A DNA stretch of 64,000 nt from an uncultured Planctomycetaceae bacterium. GTDB taxonomy: Bacteria > Planctomycetota > Planctomycetia > Planctomycetales > Planctomycetaceae. Both the position numbers and the translations under genes were made by a program. Position 1 is the stretch's first letter, and the number at the start of each line of letters is the position of its first letter. Below are positions 1 to 64,000 of this stretch, in pieces. The notes beneath the pieces are model-generated. The model was not told where the DNA came from. It ran no database searches and worked only from the letters and a program-made list of their open reading frames with translations. The DNA lies in assembly GCA_963813715.1 (NCBI GenBank), contig CAWFAK010000005.1, positions 1,344,001 to 1,408,000 on the forward strand. Reading direction: 5' to 3'.

Positions 1-1351
1 GGGTCTCCCAAAGTTCGCCGGGCGTCACCTGCTCAAAGCCGGCCCAGACTTGCGGCTCGCCGGTACGGAGATACCAGCTGATCGGCAGGACACGGTCGTA
101 CAGGACGCGCATCTGGGCGGCCAGCCACGTGGGGACGTGCACGCCGTTGGTGATATGGCCGATCGGGATTTCTTCCTCGCTGCGCCACGGCCAAAGACTG
201 GCCCACATCCGCCGGCTGACGATGCCGTGCAGACTGGACACGGCATTGGCGTGCCGGCTGAGACGGAACGCGAGCACCGTCATGCAGAACGATTCGTGCG
301 GATTCTGCGGATCGACGCGGCCCAAACCCACCAGGCTGTGATGCTGCAGCCCCAGCTCGTCACCCAAGGGGCCGACGTGTTCTTCGATCAGGCCGGCGTC
401 AAAGCGGTCGTGTCCGGCCGGCACCGGCGTATGGGTCGTGAATACTCCCATCGCGGCTGTCTCGCGAAGCGCTTCGTCAAAGCTCAGCCCGTCCTCGCGC
501 ATGCGGGCGCGGATGAACTCCAGCGGCGCGAAGGCTGAGTGCCCTTCGTTCATGTGGATCACGCTGGGACGGATGCCCAGAGCGGAAAGCGCCCGGGCTC
601 CACCAATCCCGAGAATGATCTCCTGCCGAATGCGGGTCCGCTGGTCGCCCCCGTAGAGGCGGGCCGTCAGGTGCCGGTCCTCGTCCTTGTTTTGCGGGAC
701 GTTCGTGTCGAGCAGAAACAGTCGGACGCGGCCGACGTTGACTTGCCACACCCGGGCGAAAATCTTACCGGTCCGCGTGTTGACCGAGACGACGACCGGA
801 TTGCGATCGCGATCGAGGGCCGGGAGGATGGCCAGGCGGTTCGCGTCGACCTTGGAGTAGGACTCCTGCTGCCAGCCGTTTTCGTCGATGCGCTGCGAGA
901 AATAGCCCTCAACGTAAAACAGCCCCACGCCGACCAGCGGAATGCCCAGGTCGGACGCACTCTTCAGGTGGTCGCCGGCCAGCACGCCCAGGCCGCCCGA
1001 GTAAATCGGCAGCGATTCGTGGAGTCCGAACTCAGCGGAGAAATAGGCCGCCGGCCGGTTGCCGAGAATTCCGGAATGCGTCGAGCCCCACGTGTCAGTC
1101 GAGTCCATGTACTCGACCAGGCGGCGATACGCGCCGTTAATTCGCGAATGGAGGACTTCCTCGCGGCAGCGCTGTTCGAGCCGTTCCGGTGGATACTCTT
1201 CCAGCAGTGCGACCGGGTTGTGCGCCAGTTGCGACCAGCGGACGGGGTCGATCTCGCGAAAGATCTGGGTGACTTCCGGCTGCCAGCTCCACCAATAGTT
1301 GCTGGCCAGCCGCGACAGCTTTTCGTGAACGCTCTGCTGAGTTTTCGACAT
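1..1351 (-). CDS. glgP: alpha-glucan (glycogen/starch) phosphorylase, 5' part; runs off the window
   Basis: Not in the ORF track because there is no stop in the window. Manual minus-strand translation from ATG 1351: MSKTQQ...NYWWSW...[35 protein letters not shown]...LYGGD...HMNEGH...[14 protein letters not shown]...ITNGVH. Confidence 0.93.
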
Positions 1352-1586
1352 TTCCCTTCCCGAATCCATTCGACCGTCGCGACCGCCTGCCGGGGCGTTC
1401 CGCGCGATCAGACGGCGAGCCTCATGACGCCGTTCTCCAGGGATGACACCGACCGGATGAAGTTTCCGACATCCGTCGGGCGGCAGTTCATGCGGCAGTA
1501 TAGACGAAAGAGGCCGCTTTTCAGAAGCCGTTTGGGAAGGCGAAGCCCGTTACGCGGTCTTTTTTGGTCCGCCGGCACAAGGCGTT

Positions 1587-2432
1587 TCAGAACGCGACCA
1601 GCGCCTCAGCAACGGCGAACTCGCGCTGCGGATCGGTCTTGAGGCGGACCGCCGCGTGATCCGGATCGTGATCCGAAAGGGCCCACCAGCCTTGCTGCTC
1701 GATCTCTCCCAAGAGCACGGGCTTGATCCGGCGGGCCTGCAGCAGATCCATATCGAAAGACATGCACCAGAGTGACGGCAAGTGTCGCCACGTCGGGCAT
1801 GCGTCGGCGAGGTAAACAGCCGCCTGGCCGCCGTCATAGATGAACAAAGCCATTTGACCGTCTGTGTGGCCGCCCGTGATTCGCGCGTGAATGCCCGACA
1901 CGATATCGACGTCGCCGTCGACCAGCCGCAGTTGCCCTGACGCCTCCAGTGGTTTGATGTTTTCCAGCGGATAGGCGGCTCGCAGCTCGGGATAGCCGGC
2001 CGTCGCAATTTCCCACTCGCGCCGCTGGACCACGTATTCGGCTCGTGGGAACGTGGTCACCAGCTGGTCCCCCTCCCGCCGAACGCCGCCCCCCGCGTGA
2101 TCGAAATGCAAATGCGAGAGGATGACGACGTCGATGTCTTCCGGCTTGAGCCTCTGCTCCGCCAGGCTGGTCACGATGGGGTTGCCCGCTTCGGCCGCCA
2201 GGATGGCCCGCTCTTTGTCCGGAATCTTGGGGCCGTAGCCGGTGTCGATCAGGATTTTCTGGCGGCCCGTTTGCACGAGCACGCAGTTGGTGGCCTGAGG
2301 GATGCAATTGTGCGCGTCGACGCTGATCAGCTTCGACCAGAGGACTTTGGGAACAACGCCGAACATTGCCCCGCCATCGGAGCGAAACCGCCCCCCGGAA
2401 ACCGTGGTGACGGTGAATTTTCCCAGTTGCAT
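1587..2432 (-). CDS. MBL-fold metallo-hydrolase (YtnP-like)
   Basis: DGGAMFGVVPK N-terminus, SHLHFDHAGG (HxHxDH) and GGHTDG motifs. Confidence 0.9.
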   Translation of the reverse strand: MQLGKFTVTTVSGGRFRSDGGAMFGVVPKVLWSKLISVDAHNCIPQATNCVLVQTGRQKILIDTGYGPKIPDKERAILAAEAGNPIVTSLAEQRLKPEDIDVVILSHLHFDHAGGGVRREGDQLVTTFPRAEYVVQRREWEIATAGYPELRAAYPLENIKPLEASGQLRLVDGDVDIVSGIHARITGGHTDGQMALFIYDGGQAAVYLADACPTWRHLPSLWCMSFDMDLLQARRIKPVLLGEIEQQGWWALSDHDPDHAAVRLKTDPQREFAVAEALVAF

Positions 2433-2483
2433 GGCTTGTGATGTTTTCGGCTGGAGGTGGGAACCGCTGGCCCGGGCGCCCGT

Positions 2484-4211
2484 TCAGGCCGTCTCGGCCT
2501 GCCGGAGGCCCAGTTCCTCGATCATGATTTCCCGCATACGAAACTTCTGAATCTTGCCGGTGACCGTCTGCGGGAATTCCTGCACGAGACGGATGTGCCG
2601 CGGCACCTTGTAGTGCGCCAACGACCTCTTGCAGAAGGCGCGGATCTCGTCCTCCGTGATCTGTTGGCCGTCGCGGATTTTGACCCACGCAGCCACATTC
2701 TCCACGAACTTGGGATCGGGAACCCCGAACACGGCCACGTTCTCGACCAACGGATGCGTGTACAGGAACTCTTCGATCTCGCGAGGGTAAATGTTCTCGC
2801 CGCCGCGGCAGATCATGTCCTTGATCCGCCCCGTAATGCGATAGCAGCCGTTGGGCAGCCGCAGGGCCAGGTCGCCCGAATGCAGCCAGCCTTCGCGGTC
2901 AATAGCGGCGGCCGTGGCCTCGGGCATTTTGTAATAACCGAGCATGACGCCGTGTCCGCGAGCGCAAAGCTCTCCTTGCTCGTCATCGGGCAGGCTGTGG
3001 CCGTCGGGGTTGACGAGCTTAACCTCCCAGCCGGGCAGCGGACGTCCCACCGTCTGCACACGCAGCTCGAGCGAATCGTTGGTGCGGGTCTGCGTGATCA
3101 CGGGCGATGTCTCGGTCAGCCCGTAGGCGATCGTCATTTCCCGCACGCCCATGTGGTCTACGACGCGTTTCATCAGCTCAATCGGGCACGGGCTGCCCGC
3201 CATGATGCCGGTACGCAGCGACTTGAGATCGCGACCCGCGAAGCTCGGATGCTCGAGTTGGGCGATGAACATCGTGGGGACGCCGTAGATCGTCGTGGCC
3301 CGTTCCGCCTCGATGGCGTTGAGGGTCGCCTCCGGATCGAAATGCTGGGCGGGAATGATCATCGCGGCGCCACGCGCGAGACAACACAACACGCCGACCA
3401 CGCACCCGAAGCAATGATAAAACGGCACCGGAATACAGATCCGATCTTTCTCGGTGATTCGCTGGCAGTCGCCGATGTAGTAGCCGTTGAGCAGCAGGTT
3501 GCGGTGGGTGAGCATCGCCCCCTTGGGGAAGCCGGTCGTCCCCGACGTATATTGGATATTGATGGGATCCGTCGGTTGCGGCAGCGCCTCGCGCTCGGCT
3601 AACTCCCGATCGGAAATCCCCTCGCCGCCGCCGAGAAAGGCCTCCCACGACCACATGCCTGGCGCGGTGGCCGGCTTCATGGCGACAACTTGTTTCAGTC
3701 GCGGAAAGTCGCCGCTTTTGAGCTGTCCCGGCCGGGCGTGCTTCAGCTCGGGAATGGCTTCATTCACCATCCCGAAGTAATCCGACGTGCGAAACGCGTC
3801 GATGAGAAACAGGGCGCACGCATCCGACTGCTTCAAGACGTAGGCCAGTTCGTGCGTGCGATAGGCCGGATTGATCAGCACCATCACCGCGCCGATGCGG
3901 GCGGTGGCAAACTGCAGGAGCAGCCAATTAGGCCAGTTCGTCGCCCAAACCGCGACGTGATCGCCCTTGCCGATCCCCAGAGCCAGGAGCCCTTTGGCGA
4001 CCCGATCGACCTTGGCATCCAGGTCGCGATACGAAACTCGCAAGGCCCGCCGGCGGCGCTCCGCGGGCGTCAGATTCGCCGGCAGCATTTGCTCCGACGC
4101 ATCGAGCTCCGTGAACACGAATGCATCCGCATCGGGATGCGCTTTCGCCGTGCGGCGCACCGCGGCGCCGATCGTCAAACCTTCGACCCACGGCGTTTCG
4201 TCGGCCGCCAT
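2484..4211 (-). CDS. AMP-binding acyl-CoA synthetase
   Basis: YTSGTTGFPKG, YGLTE, HSGDL, GRIKDMICRGGENIYPREIE and TGKIQK motifs. Start placed at MAADETPW. Confidence 0.92.
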   Translation of the reverse strand: MAADETPWVEGLTIGAAVRRTAKAHPDADAFVFTELDASEQMLPANLTPAERRRRALRVSYRDLDAKVDRVAKGLLALGIGKGDHVAVWATNWPNWLLLQFATARIGAVMVLINPAYRTHELAYVLKQSDACALFLIDAFRTSDYFGMVNEAIPELKHARPGQLKSGDFPRLKQVVAMKPATAPGMWSWEAFLGGGEGISDRELAEREALPQPTDPINIQYTSGTTGFPKGAMLTHRNLLLNGYYIGDCQRITEKDRICIPVPFYHCFGCVVGVLCCLARGAAMIIPAQHFDPEATLNAIEAERATTIYGVPTMFIAQLEHPSFAGRDLKSLRTGIMAGSPCPIELMKRVVDHMGVREMTIAYGLTETSPVITQTRTNDSLELRVQTVGRPLPGWEVKLVNPDGHSLPDDEQGELCARGHGVMLGYYKMPEATAAAIDREGWLHSGDLALRLPNGCYRITGRIKDMICRGGENIYPREIEEFLYTHPLVENVAVFGVPDPKFVENVAAWVKIRDGQQITEDEIRAFCKRSLAHYKVPRHIRLVQEFPQTVTGKIQKFRMREIMIEELGLRQAETA

Positions 4212-4440
4212 TGGCCACTCCTTCGTCCGCCAGTTGTTTTCGGGCCGGACGCCAGACCTAAATTCTTGCCCAAAATGCGCGGCCTTATAGTACATCGCTG
4301 AATCGAGCCGCGAAAAGCCCTTCTGTTTGCGCCGGGACCGTTTGCGACGAACCGGTCTTTGCCGTTTCTAGCCCCCCGGCTACGATCCGCCGGCTGGACG
4401 CGGCAGTCCAGCCATCGACGCCACGAAACCACCTGAGGCG

Positions 4441-5118
4441 ATGTCCCTCATGACGACATTGAGCCCCGTCAAAACGGATGCCGGCCAAGCGGTCGCCGTT
4501 CGCCCGTCGCTCAAGAACTCGCGGGCCTATCAGTACCGCATTCCGCTGACGGCCGTCGTGTTGATCGGATCCTGGTTGTGGGTGATGCTCACTCCGCCAG
4601 CGATCGACGAGAGCCAGCCCCTGGTCTGGTTCCTCGACGCAGCCGCCTGGGGTGCGTTTGCCGTGGGAGCGCTCGTGCGGATTTGGGCCACGCTGTGGAT
4701 CGGCGGCCGGAAGAAGCACACCATTGTCGACGACGGGCCCTATCGGGTCTGCCGCAATCCGCTCTACCTGGGCACCTTCGCAATGGTGTTAGGCGTCGCG
4801 TTGTTCCTCAAGAGCGCTGTCTTTGCCGGCGGGTTGGCGTTCGTCTGGTTCCTTTACGTGTGGTATGTCGTGCCCGCCGAAGAGCATTATATGCGGGGCC
4901 GGTTTGCCGCAGCCTATGACGACTATTGCCACCGGGTGCCGCGGTGGCTGCCCCAGTTTAGCCTGCTGCGACGCAACGAAATCCTCCGACCGGTGGCCGA
5001 CCGCGGTGCCGTCTCTCGAGAATTCTTGCGAATGGTGTGGTGGGTCTTGTTGCCGGTGCTCGCCCTCGTGACCTGCCACTGTCGCGGCACCGCTTGGTGG
5101 GAAGCGTTCACGGGTTAA
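4441..5118 (+). CDS. isoprenylcysteine carboxyl-methyltransferase / PEMT family membrane protein
   Basis: GPYRVCRNPLYLG, EE..M..RF...Y..Y...VPRWLP, several TM segments. Confidence 0.85.
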   Translation: MSLMTTLSPVKTDAGQAVAVRPSLKNSRAYQYRIPLTAVVLIGSWLWVMLTPPAIDESQPLVWFLDAAAWGAFAVGALVRIWATLWIGGRKKHTIVDDGPYRVCRNPLYLGTFAMVLGVALFLKSAVFAGGLAFVWFLYVWYVVPAEEHYMRGRFAAAYDDYCHRVPRWLPQFSLLRRNEILRPVADRGAVSREFLRMVWWVLLPVLALVTCHCRGTAWWEAFTG

Positions 5119-5330
5119 GACACGCGGGCCGCTGTCGGCGGGCATTACGAACTCTCTGGTTGCGCTGGCGCAGGGCCGAACCCTTTGGCTACCGCCGCGT
5201 CTCTGACAGCGCAATCGACGAGTCGCAGACTGGATTGCGTCGCGAGCTTTGGGCGATGTAACGCTCTTTTCGCTCTTCTTCTGCCGTTCCGCCTTTGAAT
5301 TTGAGGCCCCACGTGCCTTCCGAGCGGACC

Positions 5331-6257
5331 TTGGCTTCCGTGCTGGTTGTCGATGATTCGGCGACCGACCGCCGGCTCGTCGGCGGCCTGCTGCAACGGG
5401 CGGGCGGCCTCGCCGTCGAATACGCCGTCGACGGCAAAGACGCCATCAATCGGTTCCAGGATTCGATCCCCGATCTCGTCGTCACCGATCTGATCATGCC
5501 CGAGCTGGACGGACTGGGCCTCGTCGCCGCGATCAAGAGCGAGTTCCCGCTGGTGCCAGTCATACTCATGACGGCGCGGGGCAACGAGGAAGTCGCCGTC
5601 GCCGCGCTTCGCGAGGGGGCGGCCGGATATGTCCCAAAACGCATCCTCGCTCACGACCTCGTGCCGACGGCCAAACGCATCCTGGCGGCCTCGCGCGAAG
5701 ATCGTTCGCTCTCGCGGCTGATGCATCGCATGGTGCAGAACCACTCTTCGTTTGTCCTCGACAGCGATCCGAGCTTGATCCCCTTGTTGCTTGGCTATCT
5801 GCAGCAAACAATCCGCAGCGTGCGCTTGGCGGACGAGCTCGATCGCTTGCGGATCCGTCTGGCCATCGAAGAGGCGCTGCTCAACGCGCTCTATCGCGGC
5901 AATCTCGAAGTCAGCTCGCGTCTGCAGCAGTCCGATGCCGCCGCCTACGATGAGCTCGTCCGGACTCGCATGAGCGAAGCTCCCTATTGCAATCGCCACA
6001 CGTTCGTCTCCTGGACGATTTCACGCGACGGGCTGGAGATCGCGATCCGCGACGAGGGGCCCGGCTTCGATCCACAGTCCGCTGACGGCCGGTCGGAAGC
6101 CGTCGACTTCGACACAGTCTTCGGGCGCGGGACGCTCATCATGCGGACCTTCATGGACGAGGTCCGCTACAGCCCGTCCGGCAACGAAGTGACGCTCATC
6201 AAGCATGCTGCGGCGGTTGTCGAAGTGGCGGCCGACCAAGCCGAGGTGGTTGACTGA
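5331..6257 (+). CDS. response regulator receiver fused to an RsbW-like HATPase_c_2 domain
   Basis: VLVVDD...DLIMP...GYVPK receiver, then EALLNA (N box), IRDEGPGFD (G1) and GRGTLIMRTFMD (G2). Start uncertain (5295-5331). Confidence 0.88.
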   Translation: MASVLVVDDSATDRRLVGGLLQRAGGLAVEYAVDGKDAINRFQDSIPDLVVTDLIMPELDGLGLVAAIKSEFPLVPVILMTARGNEEVAVAALREGAAGYVPKRILAHDLVPTAKRILAASREDRSLSRLMHRMVQNHSSFVLDSDPSLIPLLLGYLQQTIRSVRLADELDRLRIRLAIEEALLNALYRGNLEVSSRLQQSDAAAYDELVRTRMSEAPYCNRHTFVSWTISRDGLEIAIRDEGPGFDPQSADGRSEAVDFDTVFGRGTLIMRTFMDEVRYSPSGNEVTLIKHAAAVVEVAADQAEVVD

Positions 6258-6713
6258 CGTCATCCCGGATTGAGGAACGGCAAAAAGCCGCACCTCGCCC
6301 CGATTTTGACTCCCTCTCCGTGTGCAAATTCTGCATCACGCAGGGGTAACCGGTGCCGATTGGGTAGCCCGTTCCGGTGGGCAACGCGTCGGCAATCTCC
6401 GCCCAACCGATATCCGTAAACCTATGCTGCTAAAGCTGGTTGCGTTCGATTAGTGTACAGACGCGGCCGTTCGTTCGCGCGCAAACTTTGGCTCCCGCCG
6501 TCCCCTTTGCGTAAGTCGTGGTCATTTGACCACTTCGGACGATCGTCGCCGAGCCGCCGTGAGAGGGCGTCTCGGGTCCAAAGACGGGTCAAGGCACAGG
6601 CAAAATCCGAAGCTGGCCATGGTCTATGACTTGCGGTGTACACCTTGCGAGTGTTTTTTCGATCGGCTTAGCATGGATCCAGACAAGTTTCGCCAACAGG
6701 GACTGTTCCGGCC

Positions 6714-7403
6714 ATGCGTCGCCTCGCTCGCTCTCACCGCCGTCCCGCGCCCCAGCGGGTCGTTTTTCCGCCCCGGTCTTTGAACAAGGCCGGGCTGCGG
6801 CCGGCGGCCGGATTCCGCCAACGGCTCCCGGAGACCAGCTATTCGGAGGGCTTTGGAGCCCCGGAAGCCTGGCACGAATCGGTCGGGCGGAGCGAGATCA
6901 AGTTCGTGGTCGAGCCGGCGGGTGAGGGCTACGTCCACCCGGTCACGACCGCAGAAGTGGCCGAGCGGATCGCTCAGCTTCCCAAGCGGTTCCGCGCTCG
7001 TCTCGAAGTTGTGCAGTTCAGTCGAATGACGCGGAAGCGGGCCCTCTTTCCCTGCTATGGAATGCAGTGGGGCACCGCCGTGTACCTCTATCCGATCGAG
7101 GCCACGTTCGTTGAACATTACATGCGACCGCCTCGTCCCGAGCAGCTGATCGAGGCTCGGATGTACGGCGGCCAGTGGCAGCAGGCCGACCGCGGCTGGA
7201 ACCTGGTGTGGACGGCCGACTCGGTCCGAGACTTCTATCTCAACAATGTGCTGATCCACGAAATCGGGCACACCGTCGACGATCGCAACGGCGGCTATAT
7301 CGACCGTGAACGCTTCGCGAACTGGTTCGCCGTCGAATACGGCTATCGCGCCTCTCGCGGTCGCCGGTCGGTCCAATCCCACACACGGCGCCCGAGCCGA
7401 TAG
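6714..7403 (+). CDS. hypothetical protein, possible minimal zincin metallopeptidase
   Basis: VLIHEIGH (HExxH) followed by E..A..FA. Basic N-terminus. Confidence 0.65.
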   Translation: MRRLARSHRRPAPQRVVFPPRSLNKAGLRPAAGFRQRLPETSYSEGFGAPEAWHESVGRSEIKFVVEPAGEGYVHPVTTAEVAERIAQLPKRFRARLEVVQFSRMTRKRALFPCYGMQWGTAVYLYPIEATFVEHYMRPPRPEQLIEARMYGGQWQQADRGWNLVWTADSVRDFYLNNVLIHEIGHTVDDRNGGYIDRERFANWFAVEYGYRASRGRRSVQSHTRRPSR

Positions 7404-7405
7404 CT

Positions 7406-7960
7406 TCAAGTCGGCAATCCGTGCTCCTGACGGATGCGCCGGACCTCTTGCACCACTTCCTGAATCAGCTCGCCGTTGCGATCGATCGCTCGATATTCAC
7501 GGACGTTCACGGCCATGTTGACGACCAGCGTCAGCACGGCAAACGCGAGGTGCAAGGTCGAAGGGGAAAGCTCGTGTCCGCCGGGAAGCATCCAGTTCCC
7601 CCGATCGACGGCGCTGGCCCCAAGCGGGATATTCAAAATCAGCACGACCAAGCAGCAGACCATCGGGGGAATCGTTCGGTACTTCAGCCGCCGGTTTTCC
7701 TCGATCCAGCGTGCGTCGAGCTTGTAGGCCAGCCGAACTTCATCCATCCAACGGCTGGTCCCCATGAAGTAGGTCAGCAGCACGGCATGCACGAGCGCGG
7801 CAAAGATCAAGGCGGCCACGGAAAGCAGCAAGTGATAGCTCATCAGGCGACGCGTTGAAGCCGCCACGCTCCGCGCATCGCCGATCTCATAGCCCATCAC
7901 GAACGCTGCGATCAACAGCAGCGTGCTGACGACCGCTAAAGTGAGAAAGGTCCGTTTCAT
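7406..7960 (-). CDS. hypothetical 4-TM membrane protein
   Basis: Four hydrophobic helices with His residues and a TYFMGTSRW segment. Confidence 0.75.
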   Translation of the reverse strand: MKRTFLTLAVVSTLLLIAAFVMGYEIGDARSVAASTRRLMSYHLLLSVAALIFAALVHAVLLTYFMGTSRWMDEVRLAYKLDARWIEENRRLKYRTIPPMVCCLVVLILNIPLGASAVDRGNWMLPGGHELSPSTLHLAFAVLTLVVNMAVNVREYRAIDRNGELIQEVVQEVRRIRQEHGLPT

Positions 7961-8237
7961 CGACGACTGATCCCGCTCATCGAGACGCGGGCTCTCGAGG
8001 TGGACTGCTGGACTGGGAAACTGGCCTCAACTCTGAGGTCGGCACTCCGCTGAAGCCAACTCTCGCGGACCGGGAATCGTCGCGGATCATGCCGCTCGCG
8101 TAAGGTTGTGCCGACTCTGCCTGCCGTGGTTCAATTCCAATCGCAGCCATGCTCAGCTTGCGGCGCTGCCGACCGCGAGGTGGCGATTGGCAACGATCTG
8201 AATTCTAGAGTGTTGGCCACACGATGAAAAAGGTCCG

Positions 8238-9356
8238 ATGAAAATCACGCGAATCGACACGTTTCCGGTCAGCATTCCGCTCAAGCCCGAGCGGCGGATG
8301 GTCTCGGCCCTCGGGCAGTACGACGTGTCGCACTACGTGCTCGTCCGAATCTCCACCGATGCGGGGATCGAAGGGGCTGGCGAAGCGACCGTGCTGCCGC
8401 GGTGGAGCGGTGAAACCGTCTGGGGCGCGCAGGCTTTGATCGATCGCGTGTTGGCTCCTCAGCTCGTTGGTTGCGATCCGACCGATCTCGATGACATCGC
8501 CGCGCGAATGGACGAAGCGGCCGAGGACAATTGGTTCGCCAAGTCCGCACTCGAAATGGCGTGCTGGGATATCTGCGGCAAGGATTTCGGGAAGCCGGTT
8601 TACGAATTGCTCGGCGGGCCAGTGCGACCGACGATCCTGCGATGCCGCTTCTCAATGGGGGCCTACGAGCCCGAACGCGCCCGTCGGCGAGCCCAGGAAC
8701 TGATTGCCGCCGGATTCGACACGATCAAGGTGAAGGTCGGCACCGAGGTCGCGCGCGATGTCGAGCGCGTGCGGGTCGTTCGTGAGGCGATCGGACCAGT
8801 GCCGGCCATGGTCATCGACGCCAATTGTGGCTATGACGCCAAGACGGCCATCGCCATGGCTCACGAAATTGAGACGTGCAACGTCGCGCTATTCGAGCAG
8901 CCGACGCCCCGCGGCGACTTTGAGGCGCTGGCCGAGGTTCGCCGGGCGATCCGGCCGCAGGTGATGGCGGACGATATCTGTTTCGACTTTGCCGACGCGG
9001 TGGAATGCGTCCGCCATCGGGCCTGCGACGTCATCAGCGTCTATCCTGGCAAGAACGGCGGCATCGCCAAGTCGAAGCGGATTGTCGACTATGCCGGCCT
9101 GCACGGCGTAGCCTGCACGATCGGCTCGAACCTCGAGTTGGATGTCGCCTCGGCAGCGATGTGCCATCTGGTGGTTGCCTGTCGGAACATCAATGTCGAA
9201 AAGTATCCGGGCGACATTATGGGGCCGGATTACCACGCGATTTCGGTTGTCAAAGAACCGCTGGAAATCCGGGGCCCCTCGATCGCCATCAGCGACCGGC
9301 CCGGTTTGGGAATCGAGGTCGACTGGCAGACCGTCGCAGCCCACCCGTGCCAATGA
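8238..9356 (+). CDS. enolase-superfamily enzyme, muconate cycloisomerase / mandelate racemase subgroup
   Basis: G.GE, AKSALEMACWD..GK..GKPVYELLGG, KVK, DAN, EQP, DD and PGLGIEVD motifs. Confidence 0.9.
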   Translation: MKITRIDTFPVSIPLKPERRMVSALGQYDVSHYVLVRISTDAGIEGAGEATVLPRWSGETVWGAQALIDRVLAPQLVGCDPTDLDDIAARMDEAAEDNWFAKSALEMACWDICGKDFGKPVYELLGGPVRPTILRCRFSMGAYEPERARRRAQELIAAGFDTIKVKVGTEVARDVERVRVVREAIGPVPAMVIDANCGYDAKTAIAMAHEIETCNVALFEQPTPRGDFEALAEVRRAIRPQVMADDICFDFADAVECVRHRACDVISVYPGKNGGIAKSKRIVDYAGLHGVACTIGSNLELDVASAAMCHLVVACRNINVEKYPGDIMGPDYHAISVVKEPLEIRGPSIAISDRPGLGIEVDWQTVAAHPCQ

Positions 9357-9598
9357 CCAATTCGGATTCCGGCGGGAAGAAAACGGGCCTTCCCCCGCCG
9401 GCGGCGTTCGGGCAAAGATCCGGTCCAAATCCCCTGTGAACCCTTGTGGCGGAAAAGAATTTCGATCACGATAAGTTCAAGCTGCATTTTGACTTCTGAC
9501 AATTCGTTAAGAGTTCGCCGGGAACTGTCAGCCTGAAAAGTGCGTCCTAAGGCTAGTTGCAAGCGCGCGTGATGACGCGCATGCGCTGATACTCTCTC

Positions 9599-11173
9599 AT
9601 GAGCTCCGCGAACCCCAACGATCTTTTGTCGGCTTATTTCGACCGCGAGGCGGCTCCGTCCGAGGAGACCGCCGCGAAGTCGCTCGTTAAGGGTTCGCCC
9701 GAGGCTGCGCGTGAAATTCGCGAATATGGGCGACTATCGCGGACCCTCCAGGGGTTGCCCCGAGTGGTCGCTCCGACCGAATTTGCCGCCGCTGTCATGC
9801 AACGGGCTGAGCGTGAGAGCCTCATTCCGCTCGATTCGGTCGCCTCGCGGCCCCTGGTCAAGCCCCTCGGAGTCGGAGGATTTCTCCGCCGACAGTGGAC
9901 GCTGGTGGTCGCCTCATCCATCTCGCTCGTGGCCGGCCTGCTGATCGCCATCATGATTTGGCCGCACGGGTTCGACGCCGGACCTTCTCGCCCGATCTCC
10001 GGTAATTTCGCCGCGGCTCCACGCGACGAGTTCCGCCGCGAAACCACGGCGTCAGGCGAATCCCGCATTGCCCCGAAGGCCGCTCCGACAGTCAACGCAC
10101 CGATGCTGGCCAAAGGCGGCGTGGCGGCACTCGCGGCAAAGCAGTCGCCGCCAAAGTCTCGTGAATCGGCCCTGATGCTGCCGGCCAATCTGAAGACTGC
10201 CAAGGTCGGAGACGTCGTCGAGGCCCTGCAACAGGACGGTCAGCAAGTGGCCGTCGTCCGTCTGACGGTCGTCAACCAGGTCGAAGGACTCGATGGAGTC
10301 CAAAGCCTGCTGGTCCGCAACACCAGTCGGACACTGCAGAACGTCGAGGAGATCAAGCGCCTCCGCCAGCAATTTGGGGCCGGAAAGTCCGCCGAGGTGC
10401 CGAAATCGGCCGTGCCTCAATCTCCGGGCGACCTGATCTGCGTGTACGTGGAGGGTTCGCGCGAGGAAATGCTGGGCGTCCTGAGCGACCTGCAGAACGA
10501 GAGCCATTTCCCAGCGGCCGAACTGACCAACACGATTTCCTTCACGGCGTTGGAAGAATATGCACGCCACGCCGTTCCGCCGCAGAATGGCGAGCGAACG
10601 GCCGCGGATGGCGAGGCCGCCAGGGGAGCAGTTGCTCAGACCCCAGCAAAACCAACTGGCTCACAAATGGCGGTGAGCCTGCCCGCTGCGACCGTCAATA
10701 AGATCCTGTCGGCCGGCCAACCGTCGGCAAGGGGGTGGGGACAGCCGTCGTCGACGTCGCAAGCTCAACAGACTCCGGCTCCGCTGTTTGCCGCTTCACC
10801 CAAGTCAGACGCGGAACAGTTAAAGGCTGACAAGCAAACTGCTCCGAAGGCGGACCAGCCCGGGGACAAACAGCGCAACGCCCTTGTGGCGCGCCGAAAA
10901 GCTCCTACTCCCGCGGGTGCGCGGGGTGGCGCGAGCCTATCCGACCGCTGGCAGAAGGAATCCCAAGAGGTCGCCGGCGACCAAAGGTCCTTCCAAATCT
11001 TCTTCGTGCTCACCGACCAATCGCAGAGCCCGGCGGCTCCCGCCGCGTCGGATGCTGCAAAATCGGCCGCCGCGACGCCGAAACCGACCACAGCCGCTCA
11101 AGCGGCTCCGGCAAAGCAAACGACTCCGAGCGAAGCCCCGGCAAAGCCGGCCGCGCCGAATTCAGGGCCATAG
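9599..11173 (+). CDS. anti-sigma-factor-like membrane protein
   Basis: N-terminal LLSAYFDRE helix typical of anti-sigma domains, one TM helix, long Ala/Pro-rich extracytoplasmic part. Confidence 0.65.
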   Translation: MSSANPNDLLSAYFDREAAPSEETAAKSLVKGSPEAAREIREYGRLSRTLQGLPRVVAPTEFAAAVMQRAERESLIPLDSVASRPLVKPLGVGGFLRRQWTLVVASSISLVAGLLIAIMIWPHGFDAGPSRPISGNFAAAPRDEFRRETTASGESRIAPKAAPTVNAPMLAKGGVAALAAKQSPPKSRESALMLPANLKTAKVGDVVEALQQDGQQVAVVRLTVVNQVEGLDGVQSLLVRNTSRTLQNVEEIKRLRQQFGAGKSAEVPKSAVPQSPGDLICVYVEGSREEMLGVLSDLQNESHFPAAELTNTISFTALEEYARHAVPPQNGERTAADGEAARGAVAQTPAKPTGSQMAVSLPAATVNKILSAGQPSARGWGQPSSTSQAQQTPAPLFAASPKSDAEQLKADKQTAPKADQPGDKQRNALVARRKAPTPAGARGGASLSDRWQKESQEVAGDQRSFQIFFVLTDQSQSPAAPAASDAAKSAAATPKPTTAAQAAPAKQTTPSEAPAKPAAPNSGP

Positions 11174-11387
11174 GTCCCGCGACATCGGTTCCTCGCCTGA
11201 ATTCGCCCTTCGCTGAGTGGGCGGCTTCGAGAGTCCCCCGGCGATCGGAATCTGGCGCGTCGCCTGAACCCGCGCGATCGGCTATGCTCTCTGAAGACTG
11301 CAGAGACTGCGCGAGTCCAGATTTAGCAGCGGCTCGTTGCTTCCAAGTCTCGAACTTATCTCCCTGCAAAACTCGCGGCGAAACCCG

Positions 11388-11900
11388 ATGCGAATTCGCT
11401 TTTTCTTGCTGGCGTGGATCGGCCTGGCACTCGTGGTCGGATGCAACTCGGCCAAGGACGCCTATCACGAAGTGCCCAAGGGAGTTCGCGTTAAGGAGCA
11501 GCCGCACGAGCACGAAGAAGGGCCGCACCACGGGCATCTGGTGGAGCTGGGAGAAGAGGAATACCACGCCGAGGTCGTGTTCGATCCGAAGACCGCGACA
11601 ATCACGATCTACACGCTCGATTCGACCGCCAAGAAGCCGGCACCGACGGACGCCAAGGAACTCAAGCTCGAGCTGGCGATCGCCGGTCAACCCAAGTCCT
11701 TTGCGGCCAAAGCCGTTCCCGATGCGGGTGACCCGCCCAACAAGTCGTCTCGCTTTGAGGTGGCCGACAATCCCGACGTCAAAACGAATCTCAAGGACGA
11801 AGAGGACCTAAAGGGAAGCGTGACGGCGAAGATCGGCGGAAAAACGTACACAGGCAAGATCGTGCACGAGCACGAACATGGACACGAGCCAGCGAAATGA
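11388..11900 (+). CDS. His-rich putative metal-binding lipoprotein
   Basis: Lipobox LVVGC, HEHEEGPHHGHLVELG..EYHAE and C-terminal HEHEHGHE. Confidence 0.75.
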   Translation: MRIRFFLLAWIGLALVVGCNSAKDAYHEVPKGVRVKEQPHEHEEGPHHGHLVELGEEEYHAEVVFDPKTATITIYTLDSTAKKPAPTDAKELKLELAIAGQPKSFAAKAVPDAGDPPNKSSRFEVADNPDVKTNLKDEEDLKGSVTAKIGGKTYTGKIVHEHEHGHEPAK

Positions 11901-11956
11901 ACCCTGAATCGAATTGAGCACTGCGGCGAAATAAACCCCGCGACGAGCGCGCCAGA

Positions 11957-12488
11957 ATGCTCTTGCCGTCGATCACGAAAACGACTATCAAGCCCCCCTC
12001 TCATTTCCCTCCGAATTCCCAATCGACAATTCCAAATCCTGAACCGCTCGGTTTTCCACTCGATCGGCGGGGCCGTGCCCTGCTGAGCGTGCTAAGCCTG
12101 GGGTTGATTGCGGGCTTTTGCCTGGCCGCAACGCTCCAGCCGGATCCGCGCGGTTATGGAACCCACCGACAACTGGGCCTCCCTCCGTGCACCGTTCGCC
12201 TTCTCTTCGGCATCCCCTGTCCGAGTTGCGGCATGACGACGAGCTTCGCCTCTCTCATGCGAGGCCAACTCGATCAGTCGTTCCGCGCCAATCCGGCCGG
12301 ACTGCTGTTGGGACTGGCCTGCGCCGCACTCGATCCCCTGGTGCTGGTTGAGCGTGTTTTACGCCCGTTTGTGCTGGATTCAACGACCGGTTCCCGCCGC
12401 CGTCTGGCTCCTGGGCAGCATCTCGGCCGTCGCCCTCATCCAATGGTTGGTCCGCGTTTTCTTCCTGTCTTCCGCCGGGACGATCTAA
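11957..12488 (+). CDS. DUF2752-like membrane protein (frameshift near 12331)
   Basis: GTHRQLGLPPC...GIPCPSCGMTTSF...ANPAG. The hydrophobic C-terminus (IPWCWLSVF...) continues in another frame to TAA at 12486-12488. Start uncertain. Confidence 0.75.
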
Positions 12489-12680
12489 AGTCCTGCACGG
12501 TCCTCTCTCGCTTGCACATCCTTCCTTCCCCAATCCCGATCGAACTTCATTACTCCTTCCTGTCCCTCGCCTGATTCCAGTCGATCCATCCTGTAGCGTC
12601 TACGGCTCCCGATTCGGGTTGCGGCCGAACTGCCGCAGCGCCGGGCTGTCGGGCGCCGCAATTTGAAAAGCGACGACACA

Positions 12681-13427
12681 ATGGCTGCATACCTACCGAA
12701 CATGCGGTCTCCGCGAAGTGCAACGCGGCTTTTTGACGCCTTGCCGTTCTTCGCAAGTTTCCGCCCCTCGCGAGGCTGGAGGCTCTGGCCCTGGCTCGTC
12801 GTGTTCTTCGTCTGCCTGCCGGGCTGCTCGCTCTTCGTGATGGGCGGAAAAATGCTGCTTGGCGATATGAAGCAGTCCAGCCAATTCCACCAGGCAACTC
12901 ATTTCGATCTGGCAAAGTCCGACGCCAAGGTGCTCGTCCTTTGTTCGGCCAGCGAAACGATTCATGCCGAATATGCGGCCGTCGAGTTCGACGTCCTGGA
13001 GGGTTTGATTCACCGTTTGAAGTCTCACGGCATCAAGAAGATCGTCAGTCCAAATGCAGTCGCCGGCTGGATCGACGAGCACGGCGGCCGCTTCGACGAT
13101 CTGCAGCCCATCGCCGACAAGTTCAAAGCGGAGTACGTGCTCTTCATCGACCTCTCGAAGTTCACCGTGCTGGAGGACAACAGCCCCAACCTGCTCCGCG
13201 GGCAGGCCGAGGGACGCGTGCACGCCTACAAGAATGACGGCACCGGCTCGGAGAAGCGGCTGATCGAGGTCATGGGCTCCGATTTCAACGCCAAGTACCC
13301 CGAAGGAAATCCGATTTCGGTCGACAAGAAGTCGGCGAAGAACTTCCAGCAGGAATTCGTCGACCGCGTGGCAATGCAGCTCTCGCTGATCTTTTACGAC
13401 CATCCGCGGTCCGAGGAGATGCCGTGA
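12681..13427 (+). CDS. hypothetical lipoprotein, paralog 1
   Basis: Lipobox-like LPGC. Shares motifs with the downstream ORF. Confidence 0.75.
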   Translation: MAAYLPNMRSPRSATRLFDALPFFASFRPSRGWRLWPWLVVFFVCLPGCSLFVMGGKMLLGDMKQSSQFHQATHFDLAKSDAKVLVLCSASETIHAEYAAVEFDVLEGLIHRLKSHGIKKIVSPNAVAGWIDEHGGRFDDLQPIADKFKAEYVLFIDLSKFTVLEDNSPNLLRGQAEGRVHAYKNDGTGSEKRLIEVMGSDFNAKYPEGNPISVDKKSAKNFQQEFVDRVAMQLSLIFYDHPRSEEMP

Positions 13428-13489
13428 TCTCGACTCCCAGCCACTCTGATCGGCGAACCGTCACGCCCACCGCACCAGAAAGTCTTCTC

Positions 13490-14185
13490 ATGTCGGCACA
13501 AACGACGAGCGACCGTTCCCCAAGTCTGTCGTCTCGCATTCGCGTGGGCCTGCTGGCGATCGGCCTGCTGTCGATTCTGGGATCCGGCTGCAACTACTTC
13601 ATCCTGGCCGGTTACCTCTTGGGCGGACCGCCGTCGATCGAGCCCGACTATGACAAGATGACCAAGAAGTCGCTCCGCGACAAAGACATCAAGGTGGCGG
13701 TCATCTGCTTCGCGCCGGATGAAGTGCGGCTCAATTTCATCGACGTCGACAAGGACATTGCCAAGTACGTCGCCCACCGCCTCAAGGAACACCACATCGC
13801 CACGATTAATCCCGACCGCGTGCAGGAATGGCTCGACAAGCACGAGGATTGGGACAAACCGGAGGAGATCGGCGAGGCGTCGAAGGCTACGCACGTCATC
13901 CTGGTCGACGTCCACAAATACAACCTCTTCGAAGAGAACAGCCACGAGCTCTATAAGGGCCGCTCGGAAGTTCTGATCAGCGTCTACGAGATGCAGAAGG
14001 ATGGCACGACCGAGAAGGTCTACACCAAGGAAATCACCTGCTCGTATCCGCTCGAAACGGCGCGCGAAACCTCGGACATCAGCTACGATCGCTTCCGCCG
14101 CGAGTACCTAGGCCGACTGAGCGAAGAAATCGGCCGGCTGTTCTACGAACACTTCAACGGGGACGATATTGGCGACGTGATCTAG
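13490..14185 (+). CDS. hypothetical lipoprotein, paralog 2
   Basis: Lipobox GSGC, V..W.D.H, L..GR.E, YP and LFYEH motifs shared with the upstream ORF. Confidence 0.8.
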   Translation: MSAQTTSDRSPSLSSRIRVGLLAIGLLSILGSGCNYFILAGYLLGGPPSIEPDYDKMTKKSLRDKDIKVAVICFAPDEVRLNFIDVDKDIAKYVAHRLKEHHIATINPDRVQEWLDKHEDWDKPEEIGEASKATHVILVDVHKYNLFEENSHELYKGRSEVLISVYEMQKDGTTEKVYTKEITCSYPLETARETSDISYDRFRREYLGRLSEEIGRLFYEHFNGDDIGDVI

Positions 14186-14317
14186 CCAGTCGGCCCGTTG
14201 AACCGCTCCCGGGATTGAGGCGGTGCGCCAGAGAACTTAATTTAGGTCCAGGGGCCCCTTCGGCCGCTGATCCTACAATCTCTGCGACGTCGCTTTTGTC
14301 CGGGAGTTCGCTTCGAA

Positions 14318-16093
14318 ATGCAGGCTGCAGCAGAGCCGCAGGCCGTGCGCCCGGGGGCGAATGGCTCACCGGGGATCAGCCTCACGGTCGTGCTCTTGCT
14401 GTTTCTGGCCGCGGTCGCACTGGTCAATCCGTTTCGCGAAATGCCCTACGACGACGACTGGGCGTTTTCCGAAACCGTCAAGCACTTGCTCGACACGGGT
14501 CAGTATCGCCTCAACGCCTGGCTGGCTCCCAACATGCCGTTTCAGACGGTCTGGGGGGCCCTGTTTTGCCTGCCTGGGGGCTACTCGTTCAGTGCGCTGC
14601 GGGTCTCGACCCTGGTCCTGTTCGTGATCGGGCTCGTTGCGTTTCGCGCGTTAGCGCTCGAACACGACCTGAAACGCGGCACGGCGAACCTGCTGACGCT
14701 TTGCCTGGCGTCCTCGCCGTTGGTGTTCAAGCTGTCGCTCACGTACCTGTCGGACGTGCCATTTCTGGCGACGACCATCGTGGCCGTGCTCTTTTACACG
14801 AGGGCACTGCGTGGCGGGCGCTGGCTCGACTGGTTGGTAGCCGCGACCGCCGCCTCGGCAACGATTTTCATTCGACAGTTCGGGATGGCGATTCTCGGCG
14901 GCCTGGCCTTGGTCTGGCTCTGCGACCGACGGCGGTTCGCCCGGTTTAGCGAGTATTTCGTCGGCGCGCTCTTCCCCACAATGTCCACGCTCTGGCAGCT
15001 GCAACAGGGATGGAATCAGTCCAACTGGGCCCAGACCCTGCTGCTGCATCGGCAAAAGCGATTCTTCTGGGAAGGCGGCTTCCTCAAGGGCTTACCGTGG
15101 CGAATCCCCGTGCTGTTCGAATACATCGCCTGGTTCTTGCTACCCGTTGCGCTGGTTGCGGGACTGGCCGCCTGGCGGGCGTTGCGATCGAAGGAAGCCC
15201 GCATCGAGATTGAAGGTGAGTCCGCACCGAACGCAAGGGGCGGCCTCTCGCAAACGCGGGGCGCGCTCGCGGCCGATCTCGCTGGTTGGCTGCTTGTGAT
15301 TCTCGCGAGCGTCGCTTATGGCGTCTGGATGTACGGCCTTCCCTGGTTGATGCCCTATCTCCCCTGGTTCTTCGAGATCATGAAGCTGCTCGGGCTTAAG
15401 GTCGAAATCCCTGCGACGGTGCTGACGATCATCGGCGGCGTACTCTTTGCGCACTTCTTCGCACGCCGGTACCTGTCGGCCGATCATCGTCCGCGGCTTG
15501 AGCAAGGTCTGCTCGACGCAGTGTCCTTGGTGTCACTGCTGATGGCGCTGGTGTTCTTTGTCTTTGGGGACAAGGACGCGCTGATCTTCCTGCCGCTCGG
15601 AGCGATCGCGGTCGCCCGACAAACCGAAGACCTGTTTGTGAAACATCGCCGATCGGTGTTAACCGCCTGCGTGTTGCTGCTGGTGGGAAGTGCCGTCTGG
15701 ACGCGCGAGGATCTGTGCCGCAATCAGGCCGTCTGGACTTTGGCCTCGCGGCTGCACGCTGGCGGTGTCCCCAGCGAAGACATCTTCGCGGGCTGGGAAT
15801 GGTACGGCTATCACCACTTCGATGACTACACGCGAGTCATGCCGCCCGCGGAGACGACGGAGTTCTCCGACTTCTTCGGGCGCTGGATGGATCTCCAGCG
15901 GGCGAAAGCCGAATACCTGATCGTGCACGCCCCCGAGCCGCCCCCTGGCGAGCACTACGACGTCGTCGACCAGTTTCGATATTTCAGCGTGTTCAGCCGA
16001 GGCATGGAAACATTTTACGCTGTCAAACGTCCGCTGCCGCCCGCGCAAATGCGGCGGCCACCCCTGGGTGCCGGAAGGCTGGGCGCTCCCTGA
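14318..16093 (+). CDS. GT-C fold (GT39/ArnT-like) membrane glycosyltransferase
   Basis: PYDDDW acidic motif after TM1, SDVPFL, IRQ, more than 10 TM helices. Confidence 0.82.
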   Translation: MQAAAEPQAVRPGANGSPGISLTVVLLLFLAAVALVNPFREMPYDDDWAFSETVKHLLDTGQYRLNAWLAPNMPFQTVWGALFCLPGGYSFSALRVSTLVLFVIGLVAFRALALEHDLKRGTANLLTLCLASSPLVFKLSLTYLSDVPFLATTIVAVLFYTRALRGGRWLDWLVAATAASATIFIRQFGMAILGGLALVWLCDRRRFARFSEYFVGALFPTMSTLWQLQQGWNQSNWAQTLLLHRQKRFFWEGGFLKGLPWRIPVLFEYIAWFLLPVALVAGLAAWRALRSKEARIEIEGESAPNARGGLSQTRGALAADLAGWLLVILASVAYGVWMYGLPWLMPYLPWFFEIMKLLGLKVEIPATVLTIIGGVLFAHFFARRYLSADHRPRLEQGLLDAVSLVSLLMALVFFVFGDKDALIFLPLGAIAVARQTEDLFVKHRRSVLTACVLLLVGSAVWTREDLCRNQAVWTLASRLHAGGVPSEDIFAGWEWYGYHHFDDYTRVMPPAETTEFSDFFGRWMDLQRAKAEYLIVHAPEPPPGEHYDVVDQFRYFSVFSRGMETFYAVKRPLPPAQMRRPPLGAGRLGAP

Positions 16094-16177
16094 CCAGCCG
16101 ATCGAATCACGCGGCGACGGCCGAGGTCGCGCAGACTGAGTCTGCGCCTGACTGAGTCCGCGCCGATTGGATCGAAC

Positions 16178-17315
16178 TCACAACAACTGTTGCACAAGCG
16201 CCACTAGTTCGGCCATTCGGCCGGCATAGGTGTGCTCGCGGAGAGTGCGGGCGTGGCCGGCTTGGGCGATCCGTGCGCGTTCGGGCTCGTGGCTCAACAA
16301 GTGGTCGATGGCTTTGACGCATTCGTCGGCCGTTCGATAGCCGACCACTTCCGCGCCCGGCTCGAACAACTCGTGCAGGTTTTGCTTCCAGTCGGTCAAC
16401 AAGAGCGCAGCCGACGCCCGTCGTTTCATACAGGCGCATGTTGTTGGCGTAGGATCCGGCCAGCTCGATGTGATAGTTGACTGAAATCCGGGAACGAGCC
16501 AACAGGCGATACATCTCGATGCCCCACGCGGGCCCTCGATAAACGCTGCGGATGGGCGAACCGGCAGACAGCGTGTCGATCCCCTGCCCCCAGACTTGAA
16601 TCGGCACTTCGCGGCACAGCCGCTCGAGCCACGCGTGGCGGCCCGGATGGTGAGGGGAAAGACTGCCGACAAACGACACGTCGATCGGAGGCTCGTCCGA
16701 GCGTCCGTCAGATTCCTCGAGCCGTATCAGCACCGACGGGTCAAACGCGAGCCGAAACGGCTCGGCTCGCAGTCCGGCCGACCGAAACCGCTCGACGAAA
16801 TTCGGCAACGACGAGAGCATGAGATCGAAGGGACTCAAGTCGATGTCGTCGGCCAAGGGAGAAGCGATCTGCCCGACTAGCAACCGAAAGTGGCTTCGCA
16901 TCGACGCCCAGAACGTCGTAGGTAGATCAGTCAGCGAATGCGTCAGCACCACGTCGGGTTGAAACTGCTCGATCTGCGCTCGCAGAACCTCAGACATCCA
17001 CGCGGAACGGTCACGCACGAGCCACGGAACGACGCCCCGCCGCAGCACGACACGCGAGGGGCCCGTGTCGGACACCTTCAGACCGTGCTCACGGGCCCAG
17101 GCCTCCTGCAGAAAACGATTGTTGAGGTAGACCTCCAGCGCCGGATGGCCGAGTTGGCCCAGGTTTCGCGGATAAAAATCGGCTACGCCAAACAGGCTGG
17201 CCGTACGCACCCGCATTTGCTCGTCGTACGCGGCCGTTTCGAGACCCGGATGCTGGGAATACAGAACGTCGAGAAATCCCGGATAGTCTGCGTTGACGAT
17301 CAGGAACCGGGTCAT
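16178..17315 (-). CDS. CgeB/YkvP-like glycosyltransferase (frameshift near 16410)
   Basis: DVSFVGS, GIEMY, ISVNYH, ANNMRLYE..G.G. C-terminus LLTDWK...HTYAGR lies in the 16178..16672 frame. Confidence 0.85.
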
Positions 17316-19219
17316 CGACGAGCACCGGCGGCGAGGCGTGCGTCTTCGTCGCAGCAGAGCACGGCCAAGCGAGCAACCATCGGCGAATAACGGCGAAATG
17401 TGCGTCCGCCGTGGTGGTAGACGACATGGTCGGAATCCAGTATGAGTTTTCGGCTCGCCGATCCGTTTTCCGCTAGATCGTCTGGGCCGCCGCTCGCGTC
17501 AGGCATTCCGCCAAGCACCAAGGGCGCGTCGCGCGGCGGATCTTCGCCCGTCATCAGGAAGTGGACCACGCGTCGAAGTTGCCGTGCGAGTTCGCTCGTT
17601 TCGCGCTCATTGCTCTGCGGAGTCTGGCTGGCCCGGAGCCGCTCGATATTCAGGTCGCAGACGTCCTGGGCTTGAATCAGGATCTGATCGAGCGCCGCGG
17701 CCTCGCGGGGTGTTTTGAATTTCGGCAGCCCCGCAAAGTTGCTGGCGGGGACGACGTCGGAAAAATCGAGCGTCGCGCCGAAGATGCTCAGCGCATACCA
17801 GCGGTAGGCCCGGGCAACCTGTGCGAAAATCACGGGACGCACCAAGAGCTCGCGCAGCTTCTCGAAGTAAGCCGGCGGCGTCGGGCCCCACTCCAGAAAG
17901 TCGTCCTGAGGGATGGCCGAGATGGCACCATTGAACGCGACGAGCACCGGCGCGCCGAGGCGGGCCATCTCGAGTCCGATCGTGCTCCAACTCGTCAGCA
18001 CGAGATCGGCGGCTTCGCCCAGATCGTAGCTGGAGACCGGATCCTGCGGCCACACAAACCGGCAGTTCGGGGAGGTCGCGGAAAACGCCCGTTTCAACTT
18101 CGCCAAATGTTGCGACACGACGGACTCGCGTTTGTTGGCCCCTTCTCGCGGATGCACGCGGACCACGAGCTGCAGGTCGTCGCTCTCGCCGACGTAGCGC
18201 ACGAGCTGAGTCAGCCAGTCGATTTGATCGCGAAACGGCTGCGGCCGATCGGGGATGGTCGTGTCGGTGGCGTTCATCACCATCTGCGACGCGAGCATTT
18301 CGTCGAGGCTGCTGGTGTACGCGACGATCAGTCGACGTTCGGTGGAAAGCCCCAATCGCGTGCGAACGTCGGCTTGCTCGAGCGTCTTGCCCGGCGAATA
18401 GATGAACGAGCCCGCGCCGCGCAGCCGCACCAACAGGTCATCGGCGACTTCTCGCACCACGGCCGGTTCGAGAGACAGATCGCGACACGCCGGCCAGTGG
18501 GACAGCAGCTGATAGGCAACCGGCTTGTAGACATTGGACAGCATCAGGTAGCGGCTCAGGTCGACGTTGCGATGACCGGGGAAAGCCAGGCAGTAGCAAG
18601 GCACGCCGTGCTTACGGGCCGCCGCCCTCGCCCCCATCAAGAGAGAGTAATCATTCACGTGGACGACGCGGGCGATGCCGAGCTCAGCACAACAGCGGTC
18701 GACGAGCATGTAGCTCAAGAGGCAGCTGCGTAAGTAATCGCGCCAGCCGTCGCGATCGCTGTTGGTCATTTCGGCGAAATCGGAGATCTTTCGCCCAAGC
18801 ACAACGTCCATCAAGCTCAGCTTGCCGAACGCGATCCCGTCGAATTCGAAGCTTCCCAAATCGGAGGGGGCCTGGGCGAGCGACTGCTCGATGCGTTGAC
18901 GCATGGACGGCGTCGCCAGCGACCGCAGATCGATGGTCGGAAGTCCGTACTCGCCCAGCATCGTGAGCGAGTTGTCGGCGCAGTGCAGGCAGCTCTCGAG
19001 CTTTTGTTCCGCCGTGGCTTCGTACGGGAGTTTGTGCATGTCCATGACTGGACAGCGTTCGAACAGCCGGTAGCAACGGGCAAAAACGACTCGGTGCCCA
19101 CGCTCGGCCAGCGTGCGGCCCACGACCGCCGCCTGCGCCAGCATGGGGGTCACGCCCGCGTAAGGGACGAAAAACAGCATCGCGCCGGCCAACTCGTCCT
19201 GCGTCGGCGGGGCCGGCAC
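17312..19219 (-). CDS. capsular polysaccharide biosynthesis (KpsS/KpsC-like) glycosyltransferase-related protein
   Basis: LVVRVHPRE, SSYDL and WSTIGLE..RLG.PV motifs. Overlaps the next glycosyltransferase by 4 bp. Confidence 0.65.
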   Translation of the reverse strand: MPAPPTQDELAGAMLFFVPYAGVTPMLAQAAVVGRTLAERGHRVVFARCYRLFERCPVMDMHKLPYEATAEQKLESCLHCADNSLTMLGEYGLPTIDLRSLATPSMRQRIEQSLAQAPSDLGSFEFDGIAFGKLSLMDVVLGRKISDFAEMTNSDRDGWRDYLRSCLLSYMLVDRCCAELGIARVVHVNDYSLLMGARAAARKHGVPCYCLAFPGHRNVDLSRYLMLSNVYKPVAYQLLSHWPACRDLSLEPAVVREVADDLLVRLRGAGSFIYSPGKTLEQADVRTRLGLSTERRLIVAYTSSLDEMLASQMVMNATDTTIPDRPQPFRDQIDWLTQLVRYVGESDDLQLVVRVHPREGANKRESVVSQHLAKLKRAFSATSPNCRFVWPQDPVSSYDLGEAADLVLTSWSTIGLEMARLGAPVLVAFNGAISAIPQDDFLEWGPTPPAYFEKLRELLVRPVIFAQVARAYRWYALSIFGATLDFSDVVPASNFAGLPKFKTPREAAALDQILIQAQDVCDLNIERLRASQTPQSNERETSELARQLRRVVHFLMTGEDPPRDAPLVLGGMPDASGGPDDLAENGSASRKLILDSDHVVYHHGGRTFRRYSPMVARLAVLCCDEDARLAAGARR

Positions 19220-19451
19220 GCCCTCAATTTCGCGGGCAACGGTACGGCGGCGCAGCGCCAGCCGACATCCTGCCTGGCTCGGCGTGCCTGGTCGCGAACG
19301 GCTCGCAAAAATCGTCGCATTGATGTTGGATGTGTCCCCAATCCCACAGCGGCGCAGTCTCTGCCCCTATCTTAGTGGCACCCGGGAACGCCGTCGAATT
19401 GCCGAGCGACCGCGCGGGGGAGACCGCGGCTTGCGGGCTAGTTCCCTGTCG

Positions 19452-20636
19452 TCACCGCTGCGCTTGATCGTTCGCCTCAAACCGGATCCACGAACACTGC
19501 GTGATCAACTGGTTGAGCGAAGCAAAGGAAATGTGGGCATTCGTCGCGTGGGCGGGCGTATCATTCGCTGGAAAGGTCGCCAGCGTGGCGTCGCCAACGA
19601 GGAAAACATTGAAGTCCTGAGACAGATTCTCGTAGCCGGCCGTCGTCTTGCAGAAACACATGTCGGTGGCATAGCCAGTCAGGATCACATGCCGCACGCC
19701 GTGCGCTTTGAGAAAGTCCCGCAGCGCCGGGTAGCCCTCTTCGTCGTAATAGACGATGTCGTTCGGAAAGACTTCGACGTCTTTGGTCACAGGGATCGGC
19801 AATTCCCAGAAGCCGGCGTTGTTGTAGCGGGCTCCCGCGTCGAGGCCGGGGAACTGGCGAAAGTAATCGCGTACGGGATGTTCGTCGGAAAGTGCGATTT
19901 CTCCGGGCAGCGGCTCGCCGTGATAACGGAAGCGATTGAGAATCTCGGAGAGTTCGCGACGTCCTTCGGCCCGTTCGGAGGCAGTCGGACTGTGCCGGAT
20001 GCTCCGATAGAGCTTGGCTTGGACCGGATACTGGTGGCCGCGAAGACTAAACAGCACCTGAGCGACACGCGGTCGCAGACGTTTCAGCAACGGATCGATC
20101 ACCGTCTGCGTGTGCCGTCCGGCCAAATGATTTTTGTCGGGAGTGCAGAAGTCGCAGACGCCGGCCGGCTCCGGACTGCGCCAACCTTGTCCGTCATCGA
20201 TGCCCCAGGGATGCACCATGATGACCGCGGCATGATCGGCTCGAATCCGGTTCGGCATCTCGATGATGCCGCGAGCGTTGTAACTGAACCTCCACGCCCG
20301 CACCGAAAGATCGGCACCCCGTTCGTCGACGAGTCGGGCGCCTCGAAGCGGGTCTTTTCGACAACCGGCTGTACGAATTCGGGGTAATCGGCCAAGAGTG
20401 GCTGCGGGTTCTCGATCACCGCCAGCCGATTGCGATAGAGCCGCTTGGCGACCGACCCGGCGGCATCCGCCGGCCCGGCTGCGGCAGGGTTTTGCCCTCT
20501 GATCCGCCGGAGCTCCGGGGAATCCGGCCGCCGCAAGTCCCAACCCAAATCGCATCGCAGCCGCAACGAGAGCCACCGCCAAGCCGATCTCAATCGCGGA
20601 AGTCAAAAGCGCCATGTGCCGACGTAACGAGTGCAT
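19452..20636 (-). CDS. secreted isochorismatase-like cysteine hydrolase (two compensating frameshifts near 20490 and 20335)
   Basis: VILTGYATDMC and FLVGDATLA motifs plus an N-terminal signal-like stretch. The segment YRNRLAVIENPQPLLADYPEF is in the alternative frame. Confidence 0.7.
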   Translation of the reverse strand: MHSLRRHMALLTSAIEIGLAVALVAAAMRFGLGLAAAGFPGAPADQRAKPCRSRAGGCRRVGRQAALSQSAGGDREPAATLGRLPRIRTAGCRKDPLRGARLVDERGADLSVRAWRFSYNARGIIEMPNRIRADHAAVIMVHPWGIDDGQGWRSPEPAGVCDFCTPDKNHLAGRHTQTVIDPLLKRLRPRVAQVLFSLRGHQYPVQAKLYRSIRHSPTASERAEGRRELSEILNRFRYHGEPLPGEIALSDEHPVRDYFRQFPGLDAGARYNNAGFWELPIPVTKDVEVFPNDIVYYDEEGYPALRDFLKAHGVRHVILTGYATDMCFCKTTAGYENLSQDFNVFLVGDATLATFPANDTPAHATNAHISFASLNQLITQCSWIRFEANDQAQR

Positions 20637-20925
20637 GCCCTCGGCTCCCGACAAGCTGCGTGTTTCAGCGGTGCCGGCAATCCAACTTCCCGCCGCCGGC
20701 CGTCGATCTCGCGGGTCTTGAGAATAAAGAAACTTCTTCGGATTTGGCGAGGTCCAGCTCGTCATCGGCTAAGCCCACCTCCTCCGGGAATCGGGTGACT
20801 TCGACCCACCCCACCGATATATTGAACTGTCTAGCCCGTGCACAATCGGGATTCTGAGTCGGCCGAAGAGAGGGCGCCGCCGCTGCCGAGAACCGTGGCG
20901 AGCCAGCGCGCCCAGGTACGGAACG

Positions 20926-21849
20926 ATGGCGAAAATCGAAGCGGGGAAGACTCGACTGGGGTGGATCGGCACGGGCGTCATGGGCTCGTCCATGGCCGGC
21001 CATTTGCTGAAGGCTGGCTTTGCCCTCACCGTCTTCAACCGCACGAAATCGAAGGCCGACCCTCTGGTGGGTCAAGGCGCGAAATGGGCCGACACGCCCA
21101 AAGCCGTTGCCGCCGCCTCCGACGTCGTCTTCGCGATCGTCGGCTTCCCCATTGACGTGCGTGAGGTGATGCTCGGCGCGGACGGGGCGCTGGCCGGGTC
21201 CAAAAGCGGCAACGTCTTGGTCGACATGACCACGAGCGAGCCGTCGCTGGCCGTCGAAATCGCCGAGGCAGCGAAGCGGAAAACGGTTTCCAGCGTCGAC
21301 GCTCCGGTGTCAGGAGGCGATGTCGGCGCGAAGAATGCCACGCTGTCGATCATGGTGGGTGGGGATAAAGACGTCGTGGAGAGTCTGGCCCCCTGTTTTC
21401 AGGCGATGGGCAAAACAATCGTCTACCAGGGGGGGCCGGGGGCAGGCCAGCACACCAAAGTGGTCAACCAGGTGCTGATCGCCACGAACATGATCGGCGT
21501 CTGCGAGGCCCTGCTGTACGGCTACAAGGCCGGGTTGGACCTCCCCACGGTCCTGCAGTCGGTGGGCAGCGGAGCGGCCGGAAGCTGGTCGCTCAATAAT
21601 CTGGGCCCGCGGATCATGAGCAACAACTTCGATCCGGGCTTCTTCGTCGAGCACTTCATCAAAGATATGGGGATCGCCCTGGCCGAGTCCCGCCGCATGG
21701 GGCTGGCCTTGCCCGGTCTCGCCTTGGCTCACCAGCTTTACGTGGCGGTGAAAGCCCAAGGGTACGGACGCCTGGGAACTCACGCGCTGGAGCTCGCGCT
21801 AGCGAAGCTCTCCGGAGTCAATTGGAAAGAGCGCGATCATGGGAAGTAG
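20926..21849 (+). CDS. beta-hydroxyacid dehydrogenase (3-hydroxyisobutyrate / tartronate semialdehyde reductase family)
   Basis: [23 protein letters not shown] and KDM motifs. Confidence 0.92.
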
Positions 21850-22726
21850 AGGAGAACGCTTCGCTGGACTGACAGTGGCCCTGGTGACGCCGTTCAAGAA
21901 TGGCGCTGTGGACGAGGCGGCCCTGCGCAAGCTAGTCGATTTTCACGTCGAAAGCGGGACCGACTGCGTCAGTCCCGTCGGCACCACGGGAGAGAGCCCG
22001 ACGCTCACCCACGACGAGCACGAACGGGTGATCGCCGTTGTCTGCGAGCAGGCTGCCGGTCGCATCAAGGTGATGGCCGGCACCGGCTCCAACAGCACGA
22101 CCGAGGCGATCCGCCTCACGAAATTCGCCAAAAAATCGGGCGCGGACGCCGCGTTGATGGTCGCGCCCTACTACAACAAGCCCACGCAGGAAGGCTTTTT
22201 CCGCCATTTTCAGGCAGTCGCGCAAGCGGTCGACCTGCCCATCGTGCTTTACAACATTCCGGGGCGAACCGCCAAGAACATCGAGCCGGAAACGATCGCC
22301 CGCATCGCCGAGATTCCGACGATCGTCGCCATCAAAGAATCGACCGGCTCGATGGACCAGGCCTCGCAGATCCTGGCCCTGACCGAACTGACGGTACTTT
22401 CAGGCGATGACAGCCTCACGCTACCACTGATGGCCATCGGCGGCCGCGGCGTCGTCTCCGTCGTCGGCAACATCATTCCGCGCAACGTGAAGAGCCTGAT
22501 CACAGCGTTTCGCTCCGGCGACTTGGACGCCGCGCAGCAGTGGCACCGCAAGCTCTTCCCGCTGTGCCGGGATATGTTGGGACTGGCGACCAACCCGATT
22601 CCGCTCAAGGCCGCCATGCAGATGTTGGGGCGAGACACGGGTGAACTGCGTCTCCCCATGACGGCCCTCGACTCGGCGCAGATGGCCGCCCTGAAGAAGA
22701 CTCTCGGTCAATATGGACTACTCTGA
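21839..22726 (+). CDS. dapA: 4-hydroxy-tetrahydrodipicolinate synthase
   Basis: [36 protein letters not shown] and TNPIP motifs. Confidence 0.96.
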
Positions 22727-22765
22727 ACGACTTCGACGATTTCGATCCTTCGATAAGGTGGTTGC

Positions 22766-24108
22766 GTGATCTTCGGCTTCGGCAAAAAGAAAAACCAAAG
22801 TGAAGGCAGCGATGCCGACGTGGACGAAGTCGAGGACGTCGATTTCGTTCTTTTTCAGGGCGCGCTCAACGGGAAGGAAGCCAATCTCAACGCGCACGCC
22901 CGCCTTGCCGAAGCCGGGCTGATTCCCGCTAAGGAGATCATCACCGACTCCATCAGCCGACGCTGCGAGCAGCTGCGGATCGAGCCCAAGGGTGAGCGCA
23001 CCGTCGTCCAAATGGTGGTCGACGGTCTGGCCCACGCGGGCGGCCGACTCTCCAAGCCGCAGGCCCATGCCATCACCCAGATGATGAAGCTACTCGCCGG
23101 CCTGGACGTGCAGCAGCGTCAGCGGCCTCAGGCGGGCGGTCTTCGCGCGGAATTGGCCGGGACGAAATACCTGCTGCAAGTCCTGACGACTCCCCTCCAG
23201 ACCGGCGGCGAGCGGCTGATCGTCAAGATTCGCAATCTCGCTCTGGCTCCCAAATCCCCCGAGGACGTTGGCTTCTCGCGCGAATTAAAGGAGCGTATTC
23301 GGGAGCTGGCGTCAGAGAAACGGGGCATCTTCCTGATCTGCGGCGGTCCCGGTTCGGGAGTTTCCACCACCACGTTTGGCGTCCTGCGAAGCCTGGATGC
23401 CTATCAGTACACCGTCTTCACCTTGGGGGACACGCAGGGCTGGGAACTCCCCAATCTGACCAAACCGGAACGGAATGACGGCGACACGCTTGATGTGCTG
23501 TTTGAGCGAATGATCCGCTCGGAGGCGGACGTCATTTTCGTCGATCCGCTCCGCAATGCCGACACGGCACAGACCCTGGCGAAGTTCCAGACCAAAGCCA
23601 CTTTCATCACCGAGTTTCCCGCCGCGGACGCGATCAATGGAATCGCCCAGTTCGCCAAGCTCCTCGGCGATAACCGGGCCGCTGCCGATTCGTTGCTCGC
23701 CACGATGAGCCAGCGATTGATCCGCACGCTCTGCAAAGACTGCCGGTTGGCCTACCGCCCCAATCCCAAGATCCTGGCGAAGATTGGGCTGCCGCCGGAG
23801 ACAAAAACGCTGTATCGCGCCCCTCCGCCCCCGTAGCCGACGAAAAATCGGGCGAGTCGGCCGAGTTCTCCGTCTGCGACACGTGCGGCGGCACCGGCTA
23901 CCTGGGACGCACGGCCATGTTCGAGCTGGTCGAGATCACCGAGGCGATGCGACAGGCGGTAGCCGCTGGCAAAGGTCCCGCGGACCTGAAGGTCCTCTCT
24001 CGCAAGGAAGGTAAATTCAGTCTGCACCAGGAGGGACTGAAGCTGGTGATCGAGGGAAAGACCTCGCTGGAAGAATTGCAGCGAGTCTTTCAGCCCAAAA
24101 AGACCTGA
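22766..24108 (+). CDS. PulE/PilB-like secretion ATPase homolog with degenerate catalytic motifs (frameshift near 23830)
   Basis: R.PQ.G, GERL, SQRLIR.LCKDC, then CDTCGGTGYLGR..MFEL...G.TSLEE.QRV in the next frame. Confidence 0.8.
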
Positions 24109-24422
24109 TCGCAGCCTGTGTATTCGACCAAAGCGCGTTCGCCCTCGCCTGTTCTTCGACTTCCCGGCGGGGCCTGCATTTTCCCCATCTTGCCGCACCC
24201 AATTCCGTCCAAATCGCGGTAACGGAAAAGTTCGCCAAACCGGGTCAAATTTCGCCGATTGTGCCGTAGATTCCGGTCGTAGCGATCCGATCTATTCATA
24301 AGGCATGGGTCCCCCGGACCCGTGACCCGATTGCGTCGGCACACCGTAAAGGGAGCGGCGACCGTCGCGACCGTGTGAAGGACAGTGCGACGGATCGGGG
24401 AGGCCGAAAAACGGAGTCTTGC

Positions 24423-24725
24423 ATGAAAGCCCTGAAGTTTGCGAATGCTTCCTGGCTGGGTCTCGGCGCGGCGGCCCTGATCACGGTTGTCGCCAGCGCG
24501 GGCTGCCAGACCACGGTTGGCGGACAGGTACTGCCGTCAGCCTATTACCTGCAAGATGACGTCCAGTACTTCCCGGCCGGACCACAAGACAAGCTCTTCG
24601 CCGAAAGACGAGCGCTCGAGCAGTACAAGGCGGGCCAGACGGAGGAGACCGGTCCGCCGGTCGCTTCACCTCAACCGGCTCCGCCGGGCGGCGGTGCGGC
24701 GGCTCCTGCGCCTGCCAATCCCTAA
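24423..24725 (+). CDS. small lipoprotein of unknown function
   Basis: Lipobox SAGC, GGQVLPSAYYLQDDVQYFPAGP core, Pro/Ala tail. Confidence 0.75.
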   Translation: MKALKFANASWLGLGAAALITVVASAGCQTTVGGQVLPSAYYLQDDVQYFPAGPQDKLFAERRALEQYKAGQTEETGPPVASPQPAPPGGGAAAPAPANP

Positions 24726-24998
24726 ACTGCTCTGTTGAGTTTTTACCGATCCCCTCGCGAGACGTCCGCGTTCATTCATTTGACTCGTCGGTAGCGATTT
24801 TGCGTGCGGCGGGCTGTCCGAGAGATTGGCCTGCCTGTCGTCAGGGGGGACGCTGCCTTTCGCGGTCGAAGAGCTCCCGCGCTGCGCTTAAAGCGTGCAA
24901 CGGGGACTCCTCGACTCGCGAAAGGTTTTTTTCGTTTGTGGGCGGCCAAGATTCGCGAGAGCCTCTCCGCGTCGCCGCCCAATCACCTGGTGGGCTGT

Positions 24999-26747
24999 TT
25001 ACAGCCGCTTGGCCAGTCGCTTCGTCAGCCGGACCAGGGCCGGGCTGACGTCGTCGGGCTCGAGGTGGATATTGAGCAGACTGAAGGCGTCCTTGTTTTC
25101 GAGCGCTGCCTTGAGTGACTGATCCAGCTCGACCTCCGTGCGAATCTCGAACCCCCATCCGCCCCGGAACAGATCGGGCAGGCGGTGGTAGTTCCAGAGT
25201 GGAATGTCGTTGAAGGGCCCGTCCTGCAGGAACCGCTCGGTCGTATAGCCCCGGTTGTTGAGCACCAGTACCACGGGGTTGAATCCGAGCGAACAGGCCG
25301 TCGACAGTTCCATGCAGGTCATCTGAAACGCCCCGTCGCCCACGAGCACGATCGGCCGCAGCTTGGCGTTGGCCACCTGCACGCCGACCGCGGCCGGCAT
25401 CGCAAAGCCCATCGACGTGTAATACGCGGGGGCCAAAAACTCCGTGTGCTGATGGATCGTCAGGTCCGAGGCGGCAAACAGCGAATCGCCGACGTCGGCC
25501 ACCACGACCATGTTGTCCCCCAGCGTCTGGTTGATCCGCTGGAAGAGGCGCTTCATCGTGATCTTCGTGTCGGCCTTGGGCACGAAGGGCTCGGCTTCGA
25601 CCGACTTATCGAGCACCGGCGGCTTGCGGGCTGTTTTGTGTTCGGCCTTGGCCAGCTTCTTGACGAAATCGGACAACAGCACGTCGTGGAAGTGATGGTG
25701 CTGAATCCGCAGCTTCTCGCTGGTGACGTAAATGCACTTGGCCGGATCGAGGTGGGCGGTGTAAATGCCCAGATTGATGTCGGTCATGAAGGTGCCCAGG
25801 AGCACGACGCAGTCGCTCTCCTCGACGTAGCGACGGACCGATTCCCGCCCCATCGCCCCTTCGTAAACCCCCAGATAGAGCGGATGCCGCTCGCTCACGA
25901 CCGACTTGCCCAATAGAGTCGCGCACATGGGGATCTGGTTCCGCTCGGCCAGGCGGATGACTTCTTCCCGCAGGCCGAAGCGATGGATCTCGACGCCGGC
26001 GATGATCACCGGGCACTCGGCCGCGTTGATCAGCCGTGCCGCGTCGTCGACGGCCTCTTTCAAGGCTTGTTTGTCGCTGATCGGCTTTTCGGTGGGAGCG
26101 TGATAGGGGTAAAGGGCCCGGCTGTGCACGCGGTCACGAGGCAACTCCAGGTAGACGGGCCGCTTGTACCGGTCGGCCGCTTCGAGGCACCGATCGATCT
26201 CGCGAAAAGCGGTCAGCGGGTCGTCCAGCAGGGCCGAGGCGACGGTGATCTTCTCGAAAACCTCTCGCTGCGTGTTGAAGTCCCGCACGCGATGGTGCAA
26301 GAGCGGGTCGGAACGACGCTCATCGATCCCGGGGGCACCACTGATCACGATGACGGGTGATTTTTCGGCGTAAGCTCCCGCGATCGAATTGGCCAGGCTC
26401 AGTCCGCCGACACAGTAGGTGACGCAGACGGCCCCCATCCCGTTGACGCGGGCGTATCCATCGGCCGCATACCCGGCACAATCTTCCCGCCGCGTTCCCA
26501 CGACGCGGATCGGGCTCTCTTGCAGCATTCCGTAGAACTGCAGCACGAAATCGCCGGGGATGCCGAAGACGTCGTGGATGCCGTAATCCTGCAGCCGCTG
26601 GATGATGTACTCGCCGATCGTCGGGAACTTGCCGTTCGGCTTGGCCGGCTGCGGGGCCGTCGCGCGGGCCGCGCGTGTCCCATTCCGCTGGGGGGGCTGA
26701 TTCGATCGCGACTTCGATTCGCTGACACGCCGTCCACGGACTGCCAT
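24999..26747 (-). CDS. ThDP-dependent alpha-keto acid decarboxylase (indole-/phenylpyruvate decarboxylase family)
   Basis: [22 protein letters not shown] and GDGAFQMT...NNRGY (ThDP-binding) motifs. Confidence 0.9.
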
Positions 26748-26892
26748 TCTGGTTCTCCTGCTGACGTTCGCCAGGCGTTGAGCGGTCGTGTTTCGAGTCC
26801 GCCGCGAGAGTTCTCGGAGAGGGAGGCGGGGACCGCCGCGATCTGAGTGCCGGTCAGCCCTGAATTCTTCAATCTGGCACGCGCCAGGTCAA

Positions 26893-28140
26893 TCAACTTC
26901 GCGACCGGGCCTCAACACAGACAGAGGCTCCCCTCCGCAGACACGCGTCGATCACGCTTTGCACGCAGGCCAGGGGCATTCCCAGCCAATAAGCCGCCAG
27001 GAAAAGGAGCCGTCCCCGACGGCCGCTGATCGGCAGGTGATCATCGCGCCGTTTAAGCAGCGAATAGAGCCCGTTTCGCGGCAGGCGGGACAGGCAATTC
27101 AAGGCACTTTGTACCCAACCGAACGGATTCTGCCGCAGCGAAAAGTGATGTTCCCGCTCGATATCAAAACCCGTCGATGCGAGTAATTGTCGCAGCCCCT
27201 CGGCCGGAAAATGGAACAAGTGCCGTGGCGGATCGAGGTGAAACCATCGCGCTCCCGAGCAGCGGGCTTGCAGGCTGCTGTAGTTGGGCACGGCCACCAC
27301 CAGTCGCCCGCCCGGTTTGAGAAGGCGACGAATCTCTTGCAGAGTTTCGCGTGGATCAGGCAGATGCTCCAAGACGTGCCAGATGATCACCTGATCGAAA
27401 TAGGCCGACGGGTACTCTGCCTCGCGCAGACTCTTGCCCACTCGAACGACGGCTCGGGGATCGACGCCGGCCGCGGCTGAGGCGCTCATCTCGAAGCCGT
27501 GTGCCTCGAAACCGCGACGAGCCAACCCCGAAAGCAACACACCCCGTCCGCAGCCGACGTCGAGCACTCGTGCGGCCGGCCGCAGACCGCGCGACAAGGC
27601 CCGGACGTGCCGCGCCCCCACCAGTCGCACGAGCGCCTCAATCAGCGGAACGAACTTCGCCCCAGTGACGCCATAGTAACTCGGAGGATAAAACTGCGCG
27701 ATGAGTTCCGCGTCGGGCCGCGGGTGCACGCGCCCAAGTCCGCACTGTGTGCAGTCGACGATCCGCAGCCCGACCCCCGGCAGCGCGAAGCGGGCCCGCG
27801 CCCATTCGCTCTCGCAAACGGGACACGCGTCAACGGTAACCAAGTGACGCTCGGCCGCCGGTAACTTCTGCACCGCGCACTCGAGGCTGAAGTCCGGCCG
27901 CCCTTCGACTGCGGGGGCCACAGGTGCGGGCGGCACTCGCCGCAGATGGGCGACGACTTCCGCCGCATCGATTTCGCCAGGAGCCGGGCCCGCATAAGTG
28001 GCGGTCGCGCGACGTAACTCCGCGGCCAACTCTAAAGCAACGGCGATGGCGGATTCGTCGAATTCCGTGGTCGCCAGACTGCCGGATGACCGGTCGTCCG
28101 ATCGTTGGGTCCGCGCCAGCGAATGGTCGTCGATATCCAT
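26893..28140 (-). CDS. class I SAM-dependent methyltransferase with an N-terminal Cys4 zinc motif
   Basis: CPVC...CTQC, VLDVGCGRG, WHVLEH.PDP, LKPGG and PRHLFHF motifs. Start uncertain. Confidence 0.85.
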   Translation of the reverse strand: MDIDDHSLARTQRSDDRSSGSLATTEFDESAIAVALELAAELRRATATYAGPAPGEIDAAEVVAHLRRVPPAPVAPAVEGRPDFSLECAVQKLPAAERHLVTVDACPVCESEWARARFALPGVGLRIVDCTQCGLGRVHPRPDAELIAQFYPPSYYGVTGAKFVPLIEALVRLVGARHVRALSRGLRPAARVLDVGCGRGVLLSGLARRGFEAHGFEMSASAAAGVDPRAVVRVGKSLREAEYPSAYFDQVIIWHVLEHLPDPRETLQEIRRLLKPGGRLVVAVPNYSSLQARCSGARWFHLDPPRHLFHFPAEGLRQLLASTGFDIEREHHFSLRQNPFGWVQSALNCLSRLPRNGLYSLLKRRDDHLPISGRRGRLLFLAAYWLGMPLACVQSVIDACLRRGASVCVEARSRS

Positions 28141-28434
28141 AGGCTTCCCGAGGAGAAAGGAGTCCAAGGGAAACCTAGGTCATTGCTGCGGGCGGCCGGA
28201 AAATCTTTCCAAGTTTGCCCGCTCACCTTGAGCCGCTAGAAACTGCCGATCCTTCGCTGTGTGGCGAAGTTAAGCCGTCGCGCGCAACCCATTGCGCAAT
28301 CGCCACATCCGGCATTTCCGGAAAATCAGGAAAAACCGCTAAAGTTTTCCAGTTTCGCTGCCGATAAAGGGATGAGAGGCAAGATGCCTTCACGTCAGGC
28401 CCATTCCCTTCGAGCCTAGTCAGGGACGATACCC

Positions 28435-29196
28435 ATGAGACGGATCTTCTTGGCCGCCCTCGCTGCAGTCGCGATGCCGGCACTCGTCGGTTGCTGCTGC
28501 TGTCAGACCTATTACGATCCGATGGCCTGCGGCGGCTGCAATTCCGGTTGCTGCAATGGCGGCTGTGGGTACGGCGGCGGCTACGGTGGCTGTGGCGGAT
28601 GCGGCTGGGGAGCCGGCGGATGCGGCTACGGCGGCGGATGCGGCTACAACGGCGGATGCGGCTGCGGCGGGTGTAGTCCGTGCGGCGACGGCGGTTGCGG
28701 GCCCGGCTACGGGTGTGGCGGTGGTGGCGGATGCGGCTGCTGCATCCTGAGCCCCGTCTGCTGCCTGCTCCATCACATCCTTTGCCCCTGTGAATGGTTC
28801 AGTGGCTGCGGCCACAGCGGATGTGGATACGGCTACGGCGGCTACGGTTGCGGATACGGCGGTTGTGGCGGTCAGTGCTTCAACGGCTGCTGCGATCCGG
28901 GCACTGTGTTCGCTGACGGCGGCTGCGGCTGTGGCGGCACTTGCGGTGGTGGTTGTGGCGGCTGCTACGGTGGCTGTGGCCAACCGATGATGACGTCCGG
29001 TTACATGGGTGGCGGTTGCTCGAGCTGTGGCGCAGGTCCGGGACCGACTCCGGCCGTGGTGCCCGGTCCGGCTCCGGGGCCGGCTTCGTCCGCTCCTCCG
29101 ACCACGATGTACAATCCGTCGCCCATGATGCAGGGGACGCCCACCACGATGATGGACATGCGGAATTCCATGGCGACGATGCCCGCTCGTTACTAA
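28435..29196 (+). CDS. Cys/Gly-rich lipoprotein
   Basis: Signal peptide ending ALVG-CCCC, about 41 Cys in 253 aa in GGC/GCG/GYG units, Pro/Met-rich tail, SD-like AGGGA upstream. Confidence 0.8.
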   Translation: MRRIFLAALAAVAMPALVGCCCCQTYYDPMACGGCNSGCCNGGCGYGGGYGGCGGCGWGAGGCGYGGGCGYNGGCGCGGCSPCGDGGCGPGYGCGGGGGCGCCILSPVCCLLHHILCPCEWFSGCGHSGCGYGYGGYGCGYGGCGGQCFNGCCDPGTVFADGGCGCGGTCGGGCGGCYGGCGQPMMTSGYMGGGCSSCGAGPGPTPAVVPGPAPGPASSAPPTTMYNPSPMMQGTPTTMMDMRNSMATMPARY

Positions 29197-29349
29197 CCGG
29201 CTGACAATCGCGGCCCGATTGCGGGCCCGATCGTCCGGTCGATGCCAGTCCGCCGGTCTACAATGTGGCTCATGAGGACGAATCCGACGATCCAAGGTCG
29301 CGGGCGGCAGTTGCCGCTCGCGGCCGCGTCTTTTGATGGGATGTGAGCG

Positions 29350-30129
29350 ATGGTCGTCGCCGCCATCGATCGAGTTTCGCCCACCAGGCGTCCCGGCACA
29401 CGGATCGCCGGCTACCAAACGTGGCGCAACCTGCTCTTCTTGCACTGGCGGATTTCGCCCGCCGACGCGCGGGCCTCGGTCCCCGATTGGCTGAGCATCG
29501 ATACGTTCGATGGCAGTGCCTGGATGGGGCTGGTTCTGTTCTCGATGTCGGGCGTGCGTCCCTGGTGGTCGCCGTCCGTCCCGGGCATCTCGGCTTTCCC
29601 AGAGACGAATGTGCGGACCTACGTTCATTTGAACGGCAGCGAGCCAGGGGTCTGGTTTCTCAGTCTCGACGCCGGCGGCTCGTTCGGCGCACGGCTGGGT
29701 CGCTCGAGATGGGGTCTTCCGTATCACCACTCGGCAATGAAAGTCCGACGCCGCGGATCGCTGATCCGTTACGACTGCGAACGCCTGTGGCCTGGGAAGA
29801 CGGGCGTCGGCGGACGCGTCGAAGCCGAGATCGGCGACCTCTATTGCGGATTGCAAAGGAGCGTGGAAGGCGGACACGTCGTCCCCGGTTCGCTCGAACA
29901 CTTTCTCATCGAGCGCTACATCATGTATGTGCAGAAGGGTGACGAATTGCTCTGCGGACACGTGCACCACGTCCCCTATCCCCTCCGCGAGGCGAAGGTC
30001 ACGTTTGCCGAGCAGACGTTCTTGAGCGACCTGGGCCTGCACTGCGACCGTCCGCCCGATCACGTCCTTTTCAGCGAAGGCGTGTCCGTCGAGGTCTTTT
30101 CGCTGCGACCCATTCTCGGCGAAATTTGA
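29350..30129 (+). CDS. DUF2071 (YqjF) family protein
   Basis: QTWRNLLFLHW, DTFDGSAW, FPETNVRTYV, PGVWFLSLDA and FLIERY motifs. Confidence 0.9.
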   Translation: MVVAAIDRVSPTRRPGTRIAGYQTWRNLLFLHWRISPADARASVPDWLSIDTFDGSAWMGLVLFSMSGVRPWWSPSVPGISAFPETNVRTYVHLNGSEPGVWFLSLDAGGSFGARLGRSRWGLPYHHSAMKVRRRGSLIRYDCERLWPGKTGVGGRVEAEIGDLYCGLQRSVEGGHVVPGSLEHFLIERYIMYVQKGDELLCGHVHHVPYPLREAKVTFAEQTFLSDLGLHCDRPPDHVLFSEGVSVEVFSLRPILGEI

Positions 30130-30238
30130 GAGCGGCGGCCGGCCATCGCACCGTGTAAGATTGCCGGATCGATCTTGGCGCGAAGGTTCATGCGTAACGC
30201 ATTTACCGGGTTGTCGTTTTAGGTCGCGGGGGCACTGA

Positions 30239-30952
30239 ATGGGGACGGAACTCGTCGGCGACGCCATCTATCGGCGGAACGCGCACCGTGTAAGTTTGCA
30301 CCTGGATTCCAAGGAACTCACTCTGCGCGGCGAGCTCAAGCTGACCATCCCGCTCAAGGAGGTCCGGCAGGCCGCCGCGAAGGACGGTCAACTGACGATT
30401 GCCTGGAAGGACGAGAAAATCTCGCTCCTGCTCGGTCCGCAGTCGGCGAGCCTGGCGAAGAAAATCCTCAATCCGCCCGACCTGTTCCAGAAATTGGGCG
30501 TCAAGGCCGAGTCGGCTGTGTCCGTCGTGGGGTTGGACGATCGGACGTTTGTCGAAAGACTGCGGCAGCGGGCCGCCTCCGTCAGCGAGGGAAAGCCGCA
30601 GCCAAAATCGGACATGATCATCGTCCGAGTCGGCAATAGGGCGGAGCTCGATCGCCTGAAGACCCTGCGGTCCACGCTTAAAAGCAACGGGATGATCTGG
30701 GTGCTGTGGCGGAAGGGCCTCAAAGGTCCGAATGACGTCAAAGAGTCGGATGTGATGGCGGCCGCCAAGAAGCATGGTCTGGTCGACGTGAAGGTGGCCT
30801 CGTTCTCCGACGAGTTGAGCGCGCTCAAGCTCGTGATTCCGACCGCACTTCGCGAACCGGCGCCGCGGCCGACCGTCAAACCGGCTGCCACGCGAACGAG
30901 TGCGAACTCAAAAAAGCGGCAAGCTCCGTCGCGTGGAAAACGCCCGTCGTAG
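30239..30952 (+). CDS. DUF3052-like hypothetical protein
   Basis: KLGVK, G.IWV.W.K and GLVDVKVASFS..LSALKLV motifs. Confidence 0.7.
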   Translation: MGTELVGDAIYRRNAHRVSLHLDSKELTLRGELKLTIPLKEVRQAAAKDGQLTIAWKDEKISLLLGPQSASLAKKILNPPDLFQKLGVKAESAVSVVGLDDRTFVERLRQRAASVSEGKPQPKSDMIIVRVGNRAELDRLKTLRSTLKSNGMIWVLWRKGLKGPNDVKESDVMAAAKKHGLVDVKVASFSDELSALKLVIPTALREPAPRPTVKPAATRTSANSKKRQAPSRGKRPS

Positions 30953-31843
30953 CCCCGGTCGCCCGCACGCAACTGGCTCCAAGCGCACTCCCCACGCGGA
31001 CGCACTCAGCCATGTCGCCTCCGTCCAAGAGGGCGTGGACGTAGCCGGCGGCGAAGGCGTCGCCACTGCCCGTCCCGTCGACCAACTCGACAGGGAACCC
31101 GGGCGCCGAAAAACACCGCTGGGCCCGGCGACGACTGTCCCACGCGGCCCGCAGGTAATCACCACCGTCTCGACTCCGGCTGACCGAAACGCGCGGGCCT
31201 GCTCGGCCGCGTCGCGAATTCCCGTGATGGCCCGTGCCTCGTCCTCGTTAGGCAAAAATACGTCGGTCCAAGGCAGCACGGGCTCGAGCATCGGCAGGCA
31301 ATCCTTGCCTTCCGGCACGACCACGTCGAGTACCGTTTTCACACGCCGTTCGCGAGCCGCGCGAAACAGTGCGGTGACACTTTCGGGAGAAGGTCGATTG
31401 TTGAGGCCGTAACCACCCACGTAGACGACGCCCGTTTGCCCGAGCATCTCCAGCGAAATCTCGCTCCCGTCGAGCCTCGCGTTGGCGCCGGGTGCGTGGA
31501 TGAAGCGGCGGTCCTCGCCTTGCACGTTGACGATCATCGAGGTGCTCGTCGCTTCGCCGGGCAGACTGGCAAGATGTTCGACCACCACGCCCGCATTGCG
31601 CAGGGCGTCGCTCACGAACCGGCCGAACGCATCGTCGCCGACGCAGCCGACCACTGCCGCCTTGCGTCCGACACGGACCAGATCGACGGCCACGTTAGCC
31701 GCACAGCCGCCGATGCTCAGATGCGTCCGAGGCGTGAGGACCAGCTCACCGGGCTTGGGCAGACTCGCAATCGGGTCGCAGACGTGATCGGCGACCACGA
31801 TTCCCAGGCACAAGCAATCGAAGAGTGAATCCTGTTCGGCCAT
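30876..31843 (-). CDS. PfkB-family carbohydrate kinase (frameshift near 31095)
   Basis: GGCAANVA, VGDDAFG and FLPNEDEA motifs. VDGTGSGDAFAAG is in the 30876..31085 frame. Confidence 0.88.
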
Positions 31844-31903
31844 AGTCCACGAAGATAATCGACAATGCGTGCGACGGTCAGCATCAGCCGCAGCTTATCG
31901 CAA

Positions 31904-32359
31904 TTACTCTTCGCAAGCTCGCAACATGGCTGCGAGCGGCTCCGGATCGGCCAGGCGATGATCGGTGCCGATTTCGATCAGTGCCGACTGGGGGAGGCCG
32001 CTCTTACGGACTAGCTCCTCACTGTCTGCAAAGGCGACCACGTCGTCTCTGCGGGAATGGAGGATCGTCGTCCTAGCTCCGATGGTGCGAGCATCGCCAA
32101 ATCGCTTCCAGGCGGGACAGAGCAACACGAGCGGCGTGTCGCCGGCGTCGACGTTCATCGCCACAGCGCCGCCACGACTGGAGCCGACAATCACATCGGG
32201 ACGATGTTGGTCGCAGGCGGCCTGCGCAATCCGCACGGCCTCGGGAAAATCCTCATCGGGCAACGCCGGATTAATCACCTCGTGCCCGTGGCTGGCGAGA
32301 TAACTTGGCTTCACGCCGCCCGGTACCGACTGCCAGCCGTGGAGGAAGAGGATTTTGAT
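31904..32359 (-). CDS. small alpha/beta hydrolase (YqiA-like)
   Basis: (I)KILFLHGW, GSSRGG nucleophile elbow, HS..DDVV and DHRL. The apparent start codon at 32359 is ATC. Confidence 0.8.
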   Translation of the reverse strand: MKILFLHGWQSVPGGVKPSYLASHGHEVINPALPDEDFPEAVRIAQAACDQHRPDVIVGSSRGGAVAMNVDAGDTPLVLLCPAWKRFGDARTIGARTTILHSRRDDVVAFADSEELVRKSGLPQSALIEIGTDHRLADPEPLAAMLRACEE

Positions 32360-32377
32360 CCGGCCACCCTGCCCTGG

Positions 32378-32998
32378 CTAGGGTTTAGAGGTCAGCAGTT
32401 TTTCGACCAACGGCACGACGTCGTGCGCGTAGGTCAACTCGGGCGTCTTTGGAGTCTGGCTGTTGTCGAAACGATGGGCGAGCTTTCCGCTTTGATCGTA
32501 GACGAAGACAGCCGGCGGACCGCCGAGATGGATCTTATTGAAAAAATCTTCGCTGGCGTCGCTCGAAATCACGTTGAGCAATTCGTTCGCGCCGTGCTTG
32601 GAGAGAAAATCGAGCACCGGTTTGCGGAATGACTCAGGAGGTTCGCGCACGGCTCCCGAATAATCCGTGTCGAACGAGATGCAGCGAACTTTGTCCCCAA
32701 AGTGCTTTTGCAGCGTGACCAGGTTGGGGAATTCGCGGACGCAGGGGTCGCAATAGGTCGACCAGACGTCGAGCACCACGACCTTGCCGCGAAATCCTTC
32801 GCGCCGTTTTTGAGTCTGATCCCAGCTCAGGATTTCGACAGCCGGCGGCTTCGTTGGGACCGAAGTAGCAGGCGACGCGGGGACGGAGTCGCCTCGTGGA
32901 TTCGGTGCTGGCGCCGTCTGCGCGCAGCCGCCGACCCAGACCAGAGCCAGGATCGTGCCGGCAGAAAGTAACCGCGGGCGCACTCCGCTTGCCGCCAA
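32378..32998 (-). CDS. TlpA/ResA-like thiol-disulfide oxidoreductase lipoprotein
   Basis: Lipobox VGGC and KVVVLDVWSTYCDPCVREFP (CxxC). Confidence 0.88.
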   Translation of the reverse strand: MAASGVRPRLLSAGTILALVWVGGCAQTAPAPNPRGDSVPASPATSVPTKPPAVEILSWDQTQKRREGFRGKVVVLDVWSTYCDPCVREFPNLVTLQKHFGDKVRCISFDTDYSGAVREPPESFRKPVLDFLSKHGANELLNVISSDASEDFFNKIHLGGPPAVFVYDQSGKLAHRFDNSQTPKTPELTYAHDVVPLVEKLLTSKP

Positions 32999-35147
32999 CT
33001 AGTTCGCCATCGCCAGGCGTTCTTCTTTTTCCGCACGGCGACGGGCGATGACATCGTCCTGCAGGCTGTTGGGGACCTGCTTGTAGCGGAAAAACTCCAT
33101 GCTGAAGGAACCTTTGCCCTGCGTCATCGAACGCAGCTCGTTGGCGTAGTCGAACATCGTGGCCAGCGGGACCTCGGCCAGGATCACGCTGACGGCGTTG
33201 CGGACTTCCGTCTGCGTGATGATGCCCCGCTTGCTGGAGATGTGGCCCGTGACCGGTCCCTGAAATTCCTCGGGGACCTCGACCTCGAGCTTCATGATCG
33301 GCTCCTGCAAGGCGAGCTTGGCCTTCTTGAGCGTGTCCCGCATGCAGTTGAAGCCGCAGATGTTGAACGCCATTTCGGACGAGTCGACGTCGTGGTAGGT
33401 GCCGTCCTGCAGGATGGCCCGCACGCCGACGACCGGGCATTCGCAGAGCGGACCTTTGTCGAGGGCCCGCTTGAATCCCTCGTCGACCGGCTTGATGTAC
33501 TCCTTCGGAACGCGGCCCTGCGTGACCTCATTGACGAACTCGTACGGCTCGGCGGCGTCATCGGGGAGCGGTTCGATCTGCCCGACTATGTGCGGCGTAC
33601 TGGCCGGAGCCGCCGGTCTGCTTCTTGTGCTTGAAGTTGAACTCGGCGACTTTCGTCGGGCACTCGCGATAGGCGACTTTCGGCTCGCCGATCAGCGTTT
33701 CGCACTTGTATTCGCGGCGAATCCGCTCGACATAGACTTCCAGATGCAGCTGGCCCATGCCGGCGATCAGCGTCTGACCGGATTCCTGATCGGTCATCAC
33801 GCGGAAGGTGGGATCCTCACGGCGGAAACGCTCGAGGGCCTTCGACAGCCGGTCGGCGCCGTCGCGCTTCAAAGGTTCAATCGACAGGCGGATGACGGGC
33901 TCGGGCACGAAGATGCTCTCCAGAGCCACATCGACGCCCGGGCCGCAGAACGTATCGCCCGAGGCGCAGTCGACGCCGACGACGGCGACGATGTCGCCCG
34001 CTTCGGCCACGTCCACGTCCTCGCGCTGGTCGGCGTGCATCCGGACCAGCCGTCCGAACCGCATTTTCTTGCCGGTGCGCTGGTTAGTGTAGCTTTCGCC
34101 CTTCTGAATCTTGCCCTGGTAAACGCGGAAATAGGTCAGCTGTCCGAACGTCTCGACGACGGTTTTGAACGCCATGGCCACGAGCGGATCGTCGGGCGAA
34201 CTGGTCAGTGGCTTCTTCACTGACTTGGCTCCGTGAGCCGTCGAAACGGCTGCTTCGCCGGCTTCGGGCTTGGCCGTGAGGTCGATCGCTTCGATCTTGC
34301 GGTCCTGCGGGTTGGGCAAGTAGGCGATCACCGCGTCGAGCAGTTCCTGCACGCCCTTGTTGCGGAAGGCCGTGCCCATCATCACGGGAGTTAGCTCTTG
34401 CGAGAGAGTGGCTTCGCGAATGATTGGACGAATTTCGGCGGTGGTGACCGGCCGTTCTTCCAACAGGGCGACCATCAGGTCGTCGCTGTACAGCGACAGC
34501 GTTTCCAACATGTGGGCCCGGGCTTTGGCCGCTTCCTCGGCGTACTCCGCCGGAATCGCTTCGCGGCGGATATCTTCGCCCTGCTCGCCGTCGAAATAGA
34601 CGGCCTGCATCTCGACCAGGTCGATGACGCCGGCAAACTGCGAGCTGAGGCCCATGGGGATCTGCAGCGCGAGGGGCGTTACGCCGAGCTTCTTTTGAAT
34701 TTGATCGATGACCGATGCCGGGTTGGCACCAATGCGGTCCACCTTGTTGATGAAAGCGATGCGGGGGACGCCGTACCGCTTCATCTGGCGATCGACGGTG
34801 AGCGACTGGCTCTGCACACCACCGACGGCGCACAGCACGAGTACAGCGCCGTCGAGAACCCGCAGGCTGCGCTCGACCTCGACCGTGAAGTCGACGTGGC
34901 CAGGCGTATCGATGACGTTAATCGAGTGGTCTTCCCATTCGACCTGGGTCGAGGCGGAGGTAATGGTAATTCCCCGCTCGCGCTCGAGGTCCATGTAGTC
35001 CATGGTCGCGCCGCCGTCGCCTCCCTTGACCTCCTGCATCCGATGGATCCGGCCGCAGTAGTAGAGAATCCGCTCCGTCAGGGTGGTCTTCCCCGAGTCG
35101 ATATGGGCGGAGATTCCGATGTTGCGATGGTGATCTAGGCTTTTCAT
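32999..35147 (-). CDS. fusA: elongation factor G (spdEFG1-type); one extra base near 33593
   Basis: [61 protein letters not shown] and LRSMTQGKG. Removing one G joins the two ORFs ([11 protein letters not shown]). Confidence 0.95.
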
Positions 35148-35801
35148 GGAAAACAACTTACGTCAAAAACCACTCAACCGGGCAACGTTGCCGTAGCCAC
35201 CGATGGCTGCGGGATCTGCCCAGAAAACTGAAACTGGAAGGGCCCCGATTGCAAAAATCGAGTCACGGACGGCCCACAACACGCCCTAAAACGGCCGCGG
35301 TAGCGACGTCGTCGCCAGCCACACAGGCGAGTTGACCGCACCGCGACCTTCACCACTCAACGAACGGGCGAACGGTTCTGGCGGGTCAGGGTGAACGTAA
35401 CATCCTATCCGGTTAGGTGATCTGCGGGAAGGGGAATTAGCCCGATCGACCACCCACCACCGCTGAATTCATAGGTTTTTTATAGTTTGTTCGCAAGGTT
35501 GCCGAGAGCGGACTCACCTCGACCCGAGCCTTGGCATTCCGCGGAACGGCCCGTCCGGTCGCGGTTTTGTCCGGACAGCCGCCTCGGTCGGCCCGAACCA
35601 CCCCACCGATCGGCCCGAAACGACATTGCTGCAATCCGAGCCGCGACATACATTTCGCCCGCTAACCGCGTCCCGGTCGCCGCACGGGATGGCTTTCGAT
35701 CAGCCTTGCGATCACCGGCTTTAGCTTCGTTTTGCTTCGCAGGCCGCGACTCGCGATCCCGCCTCGCGGCCCGACGCTCTCGCATAACGGGTGCGATCTC
35801 C

Positions 35802-36539
35802 GTGACTGATATCGGCAATCGGCGAACAAGGATTGCAGCGGCAGCGCTCATTGCCGTAACGGTCGGGGTCGGGGCAGCCGGCTGCCTGGGCCTGGACGTC
35901 GGCGGCACGTTTCGCTGGCCCGGCACGAAGACCGACCCGCAGCAGGCGGCCGCCATGGCGGTTGCCTGGCAGAACGACATACAAAAGAGGAACGGCAAGA
36001 ATCTGATGCGCGGCTTTCAAGGCAAGGTGCAATTCTTTGCCGCCGTCCCCAAGCCGACCGGGAAAGATACCGACAAGCAGCCACTGCCGCCGCCGAAGGC
36101 GGTCCCCGTCGACGGAACTCTTACGGTCTACGCATTCGAAGAGAGAGCCGACGGAAAAGAAGGGGCTGGCCCCCCGAAGAAATATGTCTTCGCGGGAAAA
36201 GACCTCAAACGCGTGCATCGGGAAGGCCCACAAGGGCCCGAATACAATGTCTGGCTCGCCTGGGACAAAGCGGGCGGGCCGGAACGACACATTCGCCTGC
36301 TGATGCGGTTCGATCCGGCCGGCGGCGGACAACCTGTCATGTCCGATAACTCGCGGGAAGTGCTGCCCGGCATCACCGTGCAGTTTGCCGGCCCGGCGCC
36401 GGCAACGCGGAAAGCTCCGGCCGATTCGTCCGGACGTCCCGTTACCGATCCCGACTTCCCCGGCGAAGCCAACGCGAGTCGCGATGCGAAGCCGCCGGAA
36501 TCCCCGGCGACCGCTCCGCGGCTCGACGACACTCACTAG
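35802..36539 (+). CDS. hypothetical lipoprotein
   Basis: GTG start, signal peptide ending AAGC, RGF.G.V.FF...V.VDG.LTVYAF...Y.VW..WD core. Confidence 0.7.
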   Translation: MTDIGNRRTRIAAAALIAVTVGVGAAGCLGLDVGGTFRWPGTKTDPQQAAAMAVAWQNDIQKRNGKNLMRGFQGKVQFFAAVPKPTGKDTDKQPLPPPKAVPVDGTLTVYAFEERADGKEGAGPPKKYVFAGKDLKRVHREGPQGPEYNVWLAWDKAGGPERHIRLLMRFDPAGGGQPVMSDNSREVLPGITVQFAGPAPATRKAPADSSGRPVTDPDFPGEANASRDAKPPESPATAPRLDDTH

Positions 36540-36611
36540 ATCGCGCAGCGACGCGATCCTTGTGCTGTGCGTTTCTGCCTGGCCGCCTCGTCCGGCCGAG
36601 TCATCTGCTCA

Positions 36612-37061
36612 TTACTGCTTCGCTAATGGCTTGGTTTGCCCGGTGCCTGACTTGATCAGCGCCGTTCGCGTCCGCAAGCGGGGCGGCGCCAGGATCAATG
36701 TCAACACGACCAACGCACCAAACGCGCTATAGATCCACGTAAAAACCACAGGCTCCGCGCGATAGAACAGGACCTGATGCACCCACCTGGCGATGAAGTC
36801 GCCTTGTTCCACGGATTGTCCCGCCTGTTCCCGCAACCAGTTTTCCCAGGTCGTCAGCGGGCAGACGATGCCTGACCACGACTCGAACACGACCACGCCG
36901 ATCGCTGCGAGGTGGAGCAGGCGAAAGGTCCGATTACGAACCCAGTCCCACTTGAACAGGATGCCGAGCAGCACCGCCAGTTCGCCTAGGATCACGAAGG
37001 CGACGTAGCCAACGTGCAGCACCACGACCAAGTCGGCCAGGGCGACGTACAGAGACTCCAT
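36612..37061 (-). CDS. DUF2784-like membrane protein
   Basis: LAD.V..LH, HLAAI, CPLT.WE.WLR and FI..W motifs. Confidence 0.85.
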   Translation of the reverse strand: MESLYVALADLVVVLHVGYVAFVILGELAVLLGILFKWDWVRNRTFRLLHLAAIGVVVFESWSGIVCPLTTWENWLREQAGQSVEQGDFIARWVHQVLFYRAEPVVFTWIYSAFGALVVLTLILAPPRLRTRTALIKSGTGQTKPLAKQ

Positions 37062-37199
37062 ACAAATGAGAAGCCTCTGACGGCCAGTTTATTCCCGCCA
37101 TTTTTTCCACAGCGTGCAGCCACGTACGGCGGAACGACCGCGCAAACAGCCGGCCTCGACAATTCGGTCAGCCGGTAGCCAGACCAATCGCCGCCACCG

Positions 37200-38238
37200 T
37201 CAGCGCAACTTTTGGAGCTGCTGCTTCACGTCGCGAGCGCGACGGGCTGACTCGCTCTGCGGGTCGAGGGCGATGGCCTGATCGAGCAGCTTGGCGGACT
37301 TCTGCCGATCGTTGAGACCACAATAGGCCTGACCCTTGAAAGCCAGCAGCCGTTGCAGCTGGTCGCGCGACGGTTTGGCTTCGGCCATGAGCAAGTCAAG
37401 CCGCGCCAAGGCCGCCTGGTACTGGCGCCGATCCATCAGTGGCGAGACTTCAGCCTGGATCGCGCAATCGATCTTACGATGGAGGACGGCCGCCTCGTAC
37501 TTCGCCCGCAGCCCGGCCTTGTTCTGCGGATCGAGTTCGGTGACGCGCAGCTGCAGATCGGCATACTCCGCGTCGGCCAGAGGACCGACGGCTTTCAGAA
37601 CGGCGTCCAAGTGGCGTGCGCACTCGGTGCCCGTTGTCACGGCGGCGAGTGTCAATTCGCGGTCGCGCCGCACATGCATCTGCCGCAACCGGTCGAACTC
37701 GCGCCGATACCCCGACACGCGCTGCGTGATCAGCTCGGAACTCGCATAGGGAATGCCCTTGGAATCCAACAACGCAAACGTCGGAAACCGGGTGACCGCC
37801 ATCCGCGTGAGCACACGACTCACCCACGCGACCGTCCTGTCCGGCATTCGAGTCGACACCGTCAGCCGCAGCAGCACGAACGCAGTCCCCTCGCGATTGA
37901 GGAACAGCTCGCTGTCGACCAACGTCGCCGAGGGCGCTGCGGCGGTTTCCGGATCGCTCCCAGCGACGGGTCGAGCGAATTCGAGCAGGATGTCTTTGTG
38001 TTCGGCTTTGGCGACGGCTTTGGCGGCTCGCAGATCGTCAAGCCATTTGGGCAGAGCGGGAGAGTCGGTTCGCTTAGGCGAGGCGGGCGTTAGCGAGGCG
38101 GTTTTGGGCGGGGCGGGAGGACGATGCGGTTTGAGCACAAAATCGAAGACCACTGCGCCCATCGCGCAGAATGCCAATAGGCCCAGACCGCGCAGAATCG
38201 GTGCCAGAGTTCTGATGCCAGAGTCCTTTGCTCTTCAT
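37200..38238 (-). CDS. thioredoxin-like fold plus TPR protein lacking CxxC (probable 5' frameshift)
   Basis: W..DL.AAKA.AKAEHKDILLEF, V.RFPT..LLD.KG.PYA and a C-terminal TPR (LDQAIALDPQS). ATG 38238 is one base out of frame with the body. Confidence 0.65.
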
Positions 38239-38489
38239 GGAGGCGACTCCGAAGTTGCCGTACAGCACGGCGAAACGGACACGCTTGGAATACCGACAGT
38301 GGACAATGCAAACCTGGTGCCGCTTCGCCCAATCGTCGACGCGCCTGCGCTGCATCGTTTGCCGGCTCAAGTGCTTAGGCTCGGGTACCAGTTTGCCCGA
38401 TCGCGGGCGTGCTGAATTTATTGTGGGCAGATCCGCCACGACCGTAGGCAGAATTCGTGAGAAAAGATTCGCAGCGACAGGCACACTTT

Positions 38490-40376
38490 TCAGCGGAAAA
38501 GGCGCGTCGGAATGCGGCGAATGCTCTTGGAGAGCCGCGACACGCGAATCGCCGGACGCTGCGTTTCGTCCTGCTTGATGCGCCGCCGATAGGTCGAAAG
38601 GATGTCGCTTCGCGTCACGATGCCGATGAGTTGCGTCGGTTGATCGCGTCGCACCACGGGCAAACGGCCGATGTTGTGGTTGACCATGTGGTCGGCTGCC
38701 TGGCGCACGGTGCAATCGTCGTAGACAAATTTCAGCGGCCGCGTCAGCAGTTCACGCAGAGGCGTCCCATCCTGCGCGGTTTCCGCCTGGAGATCTCGGC
38801 GGGTCAGCACTCCAACCAGATATCCACGCGCGTCGACAAGCGGAAAGCCCTGATGCCGCGCGGCTTCGACGTTAGAAGCCAACCAGGTGCGGGCGGTCGT
38901 CACGCTGTCGTCGGCCTGCAGTGTGACCACCGGCTGCGAAGCGATTTCGGCGACCGTGACTTGCTCGAGCGGATCGGGAACGTAGTCGGCCGGAGTGCGA
39001 ATCCCGCGGCGCGCAATCTTTTCGGTCATGATCGAATGCTTGCTCACCAGACTGGCGACGAGATAGCTGGCCGCACAACCCGCCAACAAGGGCAGCAGCC
39101 CGTGCGGTTGACACGTCGTCTCGTACGCAAACACGGCCGAGGCCAGAAAGGCACGCGACGCGCCGGCGAAAGTGGCCGCCATTCCCACGAGCGCCGCCAG
39201 TCGCAGGTCGATGCCGGCAAAGGGGAGGCACCACATCGCCGCCGCTCCCAGCACTTGCCCGCACCCCGCGCCGATCGTGAGCAACGGAGCCAGCGTCCCC
39301 CCCGAAGTTCCGCTGCCCAGCGAGATCGACCACGAAAGAAACTTCATCAGGCACAGCATGATCACCACGCGGAGCGCCAGATTCTGGTCGAGGATCGAGC
39401 GGATGTTGTAGTAACCGACGCCCAAAGTGTCCGGATAGAAATAGCCAATCACTCCGACCGCCACGGCCCCCAACGCGGGCCACCACATCCAATGGATGGG
39501 CAGGTGATCGAACGTGTCCTCAATCGAATAGACGATTCGGTTGATGCCCGCCGCGACCAGGCCCAGCACCAGTCCCAGGACGGCGTAAAACGCCAGGGCC
39601 GACAGCGGCACGGGCGAGAGATCGCTCATGGCGAAGACCGGGTCGTGACCAAAGATCAAGAGTCGCACGCCGGCCGCCGTCGCGCTCGCCAGCGCGACAG
39701 GAATGATCGAGCGCGCACGAAACTCGAAGAGCAACAATTCGAGCGCCAGGAGGACCGCCGACACCGGGCTGCCGAAAGTCCCCGCCATGCCCGCGGCCGC
39801 TCCGGCGGCGAGCAGTGTTTTGCGTTCCGACGGTGTCGTATAGGTAAGCTGACCGAACAGTGATCCCAAGGCGCCGCCCGTCGCGATGATCGGACCTTCC
39901 GCACCGAACGGCCCGCCGGTGCCGATCGAGACGGCCGCCGACAACGGCTTCAAAAACGTAACGCGGGCGGGGATGCGGCTGTCCTTGGTGAGCACGCCCT
40001 CCATCGCTTCGGGAATTCCATGGCCGCGGATGGCTTTCGATCCGAATCGCGCCATCACGCCGACGATCAACCCGCCCACAATCGGCACACCGATCGCCCA
40101 GATGCCCAGTGCATTACCGGCCGGGCTCACCGCGTCCGCAGAGACGCGATGGTAGTAGGCGAGATTCGTGATGAAGTCGATCAGCAGAATCAGAACCTTG
40201 GCCACGAAGGCCGCCAACGCGCCCAGCGCGATGGCCCCGACACAGAACTTCACCGTGCGGCGATCGACGACGGACGCTTCCGGTGGAACGTGCTCGGCTT
40301 CGCTCACCAGGTCGAGCGAGGGAGAGATGGTCAGCCCGTCCGTGGTCGCGGAATGGGCGTTCTCTTTCTTGATCAT
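38490..40376 (-). CDS. ClC-family chloride channel/transporter with two CBS domains
   Basis: GHGIP, GAEGP, GAAAGMA..FGSP, GTSGGTLAP and a C-terminal CBS pair (GFPLVD, RLPVV, GIVTRSD). Confidence 0.92.
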   Translation of the reverse strand: MIKKENAHSATTDGLTISPSLDLVSEAEHVPPEASVVDRRTVKFCVGAIALGALAAFVAKVLILLIDFITNLAYYHRVSADAVSPAGNALGIWAIGVPIVGGLIVGVMARFGSKAIRGHGIPEAMEGVLTKDSRIPARVTFLKPLSAAVSIGTGGPFGAEGPIIATGGALGSLFGQLTYTTPSERKTLLAAGAAAGMAGTFGSPVSAVLLALELLLFEFRARSIIPVALASATAAGVRLLIFGHDPVFAMSDLSPVPLSALAFYAVLGLVLGLVAAGINRIVYSIEDTFDHLPIHWMWWPALGAVAVGVIGYFYPDTLGVGYYNIRSILDQNLALRVVIMLCLMKFLSWSISLGSGTSGGTLAPLLTIGAGCGQVLGAAAMWCLPFAGIDLRLAALVGMAATFAGASRAFLASAVFAYETTCQPHGLLPLLAGCAASYLVASLVSKHSIMTEKIARRGIRTPADYVPDPLEQVTVAEIASQPVVTLQADDSVTTARTWLASNVEAARHQGFPLVDARGYLVGVLTRRDLQAETAQDGTPLRELLTRPLKFVYDDCTVRQAADHMVNHNIGRLPVVRRDQPTQLIGIVTRSDILSTYRRRIKQDETQRPAIRVSRLSKSIRRIPTRLFR

Positions 40377-40570
40377 TCAAAATGCCTCTCACCGTGGAAA
40401 CGGTTGGACATCTGTCTGTCCGGCAGGGCATGCAGGCGGGGAGTTGCGGCGAGATCCCCAACGACTGGCGCGGAATCGGAATCCCGCCGCGGTGGGTACT
40501 CAATGTTGGGCTTAGCACAAAAACCGAAATCGCTCAACGCGGAGCAATGAAGAAAGCGAGACCGATAGCG

Positions 40571-41397
40571 CTACGGGCTAACGATCGTCCCGGTCTCGGG
40601 GCTGCTCGCCGTCGCATACAGCTTTTTGGGAATGCGCCCGCGAGCCAGGCTTTGCGGCCGGCAATGCAGGCCAGCCGCATCGCCGTTGCCATGGTGAGGG
40701 GATCGCGCGCGCTGGCGATGCCCGTGTTGAGCAGCACTCCGTCGCAGCCAAGCTCCATCGCTACGCTGACGTCGCTGGCCGTGCCGACGCCCGCGTCGAT
40801 GATCACGGGATAATTCTTGTCGTTCTCTTTGAGCGACTCGAGGCAGATGCGGATGTTATTAGGATTGAGCACGCCCTGGCCGCTGCCAATCGGGCTGCCG
40901 GCAGGCATCACCGACGTCGCGCCCGCCTCTTTAAGTCGCCGCGCCGAGATCGGATCGTCGGTCGTGTAGCAGAGGACCTGGAAGCCTTCCTTGACCAAGA
41001 TCTCCGTCGCCCGCAGCGTGGCCACCGTATCGGGCAAGAGCGTCCGCTTGTCGCCGAGCACTTCGAGCTTGACCCAATCCGCCCCCGGATTCTCGAGGCC
41101 CAGCAGAATCTCGCGGCCGAGGCGAGCCACGCGAACCGCGTCTTCGGCCGTGAAGCAGCCGGCCGTGTTCGGCAGGATCGTGAATCGCGAGAGGTCGATG
41201 AAGTCGAGGATGCTGCGACCCTGCGCGTCGATCAACCGCTCGCGCCGCACGGCCACCGTCACAACCTCGGCACCACTGGCGTCGAGGCAGTCGCGCATCA
41301 ATTCGTAGGTGGCGTATTTGCCGGTGCCGACAATCAGCCGCGACTCGAATGTGTGCGAGCCGAGGACGAGCGGCGATTCACAATGAGTGGCGGTCAC
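40571..41397 (-). CDS. thiG: thiazole synthase (frameshift near 40636)
   Basis: [35 protein letters not shown] and DAGVG..SD. The C-terminus [12 protein letters not shown] lies in the shifted frame. Confidence 0.95.
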
Positions 41398-41516
41398 GGT
41401 TGATCTCGGAGATGTCTGCACTCGACTGTATGAACACGTCTCGACTGCATGGTCACGCGCCCACATCTTTCACTGATTTCGGCGTCATGATTTCGGCATC
41501 ATAGTTGATGGCCAAC

Positions 41517-41720
41517 TCAGCCGCCCCCCACCAGCGTGACAATCTCGATGTGATCGCCGGGCTCGAGCATACAGGCGGCATGCTGGCCGCGCGGAACCAG
41601 ATCGCGGTTCCGTTCGACGGCCACCAGACGCGGCTGCATCTTGAGCTGCACCAAGAGCCCGGCGACGGTCGTGTCCGCCGGGACCTCGTGCGGCTCTCCA
41701 TTGACGATCAGTTGGATCAT
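41517..41720 (-). CDS. thiS: sulfur carrier protein
   Basis: MIQLIVNGE...VAVERN..LVPR...GD.IEIVTLVGGG, directly upstream of thiG. Confidence 0.95.
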   Translation of the reverse strand: MIQLIVNGEPHEVPADTTVAGLLVQLKMQPRLVAVERNRDLVPRGQHAACMLEPGDHIEIVTLVGGG

Positions 41721-42074
41721 GATTGCGATTCGGTTGTCGGCCTGACCCTTGCTCGTGGTCTTTCCCCGAATCGGCCCCCCATTTGCGTCTACACGGAGAC
41801 CGCCGGCTGACGAGCTGGCATTTTCGCTTCGGAAACACTGATTCTCGCACAGTTCGCCCAATTTGGGGAGCGCGCGGCCTCTGACAGGAATGACCGCGCC
41901 GGGAGTTACTGCGCGATTTGTGGGCACGCTGTGCCAACGGGCGGCGCGGCTCCCGTCAAAAGAGATTGCACTCTCGCCTGGATCGGTTAAGCTCGAATTT
42001 GCGCGCTCGCGCGATGAGGTCGTGTAAAGCGCGTCCCAGGCTACACTGCAGGCCGCGCACAAAGGCTGCCAGCC

Positions 42075-42629
42075 ATGTCGACCGCCAAGACACTCGACGG
42101 CAATCGCGTGCTGATCTTCGTTGCCGACGAGTACGAAGACCTCGAGCTGTGGTATCCCAAGCTGCGACTCGAAGAAGCGGGCGTCCATGTCACGGTCGCC
42201 GGCCCCGAGGCGGGCAAGACCTACCGCGGCAAGCATGGCTATCCCTGCGTGGCCGATGCGGCCATCGGCGACATGGAAGCGACCGACTTCCAAGGAGTTG
42301 TCTGTCCAGGCGGTTGGATGCCGGATAAGATTCGCCGAGACCCCCGCGTGCTGGCTCTCGTCCGCGAGTGCTCCGAAGCGGGCAAACTGGTGGCGGCCAT
42401 TTGTCATGGTGGCTGGATCCCGATTTCGGCTGGAATTTACCGCGGGGTCAAGGTGACCGGTTCGCCGGGTATCAAGGATGATCTCGTGAATGCCGGCGCG
42501 GTTTGGCACGACGCCCCGCTCATTGTCGACCGGCATTTCGTGTCGAGTCGCAAGCCGGCCGACCTGCCGGAATTCATGACGGGCGTGCTGCGCGTTTTGT
42601 CGCACTCGGCCAAGGCGGTCGCGCGATGA
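42075..42629 (+). CDS. pfpI: PfpI/DJ-1 family protease/deglycase
   Basis: YEDLE.WYP, PGG..PD, AAICHG and SR.P.DLP motifs. Confidence 0.9.
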   Translation: MSTAKTLDGNRVLIFVADEYEDLELWYPKLRLEEAGVHVTVAGPEAGKTYRGKHGYPCVADAAIGDMEATDFQGVVCPGGWMPDKIRRDPRVLALVRECSEAGKLVAAICHGGWIPISAGIYRGVKVTGSPGIKDDLVNAGAVWHDAPLIVDRHFVSSRKPADLPEFMTGVLRVLSHSAKAVAR

Positions 42630-43459
42630 AGGTGCCGGCCCGGATCGCCTGCCTGCTCTTTGCGGCCGCGCTCGGCTCGCTGGCCTGCCTCACGTCTCGG
42701 AGCGACGCCGTGGAGATTATCGGCCATCGCGGGGCATCGCACGATGCTCCCGAGAACACGCTCGCCTCGATCCGCCTGGCGTGGAAGCAGAACGCCGACG
42801 CGTCCGAAACCGACGTGCACCTCACCAAAGACGGTCAGATCGTGGTGATTCATGACTTCACGACCCGCCGGGTCGGCGGCCGCAATAAAAAGGTCGTCGA
42901 CCAGACGCTGGCGGAACTCAAAGAGCTCGACATCGGCCGCTGGAAGGGCGAGCAGTTTGCCGGCGAGCGGATCCCCACTTTGTCCGAATACCTGGACGCC
43001 ATTCCCAAGGGGAAGCGGCTGTTCATCGAGATCAAATGCGGCCCGGAGATCGTGCCGCCGCTGGGCGCCGTCCTACGTGCGGCCCACAAGCGGCCCGAGC
43101 AAACCTGCCTGATCGGCTTCTCGTACGACGTCATGAAAGCCGCCAAGCGCGAACTCCCCGAGCTAAAATGCTATTGGATCGTCGAATTGCGGAAGAACCG
43201 GGAAACGGGCCGGTGGACCCCGCAATTGGCAACCCTGATCAAAAAGGCCAAAGACGCCGGCTTGGACGGAATCGATTTTGGCGACGCGCCCGTGCTGGAT
43301 CGGGAATTTATCAGCAAGGTGAAGCAAGCGGGGCTCGGCGTTTATACCTGGACGGTCGATTCCGTACAGGAGGCAATGCGTTTGCAACAGGCCGGCGTCG
43401 ATGGGATTACCACCAATCGACCCGGCTTCCTGAAGGAGTCGCTGATGGGCCATCCCTGA
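42626..43459 (+). CDS. glycerophosphodiester phosphodiesterase with signal peptide
   Basis: IGHRGAS..APENT, ETDVHLTKDG..VVIHD, IEIK, WTVD and GVDGITTN motifs. Confidence 0.92.
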   Translation: MKVPARIACLLFAAALGSLACLTSRSDAVEIIGHRGASHDAPENTLASIRLAWKQNADASETDVHLTKDGQIVVIHDFTTRRVGGRNKKVVDQTLAELKELDIGRWKGEQFAGERIPTLSEYLDAIPKGKRLFIEIKCGPEIVPPLGAVLRAAHKRPEQTCLIGFSYDVMKAAKRELPELKCYWIVELRKNRETGRWTPQLATLIKKAKDAGLDGIDFGDAPVLDREFISKVKQAGLGVYTWTVDSVQEAMRLQQAGVDGITTNRPGFLKESLMGHP

Positions 43460-43564
43460 ACCCAGGGATGCGGGTCTTCGCTGTCCCGGCACCGGTCCTG
43501 CCATGAGATCGGCGCTGGATGGGGCCAGCGATTCACGGAATGATTCCTGTCGGAGTCTGATCGA

Positions 43565-44695
43565 ATGCGGATCCACCAGATTTTGCTTGGAGCCAGCACG
43601 GCTGCGGCCTCCCTTCTGTTTTCGCCCCGCGGAGCCGGATGCTGCTCGGCGGGAAGCGCGGCGGACACGCCGACACGGCAAGTCGCCTCGGTCGATCGAG
43701 CCGTCCTTCGCGACGCCATCAGCGAGGCGACCCTGCGGCTCAACAGTCCGCGGTTTGCCGAACGCGAAGCGGCCTCGAGAGAGTTGATCGACACCGGGGC
43801 GCCGGCCGTGGCAGCCCTGCGGGAAGTGGCTCTGCAAGGCAGCCTGGAAGCGTCGGTCCGTGCTGTCAGCATTCTGGAAGCGATCTACGTTGCCTCGGGC
43901 GACTTCGAGGAAGCCGCCACGGAGGACTTCTGGTCCGAGTTCAATGATGTGCTTCGCGCTTACATCTGGGTCGATCTGAGCGAAGCGCAGACCACGGCCG
44001 ACGCGGCCGAATCCGCGCTGGACGAACTGGAGCGCATCGGCCGCCCCGCCGTTGCCGAACGCGCCGAGATGGCGTTGGAATCGCACTACGATATCCGCGA
44101 GCGCCGCGCTCTCTGCGAAATCGAGCGACTGCACGGGAAGGCTATTTTTGGCGGCCTGCCCGCGACCGTCTTTTGGAACCCGCGGATCAATCCGGCCCCC
44201 CTGCCGAACGAGTTGCAGCGCGAAGCGAACAAGGGCCGCGGCGAATTGACGATGGTGATCATTGGGCCAAAATGGACCGGAGGCGACGAAGGGCTCAAGC
44301 AGGTCGCCCGTCTCAAGAAACTTCATAGCCTGTACCGCATCGAAGGCCAGCAGGTGACTGACGACGGCGTTCTGCGGTTGCGTGCCGCGCTCCCGGGGCT
44401 CGAGATCCAGGTCCGTGCCGCCGCCAAGCTGGGCATCGAGCACCGTCCCGACGTGATCGGTTTCGGCGTCGAACAGGGCTGCAAGATCGAAGCGGTCAAG
44501 CCGGGCGAAGCGGCGGCCAACGCCGGCCTGCGGACGAGCGATGTGATCCTCCAGTTCGCCGGACAAACGGTCAACAACTTCGATTCGCTGGTCGAGATCT
44601 TGCGTCACTACAATCCGGGCGACAACGTCGACGCGACGGTTTACCGCGACGGCGAAGTCCGCACGTACCACCTGACGCTGACCGGCTGGGATTAA
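43565..44695 (+). CDS. secreted PDZ-domain protein with HEAT-like N-terminus
   Basis: F.ERE.AS..L N-terminal helices, LRR-like VTDDGV..L, C-terminal PDZ (AANAGL..SDVI..F.G..V). Confidence 0.75.
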   Translation: MRIHQILLGASTAAASLLFSPRGAGCCSAGSAADTPTRQVASVDRAVLRDAISEATLRLNSPRFAEREAASRELIDTGAPAVAALREVALQGSLEASVRAVSILEAIYVASGDFEEAATEDFWSEFNDVLRAYIWVDLSEAQTTADAAESALDELERIGRPAVAERAEMALESHYDIRERRALCEIERLHGKAIFGGLPATVFWNPRINPAPLPNELQREANKGRGELTMVIIGPKWTGGDEGLKQVARLKKLHSLYRIEGQQVTDDGVLRLRAALPGLEIQVRAAAKLGIEHRPDVIGFGVEQGCKIEAVKPGEAAANAGLRTSDVILQFAGQTVNNFDSLVEILRHYNPGDNVDATVYRDGEVRTYHLTLTGWD

Positions 44696-45074
44696 CCCAG
44701 GCGAGGTTCGACTGGCCCGGTTGAATCGGTCCGCCCTAGCCGTGCGACTATTCCGGTGTTGCTTGCCGGGCGTGCTGCCCGTGCTTTCCACCCGAGGCCC
44801 TTGCTGGCCCCACTGCTGCGCCCCTTCGCTTCCGAGGGTTTTGCGCACCTTTGCGGCCTGATTGCTCCCGTCCGCAAGGTCGCTACTGGCGGAAACCGAC
44901 GCCCGTGTTGCCCGTGTTGATTTTCCGCAACTGTTTCGCTTTTTCCGCGCCCTGCGGAATCGTGAGCTACGTTTTTCTTGTCAAAGCGGCCGGAAAGGGC
45001 CGGCGCCGCGCCTCGCGCGCGACTGCGGGGCCCGCAGGCATCGAATCGCATCGAAACAGGGAGTAAGGGATCCG

Positions 45075-46406
45075 ATGGTCAACGCCAAGTTCGTTCCGCC
45101 TCGTCCGGGCCGTCCCACCGCCGAGCAAGGACAGACCGATTTCGACGAGTTGAAGCGGCTGATCCACGGCAAGCTGGTCGACAAACTCGATCTGACCCGC
45201 CTGGGTGATCTCGAAGGCGACACGCTGCGGCGCGAGATCCGTCTCGTCGTCGAGCACTTGTGCGATACCGAAAATCCGCTGCTCAACCGCTCCGAGCGCG
45301 AAAAACTCATCGAGGAAGTGCTCGACGAGACGTTCGGCTTCGGGCCGCTCGAGGCGCTGCTCAAGGAAGACGGCGTCGCCGATATCATGATCAACGGCCC
45401 CAAGAACATCTTCTTGGAAAAGAACGGCCGGATTCAGCGCTCGAAGATCACGTTCCGCGATAACGAACACCTGATGCAGATCCTGGACCGCATCGTGTCC
45501 AAGGTCGGTCGGCGTATCGACGAAACGTCTCCGATGTGCGACGCCCGTCTTCCGGACGGCTCCCGTGTCAATGCGATCATTCCTCCGCTGGCCCTCGACG
45601 GCCCGGCCATCACCATCCGGCGCTTCGGCGCCAATCCGCTCACGCTCGAGGACCTGTTGCGGTTCGGTGCCTTTACGCCCGAGATGGTCATGCTCCTGGA
45701 AGGAGCGATGAAGGCCCGGCTCAACATGATCGTGAGCGGAGGTACCGGTTCCGGTAAAACGACGCTGCTCAACACGCTGTCGAGCTTCATCCAGGCCGAC
45801 CACCGAGTCATCACGATCGAGGACGCGGCCGAACTTCAGCTCCAGCAGGAACACGTCCTGCGTCTCGAAACGCGGCCGGCCAACATCGAAGGCAAGGGCC
45901 GCATCAACGCGACCGACCTCGTGCGTAACGCCCTGCGTATGCGGCCCGACCGGATCATCATCGGCGAGTGCCGTGGTCCGGAAGCGCTCGACATGCTTCA
46001 GGCCATGAACACCGGCCACGAAGGTTCGCTGACCACGATTCACGCCAACGCCCCGCGCGACGCCGTCTCCCGTCTGGAGACGATGATCAACATGGGCGGC
46101 ATCGATATTCCGCTGAAAGCCCTGCGGCACCAGTTCGCCTCGGCCGTCGACCTGATCGTGCAAGCCAACCGTTTGCAGGGGGGCCCGCGAAAGGTCACCC
46201 ACATCACGGAAGTGCTCAACATGGAGCAGGACACCGTGATCATGCAGGACATCTTCCTGTTCGTGCAGGACGGCATCGACGAGCAGGGACGCGCGTTTGG
46301 GCACTTCACTTCGACCGGCGTGCGTCCGGCGTTTATGTCTCGCCTCGAATCGGCCGGCGTCCGGTTGCCCGCCAACCTGTTCGCCGCCCGTCAACTGGGC
46401 CGCTAG
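45075..46406 (+). CDS. cpaF: Tad pilus assembly ATPase CpaF/TadA
   Basis: [42 protein letters not shown] and [14 protein letters not shown] motifs. Confidence 0.95.
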
Positions 46407-46485
46407 TCACACGAAGAGATCTGCCAGTCCATTTCGAGCAATTTGAGTACGCCGCGGGCCGCCGCCAGCCGCTGGGAACGCTGTC

Positions 46486-47451
46486 ATGAGTCCAATGATT
46501 ATTTCGCTTGCCGCGTTCTTCGCCGCCACGATGCTCATCGTCGGCGTCGCCGCCTTGATGGGCATGTTCAACACGTCCAAGGCGGAAGACCGCCTGGCGG
46601 TGATGACCGGCCGCAAGAAGGAGCTGGAGTCCGAGGGCATCGTCAAGGAAGAACTGTTCCGCGAGGGAAGAGCGGGCGTCGCCGGCATGCTGAGCGGCCT
46701 GGGCAAACGGCTTGAAGGGATGAGCCGCCTCTTCCAACAGGCGGACTGTCCCCTGAAGCCGGAAGTGTTCTTCGGAGTCATGGGACTCTGCGGGTGCCTG
46801 GGCTTTGCCGCCATGGCCATTACGCACGCCGCGCTGCCGTTGCTACCCGCCGGGGCCCTGATGGGTGCCTCGTTGCCGTTAGTCTGGCTGTTGTGGCGGC
46901 GGAAGCGGCGGTTTAAGAAATTTGGCAAGCAGCTGCCGGACGCCCTCGAACTGATCGCGCGAGCCTTGCGGTCGGGCCACAGTCTGGCCTCCGGCTTGCA
47001 CGTCGTCGTGGAAGAAATGCCGGCTCCCATTTCGACGGAGTTCGGCCAGGCATACGAGGAACAGAACCTGGGCGTGCCGCTCGAGCAGTCGCTCAAGAAC
47101 ATCCTCGTCCGCATGCCCAACATGGACCTCAAGTTCTTCGTCACCGCGGTGGCCATTCAAAAGCAGGCCGGCGGCGACATGGCCGAAATCCTCGACAAGA
47201 TCGGCTACATCATCCGCGAACGCTTCAAAATCATGGGCCAGGTGCAAGCTCTCACGGGCGAAGGCCGAATCAGCGGCGTCGTGCTGATGGCCTTGCCGAT
47301 CGCCCTCTTCTTCGCCGTCTACTACCTCAATCCGACCTACATCATGCTCCTGTTCACCGAGGAACTGGGCCGCAAGATGATCGCCGTCGCGGTGGTCTTG
47401 CAGATTCTCGGCGCGATCACGATCAAGAAAATCGTCAACATCAAGATCTGA
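46486..47451 (+). CDS. tadB: Tad pilus platform protein TadB
   Basis: QLPDALELIARALRSGHS, Q...GG..AE.L and ALTGEGR.S motifs, directly after cpaF. Confidence 0.92.
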   Translation: MSPMIISLAAFFAATMLIVGVAALMGMFNTSKAEDRLAVMTGRKKELESEGIVKEELFREGRAGVAGMLSGLGKRLEGMSRLFQQADCPLKPEVFFGVMGLCGCLGFAAMAITHAALPLLPAGALMGASLPLVWLLWRRKRRFKKFGKQLPDALELIARALRSGHSLASGLHVVVEEMPAPISTEFGQAYEEQNLGVPLEQSLKNILVRMPNMDLKFFVTAVAIQKQAGGDMAEILDKIGYIIRERFKIMGQVQALTGEGRISGVVLMALPIALFFAVYYLNPTYIMLLFTEELGRKMIAVAVVLQILGAITIKKIVNIKI

Positions 47452-47497
47452 CGACGGTATCAAGATTCTCACGGCATGGCCGCAGGATGGATCTGTC

Positions 47498-48436
47498 ATG
47501 GACTTAACGAACCTTTTGCCTTGGGCCATTTTCGGCGTCATCACGTTCGGCGTGTGGGCGCTGATCAACGTCTTCTCGTCGCGATCCAGCCGGGCGATCG
47601 AGCGGCTCGAAGAGCTGCGCGATCCGACGCTGCGAAACCGCGAAGGCGGCGGTTCCGGCAAAACCGGCATGGGCGCCGTCGTTGAAATGGCCGCCCCCGC
47701 CCTGTCGAAAGCTCTGCAACCCAAGACCGAGCTCGAGCAAAGCGAACTCAAAAAGCGGATGGCCAACGCCGGCTACAACGCCCCCGGCGCTGCCCAGCTC
47801 TTCCTGGCGATCAAGTTCGCCATGATGATCGGCGGCTGCTTGCTGGGAAGCGGCTTCGGCCTCGTGCACTGGGGGATGACGCAGAAGGGCTGGACCTCGA
47901 TCATCGTCGGGGCCGGCATCGGCTTCTATCTGCCTGAACTGGTGCTCGCTTTGATGAAGCGGTCGCGGCAGGAGAAAATCTTCCTGCAGCTGCCGGATAC
48001 CCTGGACCTCTTGGTCGTCTGCGTGGAAGCCGGCTTGGGTCTCGACGCGGGCATGCGTCGCGTTTGCGACGAGCTGGTCGATTCGGCCCCGGAGCTCACG
48101 TCCGAATTCAACATGGCCAACAAGCAACTGCAAATGGGACGTCCCCGCCGCGAGGTCTTGCATGACCTGGGCGTGCGGACGGGCGTCGACGACATGCGGG
48201 CCCTGGCCGCCATTTTGATTCAGGCCGACAAGTTCGGCTCCTCGATCGCCCAGGCCCTCCGCGTCCAGTCCGACAGCATGCGAGTCAAACGCCGCCAGAT
48301 CGCCGAAGAGCGAGCCCAGCAAACGGCCGTGAAGATGATCTTCCCGCTGGTGCTCTTCATCTTCCCGGGCATCTTCGTGGTGCTGGTCGGCCCGGCCGCC
48401 ATCTCCATGATCAACGGCCTGCTCAAGAACGGCTGA
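47498..48436 (+). CDS. tadC: Tad pilus platform protein TadC
   Basis: LPDTLDLLVVCVEAGLGLD, QADKFG.SI..ALR and KMIFPLVLFIFP motifs. Confidence 0.92.
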   Translation: MDLTNLLPWAIFGVITFGVWALINVFSSRSSRAIERLEELRDPTLRNREGGGSGKTGMGAVVEMAAPALSKALQPKTELEQSELKKRMANAGYNAPGAAQLFLAIKFAMMIGGCLLGSGFGLVHWGMTQKGWTSIIVGAGIGFYLPELVLALMKRSRQEKIFLQLPDTLDLLVVCVEAGLGLDAGMRRVCDELVDSAPELTSEFNMANKQLQMGRPRREVLHDLGVRTGVDDMRALAAILIQADKFGSSIAQALRVQSDSMRVKRRQIAEERAQQTAVKMIFPLVLFIFPGIFVVLVGPAAISMINGLLKNG

Positions 48437-48459
48437 CGCCCGCCACAACTCTCCAAACG

Positions 48460-48490
48460 AAAAACACTGGCCCCGGCCAGTGTTTTTTTT
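48460..48490. terminator. intrinsic, probably bidirectional terminator after tadC
   Basis: AAAAACACTGGCC-CC-GGCCAGTGTTTTTTTT inverted repeat with a T run. Confidence 0.85.
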
Positions 48491-48549
48491 GATCCCGTCC
48501 CGACCGCCTATTGCGTGCGCGGCTCCTTGATTCTGACGAACTCACTCTT

Positions 48550-48614
48550 CCCCCCTCGCCCCTTGCGGGAGAGGGGTCGGCCTGCGACGAGCTCAGTCGA
48601 GCCGGGGTGAGGGG
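48550..48614. repeat. REP-like palindromic element (CCCTCGCCCCTTGCGGGAGAGGG...GGGGTGAGGGG type)
   Basis: Hairpin CCCCTCGCCC-CTTGC-GGGAGAGGGG, a GAGCTCAGTCGA insert, then GGGGTGAGGGG. Confidence 0.65.
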
Positions 48615-48674
48615 CCCCTTTTCGATCCCGTCCCAATCGACGCGTCCCGTCCGGTTCGCGTCCCGTCCCGTGTC

Positions 48675-48754
48675 CACCACGAAGGCACAAAGGACCAAGG
48701 AATTCGAATCTGCTGACTTAGGATCTTGCTTCGTGCCTTCGTGTCTTTGTGGTG
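48675..48754. repeat. palindromic repeat CACCACGAAGGCACAAAG...CTTCGTGTCTTTGTGGTG
   Basis: Imperfect 18-bp inverted repeat arms around a spacer of about 45 bp. Confidence 0.7.
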
Positions 48755-49047
48755 AAAATCTCCGTGAGCTTGTCATCCCGCCTCACAGATTGTGACCGGA
48801 CCGGACCGGACCCGATCCCGTCGCGTCTCTCTCTATCTCTGACCTTGGACCTTGGACTTACTCGAGTCCCGTCCCGTCTAGCAGAGCAGTCCGGACCCGG
48901 ACCCCTGCTCGCGAAAGTGTCCGGACCGGACCTTTTGACCGGTCCCGTCCCCAGTTGGCGTGTCCCGACCGAGAGGTCGCGGATCAAATTCGCCGGGATT
49001 CGCTCGGTAAAACAACGTGTCCCGGGCTTTGCACAATGGAACGCATT

Positions 49048-50331
49048 TTAGCCGATCTGTTGTGCAATTCTCAGATTCGTTGTGCAGACCGGGGCGGCGG
49101 CGAAATCGGGCTGAATCCCAAGCTCGTGCATCGCTCCGATCAGCACGCAAAGGTTGTGACAGAGGATTTTGCAGAGCACTTCGTTCTTCATCGCCAGCTT
49201 GGTCCGGCTGCGAACGGCGTCCCCGAACTTGGTTTTGATCGACATGAAACAGGCTTCGATGTTAGACCGCTTGTGGTAATGCCGCAGGAACTCCTCCCGG
49301 TGCAGGCTGAAGTAGTGGAACGCCTTGGCGTAGAGCCCGCCGACCGCCCCGGTCGTGCCGGCCCGGAACGGGATGTACGCGGTCGCCTTGTGTTTCGCAA
49401 TCGCTTCAAAATTGGCCGTACTGGCGTACTGTCGGTCTGCTGAAACTTCCGACACGTCGAAGTTCTTCGCGGTCTCGTCCAAGAGCGCGGGCAAGAGCGG
49501 ACTGTCGTTCGTGCAGCGCTCGTGAATCTCGACGGCGGTCACGACGTGGTCGTGCAGCCGATCATCACGTGGGTTTTTACCCAGTCGGTTTCCTTCCGCT
49601 CGCCACCGCACGGGCCGTACTTGTGGTCGTACCAGCGATGGAATCGGCTGGCCGTGAATCCCGTTGAATCTGCGGCGAAATCGCTCTCAATCGCGGTAAG
49701 CGGCAGGCTGGCTTTGACGATCAACTCGCGCAAGAACGTCCGTCATGCGTTCATCGTCAAGGCGATTGAAGATCGAGTTGAAGTGCGGGACGCAGCCGAT
49801 GTGCCCCTTGGCGTGGCATCCGCAGGTCCGACATGAACCGCCGGCCGCTCAGCGTGGAGAACACCTTGAAGCAGACCGCGAACACGGCGTCACGCATCGG
49901 GATGCGGCGCTGTCCGCGCCCTCTTGCGATTCCTCTTCGATCCCTTCACACAACGCAGCCAAGAGCGATTGGAACGTATCCTTCTCGCTGGTCTGGGCGC
50001 GGTTGTACGCGGGCCACTGCTGCGGATAGCTCTTGCGGACGATCTTCTCTTCGACGGTCACGCTTTCCGTGATCGTCTCGCTTCCGTCCGCGAACAATTC
50101 CCTTTGTCGCACGATCCGAACGGCCAAGATGTGTTTGCAGGTACAGCCGCGTAACTCGAAATCGGGGCAAGTGCAGTGAGGCGACTGGTCGTCAGGATCG
50201 ACCTTGTACCGCTTCTCACCCGGCAACGATTGAGACGAGACGTACCATTGGTTCCCGATCTGCACGATCTTCTGCGTTGCCGCCAAGATCAGTGCGCGAT
50301 TCTCGCGATCCAGCAACTTCCAATCGGTCAT
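49048..50331 (-). pseudogene. SWIM-zinc-finger DDE transposase with at least 4 frameshifts (real decay or assembly error)
   Basis: N-terminal CTCPDF...CKH (SWIM), FAADSTGF, WVK.H, NDSP, SADRQY and YHKRSNIE..F..IK.KFG, K.L.HN. Frame breaks near 49922, 49815, 49735 and 49550. Confidence 0.85.
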
Positions 50332-50414
50332 GGCCGCTTCCCCTACAGGATGCGGCGCGACGGGTTAAAATGTCCGACAAGGGGCATTCGGGCCGTTCAC
50401 GCCTGAGTGCTTCG

Positions 50415-50448
50415 GCCCGTCGTAGCTCGAACTACGGCGGGCTTTTTT
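50415..50448 (+). terminator. intrinsic terminator antisense to the transposase leader
   Basis: GCCCGTCGTAG-CTCGAA-CTACGGCGGGC followed by TTTTTT. Confidence 0.75.
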
Positions 50449-50477
50449 GTTCCCGGTTCTAAAATGAACCAGTCGGT

Positions 50478-50506
50478 TTGACACCGTTACTATCCGTCAC
50501 TATACT
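50478..50506 (+). promoter_or_regulatory. sigma70 promoter for the cargo ATPase
   Basis: TTGACA (50478-50483), 17-nt spacer, TATACT (50501-50506). Confidence 0.8.
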
Positions 50507-50527
50507 ACACTATCCGATGCTAGTCAA
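50499..50527 (-). promoter_or_regulatory. sigma70 promoter for the transposase
   Basis: Minus strand TTGACT (50527-50522), 17-nt spacer, TATAGT (50504-50499). Confidence 0.75.
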
Positions 50528-50553
50528 CTCTAATTGCTCTGGAGGGCGAGGGC

Positions 50554-51807
50554 ATGCCTCTTTCCAAATCCGACTTGCAAACCAAGGCGCTTCAGCTCGG
50601 GCAGATTTTCAAACCGGCATCGCCAATCGATCAGGAGGATCTGTTTTGCGGGCGGCAAACCCAGATCCGCAACGTCGTAGACGCGATCAACCAGACCGGT
50701 CAGCACGTAATCATGTACGGCGAGCGGGGCGTGGGGAAAACTTCGCTGGCCAACGTGCTGGTATCGAAGCTTCGCGCTGGCAACCGCGTGATCGTGGCTC
50801 CGCACGTCAACTGCGACAACGGCGATGACTATGCCTCGATTTGGAGAAAGGTGTTCTCGGAAATCACTGTTATCTCGGAGAAGCGGTCGCCGGGATTTGT
50901 GGCCAAGATCGAGAAAACGGTGGGCTGTCTAGCGGATCAAATCAAGGGGCACATCACCCCGGATTCCGTCAGGAAGCTCCTAACGAGTGTCGGCGAGAAC
51001 TCCATGCTTCTCGTAATTCTCGACGAGTTCGACAAAATTCCGAAAAAAAATGTTCGCAGTCTGGTCGCAGACACCATTAAGGTGCTGTCGGACCGCGCTA
51101 CTCCGTCAACGATTGTCGTAGTCGGGTTTGCTGACGACGTTAACGGACTGATCGAAGAACACCAATCGATTGAACGGTGCCTAGTCCAGGTTCCAATGCC
51201 GCGCATGTCTCCAGTGGAACTCGAAATGATTGTAACCAACGGCCTCAAGCGCGTCGGCATGACGATCGACCAGGATGCCCTTCAGGAAATCTCGGGACTC
51301 TCTAAAGGGCTGCCTCACTACACCCATCTAATCAGCCTGCATTGCGCAAGGCGAGCGCTCGATTCCGGAACGCTGGCGATCACACCCGACCATGTAAAGG
51401 CCGCGGTTCGCGAGGCGATCACGGAGACGCAGCAGACCATTAAAAGCACGTATAACGAAGCAACTCTGAGCACGAAGAAAAATGCCCTATATCGGCAAGT
51501 GCTTCTTGCCTGCGCGATGACTGACGCGGACGACTTTGGCTACTTCGCTCCGATCGACGTGCGTGAACCGCTTAGTCGGGTGTTGAAAAAACCCTCAAAG
51601 ATTGAGGCGTTCGCAAAACACCTGCATGCGTTTTGCGAGGACAAACGCGGACCCGTGCTAAAAAAGATGCCGGATCGATCCAGGTTCCGTTTCATGAACC
51701 CACTCATGCAGCCTTTCATTCTGATGAAGGGGCTAAAGGACGATCTTGTGACCGAAGACGATTTGGGCCTGAAGCGTGATCCAAAGGCGGAAGGCAAATT
51801 GTTTTAG
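50554..51807 (+). CDS. Cdc6/ORC- or STAND-like AAA+ ATPase (transposon cargo)
   Basis: LFCGR, Walker A GERGVGKTS, Walker B LVILDEFD, IER arginine finger, SKGLPHY (GxP) and a winged-helix-like tail (RFRFMNPLM). Intact frame with SD-like GAGGG. Confidence 0.85.
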   Translation: MPLSKSDLQTKALQLGQIFKPASPIDQEDLFCGRQTQIRNVVDAINQTGQHVIMYGERGVGKTSLANVLVSKLRAGNRVIVAPHVNCDNGDDYASIWRKVFSEITVISEKRSPGFVAKIEKTVGCLADQIKGHITPDSVRKLLTSVGENSMLLVILDEFDKIPKKNVRSLVADTIKVLSDRATPSTIVVVGFADDVNGLIEEHQSIERCLVQVPMPRMSPVELEMIVTNGLKRVGMTIDQDALQEISGLSKGLPHYTHLISLHCARRALDSGTLAITPDHVKAAVREAITETQQTIKSTYNEATLSTKKNALYRQVLLACAMTDADDFGYFAPIDVREPLSRVLKKPSKIEAFAKHLHAFCEDKRGPVLKKMPDRSRFRFMNPLMQPFILMKGLKDDLVTEDDLGLKRDPKAEGKLF

Positions 51808-51838
51808 CCGCCCGGAAGCGGCAAGGGAGCATGCGGGC

Positions 51839-52291
51839 ATGATCGAAAAGCAGCTTTTGACGGCGGTCATCGTCCCCGTCGGGATTTTGGTCGTCACCGT
51901 CGTCTGCAAGTGCCTCATCCGAATGAGTTGGCCCAGGCTGACGGATTTTTACATGGGAATCGACGCGATGATGGCCGCCATCGCGTCGGGACTGATTTAC
52001 TTGTGCGATCTGGGCTATCAATATCGCGACGCAAAAAAAACCGTCGACCCAAAGGACAGGGCCGACCAGCTGGATCTCATTGCAAAGCACGCCTTCTACG
52101 GGATCGGATACTGTGTTGCCGTTGCGGTTTTTCTGTTCTTTTTGTTGCTTTTTCACCAGCGTTACGAAGCCCTAAAATTGCAGGGGAAAACGCCTAAATT
52201 CTGGAGTTGGATGAATTTTCTTATCTTGGTGATCTGCAATGGGATAGGCTTTGGTTGGCTGTTCGCAATCGTGTACTTTATCACCGGCTGA
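51839..52291 (+). CDS. hypothetical 4-TM membrane protein (transposon cargo)
   Basis: Four hydrophobic segments, AT-richer codons, GGGAG upstream, 31 bp after the ATPase. Confidence 0.7.
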   Translation: MIEKQLLTAVIVPVGILVVTVVCKCLIRMSWPRLTDFYMGIDAMMAAIASGLIYLCDLGYQYRDAKKTVDPKDRADQLDLIAKHAFYGIGYCVAVAVFLFFLLLFHQRYEALKLQGKTPKFWSWMNFLILVICNGIGFGWLFAIVYFITG

Positions 52292-52360
52292 GCTTGACAG
52301 TCCGATATAATGATTGCCGAGTCATTCCCATTCAGTCCGCCAACTCGCGGGCATTTCCTT

Positions 52361-52585
52361 ATGACCCAAAACGCAGAATCCACCAAGACGCGAACCGCGG
52401 AAGTGATCGCATGTACCGCTGCCGCGAGCGGCGTTGCGCTCGGAATTGCGTCGGCAGTTACCGTTTCGATTCCACTGGTTGCCGCCGCCGCTGGCCTCGG
52501 TCTTATTGGCGTCGCCGGCGAGTACTACGCTCAGCGCACGCCTGCAGGCACAGCGGTCCAGTCGGAGGGCAAGCCGCGCTCTTGA
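52361..52585 (+). CDS. small Ala/Gly-rich hydrophobic protein (transposon cargo)
   Basis: 74 aa with two glycine-zipper-like hydrophobic stretches, followed by a terminator. Confidence 0.5.
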   Translation: MTQNAESTKTRTAEVIACTAAASGVALGIASAVTVSIPLVAAAAGLGLIGVAGEYYAQRTPAGTAVQSEGKPRS

Positions 52586-52607
52586 GTCGCGGAAGATCGA
52601 TGCATGA

Positions 52608-52634
52608 CCGCTCCGCTAGGGGCGGTTTTTTTTT
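52608..52634 (+). terminator. intrinsic terminator closing the cargo operon
   Basis: ACCGCTCC-GCTA-GGGGCGGT followed by a T run. Confidence 0.75.
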
Positions 52635-52672
52635 GCGCCGCCCACGTCCCCCTCTCCCGGTACAATCGCGGC

Positions 52673-52940
52673 ATGAGCCGTAAACGCCGCTTGGTCCGAG
52701 TTGCGGTTTGCGCAGCCGTGCTGATCGCCTACGTGGGCGGATACTTCGTCTGGCCTCACGGTGAATTAGCTACCTTCGGGGATTTCTATCGCAGCTTCCC
52801 CTTGGAAGGACTCAACCGGCTCTACGTTCCGCTGGGCTGGCTAGAGTGCAAGATACGGGGGCGCACGGTAACCCTAAGCGGTCCGACCCCAGGTCACGGC
52901 ATCCAGTTCGATCCGGGCACTCTGGTAATTCGCGCTCGTT
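52673..52940 (+). pseudogene. membrane-anchored gene fragment at the right end of the transposon
   Basis: MSRKRRLVRVAVCAAVLIAYVGGYF...LYVPLGWLE. No stop before the TIR, so the frame reads through into flanking DNA. Confidence 0.5.
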
Positions 52941-53469
52941 CCGTTGTGCAGCCGGGCGTTCTGTTGTGCAGAACCGTCCCGTTGTGCAAAGCCACGTGTC
53001 CCGTCCCGTTCTTGTCCTCTCCCGGGGCGCCGCGACCCTTCCCCTCGGTGTTTCCCCCTAGCTGCTGGTGGGGATCTTTTTCTCCCTTATGTGAAAACGG
53101 ATCCCCACCCCCAGCAGGGACAGTTTTTGATCACCCGCGAGGATTCTCCCGTCACCGCGCCGCCGCGATCGCGCAGGTGTCCGGACCGGACTTCGGGAAC
53201 CACCCAGCCCCAGAACCGGATGCCGAACTTGGTCTCACTGGGTGTCCAGGGGGCCTGCGCGGTGAACTGGGGCTCCGCGCCGTCTCGGCGCGGCACCTAA
53301 ACCGCTCGCGCGATCCCGCTCTTTCCATTCAGCCACAAAACCGCGATCCGTCCAAGATCAGTTTTCGCGGAATTCAGGATCGGCTACGCCACAGCTCGGC
53401 GCGGAGCGTTTGACTTTTGTCTCCTCGGTTCCCGCGTCCCCATGCACTGCCGATAGTCCCGAAGGCTTC

Positions 53470-54120
53470 TTACTTTGACGCATTCTTCGCCACGATTCGA
53501 TGCGCGACGCACGCGACGTCGTCGCATCGGTCAATCGCCCGCTCGACAAGCTCGTAAAGCTCCTTCCACTTGATCACATCGAAGGCGTCGAGGCGGCCGT
53601 CGAACAGCTGCGTCAGAACCCGATGATGGATGGCGTCGCCCTCTTCCTCGGCGTGATGCGTCACGATCACCAACTGGTCGACGGACATGGCGAGTTTCGC
53701 GGACTTACGGTCCTCGATGTGCCGGATACACATGACGGCATCGGAAGCAAGGCGGCTGGCTTTCACGAGAACGGCGCACTGCCGCACGAATTCGTCCTCA
53801 CTTCTCGCGACTTTGTAAAAGATCATTCGTCGACCGACGGCGTCGATGTCATCGACCACGTCGTCGATTCGCGAAACCAGGTCGTAGACGTCTCCGCGAT
53901 CAGCAGGCGAAAAGTTGCTCCGGGCGAGTCGAGCGAATGTTTCCCGCGCGAGTTCGTCGCCGTCGTGTTCAGCTTGGATGATGGCGGTGACCAGCTCACT
54001 GGTGATGAGGTCTGCGGAGCACGCTAAGTCCGCAAGCAGCTCGGCTGAGCGCACGGCGTTTTGCGCCGCACGCTCGAAGGCATCGCAATAGTCGAGGTAG
54101 TTAGGCAGCAAGCGAAACAT
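53470..54120 (-). CDS. DUF47 (PhoU-like) phosphate transport regulator
   Basis: EHDGD, DRGD...L...DDVVD, EEEGD and IKWKELYE.VE.A.DRCDDVA motifs. Confidence 0.88.
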   Translation of the reverse strand: MFRLLPNYLDYCDAFERAAQNAVRSAELLADLACSADLITSELVTAIIQAEHDGDELARETFARLARSNFSPADRGDVYDLVSRIDDVVDDIDAVGRRMIFYKVARSEDEFVRQCAVLVKASRLASDAVMCIRHIEDRKSAKLAMSVDQLVIVTHHAEEEGDAIHHRVLTQLFDGRLDAFDVIKWKELYELVERAIDRCDDVACVAHRIVAKNASK

Positions 54121-54145
54121 GCGTTGCCTCGAAACTGGGCGTCAC

Positions 54146-57100
54146 TCAACCAGGGATTGGCGGCCGCGCCTCCTCCAACTTGTTCGGCACCACAAGCGAG
54201 TAGACGCACGGCACCACGAACAGCGTCGTCACCAGACCCGCGATCAGGCCGCCGAGGACCGCGCGGCCCAAGGGGACGTTCGCTTCGCTGCCGCGGCTCA
54301 GACCCAGCGACATCGGGATCAGGGCGAAGAACGTCGCCAGCGCCGTCATGACCACCGGCCGCACCCGGACCGAGGCGGCGCCGTCGATCGCCTCGAGCGG
54401 AGTCACCCGGTCCGCCTGCCGCACGTTCTCGGCGAAGTCGATCAGCAGCACCGTGTTCGACACCACGATGCCCACCATGAAGATGACGCCCAGCAGCGAC
54501 TGGACGTTCAAGGCCGTTCCGGTGAAGAACAGCATCAAGATGACGCCGACCACGCCGACCGGCACGGCCGACAGCACCACCAGCGGCGTCAGGTACGACC
54601 GGAACAGGGCGACCATCAGGAAGTAGATCAGCAGAACCGCCCCGACCATGCCCATCGCCTGGAATCGGAACGTCTGCTGCATCTTCTGATACTCGCCGGC
54701 CAGGACGATCCGGGCCCCTTCCATCGGCTTCTGTCCGGGCGCGTCGGGATCGAAGGGCGTCCAGCCGCCGTCGGGCCGCTCCTTGCCGAACTTCGCCACG
54801 ACCCGGCTCACGTCCTCGGCCACGTGCCCGAGGTCGCGGCCGTGCACCCCCATCGTCAGATCCATCGTCGCCTGAAGGTTGGTGTGGTTGATCTCGGCCG
54901 GCACTTCGACTCGCGGCAGTGGACTTCACGATGTTCCGCAGCGGGATCGGCTTCTGCTGCCCGGGCCGGTGATCGGGATGTCGAGCAGGGTATCGACGCG
55001 AGGTGATGTCTTCTTCGGGGTACTGCACGCCGACGAAGTACTGGTTGGAGCTCTTCGGGTCGATCCAGAAGTTCTTCTTGTTGAACTGAACGCTGGAGTT
55101 GAACGCCGACACGACGTTCTGCATCATGTCCGCCTGAGTCGAGCCCGAGGTCGGACGCCTTGGCCTGGTCGATTTCCAGGACGTACTGCGGGTAGTCGAG
55201 GCGCTGGATGATGCGGGCGTCCACGACGCCGTCGATCCGCTTCACTTCCTTCAGAATTCGCTCGGCCACCTTGCGGGCCTTGTTCATGTCCTTGCCCGTG
55301 ATGCGGACGTTGATCGGAGTGGACTTGCCCTCGTTCATGGCCGACCGGACCATGCCGCCGGCGTCGAAGGCGAATTCCAGGTCGGAGAACTGCGGATCGG
55401 CCGCGAATCCCTGCCGCAAGCATGTCGACGTACTCCTGGGCCGACTGCGACCGCTCGGTCTTGAGTTGAACCTTCACGACCGCGTCCATCGGCCCGGCGT
55501 TCGGCGTGAAGGCGGCCGACCAGTTCGGCGTCAGCCCGATCTCGCTGATGACCAGTTCCAGGTCGTCGCCAGTCTTCTCCTTCACGAATTTCTCCGACGC
55601 GGCGATCTTCTCCTCGGTCTCTTCGATCCGCGTGCCGGACGGGGCCCGGACGAAGATCTCGAACGCGCCGGCATCGACTTCCGGGAAGAACTCCCGGCGC
55701 AGGTCTGGGCCGAAGCACAACGACGACCACGGCCAGGGCCGCGAACGCCGCCGCCGATCACGAAGCCGCGAGCTCGCAGGCCACGTCGAGGAGCCGGAGT
55801 ATAACGCGCGATCCCGGCGATCGACGCGACTTCCCATTTCTCGAACAGCCGGCCGAGCCAGCCCTTTGCGGGGCGTTCTCGTGTTCGTTGCGGTGCTCGT
55901 AGTCGAAGGTGTGGGACTCGACCGGCTTGTGCCCGTGCGACTTCAGCCAGGCCGCACAGCGGGCCGGGACGAACGTCCGCGACAGGACGTAGGCGATCGC
56001 CATGGCGAACGCCACGGCCAGGAACATCGGCCGGAACAGGAACGCCCCGAGCCCGGGCATCAGCGCCAGCGGCAGCAGCACGAGCAGCGTGCAGAGCTGG
56101 CGATCAGTTCGGGCATGGCCACCTCGCTGGCCCCGAGGAAGGCGGCCTCCTTCGGCTTCGCCCCGAGGCCGAGGTGGCGGTGCGTGTTCTCCAGGCAAAT
56201 GATCGCGCTATCCACCAGCGGGCCGATCGCCAGGGCCAGCCCGGCCAGAGTCATCACGTTGATCGTCTGCCCGAAGCCGTACAGGCAGGCGATCGGCCCC
56301 GAGCACGGCAACCGGGATCGTCATCACGGCGATCAGCGTCATCCGCCATTCGCCGAGGAAGACCAGGATCACCAGCGAGCAGAGGATGGCGCCGAGGATG
56401 CCTTCTTCGGCGAGGCTTTCGATCGCCTTGCGGACGTAGACCGACTGGTCCATCACCAGTTTCAGATCGACGTCCGGGGTGGTCAGCCGGTCCTTCATGT
56501 CGGGCAGGTTCTGTCTTGAGAGTGTCGACGACGCTCAGCGTGCTGTACCCCGACTGCCGGTAGACCGGGATGTAGACCTGCCGGCGGCCGTCCACGCGGA
56601 CGACGTTCGTTTGAATCGGGGCGGCGTCCTTCGGGTCGGCCACCTCTTTCAGGAAGATCGTCCGCCCGTCCGCGTCGGTCTTGATCGGGAATGTCGCCCA
56701 TGCGCTCGACGCGCGTCGTACATCGCGTTGGAGTCGAGCGTGTAGTCGAACTTGCCGAACTTCGCGTCGCCGGCCGGGATGAAGATGTTGAACCGGTCCA
56801 GGGCATTCATCACATCGATCGGGGACAGGCCGTGGGCCTGGAGCTCGGTCGCGGTCGAGGTAGGCCAGGATGGTGCGAATCTTCCCGCCGTAGACGACCG
56901 GGGCGTTCGCCCCGCGCGACGCCATGATCATCATCCGGACCTGGTAGCGGGCGGTGTCGTAGAGGACCGATTCGTTCTGCGTCTTGCTGTTGAGGGCGAC
57001 CAGGCAGACCGGCGTGGACGAGGTCGGGTCGTAGGGCAGGATGACCGGCGGCAGCGTTCCCGGGGGCAGGGTCGGGATTTCGACGGTGGCCAGCGAGTTG

Positions 57101-57428
57101 ACCTGGGTCAGGGCGCCGGCCGGATCGACGTCGTCGGCGTAGAAGTTGCGGACGATGCTGACGCCGAGGAGCGACCGCGATTCCTGGCGGATCGATCCCG
57201 GCGGCCTGCCCGGTGCCGCGTTCCATCCGGGCGGTGATGCCGGCCTCGACGCTGGTCGCGGCCATGCCGTTGTAGAAGGTCAGCACCTGGACGGCCGGGC
57301 TGCGGTACACCGGCAGGATGTCGGCCGGGATCACCGCCAGGGCCACGGCCCCGGCCAAGCACGATCGTCAGCATCAGGACAGTGATCGCCCGGGGATTGC
57401 CGAGCGAAAAGCGGATCAGACCATTCAT
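54146..57428 (-). CDS. RND efflux permease (AcrB family), many frameshifts
   Basis: Fragments MNGLIRFSL, LAGLALAIGPLVDSAIICLEN, FFPEVDAG.F, SLLGVIFMVGIVVSN and RVRPVVMTALAT..ALIPM across about 8 ORF pieces. Confidence 0.85.
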
Positions 57429-57431
57429 GGA

Positions 57432-58939
57432 TCAAGGCCGGTCTCGCGGTCGAGACAACCCGGGCGTGGGATCAGGGCGTCGGCAGGACTTCGGAGTGGA
57501 ATGTCGAGGTGGGACGAGCAGGGCGTGCCGCGGCTTTCGCTTGGCTACTTTGGCTATCAACGATACCACGGCGGTTCCCTCTCCAGTGGGCCGCTGGCCC
57601 GGACGATGACGCGGTCCGTCGGCCGTCAGCCCCGAGAGGACTTCGACCTCCGACCCGTTGTCGGCCCCGTAGCGACCGGCGACAAGCGGCTTTGTCGTCA
57701 CGGACCACGCGAACCGATCCCTTCCCGCCTCCGCCTTTCCGACCAACGCGGACCGACGGAATGCGGAACGCATCCGGCGACCGGCTTGCAGGATGAGGGT
57801 GACTCGGCCGAACATCCCCCGGCGGAGCTTGCCGTCCGGGTTCTTGACATGCACCTCGGTTCGCATCATGCGAGTGTGCGGATCTTCGGACGCGGCCAGC
57901 CGGGACACTTCCACCTTGTCGGCCCCGCGGGTCTTGAAGACCACCCCGGGCAGGGCGTCCACCTCGACGACGGCGGGATCGCCGCAGTCGACAAACGGAA
58001 CGTCGCGTTCCGGCACCTGGATAACGACCCGCATGACGTCCGTCCGCTCGACGGCCAGCACCGGCATCCGGTCCCCGCCGGCGTCGGCTGACCGAATGAA
58101 GTCGCCGGGATGGAAATTCCGCTTGGTGACGACGCCGGTATACGGGGAACGGATGACCGTGTAATCGAGCAGGACCTGCGACTTCTCGAGCCGGGCCTTG
58201 GCCGTTGCGACTTCGGCCTCGGCGTACCGGAGATCGGCCTGGGCCTGCGTGCACTCGGGCACGGGCCGCCGCTTCCTTTTGCCTGGCCGCATTTACCGCT
58301 TCGCCGGCCGCGAGTTCGGCCGAGACGGCTGCCTGGTACTGATCCTCTTGCTCGTCCGCAAGCTTGGCTTCGATCGCCTTGCGCGCGACCAAGTCCTGAT
58401 TCGATCCCGCTGCTTCTCGCGGTACGCCCGGTACGATCTTTGCTCTTCTTTTCGGCCTGGCCAGAGCGATCACCGCAGTGGCCGCACCAAGGTCGGCCTC
58501 GGCGGTGGTGATCGCGGCTTTCATTTGCTCCACCTTGGCCTCCGCCCGCACGACGTCGGCCGCGTCCTGCTTCACCTGCTTCTCGTACTCCGGCACCGAA
58601 ATCCGGGCCAGCACATCCCCCGCTCGCACGGGATAGCCGATATCGACATTCTGTTCGACCAGGAAACCCGAAACTTTGCCGTACAGGTCGGCCGGCTCAA
58701 ACGGCTCGACTGATACCCGGCTGGAGGCACAGCCGATCGATGCCGCCGGAACGAGGCGCGACGACCCTAACTGAGACTGCACCCGCGCTCGCAGCAGCCT
58801 TTGAGCTGTCGAGTATCAGGGGTGCAGAATTCTCCGCAGCGGCCCTGCCATGAACGAAGACGTACCCCGTGCCTGCGGCGCCTGCCGCCAGGACCACGAG
58901 ACCGAGAAATAGATTGGACCTTGAGACAAAACGAGGCAT
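57432..58939 (-). CDS. RND periplasmic adaptor (MFP), several frameshifts; 3' end approximate
   Basis: N-terminal TM, KVSGF...VDIG..V.AG.VLA, coiled coil, IRSPYTGVVTKRN and NPDGKLRRGM motifs. Confidence 0.82.
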
Positions 58940-58983
58940 GCCACCCACCATTCGCCAAAACAACAGGCCAAGGACATTCGCCG

Positions 58984-59022
58984 TTAAATAAATCTTAACA
59001 TTGAATTAAACAGATCTTAACA
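58984..59022. promoter_or_regulatory. four 11-bp-periodic direct repeats (PhoB/OmpR-type box)
   Basis: TTAAAT 58984, TTAACA 58995, TTAAAC 59006 and TTAACA 59017, 45-83 bp upstream of the MFP start. Confidence 0.65.
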
Positions 59023-59304
59023 ATTCGCCGTCTCTTGGCCAGGGCTGCCGACAGGTCCTGGTGGCCAAAAATGCTGACCGGCACCACCTCAGCCGCTCTG
59101 GGCCAGGGGCAAGGGTGCCAAGCATGGCGGCTTGGACGCGTCCGTTTAGCAAATGTGTCCGGACCGAGTTTTCCTCGATCCGCACGCTTCGGGTTGGTGT
59201 GGCGCGTGCATGAACCCGACGGGGATCTGACGCCGCGGATTTCACTCATTTGAACGAAGCGGTGCTTCCGCAAATGCGGAGCGCCGCGGCCGCCCGGCCG
59301 TCCG

Positions 59305-61887
59305 CTATGAGTTGAGAGCCTCCACTGCCGGCGCGACACCCATCCAGTTGTTCGATTGGTCAGTTTGCGTTGTGTCAGGCGTGTTCGTCGAAGTCATCAA
59401 GGCGGAACTTCCCACGGCCGGCAGTTGAACACTGAGCGAGGTGGCCGCTGACCCTGACAACCCGTCGCCCGTGTTCGTGATCTTAACGGCGAGCGAATCA
59501 GAGCCCACGAAATTCGAGTTGGGCGTATAGGTCAGGCCGTTCAGCGCCGCAATCAAATTGGGCAGCGTACCTTTGATGGTCATCGACGCCGAGTCGTTCG
59601 CCCCGGCGAGCAAGGCGATCGAACCCGGTGATCCCAATAACAGGGTTCCGTGCGCGACGGACAACGCCACTGTGTCGAAGCCACCGGCAGGCAATGCGGC
59701 GTCGGTAAAGGTGATGGGATCATTCTTGGTCGAAGAGAAGTTGAACGCGGTGTTCTCGGTGACTGTCTCGTTGGCCGGAGCACTGACCGTCGGAGCAGGG
59801 GTGGTTTCGACAGTGAGTGCGGTGCTCGTTGACGCGGACAACCCATTGCCCGGATTCGTGATCTTGACGGTCAGCGAATCGGAGCCCAGGAAGTTCGAGT
59901 TGGGCGTATAGCTCAGGCCGTTCAGCGCCTTGATCAAGTTGGGCAGCGTCCCTTGGATGGTCATCGACGCGGAACCATTTGCGCCGGAAAGCAAGGCGAT
60001 CGAACCGGGTGACCCCAACAACAGAACCCCGTGCGAGACGGTCAACGCCACCGTGTCAAAGCTACCCGCGGCCAACACGGGATCGGTCAAGGTGATGGCA
60101 TCACCGTTGGCCGACGAGAAGGTGAACGCGGTGTTCTCGACGACCGTCTCGCTCAACGAGGCGCTCACCGTCGGCGGATTGCTGGCTGTGCTTGAAACCG
60201 TGAGAGTGGTGCTCGCTGATGCGGACAACCCATTGCCCGGATTCGTGATCTTGACCGTCAGCGAATCGGAGCCCACGAAATTCGAGGTGGGCGTGTAGTT
60301 CAAGCCGTTCAGCGCCTTGATCAAGTTGGGCAGCGTCCCTTGGATGGTCATTGACGCCGAACCATTTGCGCCGGAAAGCAAGGCGATCGATCCCGGCGAT
60401 CCCAACAAGAGGGTCCCGTGAGAGACGGTCAACGCCACCGTGTCGAAGCCGCCGGCAGCCAACGTGGGATCGGTCAAGGTGATGGCATCACTGTTGGCCG
60501 ATGAGAAAGTAAACGCCTTGTTCTCGATCACTGGCTCGCTGGCCGGGGCGCTCACCGTCGGCGGGTTGCTGGCTGTACTCGTGACAGTGAGGGAGGTGCT
60601 TGCGGACGCGGACAACCCGTTGCCCGTATTCGTGATCTTGACGGTCAGCGAATCGGAGCCGACGAAGTTCGAGCTGGGCGTATAGCTCAGGCCGTTCAGC
60701 GCCTTAATCAGATTGGACAGGGTCCCCTTGATGGTCATCGAGGCCGAGCCGTTCGCCCCGGCGACCAACGCGATCGATCCCGGGGATCCCAACAACAGGG
60801 TCCCGTGCGAGACGGTCAACGCCACCGTGTCAAAGCCACCGGCGGCCAGCACGGGATCGGTCAATGTGATGGCATCACCGTTGGCCGACGAGAAGGTGAA
60901 CGCGGTGTTCTCGATTAATGTCTCGCTGGCTGGGGCGCTCACTGTCGGCGGAGTGCTGGCTGCAGTCGAAACCGTGAGTGTGGTGCTCGCGGACGCGGAC
61001 AACCCATTGCCCGGATTCGTGATCTTGACGGCGAGCGAATCGGAGCCCACGAAATTCGAGTTGGGCGTATAGCTCAGGCCGTTCAGCGCTTTAATCAGAT
61101 TGGGGAGGGTTCCCTTGATGGTCATCGATGCCGAGCCGTTCGCCCCGGAGACCAAACCGATCGATCCCGGCGATCCGAGCAACAGGGTCCCGTGCGCCAC
61201 TGTCAACGCCACCGTGTCAAAGCCACCGGCAGGCAACGCGGTGTCGGTCAAGGTGACGGGATCACCATTGGCCGATGAGAAGGTGAACGCGGTGTTCTCG
61301 ATGACTGTCTCGCTGGCTGGAGCGCTGACGGTCGGAGCAGAGCCGGTTGCGACGGTAAGTGAGGTGCTTGCTGACGCGGACAACCCGTCACCCGTATTCG
61401 TGATCTTGACGGTCAGCAGATCGGAGCCCAGGTAGTTCGAGGTGGGCGTATAGCTCAGGCCGTTCAGCGCCGTGATCAAATTGGGCAGCGTCCCTTCGAT
61501 GGTCATCGACGCCGAGTTGTTCGCCCCGGAGAGCAAAGCGATCGAGCCTGGCGATCCCAACAACAGGGTCCCGTGCGTGACGGTCAACGCCACCGTGTCA
61601 AAGCCGCCGGCAGCCAACGAGGGATCGGTAAAGGTGATGGAATCACCGTTGGCCGATGAGAAGGTGAACGCGGTGTTCTTGGTCACTGTCTCGCTGGCCG
61701 GAACACTGACTGTCGGGGGAGAGCTGGCGGCGGCAATGAGTGCGGTGCCAGGGGAAGCCGAAAGGCAAAGCCGATCTTCGAGAGATTGGACGTGCGCGAT
61801 CGGGCGCGAGCGTGCGGGATGGCGTAGAGCTGGACGGCGTAGAGCCTTGTTAATCGCAAAATGTTGGAAGCGGTTCAGCGAAAGCAT
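59305..61887 (-). CDS. exported adhesin-like protein with six tandem cadherin/Ig-like repeats of about 127-129 aa
   Basis: N-terminal basic stretch plus VQSLEDRLCLS (planctomycete export motif). Repeats read PPTVSAPA.E.V.EN.AF.FS...LNGLSYTP.SNF.GSD.L, with a 387-nt period in the middle copies. Confidence 0.85.
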   Translation of the reverse strand: MLSLNRFQHFAINKALRRPALRHPARSRPIAHVQSLEDRLCLSASPGTALIAAASSPPTVSVPASETVTKNTAFTFSSANGDSITFTDPSLAAGGFDTVALTVTHGTLLLGSPGSIALLSGANNSASMTIEGTLPNLITALNGLSYTPTSNYLGSDLLTVKITNTGDGLSASASTSLTVATGSAPTVSAPASETVIENTAFTFSSANGDPVTLTDTALPAGGFDTVALTVAHGTLLLGSPGSIGLVSGANGSASMTIKGTLPNLIKALNGLSYTPNSNFVGSDSLAVKITNPGNGLSASASTTLTVSTAASTPPTVSAPASETLIENTAFTFSSANGDAITLTDPVLAAGGFDTVALTVSHGTLLLGSPGSIALVAGANGSASMTIKGTLSNLIKALNGLSYTPSSNFVGSDSLTVKITNTGNGLSASASTSLTVTSTASNPPTVSAPASEPVIENKAFTFSSANSDAITLTDPTLAAGGFDTVALTVSHGTLLLGSPGSIALLSGANGSASMTIQGTLPNLIKALNGLNYTPTSNFVGSDSLTVKITNPGNGLSASASTTLTVSSTASNPPTVSASLSETVVENTAFTFSSANGDAITLTDPVLAAGSFDTVALTVSHGVLLLGSPGSIALLSGANGSASMTIQGTLPNLIKALNGLSYTPNSNFLGSDSLTVKITNPGNGLSASTSTALTVETTPAPTVSAPANETVTENTAFNFSSTKNDPITFTDAALPAGGFDTVALSVAHGTLLLGSPGSIALLAGANDSASMTIKGTLPNLIAALNGLTYTPNSNFVGSDSLAVKITNTGDGLSGSAATSLSVQLPAVGSSALMTSTNTPDTTQTDQSNNWMGVAPAVEALNS

Positions 61888-62250
61888 GCCGACTCGTCCT
61901 ATGTATTGTAGAAGCTGTTTTGTGGAAACCCGGAAACGTTCGGACTGGCGTCGGCTCACCATTGCCGTAGTCGCAACGAACTCAAGGCGCGCGGGGGGGC
62001 CTGTTTTGCGTTGAAGAGTGCCAGCCCCCAGGCTTGCGGCCACGGTCATCCGCTTGCAAAAGCTATGCCGCGGACAATGCCATCACGGACCAGGACTTGA
62101 ATTGTCCGTTCACTCGACTACCGGAAGTCGCGACCGGATTTCAGCTGGAGGCGACCTGACCGCGCTGGCAGGCGGAGTGATTGACAATGTGGCGCAGCAT
62201 CGCCCACCGTGGCAGGGTCGCCGCAAGCCGGGCGAACGCGCCGCGGATCG

Positions 62251-62287
62251 GCGTGGGCATGTCTTACCACGCCTCGCATGCTCACGC
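62251..62287. repeat. short palindrome GCGTGGGCATG...CATGCTCACGC
   Basis: Inverted arms similar to the 63257-63330 element. Confidence 0.55.
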
Positions 62288-62327
62288 GAACATATTGGTT
62301 CGGGAATTCGGTGGGATCTCGGAGACG

Positions 62328-62379
62328 TCGCTCACCGCTTCGGGTTCGTGAAGACATACCAACCCGAAGCGTCAAGCGA
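62328..62379. repeat. REP-like inverted repeat (GCTTCGGGTT...AACCCGAAGC)
   Basis: TCGCTCACCGCTTCGGGTT and AACCCGAAGCGTCAAGCGA arms. Confidence 0.65.
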
Positions 62380-62403
62380 GGGCGCGCGGGACCGAGCCGC
62401 CAG

Positions 62404-63222
62404 TCAGCGGGTCAACAACCCCGCGTCGATCGTGAATTGTGAGCCGGTCACGAATCTTGCGCGGTCGGAGGCCAAAAAGAGGACGGCTTGGGCGACGTCT
62501 TCGGGTTCGATCCAGGGAACCGGCAGCAGGTTGCCAGCGGACCGTTCCGCGATTTGTTGGGGCGTCGCGCCCTCAAGGGCTGCCAGGCCGTCGTTCATGG
62601 GTGTGTTGACGCCGGTGGGGTGGATCGAGACGACGCGGATGTTGTACGGGGCCAGCTCCAGGGCCCAGGATTTGGTGAGGCCGACCAGGCCCCACTTCGA
62701 CGCGGCGTAGTGGCTCAGGCGGGACATGCCACGCAGGCCGGCGATTGACGAGTTGTTGATGATGACTCCCGCACGACGCTCGATCATGAGCGGGATGACG
62801 CGGCGGGCGACGATCCAGGCGCCTTTGAGATTGATGTCGAGCATTGCGTCCCAGGCCTCTTCGCTCAGCTCGTGGGCGAGGCCGTAGGCGCAGATGCCGG
62901 CGTTGTTGAAGAGGATGTCGATCCGCCCGAATCGCCGTTTCGTTTCATCGACCGCTTGCGTCACGGCGGCGTCATCGCGTACGTCGGCCACGAATCCCTG
63001 GCACTCGACGCCGAGGCGGCGGCATTCCGCCGCGAGCGAATCGAGGTCGCTGGGCGACCCGAGTCCGTAGCCGGGATAGGGAAGCGTTTTCCCGACGTCC
63101 AGGGCCGCGATGTGCACTCCCTCGCGAGCCAGCGCCAGAGCCGTCGCCCTGCCTTGCCCGTGGGCCGCCCCGGTGATGAGAGCCACGCGTCCTTCGAGTT
63201 CGTATGACGGCGCAGATGTCAT
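62404..63222 (-). CDS. SDR oxidoreductase resembling the mycofactocin-coupled subfamily
   Basis: TGAAHGQG, NNAG, S...YAASK, HPTGVNTPM, PWIEPED and an insert loop LPYPGYGLGSPSDL. Confidence 0.88.
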   Translation of the reverse strand: MTSAPSYELEGRVALITGAAHGQGRATALALAREGVHIAALDVGKTLPYPGYGLGSPSDLDSLAAECRRLGVECQGFVADVRDDAAVTQAVDETKRRFGRIDILFNNAGICAYGLAHELSEEAWDAMLDINLKGAWIVARRVIPLMIERRAGVIINNSSIAGLRGMSRLSHYAASKWGLVGLTKSWALELAPYNIRVVSIHPTGVNTPMNDGLAALEGATPQQIAERSAGNLLPVPWIEPEDVAQAVLFLASDRARFVTGSQFTIDAGLLTR

Positions 63223-63256
63223 GACGGGGTCGATCTAGTGGATGGACTGGGTTGAT

Positions 63257-63330
63257 GGGTGCCATGCCCACAGCTTTGGGTGGGCATGTCCTGCAATGCA
63301 TGCCCACGCCGAGCCGTGGGCATGGCACCC
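63257..63330. repeat. compound palindromic REP-like element
   Basis: GGGTGCCATGCCCAC..GTGGGCATG..CATGCCCAC..GTGGGCATGGCACCC: nested hairpins with perfect outer arms. Confidence 0.75.
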
Positions 63331-63358
63331 AACCTGTGGATTCAGGCCGGTCGTGCCA

Positions 63359-63910
63359 CTAGTGAGTTTCGGCGGGCGTGCCACGAGAATCCTTGCGATA
63401 CGACCAGAGATACTCGTCGAGGTCGATTTGCAAGGCGTTGTTGAGGACGTTCGTCGCGATCATCATTCCGCCAAACGCGGTGAGCGAGACGATTTGATTG
63501 GGCGCGAACAGCGCGGCGAGTTTGGCGAACTGTTCATCGCTCACCTGATTCGGTTCGCGGGCCAGCTGGCGGCCGTAGTCGAGGACGCACCGTTCACGCT
63601 CATTCAGCATCAGGTTGTCCGGGTCTTCGCCCGCATCGATCAGCAGCCTGCGAAAGAATGTCGAGCAGATCAGGCAATCCGTTTGCGAGGAAATCGCGAA
63701 GGCAAAGAGATTCGTCAGCCGCTCGCCCAAGAATGGCTGCACGTCGTCGCGGAGAGCGTACCACTCCAGCAAGACCCGCAGCGCGACGGGCGAATGCGCC
63801 AAGGTCCGCTTCATATTGGTGACACCGCCACCGGCGGCGACGTGTTGCTCGAGCACTTCCCGGGATTGAGCGGGCAGGTCGGCGTCTGGCAGCATTTGAA
63901 TTCGCGGCAT
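63359..63910 (-). CDS. carboxymuconolactone decarboxylase / AhpD-like protein
   Basis: N...TLAHSP, S..TDCLICS (CxxC) and N..NNAL.I.LD motifs, upstream of the SDR on the same strand. Confidence 0.78.
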   Translation of the reverse strand: MPRIQMLPDADLPAQSREVLEQHVAAGGGVTNMKRTLAHSPVALRVLLEWYALRDDVQPFLGERLTNLFAFAISSQTDCLICSTFFRRLLIDAGEDPDNLMLNERERCVLDYGRQLAREPNQVSDEQFAKLAALFAPNQIVSLTAFGGMMIATNVLNNALQIDLDEYLWSYRKDSRGTPAETH

Positions 63911-64000
63911 GGTCTCGACTTTTACACTGACTGCGTCGCCTTGCTCTGGCGAAGTTGCGCGATGTCGCTGCGATTAAGAATAGCGACTGGCCCGTCGGCC

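Follow-up and report, generated by a model that had tools for sequence, protein, structure and literature searches.

A probable 4-kb unit transposon with a SWIM-finger DDE transposase and passenger genes, inserted in an intergenic repeat of an uncultured Planctomycetaceae bacterium

The stretch of DNA analysed here, referred to as the window, comprises 64,000 nucleotides of one contig from an uncultured Planctomycetaceae bacterium. Towards its right-hand side lies a TIR-bounded segment that contains a transposase gene on the minus strand and, divergent from it in 50332-52974, a plus-strand operon and one further ORF (Table 1), which agrees with the roughly 2.6 kb of divergent passenger genes claimed in an earlier note made from the sequence alone. 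The two TIR arms found by repeat search are 19 nt long and 17/19 (89%) complementary, and a degenerate TIR pattern has three matches in the window against 0.00 expected (100 shuffles), the third being a subterminal repeat at 52957-52975. The 10-mer ACGTGTCCCG occurs exactly twice in the window, each time abutting a TIR; the pair alone is only mildly unusual (shuffle mean 0.34; two or more copies in 6/100 shuffles). Both the 19-bp TIRs and the exact 10-bp duplication of the earlier note are thus upheld, the latter also by a single copy of the 10-mer at the empty site described below. The ten identical bases, which are shared by the window copy and a second copy on contig C17, would also fit a 9-bp duplication plus an extra terminal G. 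Comparison of the sequences reveals an 8-nt core that is present three times at either end, spaced by about 20 bp; the copies are direct on the cargo side and inverted on the transposase side. In the spacer between transposase and cargo, a plus-strand promoter-like site (TTGACA-17-TATACT, 11/12 consensus matches) faces the cargo and a minus-strand one (TTGACT-17-TATAGT, 10/12) faces the transposase, both overlapping three 10-bp direct repeats at 50489-50528.

Table 1. Features of the element and its flanks (positions in the window).
Feature	Position	Strand	Basis or remark
Host intergenic repeat (abundant), 3' part, insertion target	48981..49024	+	resumes at 52994-53007 beyond the element
TSD ACGTGTCCCG, left copy	49015..49024	.	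once only in empty-site contig
Element, 3969 bp	49025-52993		TIR-bounded, exact 10-bp duplication on both flanks
TIR, transposase stop-codon end	49025..49043	+	repeat search; degenerate-pattern scan
Transposase gene, SWIM finger and DDE core	49048..50331	-	three ORF pieces, Pfam, NCBIfam; frameshifted (pseudogene, or possibly assembly errors)
Two subterminal core copies, TTGTGCA[A/G]	49053..49087	+	inverted relative to terminal copy; about +34 and +54 from end
Terminator-like hairpin, transposase/cargo spacer	50414..50443	+	12-pair stem and T run; consensus match only
Back-to-back promoter-like sites	50478..50527	.	consensus only, predicted function
Passenger 1, 417-aa P-loop NTPase, STAND/Cdc6-like type	50554..51807	+	Pfam
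Passenger 2, 150-aa hydrophobic protein	51839..52291	+	ORF
Passenger 3, small hydrophobic protein, 91 aa from first ATG	52310..52585	+	ORF
Terminator-like hairpin and T run ending the three-gene cargo operon	52606..52627	+	consensus match
24-nt cassette (TACAAT, ATG 6 nt later)	52652..52675	+	genome repeat search
Passenger 4, small ORF from cassette ATG	52673..52993	+	frame of ORF 52604-53413
Two subterminal core copies	52937..52971	-	orientation as terminal copy; +23 and +43 from end
TIR, cargo-side end	52975..52993	-	repeat search; degenerate-pattern scan
TSD ACGTGTCCCG, right copy	52994..53003	.	once only in empty-site contig

The transposase gene is read in three pieces (49849-50331, 49539-49733 and 49048-49611), the first of which matches Pfam SWIM (28.2 bits, cutoff 19.6) and the last DDE_Tnp_1 (51 bits), in line with the N-terminal SWIM finger and DDE core proposed earlier. 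The only intact paralogue found, on contig C17 of the same genome, encodes 428 aa, is 87% identical and places SWIM at residues 42-71 and DDE_Tnp_1 at 218-395 (70.5 bits, cutoff 23); its own cargo-side end has decayed. C53, C55, C65, H67, D222, D300 and E360 are invariant in an alignment of 19 relatives, as is the spacing Y353-R356-E360-K367 (Y-2-R-3-E-6-K, 19/19). The predicted transposase structure is mediocre (mean pLDDT 71.8) and has weak fold matches, at E of about 1e-2, to an integrase, ISCth4 and Tn5. Read through against the paralogue, the window gene has two internal TGA codons and at least four uncompensated indel sites in 1.3 kb (near 49918, 49820/49815, 49733 and 49551-49556), so that the element, which the earlier note had called complete, is not so functionally: this copy lacks an intact transposase and would be mobile only with transposase supplied in trans.

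The frameshifts could instead be consensus errors of the assembly, in a fully functional and autonomous element. The ends and TSD are intact, the insertion is polymorphic, and related metagenomic contigs show the intact state at three frameshift sites, with an extra base after 49918 (run X1), an extra base after 49547 (X1, X4 and X8) and one base fewer at 49731 (X4), two of the three lying in short C or G runs. However, these contigs differ from the window in much else (in one case at 15 letters in 340) and therefore derive from related copies and not from the window locus. Moreover, reading frames are uninterrupted in the genes nearby and in the 417-aa cargo gene, which argues against an assembly generally full of indels, and indels of this number, some of them in a substituted context outside homopolymers, resemble decay. 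We consider an autonomous window copy unlikely, though still worth bearing in mind.

The largest cargo gene encodes an NTPase matching Pfam nSTAND1 (52.9 bits, cutoff 27.1), a fold-class assignment and not the identification of a defence system, as well as AAA_22 and AAA_16. Its relatives, more than 4483 in number and about 420 aa long, go by the name 'Cdc6-like AAA superfamily ATPase', and homologues occur in 3/300 other genomes of the phylum (E<=1e-40); distant homologues stand alone, without small membrane genes. The second passenger is, from its hydrophobic sequence, probably an integral membrane protein. Neither it nor passenger 4 belongs to a Pfam or NCBIfam family, passenger 3 has only sub-threshold Pfam matches, and none of these three small proteins has a PADLOC match. 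Passenger 4 starts within a 24-nt cassette of which the genome holds eight copies (<=3 mismatches), every one joined to a different ORF, and which is probably a promoter for a leaderless mRNA. The frame of passenger 4 meets no stop inside the element and continues past the right end as far as 53413. Between 50500 and 52250 the GC content is 52-56%, compared with 62-66% for the flanks and 63.2% for the genome as a whole, and, as far as composition and consensus motifs tell, the three-gene operon is a low-GC, horizontally acquired unit with its own predicted promoter and terminator. The window cargo has no convincing match to a defence family, its best PADLOC match being to mad8 (E=2e-5, 22 bits), in the P-loop region only. 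By analogy with what relatives carry, it would most likely be a conflict or defence module.

The insertion target is an intergenic repeat that is abundant in the host. Sequence matches that stop precisely at 49024 are found throughout the genome, and the uninterrupted target 19-mer AACAACGTGTCCCGTCCCG has 47 exact copies in the genome and 101 with up to two mismatches. A search for other copies, as the earlier note had suggested, yielded the C17 paralogue and a solo right end without transposase on contig C4 (C4:50564-50618), and all three sets of junctions (window, C17 and C4) abut the same repeat 10-mer. Judging from these junctions, the subfamily inserts, in its source genome, at one fixed position of the repeat, between ...AACAACGTGTCCCG and TCCCG.... 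Such fixed-repeat targeting was not seen in relatives from other genomes, where the TSDs are diverse.

The insertion is polymorphic in nature. One contig from soil metagenome run X1 (record 1) follows the 415 nt of 48600-49014 with 2 other letters and then jumps from 49014 to 52994, skipping 3979 nt and continuing for 89 letters, with 10 letters fitting both sides; it represents the empty site of the window locus, with a single copy of the 10-mer, as the earlier note had suggested looking for. This evidence comes from one Logan contig of low depth (3.5). The filled left junction is present in the same run (record 3, 48994-49154, 2 other letters), and cargo contigs with no other letters occur in run X2 of the same study. 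Within a natural population in soil, some cells therefore have the element and others lack it. All 3969 bp are missing from the empty site, and near-identical cargo-bearing copies of related elements lie at different sites, with different TSDs, in three other genomes, so that the passengers lie inside the inverted repeats and move with the element. The segment 49025-52993 is a real 4-kb mobile element and, in our view with a probability of about 0.85, one copy of a unit transposon of the 'transporter IS' kind.

Whether the insertion is recent, as proposed earlier, has to be judged from the empty allele with its near-identical flanks and from the filled junction, which favour it, and not from the perfect TSD: identical TSDs in all genome copies follow from insertion at one position of the host repeat, and a TSD within a repeat conserved in about 100 copies says little of age. 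The uninformative TSD, together with the decayed transposase, would also suit an old, immobile relic that was deleted from some cells by recombination between the 10-bp repeats, precise loss between short direct repeats being a known route. Against this, the empty allele agrees with the window in 99.5% of its flanking letters (2 of 415 differ) and both alleles occur in one sample, which fits a young polymorphism under insertion and deletion alike; besides, 10-bp repeats separated by 4 kb rarely give rise to deletions. An origin by deletion is quite improbable in our view; it bears on dating only and not on the identity of the element. That the locus combines an ordinary IS of about 1.4 kb with unrelated genes, the right TIR being an older solo end and the cargo trapped host DNA, is hardly credible: such a solo end does exist on C4, but the empty-site contig lacks the full element and one TSD copy in a single step, the cargo DNA was not found in 30 relatives apart from a 71%-identical stretch in one of them (52657-52937, in the last ORF), cargo GC is about 8-10 points below that of the genome, near-identical cargo-bearing copies occur in relatives at different sites with different TSDs, and the two ends of the window copy show the complementary direct/inverted architecture of the group.

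The transposase has at least 582 relatives in species-representative genomes, and a set of 1.84 billion representative proteins contains 888 related clusters (E<=1e-30). We examined 80 related loci from five phyla for ends and delimited 48 of them, on the criteria of GGCTTTG termini, TIRs identical at 14/24 positions or more, and a TSD between 8 and 10 bp. Their TSD is 9 bp in 42, 10 bp in five and 8 bp in one, and their lengths range from 1539 to 6514 bp, 47 of the 48 measuring at least 2667 bp (2.7-6.5 kb). The shared ends and the variable cargo that the earlier note had proposed to look for in SWIM-DDE homologues were thus found, with 9 bp and not 10 bp as the norm; cargo is present in 47 of the 48, a figure that covers delimitable elements only, since 32 of the 80 loci have no acceptable pair of ends. 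Nineteen of these 32 lack a GGCTTTG/CAAAGCC pair, many being cut by contig ends, and 13 have pairs with a TSD below 8 bp or TIR identity below 14/24. The GGCTTTG terminus is common to all 48 delimited relatives, the pairing script having been anchored on that 7-mer, so that relatives with other ends were invisible to it; an independent first look found [T/G]GCAAAGCC (<=1 mismatch) downstream of the transposase gene at 34/80 loci. At the matching subterminal positions, 35 of 50 elements have inverted core copies (0.03 expected from shuffles). At the cargo-side offsets, direct copies are present in 34 of the 50 and both copies in 22; the shuffle means for direct and inverted copies are 0.02-0.04. 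Near-identical cargo-bearing copies (4681/4682, 2697/2697 in three copies, and 3171/3173 identical positions) lie at different sites with different TSDs, which shows that the whole unit moves.

The cargo of these relatives includes AbiL, restriction-modification, kinase, HipA, SocA and ImmA-like genes. Among 123 cargo ORFs, called mechanically and some surely spurious, 24 match Pfam and 99 have no Pfam family; PADLOC models match 15 of 117, in 10 elements. There is no universal accessory gene among the cargo ORFs, the largest cluster having five members. A further possibility is that the window NTPase, a P-loop, AAA-like protein whose gene neighbours the transposase gene in divergent orientation, is a transposition helper and not a passenger, like the AAA+ target selectors IstB, TnsC, TniB and MuB. 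We give this very little credence: no homologue of it was found in the other delimited elements, the window ORFs join no cargo cluster, the sole other P-loop protein seen among the 123 cargo ORFs is of the AbiL-type AAA_21, one element of 1539 bp (L089) is free of extra genes, transposition has occurred in multi-copy elements that lack an NTPase of this kind, and the family is elsewhere a stand-alone gene.

As for family placement, the intact transposase stays under every NCBIfam IS-family cutoff; its best model, NF033579, gives 106.6 bits where 140 are required. On the same model, 369-384 bits are reached by three SWIM-less ISs of 1.05 kb (ISEc35, ISAs4 and one from Alloyangia), which have GGCGTTGTTG... 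ends, with 9-bp duplications in two of the three. ISEc35 and ISAs4 are the members of the IS903 group that we examined. The element shares the DDE_Tnp_1 core of the IS903 group and departs from its NF033579 cutoff and from its single-IR, ~1-kb, one-ORF layout. Its core branches off distantly from the IS903 group, within the IS5 family. Of the IS4/IS5-like core described earlier, the IS5/IS903-like part is therefore retained and the IS4-like part dropped, the IS4 family being rejected on its ends (GG, not CA/CT) and on a score of 40.4 bits against a cutoff of 115 for NF033592. According to passages of PMC2266710, the IS4 family has a YREK motif, duplications of about 9-12 bp and CA/CT ends. The YREK spacing and a 9-10-bp TSD are IS4-like traits present here.

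Relatives are named in their sources only 'transposase' or 'transposase/predicted nucleic acid-binding Zn finger protein', and the Atlas clusters are named 'Transposase DDE/SWIM zinc finger domain-containing protein'; our full-text literature searches turned up no paper on a SWIM finger joined to an IS5-type transposase. The earlier suggestion of a poorly described transporter-IS family is borne out by these generic names, the sub-cutoff NCBIfam scores, the literature search and the near-universal cargo, in a comparison lying outside ISfinder and TnCentral. From the sequences compared, this is a widespread unnamed group of IS903-like transposons, nearly always with extra genes, often of defence or toxin-antitoxin type. 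More tentatively, and at somewhat less than even odds, the SWIM-DDE elements may constitute a distinct, unnamed family-level group of unit transposons that arose from an IS903-like ancestor, spans at least five phyla, has Mu/Tn7-style multi-site asymmetric ends read by the SWIM-bearing transposase, and serves mainly as shuttles for defence, toxin-antitoxin and restriction-modification genes.

In the mechanism that we propose, an IS903-group-like DDE enzyme with an extra N-terminal SWIM finger (~100 residues) would drive the unit transposon. It may bind the multiple end sites, plausibly through the SWIM domain, pair the two unlike ends and insert the whole unit at a 9-10-bp staggered cut; everything between the ends travels along, as the near-identical multi-copy elements and the empty site show. 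Small DDE ISs are usually seen as gene-free parasites, and the transport of cargo is ascribed to Tn3, Tn7, composite transposons and integrative elements. In the present group, a simple enzyme of IS903 type, having gained a SWIM finger and triple-site ends, would have become the engine of 3-6-kb cargo carriers that are common in soil Planctomycetota, Acidobacteriota, Alphaproteobacteria and Verrucomicrobiota. In poorly studied phyla, accessory and defence genes could be mined by means of the GGCTTTG ends and 9-bp duplication, which make a compact marker that is easy to delimit. Some 80% of the cargo ORFs, which were called mechanically, fall into no family and, if the elements are mainly defence, toxin-antitoxin and restriction-modification shuttles, would form a rich reservoir of new conflict systems. 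The group also presents a natural case of how an added zinc finger and multiple end sites affect transposase behaviour, and the source genome an example of an IS homing to a host repeat. For annotation, 49025-52993 should be treated as a foreign, polymorphic insertion and not as core genome.

Among known systems, IS903-group elements measure about 1 kb, with one ORF and GGC ends that have a single short IR. The SWIM-DDE elements resemble them in having NF033579 as best model, GGC.TTG ends, the Y-2-R-3-E-6-K signature and a usual duplication of 9 bp (42/48; also 9 bp in ISEc35 and the Alloyangia IS). In contrast, identity is only 22-27%, and only over residues ~105-394, the SWIM region adds ~100 N-terminal residues, the ends are unlike and carry three spaced core repeats each instead of a single IR, and the elements span 2.7-6.5 kb with passengers instead of ~1.05 kb with a single gene. 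Some ISs target host repeats, such as the REP/BIME-targeting IS1397; the window element likewise hits a fixed position of an abundant intergenic repeat, although that repeat is not known as a REP element and the IS family differs. Tn7-like elements carry defence cargo. Tn3-family elements carry toxin-antitoxin pairs (abstract of PMC7157771). Like both, the SWIM-DDE elements shuttle variable accessory genes as one unit with defined multi-site ends; unlike them, they have no Tn3-type transposase, resolvase or TnsABC, use a single IS5-type transposase and are much smaller.

The closest concept is that of the transporter IS (tIS), in which genes with no role in transposition lie within IRs alongside an IS-type transposase (passages of PMC7986276 and PMC9330008), and IS231-subgroup elements of 1450-5400 bp are described with extra DNA and passenger genes (PMC2266710). 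The earlier statement that classic IS4/IS5 elements carry no passengers was hence too strong (PMC7986276, PMC9330008, PMC2266710), although passengers are exceptional in the families described, for example in 'a single member' of IS6 (PMC7986276). The SWIM-DDE transposase and IRs likewise enclose genes unrelated to transposition, but passengers are present in 47 of the 48 delimited elements and not as an exception, the lineage is IS903-like and not IS4/IS231, and the cargo leans towards defence, toxin-antitoxin and restriction-modification genes. Finally, Mutator-like (MULE) transposases also join a SWIM Zn finger to a DDE transposase, with SWIM placed C-terminal to an IS256-like core and a WRKY-GCM1 domain at the N-terminus (passages of PMC1702500), whereas in the SWIM-DDE transposase the finger lies N-terminal to an IS5/IS903-like core, so that the two fusions look independent.

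Our analysis showed that the element at 49025-52993 is a real single insertion, whose 3969 bp entered or left in one step. Logan contigs from four public metagenome runs were compared with window 48600-53400, and a 510-nt contig of run X1 matches 48600-49014 with two other letters and then continues with 89 letters from 52994, skipping 3979 nt; the 10 letters at the joint fit either side, and the contig is the window's own locus with a single ACGTGTCCCG, the empty site that the earlier note had proposed to look for in reads. The filled left junction is also found in X1, in a contig over 48994-49154 with two other letters. The genome's paralogous copy, on contig C17, departs from the window sequence at 10 or more positions over this stretch, so the X1 contig represents the window's allele, and the two alleles, each seen in one low-depth contig, thus coexist. 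Run X2, from the same study, yielded three contigs identical to segments of the cargo. Further joints in the contig comparison, located in repeats and with 20-44 letters per side, were set aside as paralogous repeat copies, and stretches without contig cover in the four runs were taken as no sign of absence. The repeat search returned a sole long-range inverted pair, 49025-49043 and 52975-52993 (19 nt, 17/19 complementary). The degenerate terminal inverted repeat (TIR) pattern, for which 0.00 matches are expected by chance (100 shuffles), has a third match at 52957-52975, a subterminal repeat, and ACGTGTCCCG has two occurrences in the window, both directly adjacent to a TIR. These searches bear out the TIRs and the identical flanking 10-mer of the earlier note, as the Pfam matches in the minus-strand ORF pieces do its SWIM-finger DDE transposase (see table).

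Features of the element in window coordinates
Feature	Position	Strand	Basis or remark
Transposase ORF pieces	49849-50331, 49539-49733, 49048-49611	minus	Pfam SWIM finger and DDE_Tnp_1 core
Remainder of the element	50332-52974	plus	genes from ORF calls
Inverted core copies, transposase-side end	49053-49067, 49073-49087		repeat search
Direct core copies, cargo-side end	52937-52951, 52957-52971		repeat search
Promoter-like site TTGACA-17-TATACT	50478-50506		before NTPase gene; strong consensus match
NTPase, 417 aa	after the 50478-50506 site		Pfam nSTAND1 above cutoff
Two small hydrophobic proteins	directly after NTPase		
Terminator-like hairpin and T run	52606-52627		end of the three-gene set
24-nt cassette, TACAAT six bases before ATG	52652-52675		opens a fourth ORF running through the right end

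The sequence on either side of the element, up to 49024 on the left and from 52994 on the right, is part of an abundant host repeat. Its uninterrupted 19-mer, AACAACGTGTCCCGTCCCG, has 47 exact copies genome-wide (101 with up to 2 mismatches), in clustered intergenic arrays where 41/87 neighbour distances are below 1 kb, and the end of its conserved core of ~45 nt (...TTC.CCGGG.TTTTCTCGGTGAAACAACGTGTCCCGTCCCG) falls just past the point of insertion. The same 10-mer adjoins the element in the window and in the C17 copy, and also a solo right end on contig C4. The repeat covers ~2 kb of the 7.5-Mb genome, and chance cannot have brought three independent sets of junctions to a single position of it: the element homes to a fixed position of the host repeat. 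Since the duplications of relatives in other genomes are diverse, homing is a trait of the local subfamily. With such a fixed target, a perfect target-site duplication (TSD) says little on age here; the recent insertion that the earlier note had read from it finds its support instead in the coexisting alleles. The host repeat may be REP-like, a MITE end or regulatory, and Rfam returned nothing for it in 44000-58000. The sole sub-threshold Rfam match in that interval, anti-hemB at 50339-50450 (24.7 bits vs 49.5), was taken as chance. The repeat field lies at 48600-49024 and 52994-53400, and the same spacers are filled by further repeat units, GTCCCGTCCC and CCGGACCGGACC, and by a hairpin at 53061-53115. 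When the DNA of 46400-55200 was searched against 30 relatives, the flanking genes proved conserved, the intergenic repeat field did not, and the two flanks were ~340 kb apart in the closest relative; no orthologous empty or filled site was readable in the 30, a result neutral for either reading.

To delimit related elements, every GGCTTTG upstream of the gene was paired with every CAAAGCC downstream at 80 loci of related transposases, and pairs were accepted if the TIRs agreed at 14 or more of 24 positions and the TSD measured 8 bp or more. A pair was obtained at 61 loci, of which 48 passed and 13 failed the thresholds; the 19 without a pair include many truncated by contig ends. The TSD is 9 bp long in 42 of the 48 elements, 10 bp in five and 8 bp in one, and the 10 bp of the earlier note, though the identical bases number 10 at this copy, is not the family norm. 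The elements span 1539-6514 bp, with 47/48 measuring at least 2667 bp and a single bare IS (locus L089). On the transposase-5' side there are at least 877 bp in all 47 cargo elements, and an additional 303-2878 bp lie beyond the stop codon in 30 of them. The window's genus holds two more elements, of 5677 bp (9-bp TSD) and 4008 bp (10-bp TSD); five other stretches fetched with them were repeats of elements already counted. The whole unit, cargo included, transposes: in three genomes, cargo-bearing copies at different sites and with different TSDs are identical at 4681/4682 (loci L054/L055), 2697/2697 (L091/L092/L110) and 3171/3173 (L077/L127) positions. Seven of the 48 TSDs (L064, L065, L069, L070, L077, L090, L127) have the form CC.....GG, for example CCCTTGGGG and CCCGCGGGG, against ~0.4 expected by chance, a hint that some members of the family prefer palindromic targets.

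The ends also share an internal architecture. Taking nt 6-13 of each end as its core and counting recurrences within 90 nt in the 48 relatives and the two copies of this genome (n=50), we found direct core copies at +23 and +43 of the transposase-5'-side end in 34/50 (both present in 22/50), and inverted copies at +35 and +55 of the end beyond the stop codon in 35/50, with shuffled controls averaging 0.02-0.04. The window ends fit this direct/inverted layout exactly. The gene is flipped relative to the ends at L069 and L071. The SWIM domain would be the part of the enzyme that reads the repeated core sites. A second end subfamily (GGCTTTGCACAAAAAC... with +23/+43 direct repeats) occurs in the genome at C8:666445, C9:18024, C9:19145 and C16:110694, the C9 pair being 1.1 kb apart without a duplication. 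No transposase gene matching it was found in the genome, and these ends may be non-autonomous or decayed relatives.

Cargo is variable. A Pfam family (E<=1e-5) was assigned to 24/123 cargo ORFs (110 aa or longer, called mechanically), most being without assignment: RloB and AAA_21, DUF1883, a Ser/Thr kinase and a NikA-like protein; Peptidase_M78/ImmA with HTH (3) and DNA methylases of the C5, N6 (2) and D12 types; SocA/Panacea (2), HipA_C, DUF3800 and DUF6932; and SDH-type protease (3), P63C and three nested IS genes. PADLOC matched 15/117 ORFs in 10 elements, namely AbiLi, AbiLii, a PD-T4-6-type kinase with capP/RmrA, type II and type IIG restriction-modification parts, RmrA, PDC-S45, PDC-M63A and PDC-M63B. 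All-against-all clustering found no universal cargo gene, and since none is common to more than five elements, there is no required accessory.

In the window copy, GC content is 52-56% over 50500-52250 vs 63.2% genome-wide, and the cargo DNA was not found in the 30 relatives. Its NTPase belongs to a large family of ~420-aa 'Cdc6-like' ATPases with a patchy distribution in the phylum (3/300 other genomes at E<=1e-40). At the two of these three homologue loci that were read (L142 and L144, 33-35% identity), no small membrane-protein neighbours were present. L144 (genome G166, C304, locus 75-2988) places its 33%-identical homologue in a small insertion by which the 3' end of a large gene became duplicated: a 341-aa ORF (75-1100) and a 69-aa ORF (2779-2988) terminate in near-identical peptides. 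PADLOC gave no convincing defence-model match for the NTPase, and neither PADLOC nor Pfam matched the window's small cargo proteins; the grounds on which a conflict or defence role might be proposed for this cargo are the cargo of the relatives and the STAND class. The 24-nt cassette (consensus CGCTCCCGGTACAATCGCGGCATG) has 8 copies in the genome, every ATG opening a different ORF, and has the look of a portable leaderless-mRNA promoter. The other copies are at C4:49823, C5:643701, C8:395162, C9:18880, C12:422231, C15:22642 and C16:110096, several near transposon-type ends. Where the transposase gene and the cargo diverge, three tandem 10-bp repeats at 50489-50528 (ACTATCCGTC, ACTATACTAC, ACTATCCGAT) overlap the promoter-like sites of both directions and are a possible operator.

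The search for further copies in the genome gave only the C17 copy (L050, C17:678431-682180, 3750 bp), 87% identical over the transposase side, and one short fragment. The C17 transposase gene is open (428 aa; SWIM residues 42-71, DDE_Tnp_1 218-395), and relative to it the window gene has uncompensated indels near 49918, 49820/49815, 49733 and 49551-49556, with 2 internal TGA in the read-through match. We read the window gene as a pseudogene and the copy as non-autonomous, not 'complete' as the earlier note had it. That the frameshifts are assembly errors would agree with related metagenome contigs that carry the intact state at three of the indel sites, but the same contigs differ from the window at further positions and hence come from other copies, making this explanation improbable. 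On the pseudogene reading, and with the three core repeats at the cargo-side end all damaged in the C17 copy, no fully competent copy is seen in the assembly, which is 82.6% complete. The C17 cargo is wholly unlike the window's: a 68-aa ORF follows a perfect palindrome, beside overlapping ORFs that are out of frame with one another and resemble a broken gene, and neither Pfam nor PADLOC gave a family match.

The best NCBIfam model for the intact transposase is NF033579 (IS5 family; 106.6 bits vs a cutoff of 140), and the IS1182, IS4 and ISNCY models score far lower, so that of the IS4/IS5-like core proposed earlier the IS5 part stands and the IS4 part does not. The best tblastn matches in 72,556 plasmids (22-27% identity, over residues ~105-394 only) are all annotated as IS5 family (ISAs4, ISRusp1, ISEc35, ISRhba5). 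Three SWIM-less ISs examined from this search measure 1051-1062 bp, have termini GGCGTTGTTG... and score 369-384 bits on NF033579, and 9-bp duplications were found in ISEc35 and the Alloyangia IS; such features are those of the IS903 group, IS903 itself being ~1.06 kb long with ends GGCTTTGTTG... and a 9-bp duplication. Together, the model score, the plasmid matches and these shared features argue, at the level of sequence, that the window enzyme is a distant IS903-group relative with ~100 extra N-terminal residues. Plasmid match H59 was rejected as IS903, having turned out to be something else. The AlphaFold model of the intact enzyme (mean pLDDT 71.8) gave no Foldseek match in the PDB at E<=0.001, and the weak RNase-H-fold matches were not counted as evidence.

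Relatives are widespread. Of 8000 proteins scored in a homology search, 5735 reached E<=1e-3, almost all of them 400-430 aa long and named 'transposase' or 'transposase/predicted nucleic acid-binding Zn finger protein' at source; an exhaustive phmmer search of 1.84 billion cluster representatives returned 888 at E<=1e-30, and a scan of species-representative genomes at least 582. Going by their record titles, 40 of the 80 loci kept come from Planctomycetota, 21 from Acidobacteriota (with 'Candidatus Angelobacter' counted among them), 12 from Alphaproteobacteria, 4 from Verrucomicrobiota and 1 from Nitrospirales, and 2 are unclassified. Some phmmer relatives (proteins P0281, P0282, P0287, P0293, P0329 and others) align only from residue ~92-103, with N-terminal regions of other lengths in proteins of up to 634 aa, and this lineage may also have acquired other N-terminal domains on its IS903-like core.

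Larger transposons such as Mu or Tn7 have three binding sites at each end, in a layout that differs between one end and the other, and the elements described here resemble them in having three sites, predicted from sequence, per end with an unlike layout. The IS903-type ISs examined have a single IR, whereas the SWIM elements have three core repeats per end. The CxC...CxH ligands, the DDE triad and a Y-2-R-3-E-6-K spacing are invariant in 19 aligned relatives. Eukaryotic MULE transposases carry a SWIM finger C-terminal to a different catalytic core (PMC1702500). With an N-terminal finger on an IS903-like core, the fusion found here is to all appearances independent of that in MULEs. No published description of a SWIM finger with an IS5-type transposase, or of defence-carrying ISs, was found in full-text literature searches, where PMC6563490 proved not to bear on the subject, nor was the lineage found described in the literature, NCBIfam or Pfam, a scope outside which ISfinder and TnCentral lie. 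The transporter-IS concept itself is already established (PMC7986276, PMC9330008), and passenger-bearing IS231 elements were described in 2008 as unusual (PMC2266710). The poorly described transporter-IS family proposed in the earlier note is thus supported, with cargo in 47/48 delimited elements and with three corrections: this copy is non-autonomous, the affinity is to IS903/IS5 and not to IS4, and the family norm for the TSD is 9 bp. The lineage is marked by its IS903-like core with a SWIM finger, its triple-site unlike ends, its near-universal cargo and its presence in five phyla.
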